DNA of 47,605 nucleotides from Actinomycetota bacterium (GTDB lineage: Bacteria; Actinomycetota; Thermoleophilia; Gaiellales; Gaiellaceae), in the NCBI GenBank assembly GCA_013697465.1, contig JACCWU010000173.1:1-47605 (forward strand). The letters are read 5' to 3'. Within the stretch, counting starts at the first letter, position 1. Every line of letters starts with the position of its first letter. The position numbers and the translations under genes are program-made. The notes below the pieces were generated by a model. That model searched no databases. It was not told the DNA's origin and saw only the letters and a list, made by a program, of their open reading frames with translations. This document shows positions 1-47,605 of this stretch, piece by piece.

Positions 1-1184
1 CGCGCTCTCAACGCGCGAGCGGCAGGTGCAAGCGGAAGCCCTCGCCGGCGGCTGCGCACGAGAAGGTCGAGAGCGCAGAGCGCGAACGGGACCACCGCGA
101 CGAGCAGAGTGAGTCGAACCGCCCAGCCGCTCGCGACTCGGTCATTCACGAAGAGACTGTCGGGGGTGCGAAAGGCCGCGCCGACGCTCGTGTCGATCGA
201 GCCGAGGAGCGCCTCCGTCGCCTGACCGAGCTCGCCGAGACGCTGCTCGGCAAGGAGCGGCTCGGAATCCACGGCGGGAACGTCCCGCTCACGTTGCTCC
301 TCGGCGGTGATGGTCAAGGCGGCGATGCCGGAGGCGAGAAAGCGGCCCTGCTCCCCTTCGGCATACGGAACAGCGAGCCCCACGAGCTGGCTCAGGACAT
401 CGGGAAAGCCCGGCTCGACGCCGAGTTGCTCCTGGACGCGCGCAACCGCCGTGCGAACGAACGCCGGCGCAGGCGATCGCGGCTCGTCCCCGGCGACCGC
501 GATGCGCGGCTCTCCCCTTCCATCGAGCGCATCGAGCACGATCGCCGCAAAGGCGTCGTCCGCATACGGCGACTCGGCGACGAAGCGAGCTGCGCCGGCG
601 CCGCCGTACGCCCCCGCATCCGTCGAGACCAGCACGAGCGCCCGCTGTGGTTGCGGCGCAACGGAAGCGCCTCGTGGGGCGAATCCGCGCGCCAGCTCGA
701 TGAGCGCCGCCGTACCCGAGGCGTTGTCAGCATGCGGGCGGTCGGCACCTTCGTTGTCTCGATGAGCAACAAGCACGATCGCCTCGCTTGCTCTGCCGGG
801 GATCACCGCGACGACGTTGCGCAGCTCCACCTCGCCCAGCTCCGCGACGTCCTCGGTCCAGCGATCCTCGTCCGCGGCGAACCCGAAGGACTCCACGGTC
901 TCGGCAAACCAGTGAGCGGCGTCGGCGCTCTCCGGGGTACCGGGCACTCGAGACGGATACTCCGTGGAGAGCTGCGTGGCGAGGGAGACGGCCGCGTCGG
1001 GGTCGAACAGGGGCTCGAGGGCGGGACGCGGCAGCGTGCCGGTTGGCGACACTGAGAACAGAAGCGCCAGCAACGCCGGCGCGACGAGAATCGAGGAGAC
1101 GCGCACCAAGCGCGTGTTGAGGGGTCTGTCGACGGTGCCGCGGCGCGGTGGCCGCCTCCGCCTCCGAGGCCGAGCCGCTTCCAT
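1..1184 (-). CDS. M28-family zinc aminopeptidase, partial (3' end runs off the window)
   Basis: Absent from the ORF track because there is no stop in the window. My reverse-strand translation from the ATG (revcomp of cat 1182-1184) stays open to position 1: MEAARPRRRRRPPRRGTVDRPLNTRLVRVSSILVAPALLALLFSV...AIVLVAHRDNEGADRPHADNASGTAALIELARGF...LVLVSTDAGAYGGAGAARF. It has an N-terminal signal anchor and the H-x-D ... DNASG-x-A-x-LIELAR pattern of peptidase M28, with high GC3. Plus-strand ORFs 294..1055 and 307..765 are its antisense shadows. Confidence 0.75.
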   Translation of the reverse strand, partial: MEAARPRRRRRPPRRGTVDRPLNTRLVRVSSILVAPALLALLFSVSPTGTLPRPALEPLFDPDAAVSLATQLSTEYPSRVPGTPESADAAHWFAETVESFGFAADEDRWTEDVAELGEVELRNVVAVIPGRASEAIVLVAHRDNEGADRPHADNASGTAALIELARGFAPRGASVAPQPQRALVLVSTDAGAYGGAGAARFVAESPYADDAFAAIVLDALDGRGEPRIAVAGDEPRSPAPAFVRTAVARVQEQLGVEPGFPDVLSQLVGLAVPYAEGEQGRFLASGIAALTITAEEQRERDVPAVDSEPLLAEQRLGELGQATEALLGSIDTSVGAAFRTPDSLFVNDRVASGWAVRLTLLVAVVPFALCALDLLVRSRRRGLPLAPAARALRA

Positions 1185-1192
1185 GGCCGGGC

Positions 1193-1198
1193 TATAGT
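1193..1198 (+). promoter_or_regulatory. Candidate -10 box TATAGT for the response-regulator operon
   Basis: TATAGT sits in the 52-nt divergent spacer between the M28 gene (start 1184) and the regulator (start 1237). It lies within the palindromic ACTATAGT, so the reverse strand reads TACTAT 9 nt before the M28 ATG. This would give a leader of about 30 nt for the regulator. Confidence 0.4.
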
Positions 1199-1236
1199 AG
1201 GCGGGCAGGCACCCGCGCGCCCTCAGCGAAGCTTCG

Positions 1237-1935
1237 ATGCCGAGTACCTCGACCATCCTCCTCGTCGACGACGAGGATTCGATTCAGACGCTGCTCACCT
1301 ATCCCCTCGAACGGGACGGCTACACGGTGGTGCAGGCACGCGACGGAGAGGAGGCACTCCGGCGGTTCGCGGAAGAGTCCGTCGATCTCGTGGTGCTCGA
1401 CGTCATGCTTCCGAAGCTCGACGGGCTCGAGGTCTGCAAGCGACTCCGCAGCGAGAGCACCGTTCCCATCATCATGCTCACCGCGCGCGGCGACGAGCTC
1501 GACAAGGTTCTCGGGCTCGAGCTCGGCGCCGACGACTACATCACCAAGCCGTTTTCCATCCGAGAGTTCCGGAGCCGTGTGCGCGCTCTCCTACGGCGGG
1601 CCGTGACACCGCACCTGGCTGCGAACCGCGAAGACGTGATCGACCGGGGCGAACTCCGGATCGACCTGCCGCGGCGCACGGTCGAGGTTCGAGGCGAGCC
1701 CGTGCAGCTCACGTACATCGAGTTCGAGCTCCTCGCCGTGCTTGCCTCGAGCCCGGGCGTGGTCTTCACCAGGCGCGATCTCCTGGAGCGGCTGCGTGGT
1801 AGCGCCGACTACCGCGAGCCGCGAACGATCGACGTCCACGTTCGCCATCTGCGCGAGAAGATCGAGGAGGATCCGAGCGCCCCGCGGCTGATCCTGACGA
1901 TCCGGGGAGCCGGCTACCGCTTCCGCGCCGACTAG
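1237..1935 (+). CDS. OmpR/PhoB-family response regulator (receiver + winged-helix)
   Basis: ILLVDDEDSI...DLVVLDVMLPKLDGLEVC...IIMLTARGDELDKVLGLELGADDYITKPFSIREF...GYRF. Receiver Asp/Lys motifs and a C-terminal trans_reg_C signature. Confidence 0.95.
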   Translation: MPSTSTILLVDDEDSIQTLLTYPLERDGYTVVQARDGEEALRRFAEESVDLVVLDVMLPKLDGLEVCKRLRSESTVPIIMLTARGDELDKVLGLELGADDYITKPFSIREFRSRVRALLRRAVTPHLAANREDVIDRGELRIDLPRRTVEVRGEPVQLTYIEFELLAVLASSPGVVFTRRDLLERLRGSADYREPRTIDVHVRHLREKIEEDPSAPRLILTIRGAGYRFRAD

Positions 1936-1946
1936 CTCGTGATCGC

Positions 1947-3368
1947 GTGAAGCTCCCCGGCGGAATCCGGGTTCGCATCGCGCTGGCGCTCACCGGCATC
2001 GTCGCTGCCGCGCTCGGTGCGGCGTACGTCATCGTCGTGCCGTCACTCGAGAACCGGCTCGTGAAGGCCCGCCTCGACCAGCTCCAGGAGCTCGCCGTCC
2101 CGCTCGCGGCCCGCCTTCCGACGAACCGGTTTCTGTGGCCGGACGCCGTCGATACCTTCGCGCTGGCCACGGACGCGCGCGTCGTCGCTCTCGACGTTCT
2201 CACCCGGACGCCCCCAGCCCTGACAGTTGCCGCGGACTCGCAAAGCGGGAGCTCCGGCGACGTCGCGGAGAACCCGATCGCTCTGCGCGCGCTCGAGAGC
2301 GGCAAGGTCGAACGAGGCCGCGTGCAGGTGGCGAGCGCAGATCTCGGCGACGTCGCCGTGCCGCTCGATTGGGGTGCCGTTCTGTTGTTCCGGGCCTCGC
2401 TCGACGACTCGCTCGCCACCGTCTCGCTCGTGGAACGCCGCCTGCTCCTCGCGACCGCGTTCGCGCTGGCGCTCGCACTCGCGCTAGGGCTGTTCGCGGC
2501 GGGAACGCTCGTCAACCGCGTCAGGCGGCTGGAGACCGCTGCCGAGCGGATCGCGGGCGGCGATTTCGCCGCTCCGGTGATCGATCGCGGCGACGACGAG
2601 ATCGGGCAGCTCGCGCATGCTTTCGACCGCATGCGCGTGCAGCTCGCGCAGCTCGACTCGGCGCGCAAGGAGTTCGTCGCCAACGCGTCGCACGAGCTAC
2701 GTACACCGCTGTTCTCGCTGGGCGGGTTCCTGGAACTGCTTCTCGACGAGGACCTGGACGAGGAGACGCGCCGCGAGTTCCTCACGACGATGCAAACGCA
2801 GATGGAGCGCCTGACGAAGCTCTCCGCCGATCTTCTCGATCTCTCCCGAGTCGACGCCGGCCAGCTGAGCGTCGTGCACGAGCTGGTGAACCTCGGCGAC
2901 GTGGCGGCGGCGCTCGCCCGCGAGCTCGAGCACATGGCAGCGGCCTCGGGGCACCGTTTGGACACGTCTGTTGAGGACGAGGTGTGGTGCGACGCCGACG
3001 AGGAGCGCGTCCACCAGATCGCTCGCGCTCTGGTCGTAAATGCGCTCGTGCATACACCGGCCGGTGCCCGGGTGGTCATCCGGGCGCGACGGCGAGCCAC
3101 ACGGGCCGAGCTCGCAGTCGAGGACGACGGCCCCGGCGTTCCAATTGGCCAGCACGACGCGATCTTCGAGCGCTTCTACCGTGCCGAAGGCCGGGTCGCC
3201 TCGGGAAGTGGCCTCGGGCTCGCTATCGCGAAGGAGCTCGCCCGGCTCATGGGCGGGTCGGTAGAGGTCGAGTCGAAGCCCGGACGCACGGTCTTCACGC
3301 TGGTGCTGCCGTGCGAGGCCGAGCCGCCATCGTTTTCACGTGAAAACACCCGATCGATGACGCACTGA
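1947..3368 (+). CDS. Sensor histidine kinase (TM - HAMP - HisKA - HATPase_c)
   Basis: GTG start 12 nt after the regulator stop. N-terminal TM, a second TM, then HAMP (RLETAAERIAGGDFAAPV), H-box FVANASHELRTPLFSL, and N/G boxes (VEDDGPGV...GSGLGLAIAKEL). Confidence 0.9.
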   Translation: MKLPGGIRVRIALALTGIVAAALGAAYVIVVPSLENRLVKARLDQLQELAVPLAARLPTNRFLWPDAVDTFALATDARVVALDVLTRTPPALTVAADSQSGSSGDVAENPIALRALESGKVERGRVQVASADLGDVAVPLDWGAVLLFRASLDDSLATVSLVERRLLLATAFALALALALGLFAAGTLVNRVRRLETAAERIAGGDFAAPVIDRGDDEIGQLAHAFDRMRVQLAQLDSARKEFVANASHELRTPLFSLGGFLELLLDEDLDEETRREFLTTMQTQMERLTKLSADLLDLSRVDAGQLSVVHELVNLGDVAAALARELEHMAAASGHRLDTSVEDEVWCDADEERVHQIARALVVNALVHTPAGARVVIRARRRATRAELAVEDDGPGVPIGQHDAIFERFYRAEGRVASGSGLGLAIAKELARLMGGSVEVESKPGRTVFTLVLPCEAEPPSFSRENTRSMTH

Positions 3369-3394
3369 AGCGACTCTCTACGATCTGCCGTGCG

Positions 3395-3844
3395 GTGAGC
3401 GATCTCTCTCATGTCGGCGAAGCCGGCGACGTACAGATGGTCGACGTCGGCGGCAAGCCGCTCGCCCGCCGCCGCGCCGTCGCGAAAGCCACCGTGCGCA
3501 TGGCAGCTTCCACCGCTGCGCAACTCCAAGCGTTGCCGAAGGGCGACGCCCTCGTGACGGCCCAACTCGCCGGGATCATGGCGGCGAAGCGCACCGCAGA
3601 GCTGATCCCGCTTTGCCACCCGCTCGCACTGACGCATGTGGACGTTCGGCTCGAGGTCCGAGACGAGTCGGTCGAGATCGAGGCGACGGCGGAAACGACG
3701 GCGCAGACCGGCGTCGAGATGGAGGCGCTGGTGGCAGCGTCGGTGGCGGCGTTGACCATCTACGACATGGCCAAGGCCGTGGACAAGATGATGGAGATCA
3801 CGGGTGTGCAGCTGTTGACGAAGACGAAGGATCCGCCGGGATGA
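3395..3844 (+). CDS. moaC: Cyclic pyranopterin monophosphate synthase MoaC
   Basis: MVDVGGKP...KGDALVTAQLAGIMAAKRTAELIPLCHPLALTHVDV...TGVEMEALVAASVAALTIYDMAKA is the canonical MoaC core. GTG start; TACGAT lies at 3379-3384, 10 nt upstream. Confidence 0.9.
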   Translation: MSDLSHVGEAGDVQMVDVGGKPLARRRAVAKATVRMAASTAAQLQALPKGDALVTAQLAGIMAAKRTAELIPLCHPLALTHVDVRLEVRDESVEIEATAETTAQTGVEMEALVAASVAALTIYDMAKAVDKMMEITGVQLLTKTKDPPG

Positions 3845-4323
3845 GGGCTGCCGTACTGACCGTGTCCGACGGGGTCCATGCGGGTGTGCGCGAGGACACA
3901 AGCGGCGCGCTGCTCGAGGAGCTTCTCAGAGACGAGGGATTCGTGGTGGAGCGCCGGCTTGTGCCGGACGAGCGTGAGGAGATCGCGGCAGCCCTTCGCG
4001 CCCTGGCCGAGAGCGCCGTGCTCATCCTGACCACCGGAGGCACGGGCTTCGCTCCACGGGATGTCACGCCGGAGGCGACGAGGCGCGTGCTCGATCGCGA
4101 GGCCCCTGGAATTGCCGAAGCGATCCGCGCAGATGCAATCTCGCGGACGCCGCATGCCCTGCTCTCGCGGGGCGTGGCCGGCCTCGTGGACTCGACGCTC
4201 GTCGTCAACCTCCCCGGCTCGCCGGGAGGGTGCAAGGACGGCTTCGCCGTACTTCGCCCCGCGCTTCTGCACGGGCTCGAGCTGGCGTCCGGAGACACGG
4301 CGACGAGTCACCGGCAGACGTGA
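3841..4323 (+). CDS. MoaB/MogA-family molybdopterin adenylyltransferase
   Basis: Internal ATG of ORF 3613..4323 overlaps the moaC stop (ATGA). MRAAVLTVSDG...LILTTGGTGFAPRDVTPEAT...GIAEAIRA...LSRGVAGLVDSTLVVNLPGSPGG is MoCF_biosynth-domain sequence. Confidence 0.85.
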   Translation: MRAAVLTVSDGVHAGVREDTSGALLEELLRDEGFVVERRLVPDEREEIAAALRALAESAVLILTTGGTGFAPRDVTPEATRRVLDREAPGIAEAIRADAISRTPHALLSRGVAGLVDSTLVVNLPGSPGGCKDGFAVLRPALLHGLELASGDTATSHRQT

Positions 4324-5183
4324 CGTCGACGATCGTTCCGCTGCCGCGTCGTCTTGCTTCGCTCGTTCGGATCGAGCACACGGTCTTCGCGCTTCCGTTT
4401 GCCTACGTCGGCGCGTTCCTTGCGGCCGACGGCTGGCCCGGCTTCGAGAGCGTTCTCTGGGTGACGATCGCAATGGTCGGCGCGCGGACGCTCGCGATGG
4501 CGCTGAACCGCCTCGTGGACGCCGAGCTCGACGCGCGAAATCCCCGAACGGTTGGGCGCGAGCTTCCGACCGGCTCGCTGACGAGGGCGCAGGTCGTGAT
4601 GCTCAGCGCCGTCGCGCTGGGGATGTTCGTGATCGCCGTTTCCCAGCTCGATCCGATCGTGCGCTGGCTCTGGCCGATTCCGGTGGCGCTGTTCGCGGTG
4701 TATCCCTACCTCAAGCGCTTCACCTGGCTCTGCCATCTGTGGCTGGGGGCGTGCCTCGGGCTTGCGCCAGTGGGCGCGTGGCTCGCGATCGCCGGATCGG
4801 CACCGTGGGAAGCGTGGACGCTGGGCGTGGCCGTTCTCTTCTGGGTGGCCGGCTTCGACCTCTTCTACTCGCTCTACGACCTCGAGCACGATCTCCGCGA
4901 TGGGCTCCACTCGTGGGCGGTGCGTTTCGGCGAGCGAGGGGTGTTCGCCGGGGCGCGCAGCTTTCACGCCGCGACCGTGGTGCTACTAGCGGCTACGGGT
5001 GCCGGGCTCGGGGTGGGCCTGCTCTACTGGCTCGGCGTCGCGGTGACAGGCGTGCTGCTTGCTTACGAGCACTCGATCGTGCGACCCGGCGATCTCCGTC
5101 GATTGGACGCGGCCTTCTTCACGGTGAACGGCGTGATCAGCGCGGTCTTCTTCGCTTTCGTAGCGTTCGACGTTCTCGTTTGA
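4320..5183 (+). CDS. UbiA-family aromatic polyprenyltransferase (4-hydroxybenzoate polyprenyltransferase-like / MqnP-like)
   Basis: GTG at 4320 overlaps the preceding stop (GTGA). LVRIEHTVFALPFAYVGAFLA...GARTLAMALNRLVDAELDARNPRT..RELP has the NxxxDxxxD motif. A second Asp-rich motif is YSLYDLEHD. Multiple TM helices. Confidence 0.85.
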   Translation: MTSTIVPLPRRLASLVRIEHTVFALPFAYVGAFLAADGWPGFESVLWVTIAMVGARTLAMALNRLVDAELDARNPRTVGRELPTGSLTRAQVVMLSAVALGMFVIAVSQLDPIVRWLWPIPVALFAVYPYLKRFTWLCHLWLGACLGLAPVGAWLAIAGSAPWEAWTLGVAVLFWVAGFDLFYSLYDLEHDLRDGLHSWAVRFGERGVFAGARSFHAATVVLLAATGAGLGVGLLYWLGVAVTGVLLAYEHSIVRPGDLRRLDAAFFTVNGVISAVFFAFVAFDVLV

Positions 5184-5274
5184 CTGCGCGCGTGTCCGGT
5201 CGCCTCTCGCGCGCGTCCGTCCTTCATCACACTCTTTTCACGATGCGATGTTCCACGCGTGAACCGTTCGCCGC

Positions 5275-5280
5275 TAGCGT
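5275..5280 (+). promoter_or_regulatory. Candidate -10 box TAGCGT upstream of ccmA (would give a leader of about 118 nt)
   Basis: It is the only TANNNT hexamer in the 220-nt spacer 5184-5403. The same hexamer recurs as a candidate -10 at 9949-9954 (reverse strand) and 29863-29868. ccmA itself has a purine-rich GAGAGAAAG 8-16 nt before its GTG, so a leadered mRNA is plausible. Confidence 0.3.
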
Positions 5281-5403
5281 GAATCCAGGGGGGCTTCCGC
5301 CCCCTCGGGGGGGTTCGAGGAGCATCGATCTTGCGCAGGCGCCCGTGCCACTCCGAAAGGCGCGCGAGAGCCGGGCTGGAAACCGCGAGAGAAAGCAGCG
5401 CCC

Positions 5404-5988
5404 GTGATCCGCGCTCGCGCCCTCGAGAAGCGGTACGGGCGCAAGCGAGTGTTCGCCGGGATCGATCTCGATCTTCCGGCGGATGGCTTCCTTGTTGTCA
5501 CAGGAGCCAACGGATCGGGAAAGACCACGCTGCTCCGCGTCCTGACCGGGCTCGCGTCGGCGACACGGGGAGAGCTCCGGGTCGAGGCCGATCGCGGCCG
5601 CATCGGGCATCTCGCCCACGAGCCGCTCGTGTATCGGGAGCTGAGCGCGCTCGAGAATCTCGACCTGTTCGGCCGGCTGTATCGAGTCCCCGAGCGACGC
5701 GAGCGGATCGGGATGCTCCTCGAGCGGTTCGGACTCTGGGAGGCGCGCAACGAGCGAGTCGCCGCGTACTCGCGCGGGATGTTGCAGAGGCTCGCGCTGT
5801 GCCGGACCCTGCTACACGACCCGGACCTCCTGGTTCTCGACGAGCCGTTCTCGGCGCTCGACGAGGAAGGCGCGGCGCTGCTCGATCGCGAGCTCGCCGA
5901 GCTCGCCGGCAACCGCGCATTCGTCGTCTCGACGCATGATCCCGCTCGGCTTGCGCCGCTCTCCACCGCGCGGCTTGCTCTTACATGA
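5404..5988 (+). CDS. ccmA: Heme exporter ATP-binding protein CcmA
   Basis: Short ABC ATPase (194 aa): Walker A GANGSGKTTLLRVL, signature YSRGMLQRLAL, Walker B LLVLDEPFSALD. It is followed directly by ccmB and ccmC. Confidence 0.85.
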   Translation: MIRARALEKRYGRKRVFAGIDLDLPADGFLVVTGANGSGKTTLLRVLTGLASATRGELRVEADRGRIGHLAHEPLVYRELSALENLDLFGRLYRVPERRERIGMLLERFGLWEARNERVAAYSRGMLQRLALCRTLLHDPDLLVLDEPFSALDEEGAALLDRELAELAGNRAFVVSTHDPARLAPLSTARLALT

Positions 5989-6623
5989 CGTACCTCACCG
6001 ACGTCAGCGCGCTCGCACGCAAGGATCTCAAGATCGAGCTTCGCGCCCGCGACACGCTTCCGGCCATGTTGCTGTTCGTTCTCTCGACGCTCGTCGTCTT
6101 TCACTTCGCGCTCCCGGCAGAGAGCGCGAGTGACGCGGCCTACGGGCTGCTCTGGGTTGCGATCGTCTTCACGGCGCTTCTCGGACTTTCGAGAGCGTGG
6201 GTGCCGGAGCACGAGCATGGCGTTCTGGACGGGCTGATCCTCGCTCCGTGCGATCGAAGTGCGATCTGGCTCGGGAAGACGCTCGCGACGCTCGCATTCC
6301 TCCTCGCGGCGCAGGTCGTCGCTCTCCCGGCTTTCGCGCTCTTCTTTGCCTCGCTCGACGTGACAGCCGTCGCTGGTGTGGTGCTCGCGGACGTCGGCAT
6401 CTGTGTCGTCGGCTCGCTGCTCGCAGCGATGGCCGCAGCCAGCCGCGCCCGTGAGCTCCTGCTTCCGCTTCTCGTTCTCCCGCTGTCCATCCCGCTGATC
6501 GTCGGTGGAGTCGGAGCGGCGATCTCGCCCGACGGCGAGAGGTACCTCCTCTTCCTCGCGCTGTACGACGCGGTCTTCGCGGTACTCTCGTGGGCGTCCT
6601 TCGAGTACGTCGTCACCGAGTAG
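5985..6623 (+). CDS. ccmB: Heme exporter membrane protein CcmB
   Basis: ATGA overlap with ccmA. Six predicted TM helices and a CcmB-like N-terminus (ARKDLKIELRARDTLPAMLLF). Confidence 0.85.
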   Translation: MTYLTDVSALARKDLKIELRARDTLPAMLLFVLSTLVVFHFALPAESASDAAYGLLWVAIVFTALLGLSRAWVPEHEHGVLDGLILAPCDRSAIWLGKTLATLAFLLAAQVVALPAFALFFASLDVTAVAGVVLADVGICVVGSLLAAMAAASRARELLLPLLVLPLSIPLIVGGVGAAISPDGERYLLFLALYDAVFAVLSWASFEYVVTE

Positions 6624-6687
6624 ATCACTGAACACTCCGCACGCGATCCGAAGCGTCCCGAGCCTTGCCGCGCTTGCTGCGGCGCTG

Positions 6688-7317
6688 ATGGGGGTCGCGA
6701 TCTTCCTCGCACTCCTGGTGGCGCCGGAAGACTCGGACCAGGGCATCTCGCAGCGAATCTTCTACATCCACGTCCCGATCGCGCTGACCGCGTACTTCTG
6801 CTTCGGACTCGGCGCGTGGAAGGCGTTGCGGCTGCTCGTGAGGGGTGAGGAACGACATGACCTCGAGAGCTACGTGGCGATCCACCAGGGGACGATCTTC
6901 GGGGTCCTCACGCTCGTCACCGGCTCGATCTGGGCGAAGGCGTCGTGGGGCCACTGGTGGCTGTGGAGCGAGGACCAGCTCGTCCTCTTCCTCGTCCTCT
7001 TCCTCTTCTACTGCGCGTACTTCATGCTTCGGTTCTCGCTCGAGGAGGGGCCGCGGCGCGCCCGCTCGTCGGCCGTCTACGCGCTCTTCGGCGTCGTGCT
7101 CATCCCGGTCAGCTTTCTCGCCATCCGGCTCGCCGAGGGGCTGATCCATCCCACCGTCTTCACGCGCGACGGGCCCCAGATGAGCGCTTCGATGTTCGCG
7201 ACCTTCTGCGTCGCGTGGGCCGCCGTAACGCTGCTCGCCTACGTGCTCTACCGCGTCGAGCTCGTGGGGAAGAGGCTCGACGCCGACCTGCACGAGCTCC
7301 GCGAGATCCTGCGGTGA
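6688..7317 (+). CDS. ccmC: Heme exporter/heme lyase subunit CcmC (start uncertain)
   Basis: FYIHVPIA (conserved His), Trp-rich motif SWGHWWLWSEDQL (a variant of WGxxWxWD) and a second His in GLIHPTVF. I chose the first ATG after the ccmB stop in the frame of ORF 6505..7317. The true start could differ by a few codons. Confidence 0.8.
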   Translation: MGVAIFLALLVAPEDSDQGISQRIFYIHVPIALTAYFCFGLGAWKALRLLVRGEERHDLESYVAIHQGTIFGVLTLVTGSIWAKASWGHWWLWSEDQLVLFLVLFLFYCAYFMLRFSLEEGPRRARSSAVYALFGVVLIPVSFLAIRLAEGLIHPTVFTRDGPQMSASMFATFCVAWAAVTLLAYVLYRVELVGKRLDADLHELREILR

Positions 7318-7499
7318 GCCAAGGGCAGTACGTCGCTGCGGCGTACGGGGTCGTGTTTGTCGTCGTCCTCGCCTACGTGGCCATCATCGCCGCCAAGCTC
7401 GTGCGCCTCGAGCGCCAGACGGCCGAGCTGCTCGAGCTCGCTTACCGCAGATCCACCGAGCCCTCCGCGCCGACCGGCGAGGGCGCGTCCACGACGTGA
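7314..7499 (+). CDS. CcmD-like small single-TM protein
   Basis: GTG at 7314 overlaps the ccmC stop (GTGA). The 61-aa product VSQGQYVAAAYGVVFVVVLAYVAIIAAKLVRLERQTAELLEL has one TM then a charged tail. Position and size match CcmD. Assigned by context only. Confidence 0.5.
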   Translation: MSQGQYVAAAYGVVFVVVLAYVAIIAAKLVRLERQTAELLELAYRRSTEPSAPTGEGASTT

Positions 7500-7730
7500 C
7501 CGACCGAAGCCCGATCTATGCTGCGGCCGTGATCGGACGGGGACCGTGACGCGCCAGCCGCTCATGGGCAGACCGCTGCCGCTGCAGGCGCCGACGGCGT
7601 TCGTGCGGATCCGACCGCGAGGAGCCCGCCTGTGTGGCGAGATGCGGCCTGGAGGGCGCACTCACTGTCGGCCCCTCGCTTCTGCTCGCCGGCGCTAGCG
7701 CCCGGTCATCGCTCGGCCGAGAAGCCGCGT

Positions 7731-7736
7731 TAGGCT
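7731..7736 (+). promoter_or_regulatory. Candidate -10 box TAGGCT, 6 nt before the GTG at 7743 (leaderless)
   Basis: TAGGCT-caacgc-GTG. There is no Shine-Dalgarno sequence between them. Confidence 0.5.
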
Positions 7737-7742
7737 CAACGC

Positions 7743-8543
7743 GTGTTCATCACGTTTCTCACCGACTTCGGCCTGAAGGACGACTTCGTCGGCACATGCC
7801 ACGGCGTTATGAAACGCATCGCGCCGGAGATCGAGATCATCGACATCACGCACGGCATTCCGCCGCAGGCGGTTCTCCAGGGGGCGCTGGTCCTCGCGAG
7901 CACGATCGGCTACATGCCTGTCGGCGTGCATCTGGCGGTCGTCGATCCGGGCGTCGGCGGGCCGCGCCGGCCGCTCGCGCTCCAGGATGCCGGCGACCGC
8001 ATCTACGTCGGGCCGGACAACGGGCTGCTCCTCCCTGCTGCGAACCGCGCGGGGATCGTCACCGCGCACGAGCTCGCGAACCCCGAGTACGCGCTGGGGT
8101 CGATCTCCAGGACGTTCCACGCGCGCGACCTGTTCGCCCCGGCCGCCGCGCACCTCGCACGCGGCGTGCCTCTTGCGGAGCTCGGCCCGCCGCTCGATCC
8201 CGAAGCCCTCGTAACCCTCGACGTCCCGGTGCCGGAGCTGGCCGAGAGCGCCGCCGTCGCAACCGTGCTCTACATCGACAGCTTCGGCAACATCGCGTTG
8301 AACCTGACCCGTGGCGACGTCGAGAGGATTGCGATCGCCCCGGGCACACGCGTCGAGCTGGAGCTTGCGGGAGAAGGGTACTACGCGGTGATGGCGAGGA
8401 CGTTCGCCGACGCCCGCCCGGGCGACGTCATCCTGTACGAGGACAGCTACGGGAACATGTCCGTCGCGATCTCACGCGGAAACGCCGCAAGGATGCTGCA
8501 CGTCGTCCCAGGCCAGAGGATTCGGATCGCTCCAGCCACCTGA
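7743..8543 (+). CDS. S-adenosyl-L-methionine hydroxide adenosyltransferase family protein (DUF62, fluorinase/chlorinase-like)
   Basis: MFITFLTDFGLKDDFVGTCHGVM...IIDITHGIPPQ...VHLAVVDPGVGGPRRPLAL...IYVGPDNGLL...TFHARDLFAPAAAHLA...IDSFGN is the diagnostic DUF62 motif set. Confidence 0.85.
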   Translation: MFITFLTDFGLKDDFVGTCHGVMKRIAPEIEIIDITHGIPPQAVLQGALVLASTIGYMPVGVHLAVVDPGVGGPRRPLALQDAGDRIYVGPDNGLLLPAANRAGIVTAHELANPEYALGSISRTFHARDLFAPAAAHLARGVPLAELGPPLDPEALVTLDVPVPELAESAAVATVLYIDSFGNIALNLTRGDVERIAIAPGTRVELELAGEGYYAVMARTFADARPGDVILYEDSYGNMSVAISRGNAARMLHVVPGQRIRIAPAT

Positions 8544-8552
8544 CTTCCGGGC

Positions 8553-9941
8553 CTACGAGAGCGGAGGGCGCCGCTCCGCCCACGGGCTCGCTTCCTCGAG
8601 CTGCGCAGCGAGCTGAAGGAGCTGAGCTTCCCCCGCCGGACGCCCGATAGCTTGCACTCCGATCGGCAACCCGTCCTCGCTCCAGTGCAGCGGCAAGGAC
8701 ATCGCCGGAAGGCCCGTGAGGTTTGCGACCGCCGTGAACGGGGTGAAGAGCGTATTCCGGCGAAGCTGCTCAACCGCGTCCTCGACCCCTTCTTCCTGCC
8801 ACCCGATGCGGACCGGCGGGAGCGCCAGCGTCGGGGTCAGGACGACGTCGAACGCGCTCCAGAAGGCGACGATGCGCCTCGCGGCTGTCTGGAGCTCGAT
8901 GACGGCCTTTGCATAGTCCACGGCTGACGTCGAGCGTGCGGACTCGGCAAGACCACGGTTGAGAGGCGTCAGAAGCGCCGGGTCGACCGGGACGAGAGCT
9001 GGGCTCACCTGCCAGACGGCGATGAAGTGGTCGATCAGGCTGGAGCCGGACCACCGCGGCGTCGCCTCCACGACTTCGTGGCCAAGCTCCTGGAGGAGCG
9101 CCGCCGCCGACGCGAGTCCCTCCGAGCATTCGGGGCGAACCGGAACGTCGATCGGGGGCACGTCCGTGACGGCGACACGGATTCTCCCCGGACGGAGAGC
9201 CGCTTCCTCGCTGAACGGCCGCCCAGGCGGCGACGCCCACCACGGATCGCCGGGCTCGTAGCCCGAAAGCACGTCGAGGAACGCCGCCGCGTCGGAGACG
9301 TAGCGCGAGATCGGCCCCGAGGTGGAGAGCCCCTCCAGCGACGAAAACGGCGCGGACGAGACACGGCCGCGGGCGGGCTTGATCCCGAAGACGCCGCAGC
9401 ACGACGCCGGAATGCGAATCGAGCCGCCGCCATCGGAGCCGTGCGCCAGTGGGACGAGTCCGGCGGCGACCGCAGCCGCGGCGCCCCCGCTCGAACCGCC
9501 TGGCGTCAGCTCCGAGTTCCACGGGTTGCGCGTGACGCCGTTCAGCTCCGACTCGGTGAAGGCGGTCGTGCCGAACTCCGGCGTGTTCGTCTTGCCGACG
9601 ATGACGAAGCCCGCCTCGCGGATTCGCCGCACGACCGCGGTGTCGAAGTCCGGGACGTAGTCCGCGAAGGCGCGGCACGAGTAGGTCGTCCTGATGCCCG
9701 CCGTCGCCGTGAGGTCCTTGATCGCGATCGGAACCCCCCGAAATGGAGCATCGTCCGCGCGCGCGTCTGCTGCCCGAGCGTCGGTGAGAGCCTCCTCCGA
9801 CCGGACCGTCACGAACGAGTTGAGCCCAGGGTCGAGCTGCTCGATCCGTTCGAGGTAGAGCTGGACGAGCTCGACCGACGACAGCTCGTCTTCGCGGATG
9901 AGTCGAGCCTGCTCCGCTGCCGGAAGGAACGCGACCTCCAT
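8553..9941 (-). CDS. Amidase-signature family amidase
   Basis: [42 protein letters not shown] is the amidase signature, with the catalytic Ser-cisSer-Lys context (IAIKD). Confidence 0.9.
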
Positions 9942-9948
9942 CGCGGCG

Positions 9949-9954
9949 ACGCTA
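9949..9954 (-). promoter_or_regulatory. Candidate -10 box TAGCGT (reverse strand), 7 nt before the amidase ATG at 9941
   Basis: The reverse strand reads TAGCGT-cgccgcg-ATG, inside the 24-nt gap after the upstream gene's stop. Confidence 0.45.
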
Positions 9955-9965
9955 ACAGCGCGGCG

Positions 9966-11107
9966 CTAGGGCGTCGGCACGCTCGGTCCGGTCCAGCGGT
10001 GGATGAGTCCTGAGCGACAGTCGAAGATGATCTCTGCGCTCGATGCGGCGAGCGCCAGGCCGGGGCTCGAGATGAGTAGGTTCAAGCGGTAGGCGGCGAC
10101 GCGCCTGCGTGCGCCCGCGAAGACCTCGGTCCTCGACATCCGTAGAGCACGAAGGGCCGATCCGGTCCAGCCGTCTCCCGCCGCGTACCTCGCCGTCACA
10201 AACCCTGCGATCGCTGTCCTCCCGATCAGCGGACGCTCCGTCGGCGGATAGGCGTGGAGGCGTCCGCGGAGTGCGAGGCGACCGGAGAAGCTCGCGCCGC
10301 GGCCCGCGTTGAAGGCCGAGAGCGCCGAGCGAAGCCGTTTCGAGGCTCGCTGTGCATCGCACTGCGAAGGCAGCCGGCCGGAAGCGGCACTCACCTTGAA
10401 GTCGGGCGTTAGAGCCCTCGCGTTCGGTCCGGCCCGGTCGCCTGACTCACTGGATCGCGAGCAGGCGACGATGGCGCTGCCCGGCGTCCAGCCGGTCGGC
10501 ACGGGACAGGAGGCGACGACCTCGCCCGCCGGAACGCGATCGCGCTCGTCCTGGCCCATGCTCCAGACGAAGATGCGCTGCGCAGGGCAGTCGATCTTGC
10601 CCTTGCCCTGCGCGTACTCCGCGAGCGAGCTCGGCAGATCGTCGGCGCTGCGGCGGATCGTGTATCCGATCCCGACAGCGCCCGGTCTCGAGCTCGACGC
10701 GATCCCGATGTTTACACTGATCAGCTCCCAGCGCTCATTCGCTTTGCGCCGCGTCGCGAAGTAGGGGAAGAGATCGACGCGGTCGTAGAAGACGCTATGT
10801 CGCCATGGGCCGTCCCCAGCGCGACCTTCGGTGACCGAGTACCAGCGAAACGCAAGGCCGGCCGGCTCGGGCGCTTACCCGGCGGGTCCTCGATCGCGAA
10901 GAGCCGATCGAGCGCCTTCATGTCGCCCGCGCCGACTGCGTCTGCGAGACGAACGAGAAGCTCCGCGGTCTCGCGGGGCGTGCATCCGCTCGGAAGGGAG
11001 CCAGAGTCCCGCGTCACGATGATCGGCTCGCCCGCGGCGGCTCTCGCCGACGCAAGCGCCGCGAGCAAGAGTGCCAGCGCGGCAGCGATACCCAATGCGC
11101 GTGCCAT
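9966..11107 (-). pseudogene. Secreted hypothetical protein gene interrupted by a frameshift near 10870-10880 (pseudogene or sequencing indel)
   Basis: ORF 10721..11107 begins with a clean signal peptide (MARALGIAAALALLLAALASARAAAGEP) and reads well to ...DRLFAIEDPPG. It then turns Ser/Arg-rich with low GC3. The -1 frame opens right after a TAA (revcomp of tta 10875-10877). That frame reads APEPAGLAFRWYSVTEGRAGDGPWRHSVFYDRVDLFPYFATRRKANERWELISVNIG... with high GC3 and runs into ORF 9966..10559. About 105 good-looking codons precede that ORF's first ATG, with no ATG/GTG/TTG among them. Confidence 0.55.
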
Positions 11108-11114
11108 TCCGAGG

Positions 11115-11187
11115 TGGCGAGGGCCGGAATCGAACCGGCGACACCACGGTTTTCAGCCGTGTGCTCTACCGACTGAGCTACCTCGCC
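11115..11187 (-). tRNA. tRNA-Phe (anticodon GAA)
   Basis: The reverse strand reads GGCGAGGTAGCTCAGTCGGTAGAGCACACGGCTGAAAACCGTGGTGTCGCCGGTTCGATTCCGGCCCTCGCCA. It has a 7-bp acceptor stem (GGCGAGG/CCTCGCC), a D-loop AGCTCAGTCGGTAGAGC, anticodon loop CT-GAA-AA and a T-arm GGTTCGATTCC. CCA is not fully encoded (ACCT follows). Confidence 0.9.
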
Positions 11188-11212
11188 GCGGCGACCCAGT
11201 GTACCGCCGGTC

Positions 11213-11587
11213 TTACGACTTGACCGCGAAGAGAAAAGCCAGCGCCATCCGCCAGGTGCCACGGCCCTCCTCCACCAGCGGGCGGAGATGTGCTGTGAAC
11301 CGTTCCTGCTCCTCGGGTGTCAGCGCTTGCTCCATGGCCTCGGCCAGCGTCGGGATGCGAGGACTCCCGGCGCTCGCGAGCATGCCACTCCAGCTCTGCG
11401 GCTCGCTGGCCGTAATTTCGGCGTCGAGGCGGAGGTGGATCGGAAAGAAGCCGGCGCGGCCGGCGAGCTCGACGAGGTCGCGCTCGTCGAAGTTCAGCAT
11501 TGGGTCCGAGCCCGGTGGCTGGATCGCGTCGTAAACGGCACGGACCTTCTGCGAGACGTCGGGGATCGCGCTCAGGTCATAGCCCAT
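11213..11587 (-). CDS. C-terminal part of (or small partner to) the upstream SAM-dependent methyltransferase
   Basis: 124-aa ORF with high GC3. Its frame stays open and protein-like upstream of its ATG (..DFARTNTDTWMGYDLSAIPDV..). It overlaps the stop of 11577..12080 by 11 nt. See the finding on a possible frameshift. Confidence 0.55.
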   Translation of the reverse strand: MGYDLSAIPDVSQKVRAVYDAIQPPGSDPMLNFDERDLVELAGRAGFFPIHLRLDAEITASEPQSWSGMLASAGSPRIPTLAEAMEQALTPEEQERFTAHLRPLVEEGRGTWRMALAFLFAVKS

Positions 11588-12080
11588 CCATGTGTCGGTG
11601 TTCGTCCGAGCGAAATCGGTTGATGGGCTCGAAGAGCGAGATGCGCCCTCCCGGTCGGAGCACCCGGGCGAACTCGTGCAGCGCCGACTCCTTGTCCGCG
11701 ACGTAGATGAGAACCGAGCGAGTGGTCACGACGTCGACGGATCCGTCCTGCAGAGCGCTGAGATCGTCTGCGGCCGCATGGACGAACCGGCACCGCTCGA
11801 GCACGTTCAACTCAGTTGCGACCTCGCGGCAGACATCGAGGAGGTCGTGCGAGATGTCTGCGAAGAGAACGGTGCCGGCGCCGCGTTCGAGTGCTCCGAG
11901 GCCGATCAGGCCCTCTCCGCAGCCGACGTCGAGCAAAGTCTCGCCTTCCGAGAGGCCGGCGTTCTCGAGGACCGAGTCACGCCACCGCGTCAGCCGCTCG
12001 AGACCGCCACGGCGTTCGTCCGGAGCGCCGCCAGGGCGTTTCTCAGCTAGCCACTCGGCCCAGCAATCCTTCCCTGTCAT
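11577..12080 (-). CDS. Class I SAM-dependent methyltransferase (N-terminal catalytic part)
   Basis: Motif I LLDVGCGEGLIGLGAL, post-I FADIS, motif II VDVVTTRSVLIYV, motif III LRPGGRISLFEP. Confidence 0.75.
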   Translation of the reverse strand: MTGKDCWAEWLAEKRPGGAPDERRGGLERLTRWRDSVLENAGLSEGETLLDVGCGEGLIGLGALERGAGTVLFADISHDLLDVCREVATELNVLERCRFVHAAADDLSALQDGSVDVVTTRSVLIYVADKESALHEFARVLRPGGRISLFEPINRFRSDEHRHMDGL

Positions 12081-12088
12081 GAGCGGCG

Positions 12089-12094
12089 AGACTA
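12089..12094 (-). promoter_or_regulatory. Candidate -10 box TAGTCT (reverse strand), 8 nt before the methyltransferase ATG at 12080
   Basis: The reverse strand reads TAGTCT-cgccgctc-ATG, inside a 48-nt divergent spacer. Confidence 0.4.
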
Positions 12095-12114
12095 GCGTTC
12101 TCCGCGACAGCCGT

Positions 12115-12120
12115 TACTGT
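12115..12120 (+). promoter_or_regulatory. Candidate -10 box TACTGT, 8 nt before the arginase GTG at 12129
   Basis: TACTGT-tccgcgcc-GTG. An alternative TAGCGT at 12093-12098 would give a leader of about 24 nt. Confidence 0.35.
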
Positions 12121-12128
12121 TCCGCGCC

Positions 12129-13034
12129 GTGGGCGAGCCGCAGCGGGAGATCGCGATCATCGGCGCCGCCCTCGACCTCGGGCAAGGTCGTCGGGGGGTC
12201 GACATGGGGCCGTCCGCGATCCGCGCAGCGGGTCTCGAGGAGCGGCTCGCGAGCCTCGGTTACCGCGTTCGGGATCACGGCAACGTCGAGACGGCCGTTC
12301 CGGAGGCGACCGCGCTGCGTGACGAGCGGGCCCGCTTCCTCCCGGAGATCATCGAGACGTGCGAGCGGATCGCCGCGAAGGTCGCCGAGGAAGCGCAGAA
12401 GAAGGCGATCCCGCTGGTTCTCGGCGGCGATCACTCGGTCGCCCTCGGAACGCTTGGCGGCCTCGCCTCGGTGCACGGGCCGGGTGGTGTTCTCTGGATT
12501 GACGCGCACTCCGACGTGAACACGCCCGTGACGAGCCCGAGCGGGAACGTCCACGGGATGCCGCTCGCGGCCGCTCTCGGACTGGCGGGCGAGGGCTTCG
12601 AGAGCGAGGCGTGGCCGCTGCCGGCAGTCACCGCCAAGCGGGTTGCGCTTCTCGGAGCTCGCCAGCTCGACGCGGGAGAACGTCGTCTGCTGCGCGAGGC
12701 CGGCGTACGCGTCTTCACCATGAGCGAGATCGACCGCATCGGGGTCGAGCGCGCTGTTCGCGAAGCACTCGATCGCGTCAGCGGTGGCGGCTTCGTCCAC
12801 GTGTCGCTCGACATGGACGCGCTCGATCCGGAAATCGCCCCGGGGGTCGGGACGCCTGTGCGGGGAGGTTTGACCTATCGCGAGGCACACCTTCTGCTCG
12901 AGCTCGTAGCCGAGTCCGAGCTTGCCGGATCGCTCGAGGTGGTCGAGGTCAACCCGATCCTCGACCGCGAGAACACGACGGCGCAGACAGCCGTCGAGCT
13001 CGTCGCGAGCGCGCTGGGCAAGACGATCTTCTAG
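12129..13034 (+). CDS. rocF: Arginase
   Basis: IAIIGAALDLGQGRRGVDMGPSAIRAAGL..., LGGDHSVALG, WIDAHSDVNTP..SPSGNVHGMPLA, SLDMDALDP and GGLTYREAH. Full ureohydrolase Mn-binding motif set with an arginase-type N-terminus. Confidence 0.9.
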   Translation: MGEPQREIAIIGAALDLGQGRRGVDMGPSAIRAAGLEERLASLGYRVRDHGNVETAVPEATALRDERARFLPEIIETCERIAAKVAEEAQKKAIPLVLGGDHSVALGTLGGLASVHGPGGVLWIDAHSDVNTPVTSPSGNVHGMPLAAALGLAGEGFESEAWPLPAVTAKRVALLGARQLDAGERRLLREAGVRVFTMSEIDRIGVERAVREALDRVSGGGFVHVSLDMDALDPEIAPGVGTPVRGGLTYREAHLLLELVAESELAGSLEVVEVNPILDRENTTAQTAVELVASALGKTIF

Positions 13035-13083
13035 ATACGGCCCCGCGTGCGAGCGGGTCTCGACGGAACCCTGGGTTCCCGCG

Positions 13084-14088
13084 CTAGAACTGCGGGATGA
13101 TCTTCTCGCCGTAGGCGGCGAGCGTCTCCTCCTGGCCGTGGGTCATGAGGTAGATGTTGAACTGGTCGACGCCGACCGACTCGAGCTCCTTCAGCTTCTC
13201 GGCCGCCTGCTCCGCGTTGCCGAGGACGCAGAAGCGGTCGCAGATCTCGTCGGTGACGAACTCGCCGTGCTTTGCGCCGACGCGTGAGTGCTCCTCGTAG
13301 TCGTAGAACTTCCGCGCACGGACGAACTCGGTGAGCTCCTTCGGGATCTCGGACTCGAAGCCGTAGCGCTCGATCAGGTCCATCACGTGGTTGGACACCA
13401 TCGCCGGGAACCAGCGGACCTGCTCGCGCGCGTCCGCGATGTCGTCCGAGATATGGCTCGGAGCGCACACGATGCACTGGAGGGCATCCGGGTCGCGACC
13501 GGCCTCCTCGGCGGACCGGCGGGCGGTGTCCATGATCCACTCGACGATCACGGGATCGGCGAGCTGGATGACCACGCCGTCGCCGACGCGGCCCGCGACG
13601 GCGAGCGCCTTGGGCCCGTAGCCGGCCACCCACATCGGGATCTCGGGCAGCTCGGGGCGCACCCACTTGAGCTCGAGCTCCTTGTCGTTCCACTCGACGG
13701 GTCGCCCGTTCATGAACTCCTTGATCATCGCGAGCCGTCGCTCGAACTCCGCGACCCTCACCGGCTGCTGGCCGATGGTGCGCCGTGCCGAGTCGCCGCG
13801 CCCGATCCCCATCACCATCCGTCCGTCGGAGATGTCGTGCAGAGTCGCGTAGCCGCTTGCGAGGACGGTCGGATCGCGCGTCCCGGGGTTCGTCACGCAA
13901 TGCCCCAGCTTCATCGTCGAGGTTGCTTGGGCCGCGAGCGTGAGGAGCGGAAACGACTCCTGCCAAAGAAGGTGCGAGTCGTACGTCCACCCGTACTCGA
14001 AGCCGTGGGACTCGGCGAGCCGAAGCAGCTCGACGAGCCGGACGGGTGGGGGGTCGGGCAGGACGGTGACTCCGAAGCTCAAGGACAT
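13084..14088 (-). CDS. Luciferase-like (LLM-class) flavin/F420-dependent oxidoreductase, Mer-like
   Basis: MSLSFGVTVLPD...AESHGFEYGWTYDSHLLWQE...KLGHCVTNPGTRDPTVLASGYATLHDISDGRMVMGIGRGDSA...VAGYGPKALAVAGRVGDGVVIQ. This is a bacterial luciferase-family TIM barrel resembling methylene-H4MPT reductase-type proteins. The cofactor assignment is inference. Confidence 0.85.
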   Translation of the reverse strand: MSLSFGVTVLPDPPPVRLVELLRLAESHGFEYGWTYDSHLLWQESFPLLTLAAQATSTMKLGHCVTNPGTRDPTVLASGYATLHDISDGRMVMGIGRGDSARRTIGQQPVRVAEFERRLAMIKEFMNGRPVEWNDKELELKWVRPELPEIPMWVAGYGPKALAVAGRVGDGVVIQLADPVIVEWIMDTARRSAEEAGRDPDALQCIVCAPSHISDDIADAREQVRWFPAMVSNHVMDLIERYGFESEIPKELTEFVRARKFYDYEEHSRVGAKHGEFVTDEICDRFCVLGNAEQAAEKLKELESVGVDQFNIYLMTHGQEETLAAYGEKIIPQF

Positions 14089-14139
14089 GGGCTCTCCAGG
14101 CTGGATCGGGGAACGCGGGGATTATCCGCGGATTCGCAT

Positions 14140-14469
14140 GTGATTGCCAGGGAACCCGGTGCGCGGGGCGGATCCGGCGCCGTGCTCTTCGCATTCGTCC
14201 TGTTCGGCCTGGCCGCGGAGCGATGCTCCCGATTCAGGCGGGCGTCAACTCGCAGCTCGCCGACCATCTCGACAGCCCGCTCCGCGCCTCGTGCACCCCG
14301 GCTGGGAGCGGTGACCCTTATCGGCGTCGTCATGGCGGGCCAGGCACTCGCCTCGCATGTCGTGGACCACTTCGGCATGGTCGGCTTCGCCGCTCACCCG
14401 GTGACAGGGGGACGCATCGTCGGCCAGGTTCTGATCGCCTGCGGCGTGCTCTTCGTGCGGCTGTTCTAG
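14140..14469 (+). pseudogene. Remnant or remodelled DUF606 (YdcZ-like DMT) membrane protein gene
   Basis: DUF606-like pieces lie in two frames. AVLFAFVLFGLAA is in the frame of 14140. MLPIQAGVNSQLADHLDSPLRAS is in the frame of 14223. PRLGAVTLIGVVMAGQALASHVVDHFGMVGFAAHPVTGGRIVGQVLIACGVLFV is back in the first frame. About 60 codons normally between ..SPL.A.. and PRLGA are missing. The 14140 frame nevertheless stays open for 109 codons. Confidence 0.45.
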
Positions 14470-14497
14470 AGAGTCAAGGACAATTACGAATCGCCTC

Positions 14498-15058
14498 GTG
14501 GCCGAACACGATGCCAGCATGATCCGCGACTGGTCGGGCGAGCGACAGGCTCGCGAGCTCAGACATTGGCCTACTCTCGTCTACCTCGCCGAGCGTGTCG
14601 CGCGGAGCGAGCATCTCGACGCGCTCATCGTCATCGGCTCGTTCGCCAAGGGTCACGCCGATGAGGCAAGTGACCTTGACCTTCTGATCGCCGTGTCCGA
14701 AGGTCGTTTTCCAGAAGCATGGGATCGACGGAGGGAGCTAGAGACGCGCGACGCTCTCGTCGCCTGGGACTTTCGGCCTGAACCTCATAAGCTCATTGGC
14801 ACGCGAAAGTTCTTGACGCGCGACATGATCAAGGTCGAACTCCAACTCAGCGACGCCTCCGCGGCCGGCGCGGTACTCGCCGAACCGCACCACGTGCTGA
14901 TAGGTGAGGACTCCATAACGGAGCGGTACGCGCAGGTGGAGCCGATCCCGCCGGAAGTCCTATCCGAGTACGCGCAGAGGATTCGAGACGAAGGACTCGT
15001 CCCGGAGGTCGAGTCTCGCTACAGCGAACTCATGGAGGCGATCAGGCGCGCCCGTTGA
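14498..15058 (+). CDS. Pol-beta-superfamily nucleotidyltransferase domain protein
   Basis: LDALIVIGSFAKGHADEASDLDLLIAV is the GS-x(9-10)-DLDL minimal nucleotidyltransferase motif, followed by a helical C-terminal half. Local GC is visibly lower (57-60% in the two 60-nt lines I counted) than the surroundings. Confidence 0.75.
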   Translation: MAEHDASMIRDWSGERQARELRHWPTLVYLAERVARSEHLDALIVIGSFAKGHADEASDLDLLIAVSEGRFPEAWDRRRELETRDALVAWDFRPEPHKLIGTRKFLTRDMIKVELQLSDASAAGAVLAEPHHVLIGEDSITERYAQVEPIPPEVLSEYAQRIRDEGLVPEVESRYSELMEAIRRAR

Positions 15059-15209
15059 GGCTCTGAAACGCTGAGCGATCACTCCTGCTCAACCGAGCAC
15101 GTGCACCAGTGAGGGCGTTTTTGTGAACCCAAGACCGAGGTCAGGCTGAAGCCGGACCCCAGGCGCCGCGGGAAGCGAACGCCACTGCCCCCGACCCCAG
15201 CCACCGTTG

Positions 15210-16460
15210 TCAGCGACCGCCGCCGGCTGCCACCCAGTCGATCGTCTTGGAGGCAAGGCGGTCGAGGGCTGCGACCGCGAGCTCGAGGTGTTCCTCCTTC
15301 GTGTCTTCGAGCTTCGTGTGCGAGAGGCCCCGGAGGCTCTGCACGAAGAGCATCACCGTCGGCACTCCCGCGCGTGACACTTCGGCCGCGTCGTGCAGGG
15401 GGCCGGAGGGTAGCCGGTGCGCGGTGTCCGTCACCTCCCGGATCGCGTCCTCGCAGAAGCCGAGCAGCGTCTCGTCGAAGAGGATCGGCTCGATCGACCA
15501 GATCCGCTCGAACTCGACTTCGACCCTTTCCTCGCTCGCAAATCGCTCGCTTGCTTTCTTGGCCTGCGCGAGCATCGACGCGAGCCTCTCCGCATCGAGG
15601 TGACGCTGGTCGAGAAGCTGCTCGGCGGTCTCGACGACGGAGGTGACGATCCCGGGTCGGCACACGACGCCGCCCGAGGTGCAGACGGCGCCGTCTCCGG
15701 TGCGGCCTGCGATCTCGCGGATCTCGAGCGCGAGCTTCGCCGCACCGGCAAGTGCGTCTCTTCGCTTATCCATCGGGGTCGAGCCGGCGTGCGCCGCTTG
15801 TCCGCGCCAGGTGACGCGGTGGCGCTCGACGCCGAAGGTCCCGAGCACCACGCCGAGAGGCAGGTCGAGCGACTCGAGGACAGGGCCCTGCTCGATGTGC
15901 AGCTCGAGGTAGGCCGCGGCTGAGTCGAGCTGGCCGCGCGATTCGAGAGCGCGGTCGAGATCGACGCCGTGCTCCGCGAGCGCGTCCGGTAGAGAGACCC
16001 CTTCCCGGTCCGTGAGAGCACGCAGCTCGTCTTGGTCGGCCATCGATCCCGCGGCCGCACTCGAGCCGAAGAGGCTGCGGCCGAAGCGCGCGCCTTCCTC
16101 GTCCGCCCAGTTGACGAGGCGGATCGTGACGGGCGACGCTCCCTCGCCGGCAACTCTCCGCAGCACCTCGATCCCGGCAACGACGTTCAGCGCTCCGTCG
16201 AGCCAGCCGCCGTTCGGAACGGAGTCGATGTGCCCACCGATCAAGACCGCTCGCTCGGACGTTCCTCGAAGTGTGAACCACTGGTTGCCGGCGTCGTCGA
16301 TCTCCTCCTCTGCGCCGGTCTCTGCGACCGTCTCCCGCAGCCAGGCGCGCGCCTTCTCCCAGGTTTCGGTCCAGGCGACTCGCTGTGCTCCGTTCTCGTC
16401 TCCGGTGAGCTCACGGAGCTGCTTCAACTCGGCAACGGTGCGCCTGGGATAGAGTGGCAC
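15210..16460 (-). CDS. M20-family amidohydrolase of the N-carbamoyl-amino-acid / beta-ureidopropionase / allantoate amidohydrolase group (HyuC/AmaB-like)
   Basis: GDENGAQRVAWT...AGNQWFTLRG...VLIGGHIDSVPNGGWLDGALNVVAGIEVLR...GSTPM..RRDAL is characteristic of the AmaB/HyuC/AllC clade. GTG start. Confidence 0.9.
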   Translation of the reverse strand: MPLYPRRTVAELKQLRELTGDENGAQRVAWTETWEKARAWLRETVAETGAEEEIDDAGNQWFTLRGTSERAVLIGGHIDSVPNGGWLDGALNVVAGIEVLRRVAGEGASPVTIRLVNWADEEGARFGRSLFGSSAAAGSMADQDELRALTDREGVSLPDALAEHGVDLDRALESRGQLDSAAAYLELHIEQGPVLESLDLPLGVVLGTFGVERHRVTWRGQAAHAGSTPMDKRRDALAGAAKLALEIREIAGRTGDGAVCTSGGVVCRPGIVTSVVETAEQLLDQRHLDAERLASMLAQAKKASERFASEERVEVEFERIWSIEPILFDETLLGFCEDAIREVTDTAHRLPSGPLHDAAEVSRAGVPTVMLFVQSLRGLSHTKLEDTKEEHLELAVAALDRLASKTIDWVAAGGGR

Positions 16461-16466
16461 CGCGCG

Positions 16467-16472
16467 AGCTTA
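16467..16472 (-). promoter_or_regulatory. Candidate -10 box TAAGCT (reverse strand), 6 nt before the GTG at 16460
   Basis: The reverse strand reads TAAGCT-cgcgcg-GTG. Confidence 0.45.
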
Positions 16473-16519
16473 TCCCGTCGCTCCTCCGCTCCTCAACGGG
16501 TGTGGTGGAATGTCAGCTG

Positions 16520-17419
16520 ATGGCGTACGCGGCAACGGCGCGCGGTCGGTCGAAGCTCCCGGACGCGGAGCGAGTTCGCACTGCGGCTGTACGTGTCGGC
16601 CTCTTCCTCGCCGTGCTCGCCGGCCTCTCGGGGCTCTGGGAAGGTTTTCGCGCCTTCGCCGAGGCGACAGGTCTCCGGCTCGGCCTGTTCGAAGCCAACG
16701 ACCGCACGATGCCCCACATCCACGACATCGTCGGCCAGCTCTTCGAGCCCTCACGCCGCAACGGTCCGCTGCTGATCGACGTGCTCTGGGATGCGGCGCT
16801 CTTCACCGCGAAGGAGGCGGCCGTCGGCCTAGTGCTCGGCGCGCTCTTCGGGTTCGCCCTCGGCGTGCTTCTCGCTCACTCGGGCCTCCTGCAGCGCGGG
16901 CTTCTGCCCTACGTCGTCGCCTCGCAGACGGTCCCGATCCTCGCCGTGGCGCCGATGGTCGTCGTCTGGGGGAACCCCAGGCTTCCGCCGGGATTGCGCG
17001 ACTGGGGGGCGGTGGCGGTGATTTCCGCATATCTCACGTTCTTCCCGGTGACGATCAACACGCTCCGTGGGCTGACCTCGGTCGATCCGCGAACTATCGA
17101 CCTCATGCGATCGTATGCCGCAAGCTGGTGGTCGGTGCTCTGGAAGCTCCGCGTTCCGGCAGCACTCCCATTCATCTTCGCGGCGCTCAAGATCGCGGCG
17201 CCGGCGAGCGTCGTCGGCGCCATCATCGGGGAGCTCCCCGCCTCGATACAGAGCGGGCTCGGGGGAGCGATCCTCAACTTCAACCAGTACTACATCACGT
17301 CCCCGCCGAGTCTCTGGGCGACGAATCTCATCGCCGCGCTTCTCGGGATCACGTTCTTTCTCACCGTCGTCGCCGCCGAGCGGGTTCTCGTCCGGAGGGC
17401 ACCGGAGCACTTCGCATGA
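16520..17419 (+). CDS. ABC transporter permease (NitT/TauT-type), subunit 1
   Basis: I chose the ATG at 16520 because the GTG at 16454 would overlap the divergent gene's start. It has a BPD_transp_1-like EAA loop region (MRSYAASWWSVLWKLRVPAALPFIFAALK) and six TM helices. Confidence 0.85.
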   Translation: MAYAATARGRSKLPDAERVRTAAVRVGLFLAVLAGLSGLWEGFRAFAEATGLRLGLFEANDRTMPHIHDIVGQLFEPSRRNGPLLIDVLWDAALFTAKEAAVGLVLGALFGFALGVLLAHSGLLQRGLLPYVVASQTVPILAVAPMVVVWGNPRLPPGLRDWGAVAVISAYLTFFPVTINTLRGLTSVDPRTIDLMRSYAASWWSVLWKLRVPAALPFIFAALKIAAPASVVGAIIGELPASIQSGLGGAILNFNQYYITSPPSLWATNLIAALLGITFFLTVVAAERVLVRRAPEHFA

Positions 17420-18240
17420 GTGGGTCAGCTGTCGTCTCGTTGAGCAATGTCACGAAGGCTTTCGGCGGGGGTGTCACCGCACTCCAGTCGATCGACCTCG
17501 AGGTGCAGCCCGGCGAGTTCGTCTCTCTCATCGGGCCTTCGGGGTGCGGGAAGTCGACGCTGCTCAGGATCGTCGGCGATCTCGTCGAACCGACCTCAGG
17601 CGATGTCGTCGTCAACGGCAAGAGCGCACGGCAGGCCCGTCTCGACCGGGAGTACGGGATCGTCTTCCAGGACTCCGTCCTCTACGACTGGCGCACGGTT
17701 TCGAAGAACATCGGGCTCCCTCTCGAGCTCCTCGGATGGGACCGCTCGAAGCGGGCCGATCGCGTGCGCGAGATGCTCGAGCTCGTCGAGCTGCAGGGCT
17801 TCGGAGATCATCGCCCGTGGCAGCTCTCCGGCGGTATGCAGCAGCGGGTCTCGATTGCCCGGGCGCTGTCCTTCTCTCCGGCGCTCCTGCTCATGGACGA
17901 GCCGTTCGGCGCGCTCGACGAGATGACTCGAGAGCGGTTGAATGCCGAGGTTCTGCGGATCTGGGCGCGGAGCCGCAGCACGGTTCTCTTCGTGACGCAC
18001 TCGATTCCGGAGGCCGTCTTCCTTTCGACGCGCGTCGTGGTCATGTCGCGCCGGCCGGGCCGCATCGCCGCAATCGTCGACGTCGACCTCGCGCAACCGC
18101 GAGGTGCGGACACGCGCGAGGACGCGCGTTTCTTCGAGCTGGTAACCGAGGTTCGCGACCGCCTGCGCGAGGGTGGCCTGGACGCGGACCGAACGGCCCC
18201 GGGTGAGGGCGAGCTCGTCGTCGGCGGCGAGACACCGTGA
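17416..18240 (+). CDS. ABC transporter ATP-binding protein (NitT/TauT-type)
   Basis: ATGA overlap with the permease stop. Walker A GPSGCGKSTLL, signature LSGGMQQRVSIARAL, Walker B LLLMDEPFGALD. The upstream 300 codons of ORF 16510..18240 are an out-of-frame shadow of the permease. Confidence 0.9.
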   Translation: MSGSAVVSLSNVTKAFGGGVTALQSIDLEVQPGEFVSLIGPSGCGKSTLLRIVGDLVEPTSGDVVVNGKSARQARLDREYGIVFQDSVLYDWRTVSKNIGLPLELLGWDRSKRADRVREMLELVELQGFGDHRPWQLSGGMQQRVSIARALSFSPALLLMDEPFGALDEMTRERLNAEVLRIWARSRSTVLFVTHSIPEAVFLSTRVVVMSRRPGRIAAIVDVDLAQPRGADTREDARFFELVTEVRDRLREGGLDADRTAPGEGELVVGGETP

Positions 18241-19067
18241 CCACGCCCGGGTTGGTCGAGCCGCTGCCTCCGGGGTTCCTCAACCGGTTCGGCCGGGGGC
18301 TGCGCGACTGGGTGCCGGCCGTGCTCGTCTTCGTCCTCGGGATCCTCTTCTGGGAGGCGCTCGTTCGCGGGCTCGAGATCCAGAACTTCCTCCTGCCGGC
18401 GCCCTCGGACATCGTCGAGACCCTCTGGGTCGAGCGTGACCAACTGTGGACTGCGGCGTCCATCACGTTCCGAGAGGCACTCGGCGGATGGATCATCGGG
18501 TGCTCGCTCGGGTTTCTCGCGGCGCTCGTGCTCGCCCGCTGGCGTCTTCTCTCGACCGCCCTTATGCCTTACGCGGTCGCCGCCGGCGCGATACCGATCG
18601 TGGCGTTCGCGCCGATCACGAACAACTGGTTCGGTGTGACCGGCCTGACTTCGAAAGTCGTGATCGCGGCCGTGCTCTGCTTCTTCCCGGTGATGGTGAA
18701 CACGCTGAAAGGCTTGACGTCCGTCCCTGCGTCCGCGATCGAGCTGATGCATTCTTACGCTGCGGGCGAGTTCACGATTCTTCGGCGAGTGCGGCTCCCC
18801 AACGCGTTGCCGTACGTCTTCACGGGGTTGAAGGTGGGCACGGTTCTCGCGATGATCGGCGCGATCGTGGGGGACTACTTCGGCGGTGCATCCGGTTCGC
18901 TCGGCGTTCAGATACAGCGCTGGACCGGCATCTTCGCCTTCGAAGAAGCGTGGGCCGGCATCGTGGTCGCGAGCGTCATCGGGATCCTCTTCTACGGGAG
19001 CGTCGCTCTCGCCGAGCGACGCGTCATGGCGTGGCACCCCTCGCTACGAGGCGGAAGACCGGAGTAG
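18237..19067 (+). CDS. ABC transporter permease (NitT/TauT-type), subunit 2
   Basis: GTGA overlap with the ATPase stop. Paralogous to 16520..17419 (MHSYAAGEFTILRRVRLPNALPYVFTGLK). Confidence 0.9.
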   Translation: MTTPGLVEPLPPGFLNRFGRGLRDWVPAVLVFVLGILFWEALVRGLEIQNFLLPAPSDIVETLWVERDQLWTAASITFREALGGWIIGCSLGFLAALVLARWRLLSTALMPYAVAAGAIPIVAFAPITNNWFGVTGLTSKVVIAAVLCFFPVMVNTLKGLTSVPASAIELMHSYAAGEFTILRRVRLPNALPYVFTGLKVGTVLAMIGAIVGDYFGGASGSLGVQIQRWTGIFAFEEAWAGIVVASVIGILFYGSVALAERRVMAWHPSLRGGRPE

Positions 19068-19107
19068 GGTTGGCGGTCAGGCAGGCAAGAAGACAAGGAG
19101 GAAGGGT

Positions 19108-20256
19108 ATGAGGAGCCGGAGGTGGAGCCTCTTGGTCGTGCTGGCTCTCGTGGTCGCCGCGCTGGCGCTGGTGGGATGCGGCGACGACGACGACGAGGCG
19201 ACCGGGACGACGGACACGACGACCGATACGATTGCGAGCGGCGATCTCGACCAGGTAACGCTGCAGAGCAAGTGGGTGGTGCAGGCGCAGTTCGCCGGTT
19301 ACTACGCCGCGAAGGACCAGGGCTACTACGAGGACGAGGGGCTCGACGTCACGATTAGGCCGGGCGGCCCGCAGATCGTCCCCGAGCAGGTCGTCCTCGG
19401 AGGGCAGGCGGAGTTCGGCATCGACTGGCTCGACAACCTGCTCGCAACGCGAGATCAGGGTCAGAACATCGTGAACATCGCCCAGGTCTTCGCGCGGTCC
19501 GGCATGACCGAGGTGACCTGGAAGGACAGTGGGCTCGACGAGATCACGGACCTGCGTGGCAAGAAGGTCGGTGTGTGGATCAACGGGAACGAGCACAAGC
19601 TCTTCGCCGCGTTGACCAAGAACGGCCTCGATCCGCAGAACGACGTCGATGTCGTCGCACAGCCGTTCAACATGGACCTCCTTCTGAATCGCGAGGTGGA
19701 GGCGGCGGCAGCGATGACCTACAACGAGCTCGCTCAGATTCTGGAGACGGAGAACCCGGACACCGGCGAGCTGTACACGCTCGACGATCTCAACGTCTTC
19801 AGGATGTCCGAGCTCGGAACGGGCGCGCTCGAAGACGGGGTCTTCGTCACCGAGGAGTGGATCGCCGACGAGGCGAACCAGGACATCGCGAAGCGGTTCC
19901 TGAAGGCGAGCTTCCGCGGGTGGATCTACTGCCGCGACAACCCCGACGCATGCGTCGACATCGTGCTCGACAACGGGCCGACTCTCGGCGAAGGGCACCA
20001 GCGCTGGATGATGAACGAGGTCAACGACCTCATCTGGCCGTCCCCGGACGGCATCGGGATCATGGATGCAGAGTCCTTCGACGTCACGAACCAGATCGCG
20101 ACCGACTACGACATCATCAAGTCGGCGGCGACCGAGGACGCGTACAGGACGGATATCGCCGAGGCTGCGGTGCAGGAGCTCGAAGACGACGGCGAGGACG
20201 TCAACGGTGATGACTGGGAGAAGCCGGAGGTGGAGGTGACCCCGGGCGGCGAGTAG
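19108..20256 (+). CDS. ABC substrate-binding lipoprotein, NMT1/THI5-like
   Basis: AAGGAGGAAGGG ribosome-binding site 5-16 nt upstream. Lipobox LALVGC, a low-complexity D/T linker, then LQSKWVVQAQFAGYYAAKDQGYYEDEGLDV typical of NMT1/ThiY-type binding proteins. Confidence 0.9.
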   Translation: MRSRRWSLLVVLALVVAALALVGCGDDDDEATGTTDTTTDTIASGDLDQVTLQSKWVVQAQFAGYYAAKDQGYYEDEGLDVTIRPGGPQIVPEQVVLGGQAEFGIDWLDNLLATRDQGQNIVNIAQVFARSGMTEVTWKDSGLDEITDLRGKKVGVWINGNEHKLFAALTKNGLDPQNDVDVVAQPFNMDLLLNREVEAAAAMTYNELAQILETENPDTGELYTLDDLNVFRMSELGTGALEDGVFVTEEWIADEANQDIAKRFLKASFRGWIYCRDNPDACVDIVLDNGPTLGEGHQRWMMNEVNDLIWPSPDGIGIMDAESFDVTNQIATDYDIIKSAATEDAYRTDIAEAAVQELEDDGEDVNGDDWEKPEVEVTPGGE

Positions 20257-20274
20257 GGAGTTCCGAAGCCGAAA

Positions 20275-20302
20275 GGGCCGGGCTGCGCGGGCAGCCCGGC
20301 CC
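20275..20302 (+). terminator. Perfect 12-bp GC-rich hairpin between the binding-protein gene and dihydropyrimidinase
   Basis: GGGCCGGGCTGC-gcgg-GCAGCCCGGCCC lies 19 nt after the stop at 20256, followed by TGTTCG (no real U tract). A Shine-Dalgarno-like GGAAGGGAG precedes the next GTG at 20328. Confidence 0.4.
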
Positions 20303-20327
20303 TGTTCGAGGAAGGGAGTGAAGAGTC

Positions 20328-21734
20328 GTGTCGGTTCTGATCAAGGGCGGGCGGATCATCACCGCAGCCGACGACTACGTCGGCGACGTGTATATCGAGG
20401 GCGAGCGGATCACGCTTATCGGCGAGTCCCTCGACGTCGACGCGGATCGCGTGATCGACGCGGCCGGACGATACGTGCTCCCGGGCTGCGTCGACCCGCA
20501 CACGCACCTCGACATGCCCTTCGGCGGAACGACGACGATCGACGACTACACCTCCGGCCAGACTTCGGCTGCCTTCGGCGGAACGACCTGCCATGTGGAT
20601 TTCTGCATCCAGCCCCCTGGCTCGTCGTTCGCAGAGGCGCTCGACATCTGGCACGAGAAGCGGGAGGGCAAGCAGATCATCGACTGCGGCTTCCACATGG
20701 CCGTCACGGATCTGCGAGAGGGCGGCTCGCTCGAAGAGCTCGCGCGGCTGCCCGAGCAGGGAGTGACCTCGTACAAGCTCTTCATGGCCTACAAGGGCGC
20801 GCTCATGGTCGACGACGAGACGCTCTTCAAGACGATGGAGGTCGCGGCGGAGACCGGCGCGCTCGTGATGGTGCACGCGGAGAACGGCGACGCGATCGAC
20901 GTCCTCGTCAAGCAGGCGCTTGCCTCGGGTAACACGGCACCGCACTTCCACGCACTGACCAGGCCGCCCGAGCTCGAGGGCGAGGCGACGAACCGCGCGA
21001 TCCAGCTCGCGCGGGTTGCCGGCGCTCCGCTCTACGTCGTCCACGTCTCCTGCCGTGAGGCGGTGGAGCCCATCGCGCGCGCACGGGAGCAGGGTTGGGA
21101 CGTCTGGGGCGAGACGTGCACGCAGTACTTCTTCATCGACTACACGCACCTCGAGCGGCCGAACTTCGAGGGCGCGAAATACGTCTACACCCCACCGCCC
21201 CGGTCGCAGGAGAACCAGGAGATCCTCTGGCACGCGGTGCGCTCCGACATCCTCTCGGTCGTCTCGACCGACCACTGCGCGTTTCTCTGGGACGGTCAGA
21301 AGTCGCTCGGCAAGGACGACTTCTCGAAGATTCCGAACGGCGGTCCCGGGCTCGAGAACCGGCTGCACATGATCCACGAGTTCGGCGTTCGTACGGGTCG
21401 TTTCTCCCTCAACCGCATGGTCGAGCTGCTCGCCACGAATCCGGCGAAGCTCTTCGGTCTCTATCCGAGGAAGGGCACGATCGCGCCCGGCTCCGACGCG
21501 GACGTCGTCGTCTTCGATCCCGAGAAGCGGCATCTGATCTCGGCGTCGACGCATCATTCGAAGGTGGACTACAACCTGTACGAGGGCACGGAGGTCACCG
21601 GGTCACCGGAGGTCGTCTTGCTTCGCGGCGCCGTGCTCGTCGAGAACGGCGAGCTCGTCGCCGAGCCCGGCGTCGGACAGTTCGTCGAGCGTGCTGCATT
21701 CGGGCAGGAGCTCATGCCCGCCGCAGCTCGCTGA
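20328..21734 (+). CDS. Dihydropyrimidinase / D-hydantoinase
   Basis: VLIKGGRIITA...VLPGCVDPHTHLDMPFGGTTT.DDY.SGQ.SAAFGGTT...SYKLFMAYKG...MVHAENGD...PLYVVHVS...VSTDHC is the cyclic amidohydrolase metal-ligand set (HxH, carboxylated Lys context, H, H, D). Confidence 0.9.
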   Translation: MSVLIKGGRIITAADDYVGDVYIEGERITLIGESLDVDADRVIDAAGRYVLPGCVDPHTHLDMPFGGTTTIDDYTSGQTSAAFGGTTCHVDFCIQPPGSSFAEALDIWHEKREGKQIIDCGFHMAVTDLREGGSLEELARLPEQGVTSYKLFMAYKGALMVDDETLFKTMEVAAETGALVMVHAENGDAIDVLVKQALASGNTAPHFHALTRPPELEGEATNRAIQLARVAGAPLYVVHVSCREAVEPIARAREQGWDVWGETCTQYFFIDYTHLERPNFEGAKYVYTPPPRSQENQEILWHAVRSDILSVVSTDHCAFLWDGQKSLGKDDFSKIPNGGPGLENRLHMIHEFGVRTGRFSLNRMVELLATNPAKLFGLYPRKGTIAPGSDADVVVFDPEKRHLISASTHHSKVDYNLYEGTEVTGSPEVVLLRGAVLVENGELVAEPGVGQFVERAAFGQELMPAAAR

Positions 21735-21778
21735 TCCAATGGGAGACTGAAACAACGTATGCTGCGGCTACCAAGCGG

Positions 21779-21877
21779 CCCGATGGAAAGAGCAGCGCCA
21801 AGGCCGCGAAAGCGGCCGTCTTCAGGGATTTTGCGCGAGCGGAATCTGCGCGAGCGGATTCCGATCTAGCGCAGCTA
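21779..21877 (-). repeat. Structured intergenic repeat, copy B (inverted relative to copies A/D; variant hairpin 1)
   Basis: The reverse complement aligns end to end with 29044-29140: ..TAGCTGCGCTAGATCGGAATCCGCTCGCGCAGATTCCGCTCGCGCAAAATCCCTGAAGACGGCCGCTTTCGCGGCCTTGGCGCTGCTCTTTCC.. Hairpin 2 is 21802-21817 and hairpin 1 is 21840-21863. Confidence 0.8.
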
Positions 21878-21972
21878 AGAGTGCGCGGAGGTGCGCCCGA
21901 CACCTTCCCCCTTGTCCGGCGCCCACCGCGCACCCCAACCACGCCGGTAGGCCTCGCGCTTCCGACCCCGGT

Positions 21973-21978
21973 TACGAT
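21973..21978 (+). promoter_or_regulatory. Candidate -10 box TACGAT, 8 nt before the aminotransferase ATG at 21987
   Basis: TACGAT-gcagctcg-ATG with no Shine-Dalgarno sequence. It lies downstream of repeat copy B. Confidence 0.45.
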
Positions 21979-21986
21979 GCAGCTCG

Positions 21987-23336
21987 ATGACGACCACTGA
22001 GGCGAACCTCGGGGCGCAGATTGTCGAGGACGCGAAGGAGTTCGTCCTCTACTCCTGGTCGGTGCAGGACGCGATCAACCCGATCCCGGTGGCGGGCGCC
22101 GAGGGCCGCTACTTCTGGGATTACGACGGCAAGCGCTACCTCGACTTCGCGTCACAGCTCGTCAACGTCAACATCGGTCACCAGCACCCGAAGATCGTCG
22201 CCGCGATCAAGGAGCAGGCTGACAAGCTCTGCACGATCGGGCCGCCGATGGCCAACGAGTCGCGATCGCAGCTTGGGCGTCTCCTCGCGGAGGTCACTCC
22301 GGGCGATCTGTCGATGTCGTTCTTCACGAACTCGGGGGCGGAGGCGAACGAGAACGCCATCAAGCTCGCGCGGCTTTCCACGGGCCGCAACAAGATCATC
22401 GCCCGCTACCGCTCCTACCACGGGGCGACGCACGGAGCGATCTCGCTGACCGGCGATCCGCGGCGCTGGCCGAACGAGCCGGGAATGCCCGGCGTCGTTC
22501 GCATGCTCGACCCCTACACGTATCGCTGCCCCGCAGGGCATCCCGATCCGTGCCCGGTCTGTACCGGCGCGCCGCACCTCGAGGAGATCCTCGAGTACGA
22601 GGGCGCGCAGACGGTTGCAGCGGTGATCCTCGAGACGGTGACGGGGACGAACGGCGTCATCCCGCCCCCGGACGGCTACCTGCAGGCCGTGCGCGAGGTG
22701 TGCGACCGGCACGGGATCCTGCTGATACTCGACGAGGTGATGGCCGGCTTCGGACGAACCGGGCTCTGGTTCGCGTGCGAGAACTGGGACGTCGTCCCGG
22801 ACATCATCACGGTCGCGAAGGGGATCAACTCCGGCTATGTCCCGCTCGGCGCGATGATCATCCGCAGGCCGCTCGCGGACTGGGTTCGGGGCCGCTTCTT
22901 CCCCGGCGGGCTCACCTACGCGGGGCACCCGCTCGCGTGTGCCTCCGCCGTCGCCTCGATCGAGGCTTTCCAGGAGGAGGGCGTGGTCGAGAACGCAGCC
23001 GAGGTGGGCGCGTACCTCGGCCAGGGCCTTCGCGGTCTGACGGAGAGCCACGAGTCGATCGGCGACGTGCGCGGCCTCGGCTGTTTCTGGGGAGTCGAGC
23101 TCGTGAAGAACCGCGAGACGCGCGAGATGCTCGTTCCGTACAACGCATCGGGGGAGGCGGCGGCGCCCGTGGCCCGGCTGGCGAAGGCGGCGCTCGAGCG
23201 CGGCCTGTACCTGATGACGCACTGGAACGTGGTCATGGTCGTGCCGCCGCTCACGGTCACCCGTGACGAGGTGGACGAGGGTCTCGCGATCTTCGACGAG
23301 GCTCTCGCGATCGCCGACGAGTACGTCGCCGCGTAG
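21987..23336 (+). CDS. Class III (omega) aminotransferase, beta-alanine/taurine:pyruvate-type
   Basis: LDFASQLVNVNIGHQHPKIVAAIKEQ, SGAEANENAIKLAR, YHGAT, ILDEVMAGFGRTG and PDIITVAKGINSGY (PLP lysine). Confidence 0.9.
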   Translation: MTTTEANLGAQIVEDAKEFVLYSWSVQDAINPIPVAGAEGRYFWDYDGKRYLDFASQLVNVNIGHQHPKIVAAIKEQADKLCTIGPPMANESRSQLGRLLAEVTPGDLSMSFFTNSGAEANENAIKLARLSTGRNKIIARYRSYHGATHGAISLTGDPRRWPNEPGMPGVVRMLDPYTYRCPAGHPDPCPVCTGAPHLEEILEYEGAQTVAAVILETVTGTNGVIPPPDGYLQAVREVCDRHGILLILDEVMAGFGRTGLWFACENWDVVPDIITVAKGINSGYVPLGAMIIRRPLADWVRGRFFPGGLTYAGHPLACASAVASIEAFQEEGVVENAAEVGAYLGQGLRGLTESHESIGDVRGLGCFWGVELVKNRETREMLVPYNASGEAAAPVARLAKAALERGLYLMTHWNVVMVVPPLTVTRDEVDEGLAIFDEALAIADEYVAA

Positions 23337-23339
23337 CGC

Positions 23340-24473
23340 TTGTCCGACGTCGCCGAGCTGACCGCTCGACTGGTCGAGATCGAGTCGATCAACCCGAATG
23401 TCGTCGCCGGGGGATCCGGCGAGAGAGCGGTGGCCCGATTCGTGGCCGAGTGGTGCGAGCGAGCAGGTCTCGAGACAGCTCTCGAGGAAGCGGTGCCGGG
23501 CCGACCGAACGTGATAGCGGTTGCCCGCGGGACCGGCGGCGGGCGTGCGCTGATGCTGAACGCGCACATGGACACGGTCGGAGTCGCCGGCATGACCGGT
23601 CCGTTCGCTCCGCGAGTCGAGGGCGGGCGCCTCTACGGCCGCGGGGCCTACGACATGAAGGGAAGCCTCGCCGCCTGCATGCTCGCCACGGCGGAGGCAA
23701 GTCGCAGGCGTCGGGCCGGCGACGTCATGCTGACAGCGGTCGCCGACGAGGAGTTCGCGAGTGTAGGCACCGAGGCGGTCGCGAGGAGTCTCAGCGCCGA
23801 CGCGGCCATCGTCACCGAGCCGACGGAGCTGCAGGTTGCGGTTGCGCATCGCGGCTTCGTGCACCTCGAGATCGAGACGAAGGGACGAGCCGCTCATGGC
23901 TCGCGGCCGCATCTCGGGGTCGACGCGATCGCGAAGATGGGCCGCCTGCTCGTGGCGATCGAGCAGCTGGACGCCTCCCTGCGCGCCGACCCGACCCATC
24001 GGTACGTGGGAAGCGGGAGTGTGCACGCATCGCTCATCGAGGGCGGCCAGGAGTACTCGAGCTACCCGGCCCGGTGCGTCTTGCAGGCGGAACGCCGGAC
24101 GATCCCCGGCGAGACGGTCGCGCTGGTGGAGGGAGAGCTCCAGGAGATCGTCGCGCGCGCCGCCGCGGGCGACCCGGATTTCTCCGCCGAGGTCCGCGTG
24201 CTGGCTTCGCGCGAGCCCTTCGAAGCCGCCGAAAATTCGGAGATCGTCACCACAGTTCGCCGATCCGCAGCTTCGGTTCTCGGCTCCGAGCCGGATGTCG
24301 TCGGCGTCTCGTTCTGGGCGGACTCGGCGCTCCTCGCCGGCGCCGGAATCCCGACAGTGCTCTTCGGGCCGTCGGGCGAAGGCGCGCACGCCGAGGTGGA
24401 GTGGGTCGACGTCGAGTCTCTCGAGCGCTGCGTCGAGATCTACGCCGCGGTCGCCGGCGAGCTCTGCGGCTAG
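23340..24473 (+). CDS. M20-family deacylase (ArgE/DapE-like)
   Basis: TTG start 4 nt after the aminotransferase stop. LVEIESINP, MLNAHMDTVG, GRLYGRGAYDMKGSLAA and VADEEFASVG. Confidence 0.85.
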   Translation: MSDVAELTARLVEIESINPNVVAGGSGERAVARFVAEWCERAGLETALEEAVPGRPNVIAVARGTGGGRALMLNAHMDTVGVAGMTGPFAPRVEGGRLYGRGAYDMKGSLAACMLATAEASRRRRAGDVMLTAVADEEFASVGTEAVARSLSADAAIVTEPTELQVAVAHRGFVHLEIETKGRAAHGSRPHLGVDAIAKMGRLLVAIEQLDASLRADPTHRYVGSGSVHASLIEGGQEYSSYPARCVLQAERRTIPGETVALVEGELQEIVARAAAGDPDFSAEVRVLASREPFEAAENSEIVTTVRRSAASVLGSEPDVVGVSFWADSALLAGAGIPTVLFGPSGEGAHAEVEWVDVESLERCVEIYAAVAGELCG

Positions 24474-25264
24474 TCCGCGAGGAAGCGGGAGATCGCCTCT
24501 GCGGTCTCGTCCAATGCGTCCCAGAGGACGGTGTGCCCGCCCGGGACGAAGACGACCTCGAGCAGGTCGCCGAGCGCGGTCTGGTGCGCATCGAACAGGT
24601 GGTCGTAGGGCAGGTACGAGCGGTTCCCGAGAACGAGGAGCGTGGGCACCCGCACGCGCTCGAAGGGCGGCGGCTGCGACGCCATCTCGCCGTAGGCTGC
24701 CACGACCGCGGACTGGGAATACCGGTAGCGATAGAGTCCGTCCTCGCCGGCGACGAGGTGGCCTCGCAGCTCCTCTTCGACGAGCTCGCGAGGAGCTTCC
24801 TGGAGCTGGCTCTCGTCGTAGCGCCGGTCGATACCTTCCTCGAAGGAGACGTACGCGCGGTCCTTGCGTGCGTTCTCGGCCGCGAAGAGCGCGACCCCGG
24901 CCGGAACGAGGATCGCCGGGTCGAGGAGCACGAGTCGCGGCACGAGCTTGGGCGCGCGAGCCGCGAGCTCGAAGGCGAGTCTGCCGCCGAAGGAGTGGCC
25001 GATGAGCACGGCCGGCTCCGAGCCGACGGTCTCCACGATCGCCTCGAGCTGGGCCTCGATGTCCCACGGCGGCTCGTACCGCGACGATCCGTGACCGAGC
25101 AGATCCGGGGCAGCGAGGTGGAAGCCGGGCAGTGCCTCCGCCAGCTTCGCGAAGTGGCGGCCGTGGCTCGTCACGCCGTGGAGGCAGACCACGCGCGGCG
25201 CGGTGCGCTTTCCCCAGGTCTCGAGCGCGAGCGGCCGAAGCCAGCTCTCGAAGGCGAGCTTCAC
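24470..25264 (-). CDS. Alpha/beta-fold hydrolase
   Basis: I trimmed to the GTG at 25264, which overlaps the peroxiredoxin stop (GTGA). PRVVCLHGVTSHGRHF, nucleophile elbow LIGHSFGG, and a C-terminal GGH. The 84 upstream codons of ORF 24470..25516 are a shadow of the peroxiredoxin gene. Its stop overlaps the convergent M20 stop within CTAG (24470-24473). Confidence 0.85.
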   Translation of the reverse strand: MKLAFESWLRPLALETWGKRTAPRVVCLHGVTSHGRHFAKLAEALPGFHLAAPDLLGHGSSRYEPPWDIEAQLEAIVETVGSEPAVLIGHSFGGRLAFELAARAPKLVPRLVLLDPAILVPAGVALFAAENARKDRAYVSFEEGIDRRYDESQLQEAPRELVEEELRGHLVAGEDGLYRYRYSQSAVVAAYGEMASQPPPFERVRVPTLLVLGNRSYLPYDHLFDAHQTALGDLLEVVFVPGGHTVLWDALDETAEAISRFLAD

Positions 25265-25728
25265 CCCGCCGGCTGAAGCGTCTCGAGCGACTCGGGGACC
25301 ATTTCCGTCCGCCGCTCGTCCTTGATGTTGACGAGCGACCAGATGACGGCTCCGTCCTTGTCGATCAGAAAGGTGCCGCGGTGGGGGGCACCGTTCGTCT
25401 CGTTGAAGACGCCGTAGGCCTTGGCCGCGGCCCCGTGCGGCCAGAAGTCGGAGGCGAACGAGTACTCCGCCTCGAGCTCCTTCTTCCAGGCCTGCCGAGC
25501 GGCGGACGGGTCGCACGACACGAACACGATCTCGGTCTGCGCATTTCGGAATGCCTCCAGGTTCTCCTGGAGGTCGCGCGCCTCGTCCTCGCAGACCGGT
25601 GTGAACGCGAACGGGTGGAAGACGAGAAGGACGTTCGAGCGGCCGCTGAAGTCCGCGAGGCGGACACGCTCGTTCTTGTCTACCTCGAGATCGAACTCGG
25701 GCGCCCTGTCACCTGTCCGCACTGTCAT
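25261..25728 (-). CDS. Peroxiredoxin (AhpC/TSA family, AhpE/Bcp-like)
   Basis: APEFDL...LLVFHPFAFTPVCEDE (peroxidatic Cys in the PxxxTxxC context)...FLIDKDGAV. GAGGAA lies about 8 nt upstream of the ATG. Confidence 0.9.
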   Translation of the reverse strand: MTVRTGDRAPEFDLEVDKNERVRLADFSGRSNVLLVFHPFAFTPVCEDEARDLQENLEAFRNAQTEIVFVSCDPSAARQAWKKELEAEYSFASDFWPHGAAAKAYGVFNETNGAPHRGTFLIDKDGAVIWSLVNIKDERRTEMVPESLETLQPAG

Positions 25729-26998
25729 CGCCAGATTCCTCGCCAGCTTCCTCGCCGTTGCCGGAGGGCCGATAGTAACGACGCCCGCGCAGCGGCTCCG
25801 GCAGGTACTCCAGCTCGAAGCTGGCCGGATCGTCGTGGGGGTAGACGTAACCCTCGCCGTGCCCGCGGGCCTTCGCCGCCTGGGAGTGGCCCGTGGACCG
25901 GAGCATCGCCGGCGGTCTGGCGTTTCCGTGCTCGCGGACGTCCTTGCGTGCCTCCCAGATCGCGAGCGCCGATGCGTTCGACTTCGGCGCTCGAGCGAGG
26001 TAGATCGCGGCCTGCGAGAGATTGAGCTGGGCCTCGGGAAGCCCGACCAGCTCGAGCGCGTGCGCGGCCGCGACGGCCACGGTCAGCGCTCGCGGGTCGG
26101 CGTTCCCGACGTCCTCCGAGGCGAGGATGACCATGCGGCGCGCGATGAAACGGGGATCCTCGCCCGCCTCGAGCATCGCGGCGAGGTAGTAGACCGCCGC
26201 GTCCGCATCGCCGCCGCGCATCGACTTGATGAACGCGGACGCGAAGTCGTAGTGCTGGTCGCCCTTGCGGTCGTAGAGGAAGGGGCGCTTGCGCGATGCG
26301 TCGAGGACGTGCTCCTCGGTGATGGGCGCGCTCTCGGCGCTCGCTGTCGCATGCGCGAGCTCGAGGATCTGCAGCGCCGCCCGCGCGTCGCCGCCCGCCC
26401 GCTTTGCCACGAGCGCACGAACGTCCTCGCTCGCTTCGGCTTCGAGCGCGCCCGCGCCTCGGCGGACGATCTCGCCCAGCTCCTCCTCCGAAAGTGCGGT
26501 CAGCTCGATCACCGTGCAGCGGGAGAGGAGCGCGGAGTTGACTTCGAAGTAGGGGTTCTCGGTCGTGGCGCCGATCAGCGTCACGAGGCCGTCTTCCACC
26601 GCATGCAGCACCGAGTCCTGCTGACCTTTGTTGAAGCGGTGGATCTCGTCGATGAAGAGGATCGTCCGCAGGTCGTTGCCGCCGAGCCGGTCCCGGGCGC
26701 GAGCGATGACTGCGCGGACGTCGTCGACGCGAGCCGACACGGCCGAGAGCTCCTCGAAGACGGCGCCCGTGCGCTCGGCGACGATTCGCGCGATCGTCGT
26801 CTTCCCGGTTCCGGGCGGCCCGAACAGGATCATCGACGGCGGACGGTCCTGCTCGATCGCGAGCCGGAGCGCGGAGCGCTCGCCCAGAACGTGCTGTTGC
26901 CCGATGAGCTCGTCGAGAGCCCGAGGGCGAAGGCGGGTGGCAAGCGGGGCCGTCTCGGCCTGCCGCTCCTTCGCCGCCTCCGAAAAGAGGTCTCCCAC
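25709..26998 (-). CDS. rarA: Replication-associated recombination protein A (MgsA/RarA AAA+ ATPase)
   Basis: GTG at 26998: VGDLFSEAAKERQAETAPLATRLRPRALDELIGQQHVLG...MILFGPPGTGKTTIARIVA...ILFIDEIHRFNKGQQD...LIGATTENPYFEVN...DGDARAALQILE...HYD..SAFIKS.RG.D.DAA.YYL..M...GEDPRFI.RR. The upstream 130 codons of ORF 25709..27388 are a shadow of kynA. Confidence 0.9.
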   Translation of the reverse strand: MGDLFSEAAKERQAETAPLATRLRPRALDELIGQQHVLGERSALRLAIEQDRPPSMILFGPPGTGKTTIARIVAERTGAVFEELSAVSARVDDVRAVIARARDRLGGNDLRTILFIDEIHRFNKGQQDSVLHAVEDGLVTLIGATTENPYFEVNSALLSRCTVIELTALSEEELGEIVRRGAGALEAEASEDVRALVAKRAGGDARAALQILELAHATASAESAPITEEHVLDASRKRPFLYDRKGDQHYDFASAFIKSMRGGDADAAVYYLAAMLEAGEDPRFIARRMVILASEDVGNADPRALTVAVAAAHALELVGLPEAQLNLSQAAIYLARAPKSNASALAIWEARKDVREHGNARPPAMLRSTGHSQAAKARGHGEGYVYPHDDPASFELEYLPEPLRGRRYYRPSGNGEEAGEESGDDSADR

Positions 26999-27005
26999 TC
27001 GGCGA

Positions 27006-27011
27006 AGTATG
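27006..27011 (-). promoter_or_regulatory. Candidate -10-like box CATACT (reverse strand), 7 nt before the rarA GTG at 26998
   Basis: The reverse strand reads CATACT-tcgccga-GTG. Positions 2 (A) and 6 (T) are kept, but position 1 is C. It overlaps the plus-strand TATGCT box within the near-palindrome AGTATGCT. Confidence 0.35.
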
Positions 27012-27013
27012 CT
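27008..27013 (+). promoter_or_regulatory. Candidate -10 box TATGCT, 6 nt before the kynA GTG at 27020
   Basis: TATGCT-caggcc-GTG. The whole divergent spacer is only 21 nt. Confidence 0.45.
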
Positions 27014-27019
27014 CAGGCC

Positions 27020-27745
27020 GTGGCCGCCCACGAGGCTCCGGAGACCGAGGACTTCTCGCAGCCGATCCTCGAGGGAGGCGCGGCGTCCGACTACGAGCGG
27101 TACCTGAATACCGACGGGCTGCTCGCTCTCCAGAAGACGGCCGACGAGTGGGTGCATCGAGACGAGCTCCTCTTCCAGGTCACCCATCAGGCGTCCGAGC
27201 TCTGGTTGAAGCTCTCCTCGTCGGATGCCGCAGAGGCCGTGCGGCTGATCGAGGAAGGCGACCTGTCGGGCGCCCATCGGCTGCTCAGGCGCTCCGCGCT
27301 CTGTATTCGCTTCGTGATCGCTCAGCTCGAGATGCTCGAACACATGTCTCCATGGGAGTACCAGGAGATCCGCAAGGTGCTCGGACACGGATCCGGCTTC
27401 GACTCACCCGGCTGGAACGGGCTTCGGCATGCCTTCCCGAGGTTGGGCCAGGCATTCCACGCGGCGAGGCGCGCCGCCGGGCTCTCGCTCGCGGAGCTCT
27501 ACGTCCAGGGCCGCGAGCACGAGCACCTGTACCAGCTCGCAGAGGCGCTCATCGAGCTCGACGAGCAGGCGCAGCACTGGCGCCTGCGGCATTACCAGGT
27601 CGTCGCGCGGGTGATCGGCGACAAGGTCGTCGGCACGCAGGGCACTCCGGTCGAGCTGCTCGGGCGGCTCGTCGCAAAAACCTCGTTCCCCGAGCTCTGG
27701 GAAGTGCGCAACGAGCTGACCGCGCTCTCGAAGGAGTCGTCGTAG
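27020..27745 (+). CDS. kynA: Tryptophan 2,3-dioxygenase
   Basis: DYERYLNTDGLLALQ...HRDELLFQVTHQASELWLKL...MSPWEYQEIRKVLGHGSGFDSPGW...HWRLRHYQVVARVIG..VVGTQGT is the TDO family signature, including the proximal His region. It is the tail of ORF 25421..27745 from the first plausible in-frame start. Confidence 0.8.
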   Translation: MAAHEAPETEDFSQPILEGGAASDYERYLNTDGLLALQKTADEWVHRDELLFQVTHQASELWLKLSSSDAAEAVRLIEEGDLSGAHRLLRRSALCIRFVIAQLEMLEHMSPWEYQEIRKVLGHGSGFDSPGWNGLRHAFPRLGQAFHAARRAAGLSLAELYVQGREHEHLYQLAEALIELDEQAQHWRLRHYQVVARVIGDKVVGTQGTPVELLGRLVAKTSFPELWEVRNELTALSKESS

Positions 27746-29046
27746 TGGCAGTCGAAACCGCCGGCGGTCTCCGCGAGGAGGTGACGGAGCTCCTCCAAGA
27801 GCTCATCCGCATCGACACGGTGAATCCGCCCGGGAACGAGACGCGCGCAGGCGCGGCTCTGGTCGACTACCTCGCCCGAAGCGGCATCCAGGGCGGGCTC
27901 GTCGCGCGAGTCCCCGAGCGTGCGAACGTCGTCGCGCGGATTCCGGGTGGCGACGGGCCGTCGCTTGCCTTTCTTTCGCACACCGACACCGTCCTGGCCG
28001 ATCCCAGCGAGTGGGATCGCGACCCCTGGTCGGGAGATCTCGTCGACGGTGAGGTGTGGGGCCGCGGCGCTCTCGACATGAAGGGGCAGGTGGCCGCGTC
28101 CGCAGTCGCCTTCGCATCGCTCCAGCGCGAGGGCTTCTTCCCGTCGGGCGACCTCGTCTTCATGTCGGTTGCGGACGAGGAGGTGGGAGCCGGATTCGGC
28201 TTGAGCTGGCTCGCGGAAGCTCATCCGGACGCGGTCCGCTGCGACTACGCCGTGAACGAGGGGGGCGGAGACCGCCTCCTGCTCGGTGGCACTCCCGTGT
28301 ATCTCTGCGCGACAGCGGAGAAGATGTCGGCCCCGTTCGTTCTTCGGGTGCACGGGCGCAGCGGCCATGCGTCGATGCCGGGCATCGCTGACAACGCTCT
28401 CGTCAAGGCGGCGCGCTACGTGCAGGCGCTCGGAGCCTACGAACCGCCTCGAGAGCTCATCCCGGAGGCGCGGGGCTTTCTCGAAGCCGTTCTCGGGGAG
28501 GTTCCTCCGCTCGAGGACGCGGTGACGCGTGCGAACGAGCTCCACCCGCTGCTGGGCGCGCTCGTGCAGCCGCTCCTCGCGCTCACGCTGTCACCGACGA
28601 TGATCGACGCGTCTCACCAGCGGAACGTGATTCCGGCGCTCTGCGAGGTGACCGTCGACTGCCGCCTTCTCCCCGAGCAGACGCCCGCGGACGCCGAGCC
28701 GCTGATTCGAGCGGTGCTCGGCGACGGACCCTACGAGCTCGAGTGGAAGGAGGCGGTCGGGGGCACACGCTCGGAGCTCGGCACACCCCTGTGGGATGCG
28801 CTCGACTCGTTCGTCCAAGAGCTCGAGCCGGGCGCCAAGCTTGCCCCGATCGCCTGCCCGGGATTCACGGACAGCCACTTCCTGCGCGAGGCGTTCGGAA
28901 CCGTGGCTTACGGCTTCTTCCCGGTGAAGGCGATGGACGCGGAGCTCGCGACGAAGCTCGTCCACTCTGCGAACGAGCGCATTCCGGTGGACGACCTCGA
29001 GGCCGGCGTCCACATGCTGCGCCACGCCGCTCGGTCGCTGCTCTAG
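27745..29046 (+). CDS. M20/M25/M40-family peptidase
   Basis: GTG overlaps the kynA TAG by 1 nt. LIRIDTVNPPGNE, LSHTDTV, WGRGALDMKGQVAA and VADEEVGAGFG. The upstream 199 codons of ORF 27148..29046 are a shadow of kynA. Confidence 0.85.
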   Translation: MAVETAGGLREEVTELLQELIRIDTVNPPGNETRAGAALVDYLARSGIQGGLVARVPERANVVARIPGGDGPSLAFLSHTDTVLADPSEWDRDPWSGDLVDGEVWGRGALDMKGQVAASAVAFASLQREGFFPSGDLVFMSVADEEVGAGFGLSWLAEAHPDAVRCDYAVNEGGGDRLLLGGTPVYLCATAEKMSAPFVLRVHGRSGHASMPGIADNALVKAARYVQALGAYEPPRELIPEARGFLEAVLGEVPPLEDAVTRANELHPLLGALVQPLLALTLSPTMIDASHQRNVIPALCEVTVDCRLLPEQTPADAEPLIRAVLGDGPYELEWKEAVGGTRSELGTPLWDALDSFVQELEPGAKLAPIACPGFTDSHFLREAFGTVAYGFFPVKAMDAELATKLVHSANERIPVDDLEAGVHMLRHAARSLL

Positions 29047-29140
29047 TGCGCAAGACCGGAATCCGCGTGCGCGGATCCCGGTCGCGAAGATCCCTGAAGA
29101 CGGTCGCTCCGCGACCTCGGCGCTGCGTTTTCCAAGCGGT
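29044..29140 (+). repeat. Structured intergenic repeat, copy A
   Basis: TAGTGCGCAAGACCGGAATCCGCGTGCGCGGATCCCGGTCGCGAAGATCCCTGAAGACGGTCGCTCCGCGACCTCGGCGCTGCGTTTTCCAAGCGG. Hairpin 1 is 29054-29083 (14-bp arms, one mismatch). Hairpin 2 is 29102-29116 (GGTCGC-tcc-GCGACC). About 80% identical to copy D by eye. It fills most of the convergent spacer. Confidence 0.85.
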
Positions 29141-29161
29141 CGCTCGGCGCCCGCTCCTCGC

Positions 29162-29854
29162 TCAGCTGCGCCCGCCGGGTATCCGCTCGACGGTGTCTCC
29201 TCTGCCGACGAGGACGTCGGAGACCAGCTGTGGGGGAAAGAGCCCGTGGTCGACCACGCCCGCCGTCGAGGCAAGAGTGCTCGCCAGCGCACCGGGGTCG
29301 GCGACCGGGCCGAGCCAGTCGGCGAGGACGCCGCCGTCGGGCGTCGGCGGTGACTCGTGCCGGCGGGCGTGGCCGAGCCGGTCGAGCGTGGACGAGCTTC
29401 CGAACGCGAGCAGCTCGAGCGGGATGGGAGGTGCGACTCGCTCGACGAGCTTGTCCGCCGAGACGATCACGACGAAGCGCTCGGCAGCAGCCGCGACCAC
29501 CTTCTCGCGTGTGAGGGCGCCCCCTCCTCCCTTCACGACCCAGCCGTTCGCGGCGACCTGATCGGCGCCGTCGACGGCGAGGTCGAGCCTGGCGAGCGCG
29601 TGGTCTCCTTCGAACGGGAGGATGTCGAGGCCGAGCGCCCGCGCAGCGCTCTCGGTAGCCGGCGACGTCGCCACGCAGCGCAGCTCGAGCCTCCGGGCGG
29701 CGAGGGCGACGACGAAGTGCGCGACGGTCGATCCGGTGCCGAGACCGACTGACATCCCGTTCTCGACGAGCTCGGCCGCGGCCGCGGCGGCGACTCGCTT
29801 CTCGTGCTCGGCGGCAGACCCCACGTCGGCGGGCAACTCTACAGCGCTCCCCAC
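29162..29854 (-). CDS. rpiA: Ribose-5-phosphate isomerase A
   Basis: GLGTGSTVAHF, LAVDGADQV, VKGGGGALTREKVV and FVVIVSADKLV. GTG start (revcomp of cac 29852-29854). Confidence 0.9.
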   Translation of the reverse strand: MGSAVELPADVGSAAEHEKRVAAAAAAELVENGMSVGLGTGSTVAHFVVALAARRLELRCVATSPATESAARALGLDILPFEGDHALARLDLAVDGADQVAANGWVVKGGGGALTREKVVAAAAERFVVIVSADKLVERVAPPIPLELLAFGSSSTLDRLGHARRHESPPTPDGGVLADWLGPVADPGALASTLASTAGVVDHGLFPPQLVSDVLVGRGDTVERIPGGRS

Positions 29855-29862
29855 GCTTCGAT

Positions 29863-29868
29863 TAGCGT
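29863..29868 (+). promoter_or_regulatory. Candidate -10 box TAGCGT, 8 nt before the rpe ATG at 29877
   Basis: TAGCGT-ggacggcg-ATG. The divergent spacer to rpiA is only 22 nt. Confidence 0.4.
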
Positions 29869-29876
29869 GGACGGCG

Positions 29877-30566
29877 ATGGGCTGGAGCGACTGGGCACGC
29901 GACGTGGAGGTCGAGCCTTCGATCTACGCAGCCGACTTTTCGCGTCTCGGGGATCAGCTCGGCGGGCTCGCGGCCGCCGGGGCGCGAGTCTTCCACTTCG
30001 ATGTCGGCGACGGGCACTTCATCCCGGAGATCACGATCGGGCCGATCGTCCTCGCGTCGATTGCCCCGCTCGTCCGCGGCTGGAGTGGGGTCCTCGACTG
30101 CCATCTCATGGTCAGCGAGCCGGAGAAGCACTTCCAGGCCATAGCCGAGGCAGGAGGGAAGAGCGTCACGTTTCACGTGGAGGTCTCGGACGACCCTGCT
30201 CGGACGATCGCGCGTGCCCGATCGCTCGGTCTCGGGGTAGGAGTCGCCTTCAATCCGGAGACCGAGGTGGAGCACGCCGCCGCGGCGGCCGAGGGAGCCG
30301 ACCTCGTTCTCTGCATGTCTATTCATCCCGGCTACTCCGGCCAGAAGCTCATGCCCGAGGCCCCCGGCCGCATCGAGCAGCTCCGCAGCCTGCTCCCGGC
30401 GGACGTGCGGGTGCAGGTCGACGGCGGGATCAACGCCGAGACGATTCGTGCGGCTCGCGTCGCCGGCGCGGACCTGCTCGTCGCGGGCAGCGCGATCTTC
30501 TGGCGGGACGATCCGGCGGCAGCTCATGCCGACCTCACCGACCGGCTCGAGCACTCGCGTGGCTGA
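29877..30566 (+). CDS. rpe: Ribulose-phosphate 3-epimerase
   Basis: PSIYAADFSRLGDQL...FHFDVGDGHFIPEITIGP...LDCHLMV..PE...VTFHVE...GVAFNP.T...LVLCMSIHPGYSGQKL...VQVDGGIN...AGADLLVAGSAIF. Confidence 0.9.
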   Translation: MGWSDWARDVEVEPSIYAADFSRLGDQLGGLAAAGARVFHFDVGDGHFIPEITIGPIVLASIAPLVRGWSGVLDCHLMVSEPEKHFQAIAEAGGKSVTFHVEVSDDPARTIARARSLGLGVGVAFNPETEVEHAAAAAEGADLVLCMSIHPGYSGQKLMPEAPGRIEQLRSLLPADVRVQVDGGINAETIRAARVAGADLLVAGSAIFWRDDPAAAHADLTDRLEHSRG

Positions 30567-32187
30567 ACCGCTGCGTGAGACCGCTGCCTGGCGGCGCCTC
30601 GAATGGCACCACGCGGAGGTGTGCGACCTGCATCTCAGGGGCCTCTTCGACGGTGACCCCAGCCGGGGCGAGCGACTCTCGGCCGAGGCGGCCGGCCTCC
30701 ATCTCGACTACTCGAAGCACCGCGTGACCGACGACACGCTTCAGCTGCTGCGGAACCTCGCGACGCAGCGGAGGCTCCAGGACCAGATTCAGGCCATGTT
30801 CCGAGGCGAGCGCGTGAACGTATCGGAGGGCCGCGCCGCGCTCCACGTCGCGCTCCGGATGCCACGCTCGCGGTCGGTGGTGGTCGACGGAGCCGACGTC
30901 GTGAAAGAGGTGCACGCCGAGCTCGATCGGTTCATCGGCTTCGCAGACCAGGTGCGCTCCGGCGAGCGGACGGGCGCGACCGGCCGCCCGATCAGGGCCG
31001 TGGTCAACATCGGGATCGGCGGGAGCGACCTCGGCCCGGCGATGACCTGCGAGGCGCTCGCGCCCTACGCGACGAGTGAGATCATCGTCCGTTTCGTCTC
31101 GAACGTCGATCCCGCGGATCTCACGGAGGCGACGCGCGATCTCGAGCCGAGCGAGACCCTCTTCGTCGTCGTCTCGAAGACGATGACGACCGTCGAGACG
31201 ACTGAGAATGCGAAAGCCGCGCGAGCGTGGATCGCATCCGCTCTCGGCGAGGAGGCTTCGGGGCGGCACTTCACCGGCGTCGCCGCGGATGTCGCGGCGG
31301 GCGCGAGGCTCGACATCTCGCCGGAGAGCATGTTTCGCATCTGGGACTGGGTCGGCGGGCGGACGTCGCTCTGCTCGGCAGTCGGCCTCTCCGTCGCGAT
31401 CGCCGTGGGCGGCGAGCGCTTTCGCGAGCTGCTCGCCGGGTTCAGGGCGATGGACGAGCACTTCGCCTCAGCGCCGCTCGGCGCGAACCTGCCGGCGATC
31501 TCCGGGCTGCTCTCGCTCTGGTACCGGAACTTCTTCGGGACGCAGACCACGGCGGTCTTCCCCTACAGCCACGCGCTCCGGCTCCTTCCCGCGTACCTGC
31601 AACAGCTCTGGATGGAGTCGAACGGAAAGCGGGTGACCGCGACGGGCGAGCCGGTCGGCCTCGACACGGGCTCGGTCCTCTGGGGAGGCGCGGGCACGAA
31701 CGCCCAGCACGCGGTCTTCCAGCTTCTCCACCAGGGGACGGTCCTGTGCCCGGCTGATCTCATCGGCTTCGCGCAGCCCGCCGGTGACGCTGCCGCGCGC
31801 CACGACCTCCTGGCGGCGAATCTCCTCGCACAGGCCGAGGCGCTCGCCTTCGGCCGGACGGAAGACGAGCTTCGCGAAGCCGGCGTGGCGGAGGAGACGA
31901 TCCCGCACCGCGTCATGCCCGGGAACAGGCCCACGTCGCTCGTCCTCGCCGAGAGGCTCACCCCCGCGACCCTCGGCGCTCTGATCGCGCTCTACGAGCA
32001 CAGCGTCTTCACCCAGGCGGCGATCTGGGGAATCGACCCTTTCGACCAATGGGGGGTCGAGCTCGGCAAGGAGCTCGCTGCCAGGATCGCTCCCGAGCTC
32101 GCGCCGGGCTGGAAGCACGAGCTCCACCACGACTCCTCCACGAACGCCTCGATCGGCCGGTATCGGCGGCTCCGGGATGGGAAGTAG
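30559..32187 (+). CDS. pgi: Glucose-6-phosphate isomerase
   Basis: GTG at 30559 overlaps the rpe end. DYSKHRVTD, GRAALHVALR, NIGIGGSDLGPAM, VVSKTMTTVET, WDWVGGRTSL, QLWMESNGK, GTNAQHAVFQLLHQG and DQWGVELGK. Confidence 0.9.
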   Translation: MAEPLRETAAWRRLEWHHAEVCDLHLRGLFDGDPSRGERLSAEAAGLHLDYSKHRVTDDTLQLLRNLATQRRLQDQIQAMFRGERVNVSEGRAALHVALRMPRSRSVVVDGADVVKEVHAELDRFIGFADQVRSGERTGATGRPIRAVVNIGIGGSDLGPAMTCEALAPYATSEIIVRFVSNVDPADLTEATRDLEPSETLFVVVSKTMTTVETTENAKAARAWIASALGEEASGRHFTGVAADVAAGARLDISPESMFRIWDWVGGRTSLCSAVGLSVAIAVGGERFRELLAGFRAMDEHFASAPLGANLPAISGLLSLWYRNFFGTQTTAVFPYSHALRLLPAYLQQLWMESNGKRVTATGEPVGLDTGSVLWGGAGTNAQHAVFQLLHQGTVLCPADLIGFAQPAGDAAARHDLLAANLLAQAEALAFGRTEDELREAGVAEETIPHRVMPGNRPTSLVLAERLTPATLGALIALYEHSVFTQAAIWGIDPFDQWGVELGKELAARIAPELAPGWKHELHHDSSTNASIGRYRRLRDGK

Positions 32188-33265
32188 CTCCGAGAAGCTC
32201 GAGCTGCACGAGCCGGAGGAGGCGTTCCGGAGGATCGAGGAGTGGCTGCGTGCGCGGGGGTTCTTCGAACCGGGTGGGGAACGACTCGCCGCCGATCTCT
32301 ACCTCGGCTACGGGCTCTCGCACGTCCTTCGCCGGGAGCGCACGCCCGCTCCTCCCGAGCCGTGCCGCCTCCCTCTCGCAGCCTGCGAGATTCGCCGGGA
32401 GACAACGCTCGTGGCTCAGAGCCACAACGAGCTCGAGCTGGGTGCGTGGGAGCCCACTTGGGCCGCTGCCGAGTACGCTGCAGCAGTCGAGCGGGTGCGA
32501 GAGGCGATTGCGCGGGGAGACGTCTACCAGGTCAATCTCGTCCAGCACCTGTCCGCGCCGATCGACGGCCACCCTCGGGCTCTCGCCGGCTCGGTCGCTG
32601 CACGGCTGGGCCATTTGGGCCCTCTCCATCGCGAGCCGTTCGTCGGCGAAAGCTGGGCGGTGGTGTCGGCCTCGCCCGAGCTCTTCCTGGAGCGCAGCGG
32701 ACGACGCGTCCGGACGATGCCGATCAAGGGCACTCGCCCGCGCGGCGGAGGTGCCGAGCTGCGCGAGTCCGCGAAGGACGTAGCCGAGCACGTCATGATC
32801 GTCGACCTCGAGCGCAACGACCTCTCTCGCGTGTGCGAAGCCGGGACGATTCGCTGGCCGGAGCTGATGGCGACGCGCGAGCTCGCCGGAGTCGAGCACA
32901 TGGTGTCGACGGTCGAGGGGACGCTCCGCCGTGGAGTCGAGCTCGCCGAGCTGCTCGAAGCGACGTTTCCCGGCGGCTCGGTCACCGGTGCGCCCAAGAT
33001 CGCCGCGCTCGATCTCATCGCAGGGCTCGAGCCGGTCGGGCGTGGAGCCTCGATGGGAGCACTGGGCCGCGTGTACGGCAACGGCGACCTCGAGCTTGCG
33101 CTGACGATCCGGACGTTCGCCGTCGCCGGTGGCCGCATCCACCTGTGGGTGGGGGGCGGCGTCGTGTGGGACTCCGAGCCGCTCGCGGAGGTCGAGGAGT
33201 CGTGGACGAAGGCGCGGCCTCTCCTCGACGCACTCGGCATGCCCCAGCCAGTGAGCGTGCCGTGA
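32177..33265 (+). CDS. pabB: Aminodeoxychorismate synthase component I-like chorismate-binding enzyme (short form)
   Basis: GDVYQVNLVQ, SASPELFLER..GRRVRTMPIKGTRPRG, KD.AEHVMIVDLERNDLSRVC, FPGGSVTGAPK, RG...GA.G and LTIRT. Confidence 0.85.
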   Translation: MGSSSEKLELHEPEEAFRRIEEWLRARGFFEPGGERLAADLYLGYGLSHVLRRERTPAPPEPCRLPLAACEIRRETTLVAQSHNELELGAWEPTWAAAEYAAAVERVREAIARGDVYQVNLVQHLSAPIDGHPRALAGSVAARLGHLGPLHREPFVGESWAVVSASPELFLERSGRRVRTMPIKGTRPRGGGAELRESAKDVAEHVMIVDLERNDLSRVCEAGTIRWPELMATRELAGVEHMVSTVEGTLRRGVELAELLEATFPGGSVTGAPKIAALDLIAGLEPVGRGASMGALGRVYGNGDLELALTIRTFAVAGGRIHLWVGGGVVWDSEPLAEVEESWTKARPLLDALGMPQPVSVP

Positions 33266-34092
33266 CGGCTCTCGCGCTTGCCGTGACGGGCCGCGGCCTC
33301 TGCGATCCGAGCGAGCCCGTCGTGCGCGCGGACGACGAGGCGGTTCTCCGTGGGCGGGCGGCGTTCGAGACGATCCGCGTGTACTCGGGACGGCCCTTCC
33401 GCCTGAGCGCACACCTGGACCGGCTCGAAGCCTCGGCGGCGGGCATCGCGCTCCCCCGATTCGATCGAGCGGAGCTCACGGAGCTGGTCTCGCTCGTCCT
33501 TCCGCAGAGCGGCGCGGACGACGCGGTGCTGCGGCTCGTCTGGACTGCAGGCCCCGCGGAAGGCCCTCCGGCGGGACTCGCGCTCCTCAGCGGGGTGCCC
33601 GTGTGGATCGACGCCGCGCGCGAGCGTGGAGCGCGCGCCGTCTCCCTGCTGGGCGTTCGAGCGGCCGCGCCGTGGCTCCTGCCCGGTGTCAAGTCGACGA
33701 GCTATGCGGTGAACATGGCCGCCGAGGCGGAGGCAAAGCGGCGCGGCGCGGACGAGGCGGTCTTCGTCGACGCCGACGGCGTCGTGCTCGAGGGCACGGT
33801 CACGAATGTCTGGTGGCGCCTGGAGGAAACGCTGTACACGCCCGCGCTCGAGCTCGGAATCCTCGCCGGCGTGACGCGGGCCGCGCTACTCGAGCTCGCA
33901 CCAGCGCGCGGCTACGTCGTCGAAGAAGGCGCGTACCGTCTCCCGCTGTTGCTCGAGGCGGAGGAGGCCTTCACCTCGTCGTCCGTGCGGGAGATCATGC
34001 CCGTCGTCGAGGTCGACGGACGCGCCCTGGAGCGCGGCCCGGCGGCCGACGAGCTCCAGCAAGCGCTGCGCGCGCTCGCCGCCGCAGAGTGA
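33262..34092 (+). CDS. Class IV aminotransferase-fold enzyme, probably aminodeoxychorismate lyase
   Basis: GTGA overlap with pabB. GRAAFETIRVYSGRPFRLSAHLDRL, GVKSTSY..NMAAEAEAKRRGADEAVFVD, VLEGTVTNVWW, LAGVTR and FTSSSVREIMPV. The function is inferred from coupling to pabB. Confidence 0.8.
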   Translation: MTALALAVTGRGLCDPSEPVVRADDEAVLRGRAAFETIRVYSGRPFRLSAHLDRLEASAAGIALPRFDRAELTELVSLVLPQSGADDAVLRLVWTAGPAEGPPAGLALLSGVPVWIDAARERGARAVSLLGVRAAAPWLLPGVKSTSYAVNMAAEAEAKRRGADEAVFVDADGVVLEGTVTNVWWRLEETLYTPALELGILAGVTRAALLELAPARGYVVEEGAYRLPLLLEAEEAFTSSSVREIMPVVEVDGRALERGPAADELQQALRALAAAE

Positions 34093-34110
34093 CGAATCCG
34101 GCGCGGTCGC

Positions 34111-34116
34111 TACCCT
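34111..34116 (+). promoter_or_regulatory. Candidate -10 box TACCCT, 7 nt before the GTG at 34124
   Basis: TACCCT-ctgactc-GTG in the 31-nt gap after the pabC-like gene. Confidence 0.4.
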
Positions 34117-34123
34117 CTGACTC

Positions 34124-34891
34124 GTGGAGACGACTCGTCTGGGCGGGATGGCGCTGCAAAACGGCGTGCTCGTGCACGGCCCGACCGCGTGGGGCTGTGC
34201 GGTTCGCGACGCGAACGGGGAGCTTCACGTCGCCTCGGGCCGCAAGCCCCGCTTCGCCGGAGCGGTCACGACGCCCGTGCTGCGCGGGCCGCTGAGACTC
34301 GCGGAGGCGTTCGCGTTGCTCCCCGTTGTTCGCAAGGCGCTTCCACAGGCCCGGTTTCCGTTCGAGCGGCCCATCGTTCTGAGCGCGATCGCCGCGTCCA
34401 CGGTTCTCGCCCGCACCGTCCGTCGCGGCCGAGGTCTTTCGGCCGGGACGCGGGAGATCGTCGCCGGCGCCGTCGCGCTCGTCCCGGCCGCACTTGCCCT
34501 TCGTGGCCAGGAGCTCGCGGCATACCACGGCGCCGAGCACATCTCCATCGGGACGTATGAGTCGGGCGAGCGAGCTCCCAAGGAGCATCCGCGCTGCGGC
34601 TCCCAGCTGATCGGGCCGCTGCTCGCGTCGTCGGTCGCCGCAAACCTCGCCGCGGCGAAGGCCCCGGGGCCGGCACGGGGAGTCGCTCGGCTGCTTGGGA
34701 CCACCGTGGCGATCGGCGCTTCCGTCGAGCTCTTCGGCTGGACGCTGAGGAACCCCGAGAACCGGTTGGCGCGCGCACTCGCCCGGCCTGGATTCGAGCT
34801 GCAGAGCCGGTTCTCGACCGCGGAGCCGTCAGACGCACAGGTGGAGGTCGCGAACGCGGCCCGCGACGCCTGCCTCGCCCTCGAGACGTGA
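34124..34891 (+). CDS. DUF1385-domain membrane-associated protein
   Basis: LGGMALQNGVLVHGP......YHGAEHISI..YE......PRCGSQLIGP matches the DUF1385 pattern (GG.A...GV.., YHGAEH, HPRCGT). Confidence 0.8.
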   Translation: METTRLGGMALQNGVLVHGPTAWGCAVRDANGELHVASGRKPRFAGAVTTPVLRGPLRLAEAFALLPVVRKALPQARFPFERPIVLSAIAASTVLARTVRRGRGLSAGTREIVAGAVALVPAALALRGQELAAYHGAEHISIGTYESGERAPKEHPRCGSQLIGPLLASSVAANLAAAKAPGPARGVARLLGTTVAIGASVELFGWTLRNPENRLARALARPGFELQSRFSTAEPSDAQVEVANAARDACLALET

Positions 34892-35967
34892 GTACCAGGC
34901 CGCGTGAGCGGCTCGACCCCGAGATCTTCGAGCTTCCGGTCGAGAAGATGCGCGCCGGGTACTACACGGACGCGTACTTCAACCACGCACGCTCCGCTCT
35001 GCTTGCAGCGGGGCGCCAGCCCCGCGTCCTCATGCAGGTCTTCCAGAAGAAGAGCGCGCTGCTCGGAGGCGTGGACGAGGCGATCGCGGTCCTGAAGCTC
35101 TGCTCGCACGAGTGGGGCGAGCTGGACGTGCACGCGCTGTACGAGGGGGACCGGATCGAGCCGTGGGAGACGGTGGTGACGATTGAGGGCGACTACACGC
35201 TCTTTGCGCACCTCGAGACCGTGCTCCTCGGCGTGCTCGCGCGCCGAACACTCGTGACGACGAATGTCGCGCGGGTGCTCGAGGCGGCACGCGGGAAGCC
35301 GATCATCTTCATGCCCGCGCGGCACGATCATCACCGCGTCCAGACGGGGGACGGCTATGCGGCGTACGTCGCGGGACAGATGCTCGGCATGCCCATCGGC
35401 GTGACGTCGGACGCTCAAGCCTCGTGGTGGGGAGGCACCGGGATCGGGACCGTCCCGCACGCTCTAATCGCTGCCTGCGGCGGAGATGCCGTGACCGCGG
35501 CGACGATCTTCGCCGCCTGGGCTCCGCAGGACATGAACGTCACCGTGCTCGTCGACTTCGAGAACGACTCCGTGCGCACGTCACTCGAGGTGGCTCGAGC
35601 ACTCGGCTCACGCCTGTGGGGCGTGCGGCTCGACACCTCCGAGAGCCTCGTCGACCGCTCGCTCGCGGATGAGTTGGGCGACTTCGACCTGCGCGGCGTG
35701 AACGAGCGGCTCGTGCGGAAGGTTCGGGACGCGCTCGATGCAGAAGGCTTCGGCGACGTCAGGATCGTCGTCTCGGGAGGATTCTCGGTCGAGAAGATCG
35801 CCGCTTTCGAAGAGCGCGGTGTTCCAGTCGACGCGTACGGCGTGGGCTCGTCGCTTCTTCGCGGGGAGAACGACTTCACGGGTGATGTCGTGCTCGCGGA
35901 CGGCGTCTTGGTCGCGAAGGCCGGCCGCCGTCTTCGTCCGAACCCGCGCCTCGAGCTCGTGACCTAG
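34888..35967 (+). CDS. Nicotinate phosphoribosyltransferase-family protein (short type)
   Basis: GTGA overlap with the previous gene. AGYYTDAYFNHA, VFQKKSALLGGVDEAI, FAHLETVLLGVLARRTLVTTN, GTVPHALI and GVRLDTSE...VSGGF. Confidence 0.8.
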   Translation: MSTRPRERLDPEIFELPVEKMRAGYYTDAYFNHARSALLAAGRQPRVLMQVFQKKSALLGGVDEAIAVLKLCSHEWGELDVHALYEGDRIEPWETVVTIEGDYTLFAHLETVLLGVLARRTLVTTNVARVLEAARGKPIIFMPARHDHHRVQTGDGYAAYVAGQMLGMPIGVTSDAQASWWGGTGIGTVPHALIAACGGDAVTAATIFAAWAPQDMNVTVLVDFENDSVRTSLEVARALGSRLWGVRLDTSESLVDRSLADELGDFDLRGVNERLVRKVRDALDAEGFGDVRIVVSGGFSVEKIAAFEERGVPVDAYGVGSSLLRGENDFTGDVVLADGVLVAKAGRRLRPNPRLELVT

Positions 35968-35969
35968 CA

Positions 35970-37088
35970 ATGGCACTCATGAACCTGCGGCCTCGTGCTG
36001 TCGCATTCGGCGGAGCGGCCGTGCTCGTCGTGTCGGTCGGGATCCCGCTTTCCGACCGCGAGGCTGGAGCCGGCAACCGTGGGTCGGCTCCAGCACAGCG
36101 CGCGGCCGCCGCCGCTGAATCGCTGTCGCGTCAGGCGGGCCGACTCGTAGTGCTGCGATTTGCGGGCACTTCCGCGCCTGCGTACGTGCGCGAGGCGCTG
36201 CGCGAGGGCAGAGTCGCCGGCGTGATCCTGTTTCGCGACAACCTGAAGAGTCCCGCGCAAGCCAAGGTGCTCACCGCCCAGCTCCGCCAAGGGTCGTGGA
36301 GCTCGCCGTTGATCTGTGTCGACCAGGAGGGTGGCGAGGTCCGCATCGTGCCCTGGGCGGGACCAGCACGGTCAGCTGCGCAGCAGGCGGCAGGGGGCAC
36401 CGAGCGCGCCGACGCCACCGCTGCCGCACGCGGCCTGCGGGCAGCAGGGATCAACGTCTCCCTGGCGCCTGTGGCTGACGTACCGAGCGTCCCGGGGGCG
36501 GCGCTGGCGTCGCGCGCGTTCTCGACCGACTTCGCGCGCGTCGCGGAGTCCGTCGCCAAATCGGTTCGTGGCTGGCGCAAGGGCAGCGTGGCGCCGGCCG
36601 TCAAGCACTTCCCGGGACTCGGGGGGGCGACTGTCAACACGGACGACGGCTCCGTGACGATCGCCCGTAGCGCCGCGCAACTGCGTCGAAGAGACCTGCT
36701 GCCGTTCCGCACGGCGATCGCCGCCGGCACGCCGCTCGTGATGGTGGGTCACGCTCTCTATCCCGCGCTCGATCGACGCCGCATCGCGTCGCAGTCGAAG
36801 GCCGTGGTCGAGGCGCTGCTGCGCGGCGAGCTCGGTTATCGCGGGGTCGTGATCACCGACTCGACGGAGGCTGCTGCCGTGCAAGCGGTCACCGGTCTCG
36901 CGCAGGCGGCGGTGCGCAACGTGCGCGCTGGGGTAGACATCGTCCTCACCACGGGCAGGGGCTCGTACAGCAAGATCTACCGGGCGCTACTCACAGAGGC
37001 GCGGCGCGATCCGGTCTTTCGTGCGCGCGTGCGCGAGTCCGCTGCAAGAGTCGCGGCGCTTCAGCAGGCGCTCGCCCGCGTGCGCTGA
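35970..37088 (+). CDS. Secreted glycoside hydrolase family 3 N-terminal-domain protein (NagZ-like beta-N-acetylhexosaminidase)
   Basis: Signal peptide, then GVILFRDN, LICVDQEGGEVRI, KHFPGLGGATVNTDDG and VMVGHALYPALD. Confidence 0.85.
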   Translation: MALMNLRPRAVAFGGAAVLVVSVGIPLSDREAGAGNRGSAPAQRAAAAAESLSRQAGRLVVLRFAGTSAPAYVREALREGRVAGVILFRDNLKSPAQAKVLTAQLRQGSWSSPLICVDQEGGEVRIVPWAGPARSAAQQAAGGTERADATAAARGLRAAGINVSLAPVADVPSVPGAALASRAFSTDFARVAESVAKSVRGWRKGSVAPAVKHFPGLGGATVNTDDGSVTIARSAAQLRRRDLLPFRTAIAAGTPLVMVGHALYPALDRRRIASQSKAVVEALLRGELGYRGVVITDSTEAAAVQAVTGLAQAAVRNVRAGVDIVLTTGRGSYSKIYRALLTEARRDPVFRARVRESAARVAALQQALARVR

Positions 37089-37097
37089 GACGGCTTG

Positions 37098-38117
37098 CTA
37101 CGCGAGCGGCCCCGGCCACCTAGCCAGCGGCTCGGTCGAGCGGACGACATGCACGCCTGCGTGGGCGAAGCGGGCGAACGCGGCGTCGGCGTCGTCCGTG
37201 TAGTCGACCGCACCCGGAACGACGACCGGCGATGAGCAGTCCTCGAGCAGATAGAGCCTTGGCGCGATCTCCGGCGCGCCGTCGAGAAGATCATCGACCG
37301 TCCAGGCGACGCAGTGACTCTTTGCCTGACCCGCGACGATCACCGCGTCGAACTCGAGCAAGAGCTCGACGAGCTCGGAGTTGCGCTCTTCGAGCAGCTC
37401 TCCTCGAGCACCGCGAGACACTTCGGGGCCGAGCGCGGAGTAGTGCTCGGTGAGTGGGTTCCGGCCCTTCAGCTCGAAGCGCGTCTGCGAGTGACGCGCG
37501 ATAGCGTGGAAGAACACGGCTTCCTCGACGGCGCTCACGAGCGCGTGCCCGATACCGCCGAGGAGCGCGTGGAACGGCCAGATGGTGAGGTCGTACTTGC
37601 CTCCGGCGGCGAGCGTCTCGACATACGAGCGGAGGTGCTCTGCGACGGCTTTCGCACCGATGCCAAGAGCCTCGGCCGCGTAGGAATCGACCTGCCAGCA
37701 GCCGGACGAGACGTCCTCGGGAGTGACGAGCGTGTACGGATCGGGATGACGCCCGCCCTCGTCAACGAGGAACGGTGCGTGGAAGATCTGGAACGCCTGG
37801 TGCGTGTCCATCGTCACCACGGTCTGGGTGATCGCTCCGAGGTTCCGATAGACGAGCTCGCACAGCCGCCGGTTGTCGTCGAGGGCTCCCGTTCCCGATC
37901 TCCCGGCCACGAACAGCTCGAACCCCGGGGTGCAGAAGGTGTTCTGGACGTCGACGAGGAGCAGGCAGACGCGCGTGCCGTCGCGCGCCGCCGGCTCGAG
38001 GGCGTGCTCACCCGCCCACGCGGTCGCCTCGCGAAAGCGTGAATCGTAGTCGACGCGCCAGACCTCTCCGACCCGCTCGAGATCGGCATGCGGCGGGAGC
38101 GGGAGCTCGCCGTCCAT
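37098..38117 (-). CDS. Isochorismatase-family cysteine hydrolase (long nicotinamidase-like form)
   Basis: CLLLVDVQNTFC (catalytic Asp context) and VIVAGQAKSHCVAWTVDD (nucleophile Cys). Confidence 0.8.
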   Translation of the reverse strand: MDGELPLPPHADLERVGEVWRVDYDSRFREATAWAGEHALEPAARDGTRVCLLLVDVQNTFCTPGFELFVAGRSGTGALDDNRRLCELVYRNLGAITQTVVTMDTHQAFQIFHAPFLVDEGGRHPDPYTLVTPEDVSSGCWQVDSYAAEALGIGAKAVAEHLRSYVETLAAGGKYDLTIWPFHALLGGIGHALVSAVEEAVFFHAIARHSQTRFELKGRNPLTEHYSALGPEVSRGARGELLEERNSELVELLLEFDAVIVAGQAKSHCVAWTVDDLLDGAPEIAPRLYLLEDCSSPVVVPGAVDYTDDADAAFARFAHAGVHVVRSTEPLARWPGPLA

Positions 38118-39672
38118 GCGCCTCAGGCTAGACGACCTGCTCGGCTACAGAGAGCTCCGCCGGGTGCCGATACGGGGTTTGGTGGACTTCGAGACGACGC
38201 TGATCACGTGGCTCCCGATCATCTTCTTCGGGGTCGTCATCGTCCTTCTCGTCTACACGATGCGCTTCATGCCTCGGGCGAAGCCGGCGCCCGTCGTCAA
38301 GGGCTCCCAGGTCGAGGTGTCGTGGGACGACGTGGCCGGTCTCGACGAGGCGAAGGAGGAGCTGCAGGAGGTCGTCGACTTCCTCCGGAACCGGAAGCGC
38401 TTCGAGCGGCTCGGTGCCCGCGTGCCGCGGGGAATCCTGCTCCACGGATCGCCGGGAACAGGGAAGACGCTGCTCGCGAAGGCCGTCGCCAGCGCTTCGG
38501 GAGCCAACTTCTACTCGGCGAGCGCATCGTCGTTCGTGGAGATGTTCGCCGGCCTCGGTGCGGCACGCATTCGGAAGCTCTTCGAGGAGGCGCGCAAGAA
38601 CGCGCCCGCGATCATCTTCATCGACGAGCTCGACGCCGTCGGCGCGTCGCGTACGGGCGGCGGCTTCCATCGGGAGCACGACCAGACCCTGAACCAGCTT
38701 CTCGTCGAGCTCGACGGCTTCAACGCGCGGGACGAGGTCATCGTCATGGCCGCGTCGAACAGGATCCAGGATCTCGATGCGGCTCTCTTGCGTCCCGGCC
38801 GCTTCGACCGCCAGGTGAACGTTGCGCCGCCCGACGTCGCCGGACGCGAGGCGATCCTCGGCGTTCACACCCGCGACAAGCCGCTCGCGGCCGACGTCGA
38901 CCTAGACAAGGTCGCTCGCCAGACCGCGGGCTTGACGGGGGCCGACCTCGCGAACCTCTGCAACGAGGCGGCGATCTTTGCCGCGCGCTCGGGCGTCCAG
39001 TACGTCCGTTTCACGGACTTCGAGGCCGCGATGGAGCGGATCGTCGCTGGGCTCCAGCAGCGCCGGGTCGTGTCCGACAAGGAGAAGCGCATCCTCGCCT
39101 ACCACGCGGCCGGCCACGCGGTCATGTCCCACCTCGTCGGCGATCTCTTTCCCGCGCAGAAGGCGACGATCGTCTCGCGCGGCCAGGCGCTCGGCTACAC
39201 GTTCAACACTCCGGCCGAGGATCGCTACCTGCATACGCGCGAGGAGTTCGTCGATCTCATCATGGTCTTCCTCGCGGGGCGTGCTGCCGAGCAGATCGTC
39301 TTCGGACGGATCACGAACGGCGCAGCGAACGACCTCGAGCGCGTCACCGACATCGCCCGCTCGATGGTGTTCGAGTTCGGCATGTCCGAGATCGCCCCCT
39401 CGCGAACGATGCGCGCGGACAACTACGCGCTCTCGGAGGAGACCAAGCGGCTCCGCGACTCCGAGCAGGCTCGTCTCACCGATCACGCCTACGACGAGGC
39501 GCAGCGGCTTCTCTCGAAGCACCGCGTCTCCCTCGATCGTGTCGCGGAGGCGTTGCTCGAGAAGGAGACGCTCGACCGCTCCGAGCTCGAGGCGCTGCTC
39601 GCGGACGTTCGCCCCGAGTCCAGGTCGTCCGAGACCATCGGGACAGTTCGCGCGCTGCCCGGCCGCGACTGA
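38116..39672 (+). CDS. FtsH-like AAA+ protein with a single N-terminal TM and a degenerate metalloprotease site (HAAGH instead of HEXXH)
   Basis: TM ITWLPIIFFGVVIVLLVYTM. Walker A GSPGTGKTLLAKAVA, pore-loop region FVEMFAGLG, Walker B IIFIDELDAV, second region of homology ASNRIQDLDAALLRPGRFDRQV. M41 domain: ILAYHAAGHAVMSH...SRGQALGYT...LAGRAAEQIVFG...GAANDLERVTDIARSMV. The start is uncertain: the ATG at 38116 overlaps the divergent ATG, and in-frame TTG/GTG codons lie about 20 codons downstream. Confidence 0.85.
   Translation: MRLRLDDLLGYRELRRVPIRGLVDFETTLITWLPIIFFGVVIVLLVYTMRFMPRAKPAPVVKGSQVEVSWDDVAGLDEAKEELQEVVDFLRNRKRFERLGARVPRGILLHGSPGTGKTLLAKAVASASGANFYSASASSFVEMFAGLGAARIRKLFEEARKNAPAIIFIDELDAVGASRTGGGFHREHDQTLNQLLVELDGFNARDEVIVMAASNRIQDLDAALLRPGRFDRQVNVAPPDVAGREAILGVHTRDKPLAADVDLDKVARQTAGLTGADLANLCNEAAIFAARSGVQYVRFTDFEAAMERIVAGLQQRRVVSDKEKRILAYHAAGHAVMSHLVGDLFPAQKATIVSRGQALGYTFNTPAEDRYLHTREEFVDLIMVFLAGRAAEQIVFGRITNGAANDLERVTDIARSMVFEFGMSEIAPSRTMRADNYALSEETKRLRDSEQARLTDHAYDEAQRLLSKHRVSLDRVAEALLEKETLDRSELEALLADVRPESRSSETIGTVRALPGRD
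38125..38130 (-). promoter_or_regulatory. Candidate -10 box TAGCCT (reverse strand), 7 nt before the ATG at 38117
   Basis: The reverse strand reads TAGCCT-gaggcgc-ATG. The box lies inside the annotated 5' end of the divergent FtsH-like ORF. Confidence 0.45.
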
Positions 39673-39686
39673 GCGTGACGCGCGAG

Positions 39687-39692
39687 TAGCAT
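39687..39692 (+). promoter_or_regulatory. Candidate -10 box TAGCAT, 7 nt before the GTG at 39700
   Basis: TAGCAT-cgcgcgg-GTG in the 27-nt gap after the FtsH-like gene. Confidence 0.45.
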
Positions 39693-39699
39693 CGCGCGG

Positions 39700-40104
39700 G
39701 TGAATCTGCGGGGCATCCATCACGTCGGCGTCGCGGTGAGCGATCTCGACGAGGCGATCGGAACCTACGAGCGGCTGTTCGGTGCTCGCCTCGAACTCCG
39801 CGACTTCCTCGCCGAGCAAGGAGTCGAAGCCGCAGCGCTGCATGTCGGCGAGAGCCGGATCGAGCTGCTCGCGGCGACGGGCGGGGACACGCCGATCGGG
39901 CGCTTCCTCGCCAAGCGCGGGCCCGGCATGCATCACGTCGCGCTCGAGACCGGCGACGTCGCAGAGGCGCTTCGCGAGCTCCTGGCCTCCGGCGCCCAGC
40001 TCGTGGACGAGGCGCCCCGCCGCGGGCTCTTCGGCCTCGAGGTCGCATTCGTCCATCCCGACGCCGTTCACGGCGTCCTCACGGAGGTGGTGTCCGGTGG
40101 CTGA
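39700..40104 (+). CDS. Methylmalonyl-CoA epimerase (VOC/glyoxalase fold)
   Basis: IHHVGVAVSDLDEAI..Y...G..L........QGVEAA.L.VGESRIELL......PIGRFLAKRGPGMHHVAL...DV......L...G..L.......G..G..VAFVHP....GVL.E. Confidence 0.85.
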   Translation: MNLRGIHHVGVAVSDLDEAIGTYERLFGARLELRDFLAEQGVEAAALHVGESRIELLAATGGDTPIGRFLAKRGPGMHHVALETGDVAEALRELLASGAQLVDEAPRRGLFGLEVAFVHPDAVHGVLTEVVSGG

Positions 40105-40324
40105 CCAGACGTTGATACGAATCGAGGTTGGGCTCGACGGGGGGCAGATCCTCAGCTGGCTCGTCACTTCCGCGAGCGCCGACGACCTCGAGCGAGCGCT
40201 GAACGCGGGCGACGCGGGTGCTGCCGCCCTCGAGGCGGAGGACGGGAAGATCTACCTCGCCCTCCCGCGCGTCCTCTACATGAAGCGCTTCGCCCGCGAA
40301 GGCCGAGTCGGCTTCGAGCTGTAG
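40097..40324 (+). CDS. DUF3107-like small protein (75 aa)
   Basis: GTG at 40097 overlaps the epimerase end by 8 nt. IRIEVGLDGGQILSWLVTSASADDLERAL....ALEAEDGKIYLALPRVLYMKRFAREGRVGF resembles my recollection of actinobacterial DUF3107 (..IKIG......LVF.S......VE..V..AL......L.L.DE.GR.FL.....IAYVEIG....RRVGF). Confidence 0.55.
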   Translation: MADQTLIRIEVGLDGGQILSWLVTSASADDLERALNAGDAGAAALEAEDGKIYLALPRVLYMKRFAREGRVGFEL

Positions 40325-40330
40325 AGGGTT

Positions 40331-40425
40331 GCGGTGAAATCCCATCGGCCCGACTGCGAAGCAGCCGGCTTCAGGGGTTCTGCGCGAATGGAATCCGCGC
40401 TCGCGGATTCCATTCTGCGCGATAA
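40331..40425 (-). repeat. Structured intergenic repeat, copy C (inverted; extended hairpin 1)
   Basis: The reverse complement reads ..TTATCGCGCAGAATGGAATCCGCGAGCGCGGATTCCATTCGCGCAGAACCCCTGAAGCCGGCTGCTTCGCAGTCGGGCCGATGGGATTTCACC.. Hairpin 1 is about 40382-40421 (18-19 bp arms with a 1-nt bulge). Hairpin 2 is 40350-40368. Confidence 0.8.
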
Positions 40426-40429
40426 CTGA

Positions 40430-41374
40430 GTGCCTCTGCAGGTCGGGATCGTGGGCCTGACCAACTCCGGGAAGACGACGCTCTTCAACGCGCTCACGCG
40501 CGCGGGCGCGAACGTGTCTGCGTACTCGTCCGTCACGGACAAGGCGAACGTCGGCGTGGCCATGATTCCGGACGAGCGGCTGGAGAAGCTCGCCGCGCTC
40601 GTCGGTTCACGCAAGGTGACGCCTGCGGCGATTCGCGTCGTGGACGCGCCGGGAGCCGGAGCCGGCAGCGAGCTCCCGGGAGGGCTGCGGGAATCCGATG
40701 CCTTGCTCGCGGTCGCGGACGGGTTCTCTCCGGACGCCAATCCCGAGCGCGACTTCGAGGCTATCCGGCTCGAGTTGCTCGTCGCAGATACCGATCACGT
40801 CGCGCGGCGTCTCGAGAAGGTGCGAAAGGAGGCGAAGTCCGGTGACCCTGCGAAGCGGCGTGAGGTCGTGCGACTCGAGGATCTCCTCGCACACCTCGAA
40901 GCCGGGGCTCCGCTAGCCGACTGGAGCGGCGATCTTCCGCAGGAGCTCGAGCCGCTGACCACGAAGCCGTTGATCGAGCTCGTGAACGGCCCCTCGGGCA
41001 TCGACTGCAAGCTCGAGATGGAGCTTGCGGAGCTCTCGCACGAAGAAGCGGCCGAGTTCCGCGATGGGCCTTCCGCCCTCGATCGGGTCGTCTACCGCTT
41101 GAAGGACGCGCTGGACCTCATCTCGTTCTTCACCGCGGGCGACACGGAGGCGAGAGCCTGGACTCTCGGCAACGGGCAAACCGCGTTCGCCGCAGCCGAG
41201 ACGATTCACTCCGACATCGCGCGCGGGTTCATCCGCTGCGAGGTGATTCGCTGGGACGATCTCCTGTCCTCGGGATCTCACACCGAGGCGTCGCGCCGTG
41301 GCCTCCAGCGCCTCGAGGGCAAGACCTACCTCGTCGAGGACGGAGACGTCCTAAACGTGCGCTTCAACGTGTGA
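40430..41374 (+). CDS. ychF: YchF/Obg-like ATPase, divergent short form
   Basis: VGIVGLTNSGKTTLFNALT (P-loop) and a C-terminal TGS-like region: LISFFTAGDTEARAWTLGNGQTAFAAAETIHSDIARGFIRCEVI...GKTYLVEDGDVLNVRFNV. It has 314 aa versus roughly 360 for canonical YchF. Confidence 0.8.
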   Translation: MPLQVGIVGLTNSGKTTLFNALTRAGANVSAYSSVTDKANVGVAMIPDERLEKLAALVGSRKVTPAAIRVVDAPGAGAGSELPGGLRESDALLAVADGFSPDANPERDFEAIRLELLVADTDHVARRLEKVRKEAKSGDPAKRREVVRLEDLLAHLEAGAPLADWSGDLPQELEPLTTKPLIELVNGPSGIDCKLEMELAELSHEEAAEFRDGPSALDRVVYRLKDALDLISFFTAGDTEARAWTLGNGQTAFAAAETIHSDIARGFIRCEVIRWDDLLSSGSHTEASRRGLQRLEGKTYLVEDGDVLNVRFNV

Positions 41375-42019
41375 CTCCGGCGGGCGCTGCTCGATCCGGC
41401 TGGCCGCGAGCGCTCCGAACCACAGCACCGAGAGGAGCACGAAGGCCGCCCCGAGTGCTCGCAGCAGCTCGTCGTCGCCGATCAGTGCGCCCGGAAGGAG
41501 CGAGACGTCGCCACCTCCTGCGATTGAAGTGCCTTCGCCGGCCGTCGCGATGAGCCAGGTCGAGATCAGACCTGCGACGACCGTTGCTACCACCGAGCCG
41601 AGATAGAGAGACCGCGCGAGGACCGCGGGCGTTCCGACCGCAAGGGTCAGACCCAGAGCGACGAGCGCGAAGAAGCTCCACACGAAAGCGATCCCGGCGA
41701 TCTTTCCGTACGCCTCGCTGTCGATCTCCTGCCAGGCGGCGAGCACGAACATGTCGGTCGCGAGCCCGGCGACGACGATGCTCCCGAGCGCGACGATCTC
41801 CATCCGGCCACGCTTGAGACACGCGATGGCGCACGCGATCGTCGCGCCGGTGAGGAAGACGAGGAACGCGATGCCGATCCCCAAGCCGAAAGCGGAAGCG
41901 ACGTTGTCGGCGTCGATCACGGCGATCAGGCCGAGCAGCCCAGCGATGCCGAGGGTGGCGAGCGCGATCAGCGCGCCGACCTCGAGCGGGGAGCGATCCT
42001 GTATAGGCCGCCGGTCCAT
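41351..42019 (-). CDS. Hypothetical polytopic membrane protein (222 aa)
   Basis: The tail of ORF 41351..43180 from the ATG at 42019: MDRRPIQDRSPLEVGALIALATLGIAGLLGLIAVID... Six or seven hydrophobic segments and high GC3. No family recognised. Its 3' end overlaps the ychF 3' end by 24 nt (convergent). Confidence 0.65.
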   Translation of the reverse strand: MDRRPIQDRSPLEVGALIALATLGIAGLLGLIAVIDADNVASAFGLGIGIAFLVFLTGATIACAIACLKRGRMEIVALGSIVVAGLATDMFVLAAWQEIDSEAYGKIAGIAFVWSFFALVALGLTLAVGTPAVLARSLYLGSVVATVVAGLISTWLIATAGEGTSIAGGGDVSLLPGALIGDDELLRALGAAFVLLSVLWFGALAASRIEQRPPESHVEAHV

Positions 42020-42057
42020 ACGGGCCGGTTCGCGGCCGGGGATCGCGATCCTTCCGG

Positions 42058-42891
42058 TCAGCCGGCGGCGACGAGCACTGCGCCCACAAGCGCCACAGCG
42101 CCACCGACGCGCTTGCCCGCGCTCAACCGCTCCGCGAGCACGATCCGGGCCAGCAGGATGGTCACGATGGGATACAGGGAACTGAGGACGGCGACGATCC
42201 CGGGCGTCCCCCTGGTCGTTGCGAATGCGACGCCGACGTTGGCGCCGGTGTCGAAGGCTCCGACCGCGACGAGCGCCGGCAAGTGCCTGCGCGACGCGCG
42301 GAGCGACGTAGAGGTGAGCAGAGCGAAGACCAGGGCGAGCGTCACCGCCGACGAGCGCGCGGCGACGACGGCCCAGGGGGCGCTCTCGTCGGACCCGGCG
42401 TCGATCCCGACGATGAAGCTCCCGAAGCCCAGTGCTGCAACGACCGCCAGGCCTGCGCCCGCGGCGATCCGCCGCCCCCCGCCCTCGGACGGCTCGCGCG
42501 AGAGCGTCATGATTCCCGCAAGGACGAGCGCGATGCCGAGCCACTGCAACGCTGCCGGCGTAACGCCACGCGCGGCGTCGACGGCCAACGGCACCACGGG
42601 CGCGGCCGCGCTGATCGGCGCGACGATGCCCATGGCCCCGACGGCAAGACCGCGATAGAGGGCGCCGAGCCCGATCAGGCTCGCGACGCCCGCGGCCGCT
42701 GCAGGGAGAAGCTCGGAGACGCCTGGAAACGGGTCGTTCGCCAGCCACACCCAGAGGACGACACCCGCCAGGCCGACCGCCTGCGAGATCGCGAGCACTG
42801 CGAGCACGGCGAGGCGCCGTGCTGCGAGACCGCCGAGGAAGTCGCCGATGCCCCAGAGAAGCGCGCCGGAGAGCGCCAGCAACGCGGCCAT
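42058..42891 (-). CDS. EamA/DMT-family transporter
   Basis: MAALLALSGALLWGIGDFLGGLAARR... Ten TM segments arranged as two EamA repeats. Confidence 0.85.
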   Translation of the reverse strand: MAALLALSGALLWGIGDFLGGLAARRLAVLAVLAISQAVGLAGVVLWVWLANDPFPGVSELLPAAAAGVASLIGLGALYRGLAVGAMGIVAPISAAAPVVPLAVDAARGVTPAALQWLGIALVLAGIMTLSREPSEGGGRRIAAGAGLAVVAALGFGSFIVGIDAGSDESAPWAVVAARSSAVTLALVFALLTSTSLRASRRHLPALVAVGAFDTGANVGVAFATTRGTPGIVAVLSSLYPIVTILLARIVLAERLSAGKRVGGAVALVGAVLVAAG

Positions 42892-42900
42892 CGAGTGTTG

Positions 42901-43740
42901 CTAGTCGTCGCCGACGGGCCGGGTCGCCGCCTGTGCGTCGAGCTGGTTTGCGTGGTACAGGACGGCGGCCTCGGCGGTGCGAGCGGCCTGGCGGTCGTGA
43001 TGGCACGCGATCGCATGGAGAAGCTCGGACAGGGCGGTCGGGTCGAGATCGGCCGCGCGCTCCTCGATCATCCGCAGCCCGAGGTGGACATGTCCGAGCA
43101 GGCGTCCTTCCTCGGTCTGGACGAAAGCAGGCCCGGAACGGAGCTCGCGAACACGGCCCACGTCGTGGAGCAGCGCGCACGCGAGCAGGAGGTCGGCGCG
43201 AAGCCTGGGATGCAGCTGGGCCGTCTCACGGCAAAGCGTCGCGACCCCGACCGAATGCTCGAGCAACCCTCCGGCGTAGCCGTGGTGACCGTCGACTCCA
43301 GCCGCCGGAAGCGTGCGAAAGCGCGTGCGGATCTCCGGATCCCGTACGAAGGATTCCACGAGCTCGGCGAGACCTGGATGAGCAATCTCGGCGGCGAGGA
43401 ACTCGAAGAAGCCGTCCAGCTCGTCGGCATCTCGCCGCAGGACGGGCGTCAGCGCGGCGGGGTCGGCCTCCTCGGCCGCCTCGAGTGCGCGTATCTGGAG
43501 CTGCAGCTTGCCGCCGAAGCGCTCCACGCGGCCCAGCACTCGCACCGCGTCCCCCTGGTCGAAGCGCGTGTCGAGAAGCTCGACGTCGCTCCAGACCCGA
43601 GCCTCGATCCGGCCGGTCGAGTCGGCGAGCTCGAGTGCAAGGTACGAAGCCCCAGCTCGAGTTCGGCGACGTTCCTTCTTCGTGACCGCGAACACCGCGT
43701 CGACGGTCCGGTCCTCGGCGAGCTCGGCAATCGGGGACAC
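42901..43740 (-). CDS. YhaM-like 3'-5' exoribonuclease (OB fold + HD domain)
   Basis: GTG at 43740: VSPIAELAEDRTVDAVFAVTKKERRRTRAGASYLALELADSTGRIEARVW (OB fold)...HHGYAGGLLEHSVGVA...LLHDVGR...GHV...HH (HD). The upstream 242 codons of ORF 42901..44466 are a shadow of the DUF1015 gene. Confidence 0.8.
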   Translation of the reverse strand: MSPIAELAEDRTVDAVFAVTKKERRRTRAGASYLALELADSTGRIEARVWSDVELLDTRFDQGDAVRVLGRVERFGGKLQLQIRALEAAEEADPAALTPVLRRDADELDGFFEFLAAEIAHPGLAELVESFVRDPEIRTRFRTLPAAGVDGHHGYAGGLLEHSVGVATLCRETAQLHPRLRADLLLACALLHDVGRVRELRSGPAFVQTEEGRLLGHVHLGLRMIEERAADLDPTALSELLHAIACHHDRQAARTAEAAVLYHANQLDAQAATRPVGDD

Positions 43741-43746
43741 GGCTTG

Positions 43747-43752
43747 AGTGTA
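43747..43752 (-). promoter_or_regulatory. Candidate -10 box TACACT (reverse strand), 6 nt before the GTG at 43740
   Basis: The reverse strand reads TACACT-caagcc-GTG in a 42-nt divergent spacer. Confidence 0.5.
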
Positions 43753-43769
43753 CGAACACAGCACGTTGG

Positions 43770-43775
43770 TACGCT
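43770..43775 (+). promoter_or_regulatory. Candidate -10 box TACGCT, 7 nt before the ATG at 43783
   Basis: TACGCT-cgccgcg-ATG in the same 42-nt spacer. Confidence 0.5.
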
Positions 43776-43782
43776 CGCCGCG

Positions 43783-44868
43783 ATGGCCGATGTGCAGCCG
43801 TTCCGCGCCGTCCGCTACTCCGGCGCGGCGGGCGCGCTGGCGGATCTCGTGGCGCCGCCGTACGACGCGGTGTCCGACGAGGAGCGCGAGCGCCTGTACA
43901 CGAGGAGCCCGTTCAACGTCGTCCACGTCACGCTCCCCGACTCGCCCGACGAGGCCGCGCGCCTGTACCGAAGCTGGCTCTCGGACGGCGTTCTCGAACG
44001 GGACGAGGACACCGCGGCCTGGTTTCTCCTCGAGAAGTACGTAGGCCCGGACGGTGTCGCGCGCGAGCGACGGGGACTGGTCGCCTCCGTCGCTGCCGAG
44101 CCGTATTCGACGGGGGCCGTCCTGCCCCACGAGCGGACGCATCCACGAATCAGGGAAGAGCGGCTCCGGCTGCTGCGCGCGATCGAGGTGCATCCGGAGC
44201 CGATCTTCCTGCTCGTCGATCGTCCGCTCACGCTTGACCTGCCCGCGGGTCCGGCGGATGTCGCCGTCGACGGGACGCAGCTCTGGCGGCTCTCGAAGAT
44301 CGACGCGGATGCGCTTGTCGGGGGCGCCCAGTTGCTGATCGCGGATGGCCACCATCGCTACGAGAGCACGCTCGAGCTCGGAGCCGAGAGGGCCACGCCG
44401 CGGCCGAGGATCATGGCTCTCCTCGTGTCGACCGAGGACCCCGGCCTGCACGTGTTTCCGACTCACCGGATATTTCGCGATCGGCCAGATCTACGTGACG
44501 CGCGCGACGGCGACGCCTGCGCGGATCTCGAGGAGGCACTCGTGCGGCTCGCGGACGAGCCATTCGCCCGCTCCGCTGCGGTCGTCTACCGCGCCGGCCA
44601 CGTCGAGCTCGTCCACGGGCTCGAGGGAGAGCTCGACGTTGAGCTCGTCGATCGACACGGTCTCGACGGGATCGCCTACACCTCTCGTCTCGAGGAGGCC
44701 GCCTCGGCGGTGGACAGAGGCGAGGCCGACGTCGCCTTCATCCTGCGCGGGCCGCGCGTCGCAGACGTGTTTGCGGCGGCGCGGCGCGGTGAGCGCATGC
44801 CCCCGAAGAGCACGTACTTCTTCCCGAAACCGCTGTCCGGACTCCTCTTTCACCCGGTCGAGCCGTGA
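43783..44868 (+). CDS. DUF1015-domain protein
   Basis: MADVQPFRAVRY.......LVAPPYD.VS.EER..LY..SP.N.V.V.LP......A......W...GVL..D......ADGHHRYE....STYFFPKP.SGLL is the DUF1015 hallmark set. It is the tail of ORF 42283..44868. Confidence 0.85.
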   Translation: MADVQPFRAVRYSGAAGALADLVAPPYDAVSDEERERLYTRSPFNVVHVTLPDSPDEAARLYRSWLSDGVLERDEDTAAWFLLEKYVGPDGVARERRGLVASVAAEPYSTGAVLPHERTHPRIREERLRLLRAIEVHPEPIFLLVDRPLTLDLPAGPADVAVDGTQLWRLSKIDADALVGGAQLLIADGHHRYESTLELGAERATPRPRIMALLVSTEDPGLHVFPTHRIFRDRPDLRDARDGDACADLEEALVRLADEPFARSAAVVYRAGHVELVHGLEGELDVELVDRHGLDGIAYTSRLEEAASAVDRGEADVAFILRGPRVADVFAAARRGERMPPKSTYFFPKPLSGLLFHPVEP

Positions 44869-45662
44869 CCGCATGGCTCGAGATCTGCCGCGCGTGCGTT
44901 GTGGACATTCGCGCCGTGCTCGAGTCGATGCCGACGCGCACGGAGCGCGAGCCGGTGCACCGGCGCGGGCAGGGAGGAGACGACACGACCGCTATCGACC
45001 AGGCGGCGGAGGATGCCATCGTCGAGCGGCTGGCCGCGACGGGGGAGAGCTTCGTGCTCGTCTCCGAAGAGCTGGGAACGCGCATTTTCGGCACGGGAGG
45101 AACACGCGTGGTCGTCGTCGACCCGATCGATGGTTCGGTCAACGCCAAGCGCGGCATCCCGTTCTTCTCCTTCTCGCTCGCGGTCGCCACTGGACCGACC
45201 ATGGGCGACGTCGATTTCGGGTACGTCTACGACTTCGGCTCGGGCGAGGAGTGGACGGCGCATGCCGGCGGGGGCGCGTTTCTCGACGGAGCAGCCCTCG
45301 GTGCCGTGCGCCCGAAGGCCACGATCGAGATTCTGTCGTTCGAGGGTACGACCACAGAGGCAATCGCCGCGCAGGCGGCCGCTGTCGCGCCCGTCGCGGA
45401 GCGCCTGAGGGTCATGGGCTCGCTCGCGCTCTCGCTCTGCCACCTCGCCGCGGGACGGGTGGACGCCGTTTGCTCGCTCAAGCCCGCACGTTCCGTGGAC
45501 ATCGCAGCAGCGCAGCTGCTGGTACGGGAGTGCGGTTTCGCGATCGAGCTCTACGAAGCGCCGCCGTTCCTGACCGCGCCGCTCGACTTGGTACCGCGCT
45601 CTCGCCTCGTGGCGGCCGGGACGCCCGAGCTCGTCGACGTGGTCTCGGCTGCGCTGCGCTAG
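44865..45662 (+). CDS. Inositol monophosphatase / FBPase-family phosphatase
   Basis: GTGA overlap with the previous gene. VSEELG, VVVVDPIDGSVNAKRGIP and SVDIAAAQLLVRECG (the WD-x-AA-like motif region). Confidence 0.85.
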   Translation: MTAWLEICRACVVDIRAVLESMPTRTEREPVHRRGQGGDDTTAIDQAAEDAIVERLAATGESFVLVSEELGTRIFGTGGTRVVVVDPIDGSVNAKRGIPFFSFSLAVATGPTMGDVDFGYVYDFGSGEEWTAHAGGGAFLDGAALGAVRPKATIEILSFEGTTTEAIAAQAAAVAPVAERLRVMGSLALSLCHLAAGRVDAVCSLKPARSVDIAAAQLLVRECGFAIELYEAPPFLTAPLDLVPRSRLVAAGTPELVDVVSAALR

Positions 45663-45665
45663 TCC

Positions 45666-46007
45666 CTAGCGGTTGAAGAACCAGCGCTCGAGGAGCGGAA
45701 GCACCTCCTTGCGCGTAAACGGCTTGACATCGGACTCTCGCCCGTCGCGCTCCAGCACGCTGACGTCGTCCTCGAGCGCCTCGTTGGCACGGTCGAGCGC
45801 GTCCTCGAGCTCGTAGCCCTCGAACACGGAGTCGTCGGCGCGCGGCTCGTCCGACTCGCGCAGGTGCGAGTTCACCGTCCGCCCCACGACCCACAGCGCT
45901 CCGGACCGGCGCTCGATCCAGATGACGATTCGTTCCTCCTCGCCGACGTCGTCCACGCCGGCGAGCGTGCGCTCTGCGTACCGCCCCTCGCGTGAGCTTC
46001 GCCTCAT
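45666..46007 (-). CDS. Hypothetical acidic protein (113 aa)
   Basis: The tail of ORF 45666..46862 from the ATG at 46007: MRRSSREGRYAERTLAGVDDVGEEERIVIWIERRSGALWVVGRTVNSH...EVLPLLERWFFNR. Balanced composition and high GC3, unlike the Arg/Ser-rich upstream shadow. No family recognised. Confidence 0.5.
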   Translation of the reverse strand: MRRSSREGRYAERTLAGVDDVGEEERIVIWIERRSGALWVVGRTVNSHLRESDEPRADDSVFEGYELEDALDRANEALEDDVSVLERDGRESDVKPFTRKEVLPLLERWFFNR

Positions 46008-46014
46008 ACGTGGA

Positions 46015-46020
46015 TACAAT
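46015..46020 (+). promoter_or_regulatory. Candidate -10 box TACAAT, 8 nt before the GTG at 46029
   Basis: TACAAT-cgcgtctc-GTG in a 21-nt divergent spacer. Confidence 0.4.
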
Positions 46021-46028
46021 CGCGTCTC

Positions 46029-46274
46029 GTGGCTGTCTTCAAGAACCTCTTCTCGTTTCTGTTCCAGCGCTCGACCGGCGAGGAGCACGTCGCCCGGTAC
46101 GTCGTCCGGGAGCATGACCGAGGCCGAACGCTCGAGGAGATCATGCAGGACCGCTACGTGCAGAACAGGCTGACGCCGGAGCAGCAGAAGCGCCTGCTCG
46201 ACCGGCCCGAGATCATCGAGTCGATCTCGCGCGACAGCGTCGAGGCCGCCAAGGCATCCATAGAGCCTGGCTAG
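46029..46274 (+). CDS. Hypothetical small protein (81 aa)
   Basis: MAVFKNLFSFLFQRSTGEEHVARYVVREHDRGRTLEEIMQDRYVQNRLTPEQQKRLLDRPEIIESISRD... Lys/Glu/Gln-containing composition that is atypical of shadow ORFs here. No family recognised. Confidence 0.5.
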   Translation: MAVFKNLFSFLFQRSTGEEHVARYVVREHDRGRTLEEIMQDRYVQNRLTPEQQKRLLDRPEIIESISRDSVEAAKASIEPG

Positions 46275-46368
46275 TGCGCAAGACCGCAATCCGCTAGCGC
46301 GGATTCCGGTCGCGCGCAACCCCTGAAGACGGGCGCTTCGCGCCCTTCGCTCTGCGCTTTCCCACTGG
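46272..46368 (+). repeat. Structured intergenic repeat, copy D
   Basis: TAGTGCGCAAGACCGCAATCCGCTAGCGCGGATTCCGGTCGCGCGCAACCCCTGAAGACGGGCGCTTCGCGCCCTTCGCTCTGCGCTTTCCCACTGG. Hairpin 1 is 46282-46311. Hairpin 2 is 46331-46345 (GGGCGC-ttc-GCGCCC). Confidence 0.85.
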
Positions 46369-46371
46369 CAG

Positions 46372-47301
46372 CTACAGAGCCAGACCAACGCCGCGCTCGC
46401 GGGCCAGTCGCAGCGCCTCGGCGCCGAGCGCGACGTCCCACGCCGCGATCCCGTTCGACTTGAAGACGACGACGTCAGAGTCCGACTGACGACCCTGGAC
46501 TTGACCTGCGACGACCTCGTGCAGCTCGTGGACCTCGAGCCAGTCGAGGATCCCGGAGCCGACCGGCTCGATGAGGTCGCCGGACTCGAGCCTCGCCTGC
46601 TCGAGGGAGTCGCAGCAAATGAACGCGGCGCGTTCGAGCACGACGTTGTCGAGCTCCCGGCGGCTCGGCTGGTTCGCTCCCGCGGCGACGACGAGCGAAC
46701 CCGGCTGGAGCCACTCGCCCCGGAGGACGGGATCCTTCGAGCTCGTGATCGTGACGACGACGTCCTGCGTCGCCGCGTCCCGGTGACTCTCCGCCGGCTC
46801 GGCGTCGACACGCTCGCAGAATGTCGACAGCCGTTCGGGTGTTCGGCAGTACGCGACAACACGCTCGATCGAAGGTACGGCGGCGCGAACGCACGCGACC
46901 TGGGTCTCCGCCTGGTATCCGCACCCGATGACGCCGAGCGTGCGAGCGTTCGCCTTCGCCAGGTGACGGGCGGCGACTCCGCTGGCGGCGCCCGTTCGCA
47001 GCCGCCCGAGGAGATCGGCCTCGATCACGGCCTCGAGCACCGGTCGCGAGACGTCGAAGAGGCAGACCACGAAGGCAGCGCCTTCTGCGAAGGCCGAGTA
47101 GAGCTTCCCGCCCGCGAGACCGGCGCCGAGATCGGACGCGGCCATGTCGGCCAGTGCTCCTCCGTCGAGGCGCAGCCGGCGGCGTGGCGCGTTCTCGACC
47201 TCACCCGCCGCGATCCGGCGGAAGCAGTCGTCGATCGCCGCGACGGCGTCCGCCGGGGTGAGCAGCGACGCGACATCGGTTTCTGTCAGGTAGAGGGGCA
47301 T
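46372..47301 (-). CDS. Ornithine cyclodeaminase / mu-crystallin family protein
   Basis: From the ATG at 47301: MPLYLTETDVASLL...A.....F......G.....PRR...........A......G.K......LGRLRTGAASGVAARHLA....TLGVIGCGYQA..Q......V......V..Y.R... Confidence 0.9.
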   Translation of the reverse strand: MPLYLTETDVASLLTPADAVAAIDDCFRRIAAGEVENAPRRRLRLDGGALADMAASDLGAGLAGGKLYSAFAEGAAFVVCLFDVSRPVLEAVIEADLLGRLRTGAASGVAARHLAKANARTLGVIGCGYQAETQVACVRAAVPSIERVVAYCRTPERLSTFCERVDAEPAESHRDAATQDVVVTITSSKDPVLRGEWLQPGSLVVAAGANQPSRRELDNVVLERAAFICCDSLEQARLESGDLIEPVGSGILDWLEVHELHEVVAGQVQGRQSDSDVVVFKSNGIAAWDVALGAEALRLARERGVGLAL

Positions 47302-47337
47302 GGGAGCACCTATTGCCTCGTGCCCGCGGCATCGTAG

Positions 47338-47605
47338 ACTCGTCCTGTTCTGGATGCCGAGAACTACCTGGAACTGCGGCTCGACGACTTCCTCGCGCGA
47401 ATCGCGGCGGGCGAGCAAGCGCCGGGGGGAGGGTCGGCGGCGGCGCTCACGGTCGCCCTCGCAGCCGGCCTGGTGGCCATGGTCGCGCGCTGCTCGCGCG
47501 ACTCGTGGACGGACGCGAGCGGGGTCGCCGCCCAGGCGCTGGCAATAGCCGAGCGCGCCGCGCCGCTCGCTCGCGCCGACGCGGAGGTCTGGCAGCAGGC
47601 GGTCG
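47338..47605 (+). CDS. FTCD-C-type cyclodeaminase/cyclohydrolase domain protein, partial (runs off the window; start codon unresolved)
   Basis: Not in the ORF track. My translation of the frame opening after TAG 47335-47337 reads TRPVLDAENYLELRLDDFLARIAAGEQAPGGGSAAALTVALAAGLVAMVARCSRDSWTDASGVAAQALAIAERAAPLARADAEVWQQAV. The L..FL..(L/I)A...P.PGGGSAAAL..AL.A.L..MV pattern is the formiminotransferase-cyclodeaminase C-terminal domain signature. There is no ATG/GTG/TTG before the motif. Confidence 0.6.

Follow-up and report, generated by a model that had tools for sequence, protein, structure and literature searches.

The window analysed here, a 47,605-nucleotide stretch of Gaiellaceae DNA with 69% G+C, carries four copies (A to D) of a short structured repeat, all in intergenic DNA, and the question is whether they represent a host RNA or an element that moves. 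The initial annotation implied an immobile structured RNA without transposon-like features. The four segments that it described were present where it had placed them and could be aligned over their full length, with a mean column identity of 77% (about 80% alike). In the window, the hairpin 1 palindrome GGAATCCGCNNGCGCGGATTCC was present at the four copies and nowhere else, against 0.01 matches expected by chance, and exact matches to CCCTGAAGMCGG were likewise confined to the four copies. Scored with a covariance model of 109 homologues, the copies reached 89.6 to 97.3 bits, and no further real match appeared in the window.

Position and architecture of the four copies

The positions first assigned to the copies were real, but the units turned out to be longer when their ends were set from empty orthologous sites and better-preserved relatives. 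Copy A (29044-29141, plus strand, 89.6 bits) lies between the convergent genes for an M20 peptidase (27745-29046, plus) and rpiA (29162-29854, minus), and its initial three bases are the TAG stop of the peptidase gene. Its hairpin 1 (H1; 29048-29087, plus) consists of GCGC-AA-GACCGGAATCCGC, a loop and GCGGATCCCGGTC-GCGA, followed by the conserved unpaired linker CCCTGAAG (29092-29099, plus) and by hairpin 2 (H2; 29099-29118, plus), which reads GGTCGC-TCC-GCGACC with outer GA/TC pairs. Copy D (46271-46375, plus, 92.5 bits) also sits between convergent genes, an 81-amino-acid open reading frame (ORF; 46029-46274, plus) and an ornithine-cyclodeaminase-like gene (46372-47301, minus); its head CTAG contains the stop of the plus-strand gene, while CTA in its tail (46372-46374) is the stop of the minus-strand gene. 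Its parts are H1 at 46276-46315, the linker at 46321-46328 and H2 at 46328-46347, all on the plus strand.

The other two copies are on the minus strand. Copy B (21768-21878, 97.3 bits) lies in the spacer of two co-directional plus-strand genes, encoding an amidohydrolase (20328-21734) and an aminotransferase (21987-23336), and has H1 at 21833-21872, the linker at 21820-21827, H2 at 21800-21820 and a tail extending to a TAG at 21768-21770. Copy C (40322-40429, 94.5 bits) occupies the entire spacer between a 75-amino-acid gene (40097-40324, plus) and ychF (40430-41374, plus), with H1 at 40382-40420, the linker at 40369-40376, H2 at 40350-40368 and a tail, ATTTCACCGCAACCCTCTA, that terminates in the stop codon (40322-40324) of the upstream gene. 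The ends of the units adjoin or overlap the stop codons of flanking genes.

The element is a non-coding unit of about 100 to 125 nucleotides with five parts. A head, usually 3' of (C)TAG, precedes H1, a 40-nucleotide near-perfect palindrome with a 4-nucleotide spacer. The single-stranded linker then leads to H2, a 20-nucleotide hairpin with a 3-nucleotide spacer and a conserved T.C mismatch (56 of 109 copies), and TCCGCT..CGCGG is common to both hairpins. The tail is weakly conserved; where it is preserved, it corresponds to the terminal repeat of a co-resident 172-nucleotide MITE.

Pairing, family range and gene context

As the initial annotation had claimed, the H2 arms were paired in every copy in spite of their different sequences: GGTCGC/GCGACC in A, GGGCGC/GCGCCC in D, GGCCGC/GCGGCC in B and CCGGCTGC/GCAGTCGG in C. 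Direct reading also confirmed the co-variation of the outer part of H1 (GACCGG/CCGGTC versus GAATGG/CCATTC). The structure was drawn by hand and then verified through pair counts; RNAalifold on the raw MAFFT alignment returned an uninformative five-pair structure because of loop-length gaps in that alignment. Covariation held when more copies were collected. Among the 109 homologues, 90.9% of cells were paired and 130 were changed on both sides, compared with 32.6 in shuffles. A set of 60 copies, enriched in sequences outside the search pattern, had 93.2% of cells paired, both sides changed in 19 of 25 pairs, and 120 double-change cells versus about 30 after shuffling; none of 500 shuffles matched the observed pairing or double change. 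In 32 pattern-free copies, Watson-Crick pairs made up 91.5%, compared with 81.8% after shuffling. The proposal that pairing has been kept through compensatory change, and not through recent copying, is thus borne out.

When 185,579 species genomes were scanned for the exact pattern, 101 stretches matched, all from Gaiellaceae, Thermoleophilia or Actinomycetota metagenome-assembled genomes (MAGs). The element is present in at least 50 Gaiellaceae/Thermoleophilia genomes, and about 150 copies were counted, both in 785 kb and in 1.3 Mb of collected DNA. Copies within a genome were 0.87 alike and copies from different genomes 0.84, and only 16 of 84 copies had their nearest neighbor in the same genome; therefore, there was no sign of recent bursts. 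One MAG carried identical copies with unrelated flanks (L019 and L052). Single copies, mosaic variants and arrays all occurred, the arrays being head-to-tail direct repeats with a period of 103 to 146 nucleotides. A gathering-threshold scan of the whole window against Rfam 15 yielded one tRNA and no element match, and when copies A and C and L044 were scanned permissively, only generic hairpins came up, at 22 bits or less versus cutoffs of 37 to 380, in line with the earlier failure to place the repeat in an RNA family. Searches of viral contigs and of plasmids gave no match, and a literature search by organism, repeat type and sequence string did not find the repeat described. We regard the repeat as a previously undescribed family within a well-known class of elements and not as a novel type of RNA.

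Nearly all copies (141 of 144) were intergenic, across all gene-orientation classes and beside unrelated housekeeping genes. Of 138 tails, 88 faced a gene 3' end, as did 76 of the 138 heads, and 19 copies lay in divergent spacers. In 17 of 31 tight co-directional cases an open frame crossed the element and stopped within 12 nucleotides of the next start. A small ORF overlapping both the upstream stop and the downstream start was seen in all eight alleles inspected by hand, but a start codon near the upstream stop accompanied it in only 8 of the 31 tight cases, so coupling is not a general property of the repeat. Readthrough extension of the upstream protein was rejected, since the bridging frames were distributed over all three frames. 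Several other identities were also discarded. A terminator scan of positions 21000 to 40900 gave five sites, none at a copy, and the hairpins have no U-tract, a T-rich TTTCC lying 10 to 15 nucleotides 3' of H2. No sigma-70 promoter was found at the copies. Integron attC sites do not fit copies 6 to 11 kb apart, in both orientations and among housekeeping genes, and a riboswitch or leader does not fit unrelated flanking genes in mixed orientations. Copies A, B and D contain CUGAAGA, which is reminiscent of the hammerhead ribozyme core CUGANGA, but no GAAA follows H2 and Rfam gave no match; the position 3' of GAAG is paired, with co-variation (GC in 57, CG in 27 and AU in 10). On the reverse strand, CAGGGAU fits the motif of a putative CsrA-type site.

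Insertion sites and origin of the element

Copies have been gained or lost at orthologous sites, and insertion falls in the few bases that separate a stop codon from the next gene. Of 80 loci orthologous to the site upstream of ychF, most were empty and read TAG N3-9 ATG, those of the closest relatives among them; the site was filled in the window, L176, L151, L178 and L109. A second site is empty in the window (42880-42935, in the spacer of two co-directional minus-strand genes) and filled in L141/L150, L139 and L168, the nearest relatives of these three lineages being empty; in L115 it holds the 172-nucleotide MITE, which was found at both polymorphic sites. The eight filled alleles at the two sites were bounded by two stop-type triplets, one at each end (TAG/TAG, TGA/TGA, TGA/TAA, TAA/TAG and others), while the empty alleles had one. 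These two-sided stop codons suggest a target duplication, although an often imperfect one (TGA/TAA and TAA/TAG). CTAG was the commonest 4-mer before H1 (31 of 112, at a variable distance of 1 to 11 nucleotides) and followed the tail in 22 of 112, compared with 3 of 112 controls; GTAG upstream was not enriched (7 of 112 windows and 7 of 112 controls). A 4-bp CTAG duplication as a general rule was dismissed, with CTAG at both ends in only about 10% of copies. The earlier statement that the repeat has no ORF, terminal inverted repeats or target-site duplication holds at face value for the four copies but not family-wide: (C)TAG is overrepresented beside the element, and a recognizable terminal repeat is retained in a minority of copies, C among them. 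The implied immobile RNA is contradicted by presence and absence at orthologous sites, (C)TAG or stop codon flanks, tandem arrays, a right end in common with a true MITE, and occurrence in all gene orientations.

The MITE ends are perfect 22-nucleotide inverted repeats. A weight matrix made from them gave scores of 12 bits or more for 6 of 112 element tails, including that of copy C, and for no control, with the best tail match at a fixed offset, and the tail of copy C scored 16.7 bits against the MITE2 terminal repeat. Only about 5% of copies retain a right terminal repeat that can be recognized. The left arm, GCGCAAGAYCGGAAWCC, is similar to GCTTGATCGGAAA; across the family, the similarity of the left arm to the reverse-complemented tail was not above that of the control. 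A tblastn search of 1.3 Mb with an approximate IS200 TnpA query gave no match, no transposase was seen anywhere in this DNA, and the genes beside arrays look like housekeeping genes.

The repeat is probably a non-autonomous dispersed element of the REP/MITE kind, specific to Gaiellales (class Thermoleophilia, Actinomycetota), with a constrained core. Its movement would depend on a transposase acting in trans from another locus, the likeliest candidate being the enzyme of the related MITE, which may use (C)TAG as its target and duplicate TA or TAG there. After insertion, the H1-linker-H2 core would remain under constraint while the tail decays. Constraint may act on one strand, the reverse complement of the orientation used in the initial annotation, folded as a single-stranded nucleic acid. 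This strand could serve as a propagation substrate; alternatively, it could be a transcript, and hairpins at gene ends might then affect mRNA 3' ends, as in REP, ERIC and Correia elements. A.C mismatches exceeded G.U mismatches (66:26 and 19:7), in every gene context and independently of the direction of the flanking genes, but two common variants dominate these mismatches and the asymmetry could be inherited. In the orthologous copies L003, L035 and L007, the cores were 93 to 96% identical, compared with 77 to 88% for coding flanks and about 50 to 85% for tails, and the core beside ychF stayed conserved where four-fold sites of that gene were saturated (identity of 0.46 to 0.59). It is conceivable, if rather doubtful, that the core is an exapted module that arrived like a MITE at stop codon junctions and then came under purifying selection at dozens of loci throughout an order of uncultured actinobacteria, with one fixed folding strand whatever the neighboring transcription. 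If so, a transcript of its own or a strand-specific role as single-stranded DNA would be implied, and a dedicated protein would be predicted to read the invariant linker and the T.C mismatch.

Three other explanations bear on the same evidence. The repeat might be a host cis-acting RNA module that does not move, its hairpins terminating transcription, blocking 3' exonucleases or directing processing between cistrons. The core kept at orthologous sites beside saturated ychF sites and diverged tails speaks for this, as do the frequent orientation of tails and heads toward gene 3' ends, the adjoining stop codons, and copies that are as alike between species as within a genome. However, both orientations and divergent spacers occur, the strand that tolerates wobble pairs does not follow the flanking genes, the hairpins lack a U-tract and were not picked in the terminator scan, and presence/absence polymorphism, arrays, mosaics and a MITE-type end indicate mobility. 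We regard such a module as unlikely by itself; a host role can be exerted on top of mobility, by exaptation, but not in its place.

If an HUH tyrosine transposase (RAYT or IS200/IS605-like) recognized the hairpins and moved the element in single-stranded DNA form, as for REPs and REPINs, this would account for the sub-terminal hairpins with their shared TCCGCT..CGCGG, the absence of usable inverted ends from most copies, and the strand-specific tolerance of mismatches regardless of gene context. A TAG beside a palindrome also gives stop codons, as in GTAG REPs (PMC3733652). Nevertheless, GTAG was as frequent in controls as at the element, whose tag is CTAG at a variable distance, no Y1 transposase match was obtained in the 1.3 Mb, the arrays are direct and not inverted REP pairs, and the tail shares homology with the terminus of a MITE whose inverted repeats are perfect, as is typical of DDE transposons. 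We give this route a low probability. Compensated arms could also arise without selection, by template switching or intra-hairpin repair in replication (quasi-palindrome correction), and closely spaced inverted repeats, such as the near-perfect palindrome of H1 and the arms of H2, are known substrates of templated correction. This process leaves unexplained the invariant unpaired linker, the conserved T.C mismatch, the excess of A.C over G.U, and a conserved core next to a decayed tail in the same copies, and it is very improbable. The reading of a REP/MITE-like dispersed element remains the preferred one.

Gaiellales abound in soil; almost none of these actinobacteria has been cultured and, to our knowledge, the order has no described repeat families. 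The repeat can serve as a marker to follow genome dynamics and to type strains in Gaiellales MAGs, and it accounts for assembly breaks and for odd "intergenic hairpins" where genes end. A further use is as a test case of how small mobile elements colonize tiny stop-to-start junctions in compact high-G+C genomes and leave operons unbroken. If its core is under host-level selection, a MITE-derived module would have become a widespread cis element in Actinomycetota.

Comparison with known repeat families

The REP and BIME elements of enterobacteria and pseudomonads, which are associated with RAYTs, are, like the repeat, G+C-rich extragenic palindromes found at gene ends in many copies, single or clustered, and with stems that vary through compensated changes. 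REPs are thought to stabilize upstream mRNA. The repeat differs in being a fixed two-hairpin composite of about 100 nucleotides, compared with REP palindromes of 20 to 40 nucleotides, in its CTAG tag at a variable distance in place of GTAG, and in its direct clusters without alternating orientation. Additionally, no RAYT was found for it by tblastn with the approximate query in 1.3 Mb, and no REPs are known to have been described from its host order. The ends of GTAG-tagged REPs often give the flanking ORF a TAG stop (PMC3733652).

RUP (107 bp, Streptococcus pneumoniae) and Correia elements (CREE, Neisseria) are similarly small, intergenic and non-coding, with insertion polymorphism between relatives and ends shared between related elements; they form transcript hairpins and duplicate a TA-containing target, as the repeat may do (see the review PMC10969869). 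However, most of their copies have clear terminal inverted repeats, and RUP has a known candidate transposase, whereas the conserved part of the repeat is internal and its right terminal repeat is rarely recognizable. The ERIC (IRU) elements of enterobacteria, which occupy transcribed intergenic regions as imperfect palindromes of about 127 bp, are conserved across genera, are present or absent at orthologous sites like the repeat, and influence mRNA decay; they have no sequence similarity to it and form one long hairpin, in contrast to two hairpins and a conserved single-stranded linker. Mycobacterial MIRUs share with the repeat an actinobacterial host, intergenic positions within operons, head-to-tail arrays and, for part of the copies, unit ends overlapping the upstream stop and the downstream start, but MIRUs are identified by their small coupled ORFs and do not belong to the hairpin elements.

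Copies of the repeat and their distribution

Direct reading confirmed that the four non-coding segments reported in the initial annotation are copies of one repeat, with every quoted arm sequence correct. Copies A (29044-29141, + strand), B (21768-21878, -), C (40322-40429, -) and D (46271-46375, +) could be aligned over their full length, at a mean column identity of 77%. With as many as 3 mismatches permitted, the palindrome of hairpin 1 (H1) occurred on either strand only at the four copy sites, against 0.01 expected by chance, and exact matches to CCCTGAAGMCGG in the window (about 69% G+C) were confined to the same copies. A covariance model of 109 homologues scored copies A to D at 89.6 to 97.3 bits, and its remaining matches in the window either had E values above 0.05 or were shadows of the palindrome on the reverse strand.

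Gene calls came from a self-trained codon-usage caller and Pfam and are approximate. They placed copy A between a convergent M20 peptidase gene and rpiA, copy D between a convergent 81-aa open reading frame and an ornithine-cyclodeaminase-like gene, copy B between co-directional amidohydrolase and class-III aminotransferase genes, and copy C between a co-directional 75-aa gene and ychF. Because these neighbors are unrelated housekeeping genes, a gene-specific leader or riboswitch was excluded; the element also has no U-tract, unlike an intrinsic terminator. In copies A and D, the TAG stop of the upstream gene lies within the head, and in copies C and D the tail finishes with the stop codon of whichever gene reads towards it. 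At 42895-44868 the crude caller placed a + strand gene where relatives show a - strand gene; this gene ends at CTA 42901-42903, immediately ahead of where the - strand gene at 42058-42891 begins. The sole Rfam match in the window was a tRNA gene at 11115-11187 (-; 75.2 bits).

An exact pattern, covering the 3' arm of H1 as well as the linker and CCCTGAAG, was scanned in one genome per species across 185,579 species and returned 101 stretches, none of them from the window's own genome. All of their MAGs were labeled Gaiellaceae (Gaiellales, Thermoleophilia), Gaiella, Thermoleophilia, Thermoleophilaceae or unclassified Actinomycetes/Actinomycetota, and the fetched DNA reached a top nucleotide identity of about 75 to 82% to the window. 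A profile search found 151 copies in 785 kb of pattern-selected loci plus the window, and 11 more in 520 kb of metagenome contigs selected solely for encoding a ychF relative. None of these 11 matched the exact pattern, which therefore heavily undercounts the family; as a rough inference, the element is present in tens of copies per genome. Nothing similar was found in viral contigs or plasmids, the Rfam search gave no match to the element, as the claim that it belongs to no known RNA family had supposed, and the searchable literature held no description of a similar element. Judged by these resources, the element is undescribed.

Pairing and conservation of the two-hairpin core

The claim that pairing is kept through changed bases stood on the enlarged set of 109 distinct copies, in which pairs were assigned by hand and 90.9% of cells were paired. 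Double-change cells numbered 130, compared with 32.6 in shuffles, and no shuffle attained the observed percentage paired, double-change count or covariation score; the number of further pair types was attained in 5 of 500. Shifting the partner by 1 to 3 columns lowered pairing to 25 to 50%. One H1 pair was CG in 58 copies, AU in 17, UA in 17 and GC in 12, and the outer pair of hairpin 2 (H2) was GC in 57, CG in 27 and AU in 10, while a T.C mismatch in H2 was present in 56 of the 109 copies. The linker CCCTGAAG (occasionally CCCTAAAG) was nearly invariant and unpaired. Since most of the 3' arm of H1 was fixed by the search pattern, the count was redone on 32 copies that do not match it; Watson-Crick pairing was 91.5% in H1, versus 81.8% when shuffled (maximum, 84.8% in 1000 shuffles), and 89.2% in H2, versus 80.2%. 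In a model-based alignment of 60 copies, with pattern-free sequences well represented, pairing was 93.2%, a value reached by none of 500 shuffles, and 19 of 25 pairs had both-side changes. The covariation of both hairpins is real.

Across all copy pairs, the 75-nt core (H1, linker and H2) had a mean pairwise identity of 83%, with 0.87 within and 0.84 between genomes, and only 16 of 84 copies had their nearest neighbor within their own genome. Between loci sharing a filled ychF site, the four-fold sites of ychF were saturated (identity, 0.46 to 0.59). In an orthologous trio of loci from other genomes (L003, L035 and L007), cores were 93 to 96% identical, coding flanks 77 to 88% and tails about 50 to 85%; in a fourth ortholog (L006, 5830-5902), three H1 pairs and one H2 pair had changed, all with compensation. 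In the same copies, a conserved core adjoins an unconserved tail, a pattern that fits purifying selection on the core, or gene conversion of it, once inserted; the neutral decay of a dead transposon does not fit. Steady turnover from conserved master copies, with reinsertion at hot spots, is possible at some sites; copy C, for example, is just 69 to 72% identical to the copies at the ychF site of L151 and L176.

In the orientation of copies A and D, A.C mismatches outnumbered G.U mismatches by 66 to 26 in the first set and by 19 to 7 in H1 of the pattern-free set. An A.C on this strand is a G.U on the other, which points to tolerated wobble on the reverse complement. The ratio was alike in every gene context (16:6 where this strand is the sense of co-directional neighbors, 20:5 where it is the antisense, 20:6 in convergent and 13:2 in divergent spacers); thus, the folded strand would be a property of the element and not of neighboring transcription, although two common variants, possibly inherited, supply much of the mismatch signal.

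Insertion sites, ends and reading frames

At most of 80 ychF loci, an upstream small gene ends in TAG and ychF starts 3 to 9 nt on, and this empty form also occurs in the closest relatives of the window (77 to 79% amino-acid identity). The same spacer is occupied by the element, in one common orientation, in the window, L176, L151, L178 and L109. The L109 copy (1163-1253) has lost H1 and retains H2, linker and head; there, a frame in phase with the upstream gene stays open until a TGA that precedes the ychF start by 7 nt. A second site is empty in the window (42880-42935) and occupied in L141/L150, L139 and L168, the nearest relatives of each being empty. The absence of a target-site duplication, as initially claimed, may apply only to the four window copies at face value: stop-type triplets bracket the element in 8 of 8 filled alleles, while empty alleles have one. 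CTAG was the top 4-mer among the 16 nt preceding H1 (31 of 112 copies) and was enriched past the tail (22 of 112, versus 3 of 112 in the control); GTAG was not enriched in this flank count. At a zwf/rpiA junction (L166, ~740-760; L124, ~990-1010), convergent genes share overlapping TAG stops in a common palindromic CTAG, a compact target type apparently used by the repeats; the window has no zwf between the peptidase gene and rpiA, and copy A occupies that place.

One MAG carried identical copies with unrelated flanks (L019 and L052). Head-to-tail arrays of 2 to 4 units with periods of 103 to 146 nt (L057, 5378-5656; L076, 1052-1594; L036, 547-1058; L013, 1290-1467; L090, 5946-6173) suggest local tandem duplication rather than repeated insertion, because the unit takes in a few flanking bases. 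Mosaic forms joined H1 to a different downstream module or to a further H1 without H2. At L073 (6292-6560), H1 precedes an unrelated module of ~95 nt, and this unit occurs twice at a period of 146 nt; at L065 (5470-5590, - strand), a tandem H1 pair with a CCCTAAG-like linker and a TTTCACAATGAAGCCT tail has no H2.

Both element sites are occupied in other contigs by a 172-nt MITE (ychF site, L159; second site, L115), with copies at L159 (9261-9432), L115 (6421-6592 and ~1351-1487), L037 (2353-2522) and L166 (6478-6649) and none in the window. TTAG or CTAG flanks this MITE, whose 22-nt terminal inverted repeats (GGTGCTTGATCGGAAATT...) are nearly perfect and whose sequence is almost a full-length palindrome, 70 to 74% identical to its own reverse complement. 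The final 19 to 20 nt of the element tail in L019, L052 and L065 (ATTTCACATCAAGCCTCTAG) equal the right end of the L166 MITE copy, GATGTG variant included. A weight matrix trained solely on MITE ends reached 12 bits or more in 6 of 112 tails (L019, L052, L065, L009, window copy C and L168) and in no controls, and in most weaker tails the top position still lay 5 to 7 nt past the core. The left arm of the element, GCGCAAGAYCGGAAWCC, resembles the MITE terminal repeat; family-wide, its similarity to the reverse-complemented tail was not above control. We read the tail as a decayed terminal repeat. Thus, the absence of inverted repeats noted initially applies to most present-day copies but probably not to the origin of the family.

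In all eight co-directional alleles inspected by hand (window 40322-40432; L176, L151, L178 and L109 upstream of ychF; L141, L139 and L168 at the second site), an open frame on the coding strand spans the element and its stop abuts or overlaps the downstream start, as TGA|GTG, TAG C GTG, TGATG or TAGATG. In many cases this frame opens at TGATG or TAATG, or else at a GTG no more than 5 codons from the upstream stop. Among 31 tight co-directional cases, 17 had a bridging frame, the head adjoining the start in 16 of them, and only 8 combined the frame with a start codon near the upstream stop. These frames recall the mycobacterial MIRUs. Because the (C)TAG at the element end largely accounts for their terminal stop, we record them as unexplained and not as a mechanism.

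Classification of the element

We take the repeat to be a non-autonomous mobile element. Its entry points would be junctions that contain TAG and run from stop to start or from stop to stop, and the transposase of the related MITE, an enzyme that we infer, would probably move it. After entry, the two-hairpin core would be held under structural constraint on one fixed strand, and any host function is presumptive. In anatomy and behavior the element resembles small structured dispersed repeats such as REP/BIME, ERIC, Correia and RUP, but it stands outside every named family because each fails on a defining feature. It has no GTAG tag or inverted doublets, and no RAYT turned up in 1.3 Mb of family loci, which rejects membership in REP or REPIN, and with inverted ends and duplication partly demonstrable, MITE membership is unproven. 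Overall, the element is a new dispersed-repeat family of a familiar, REP/MITE-like sort and not a new RNA class.
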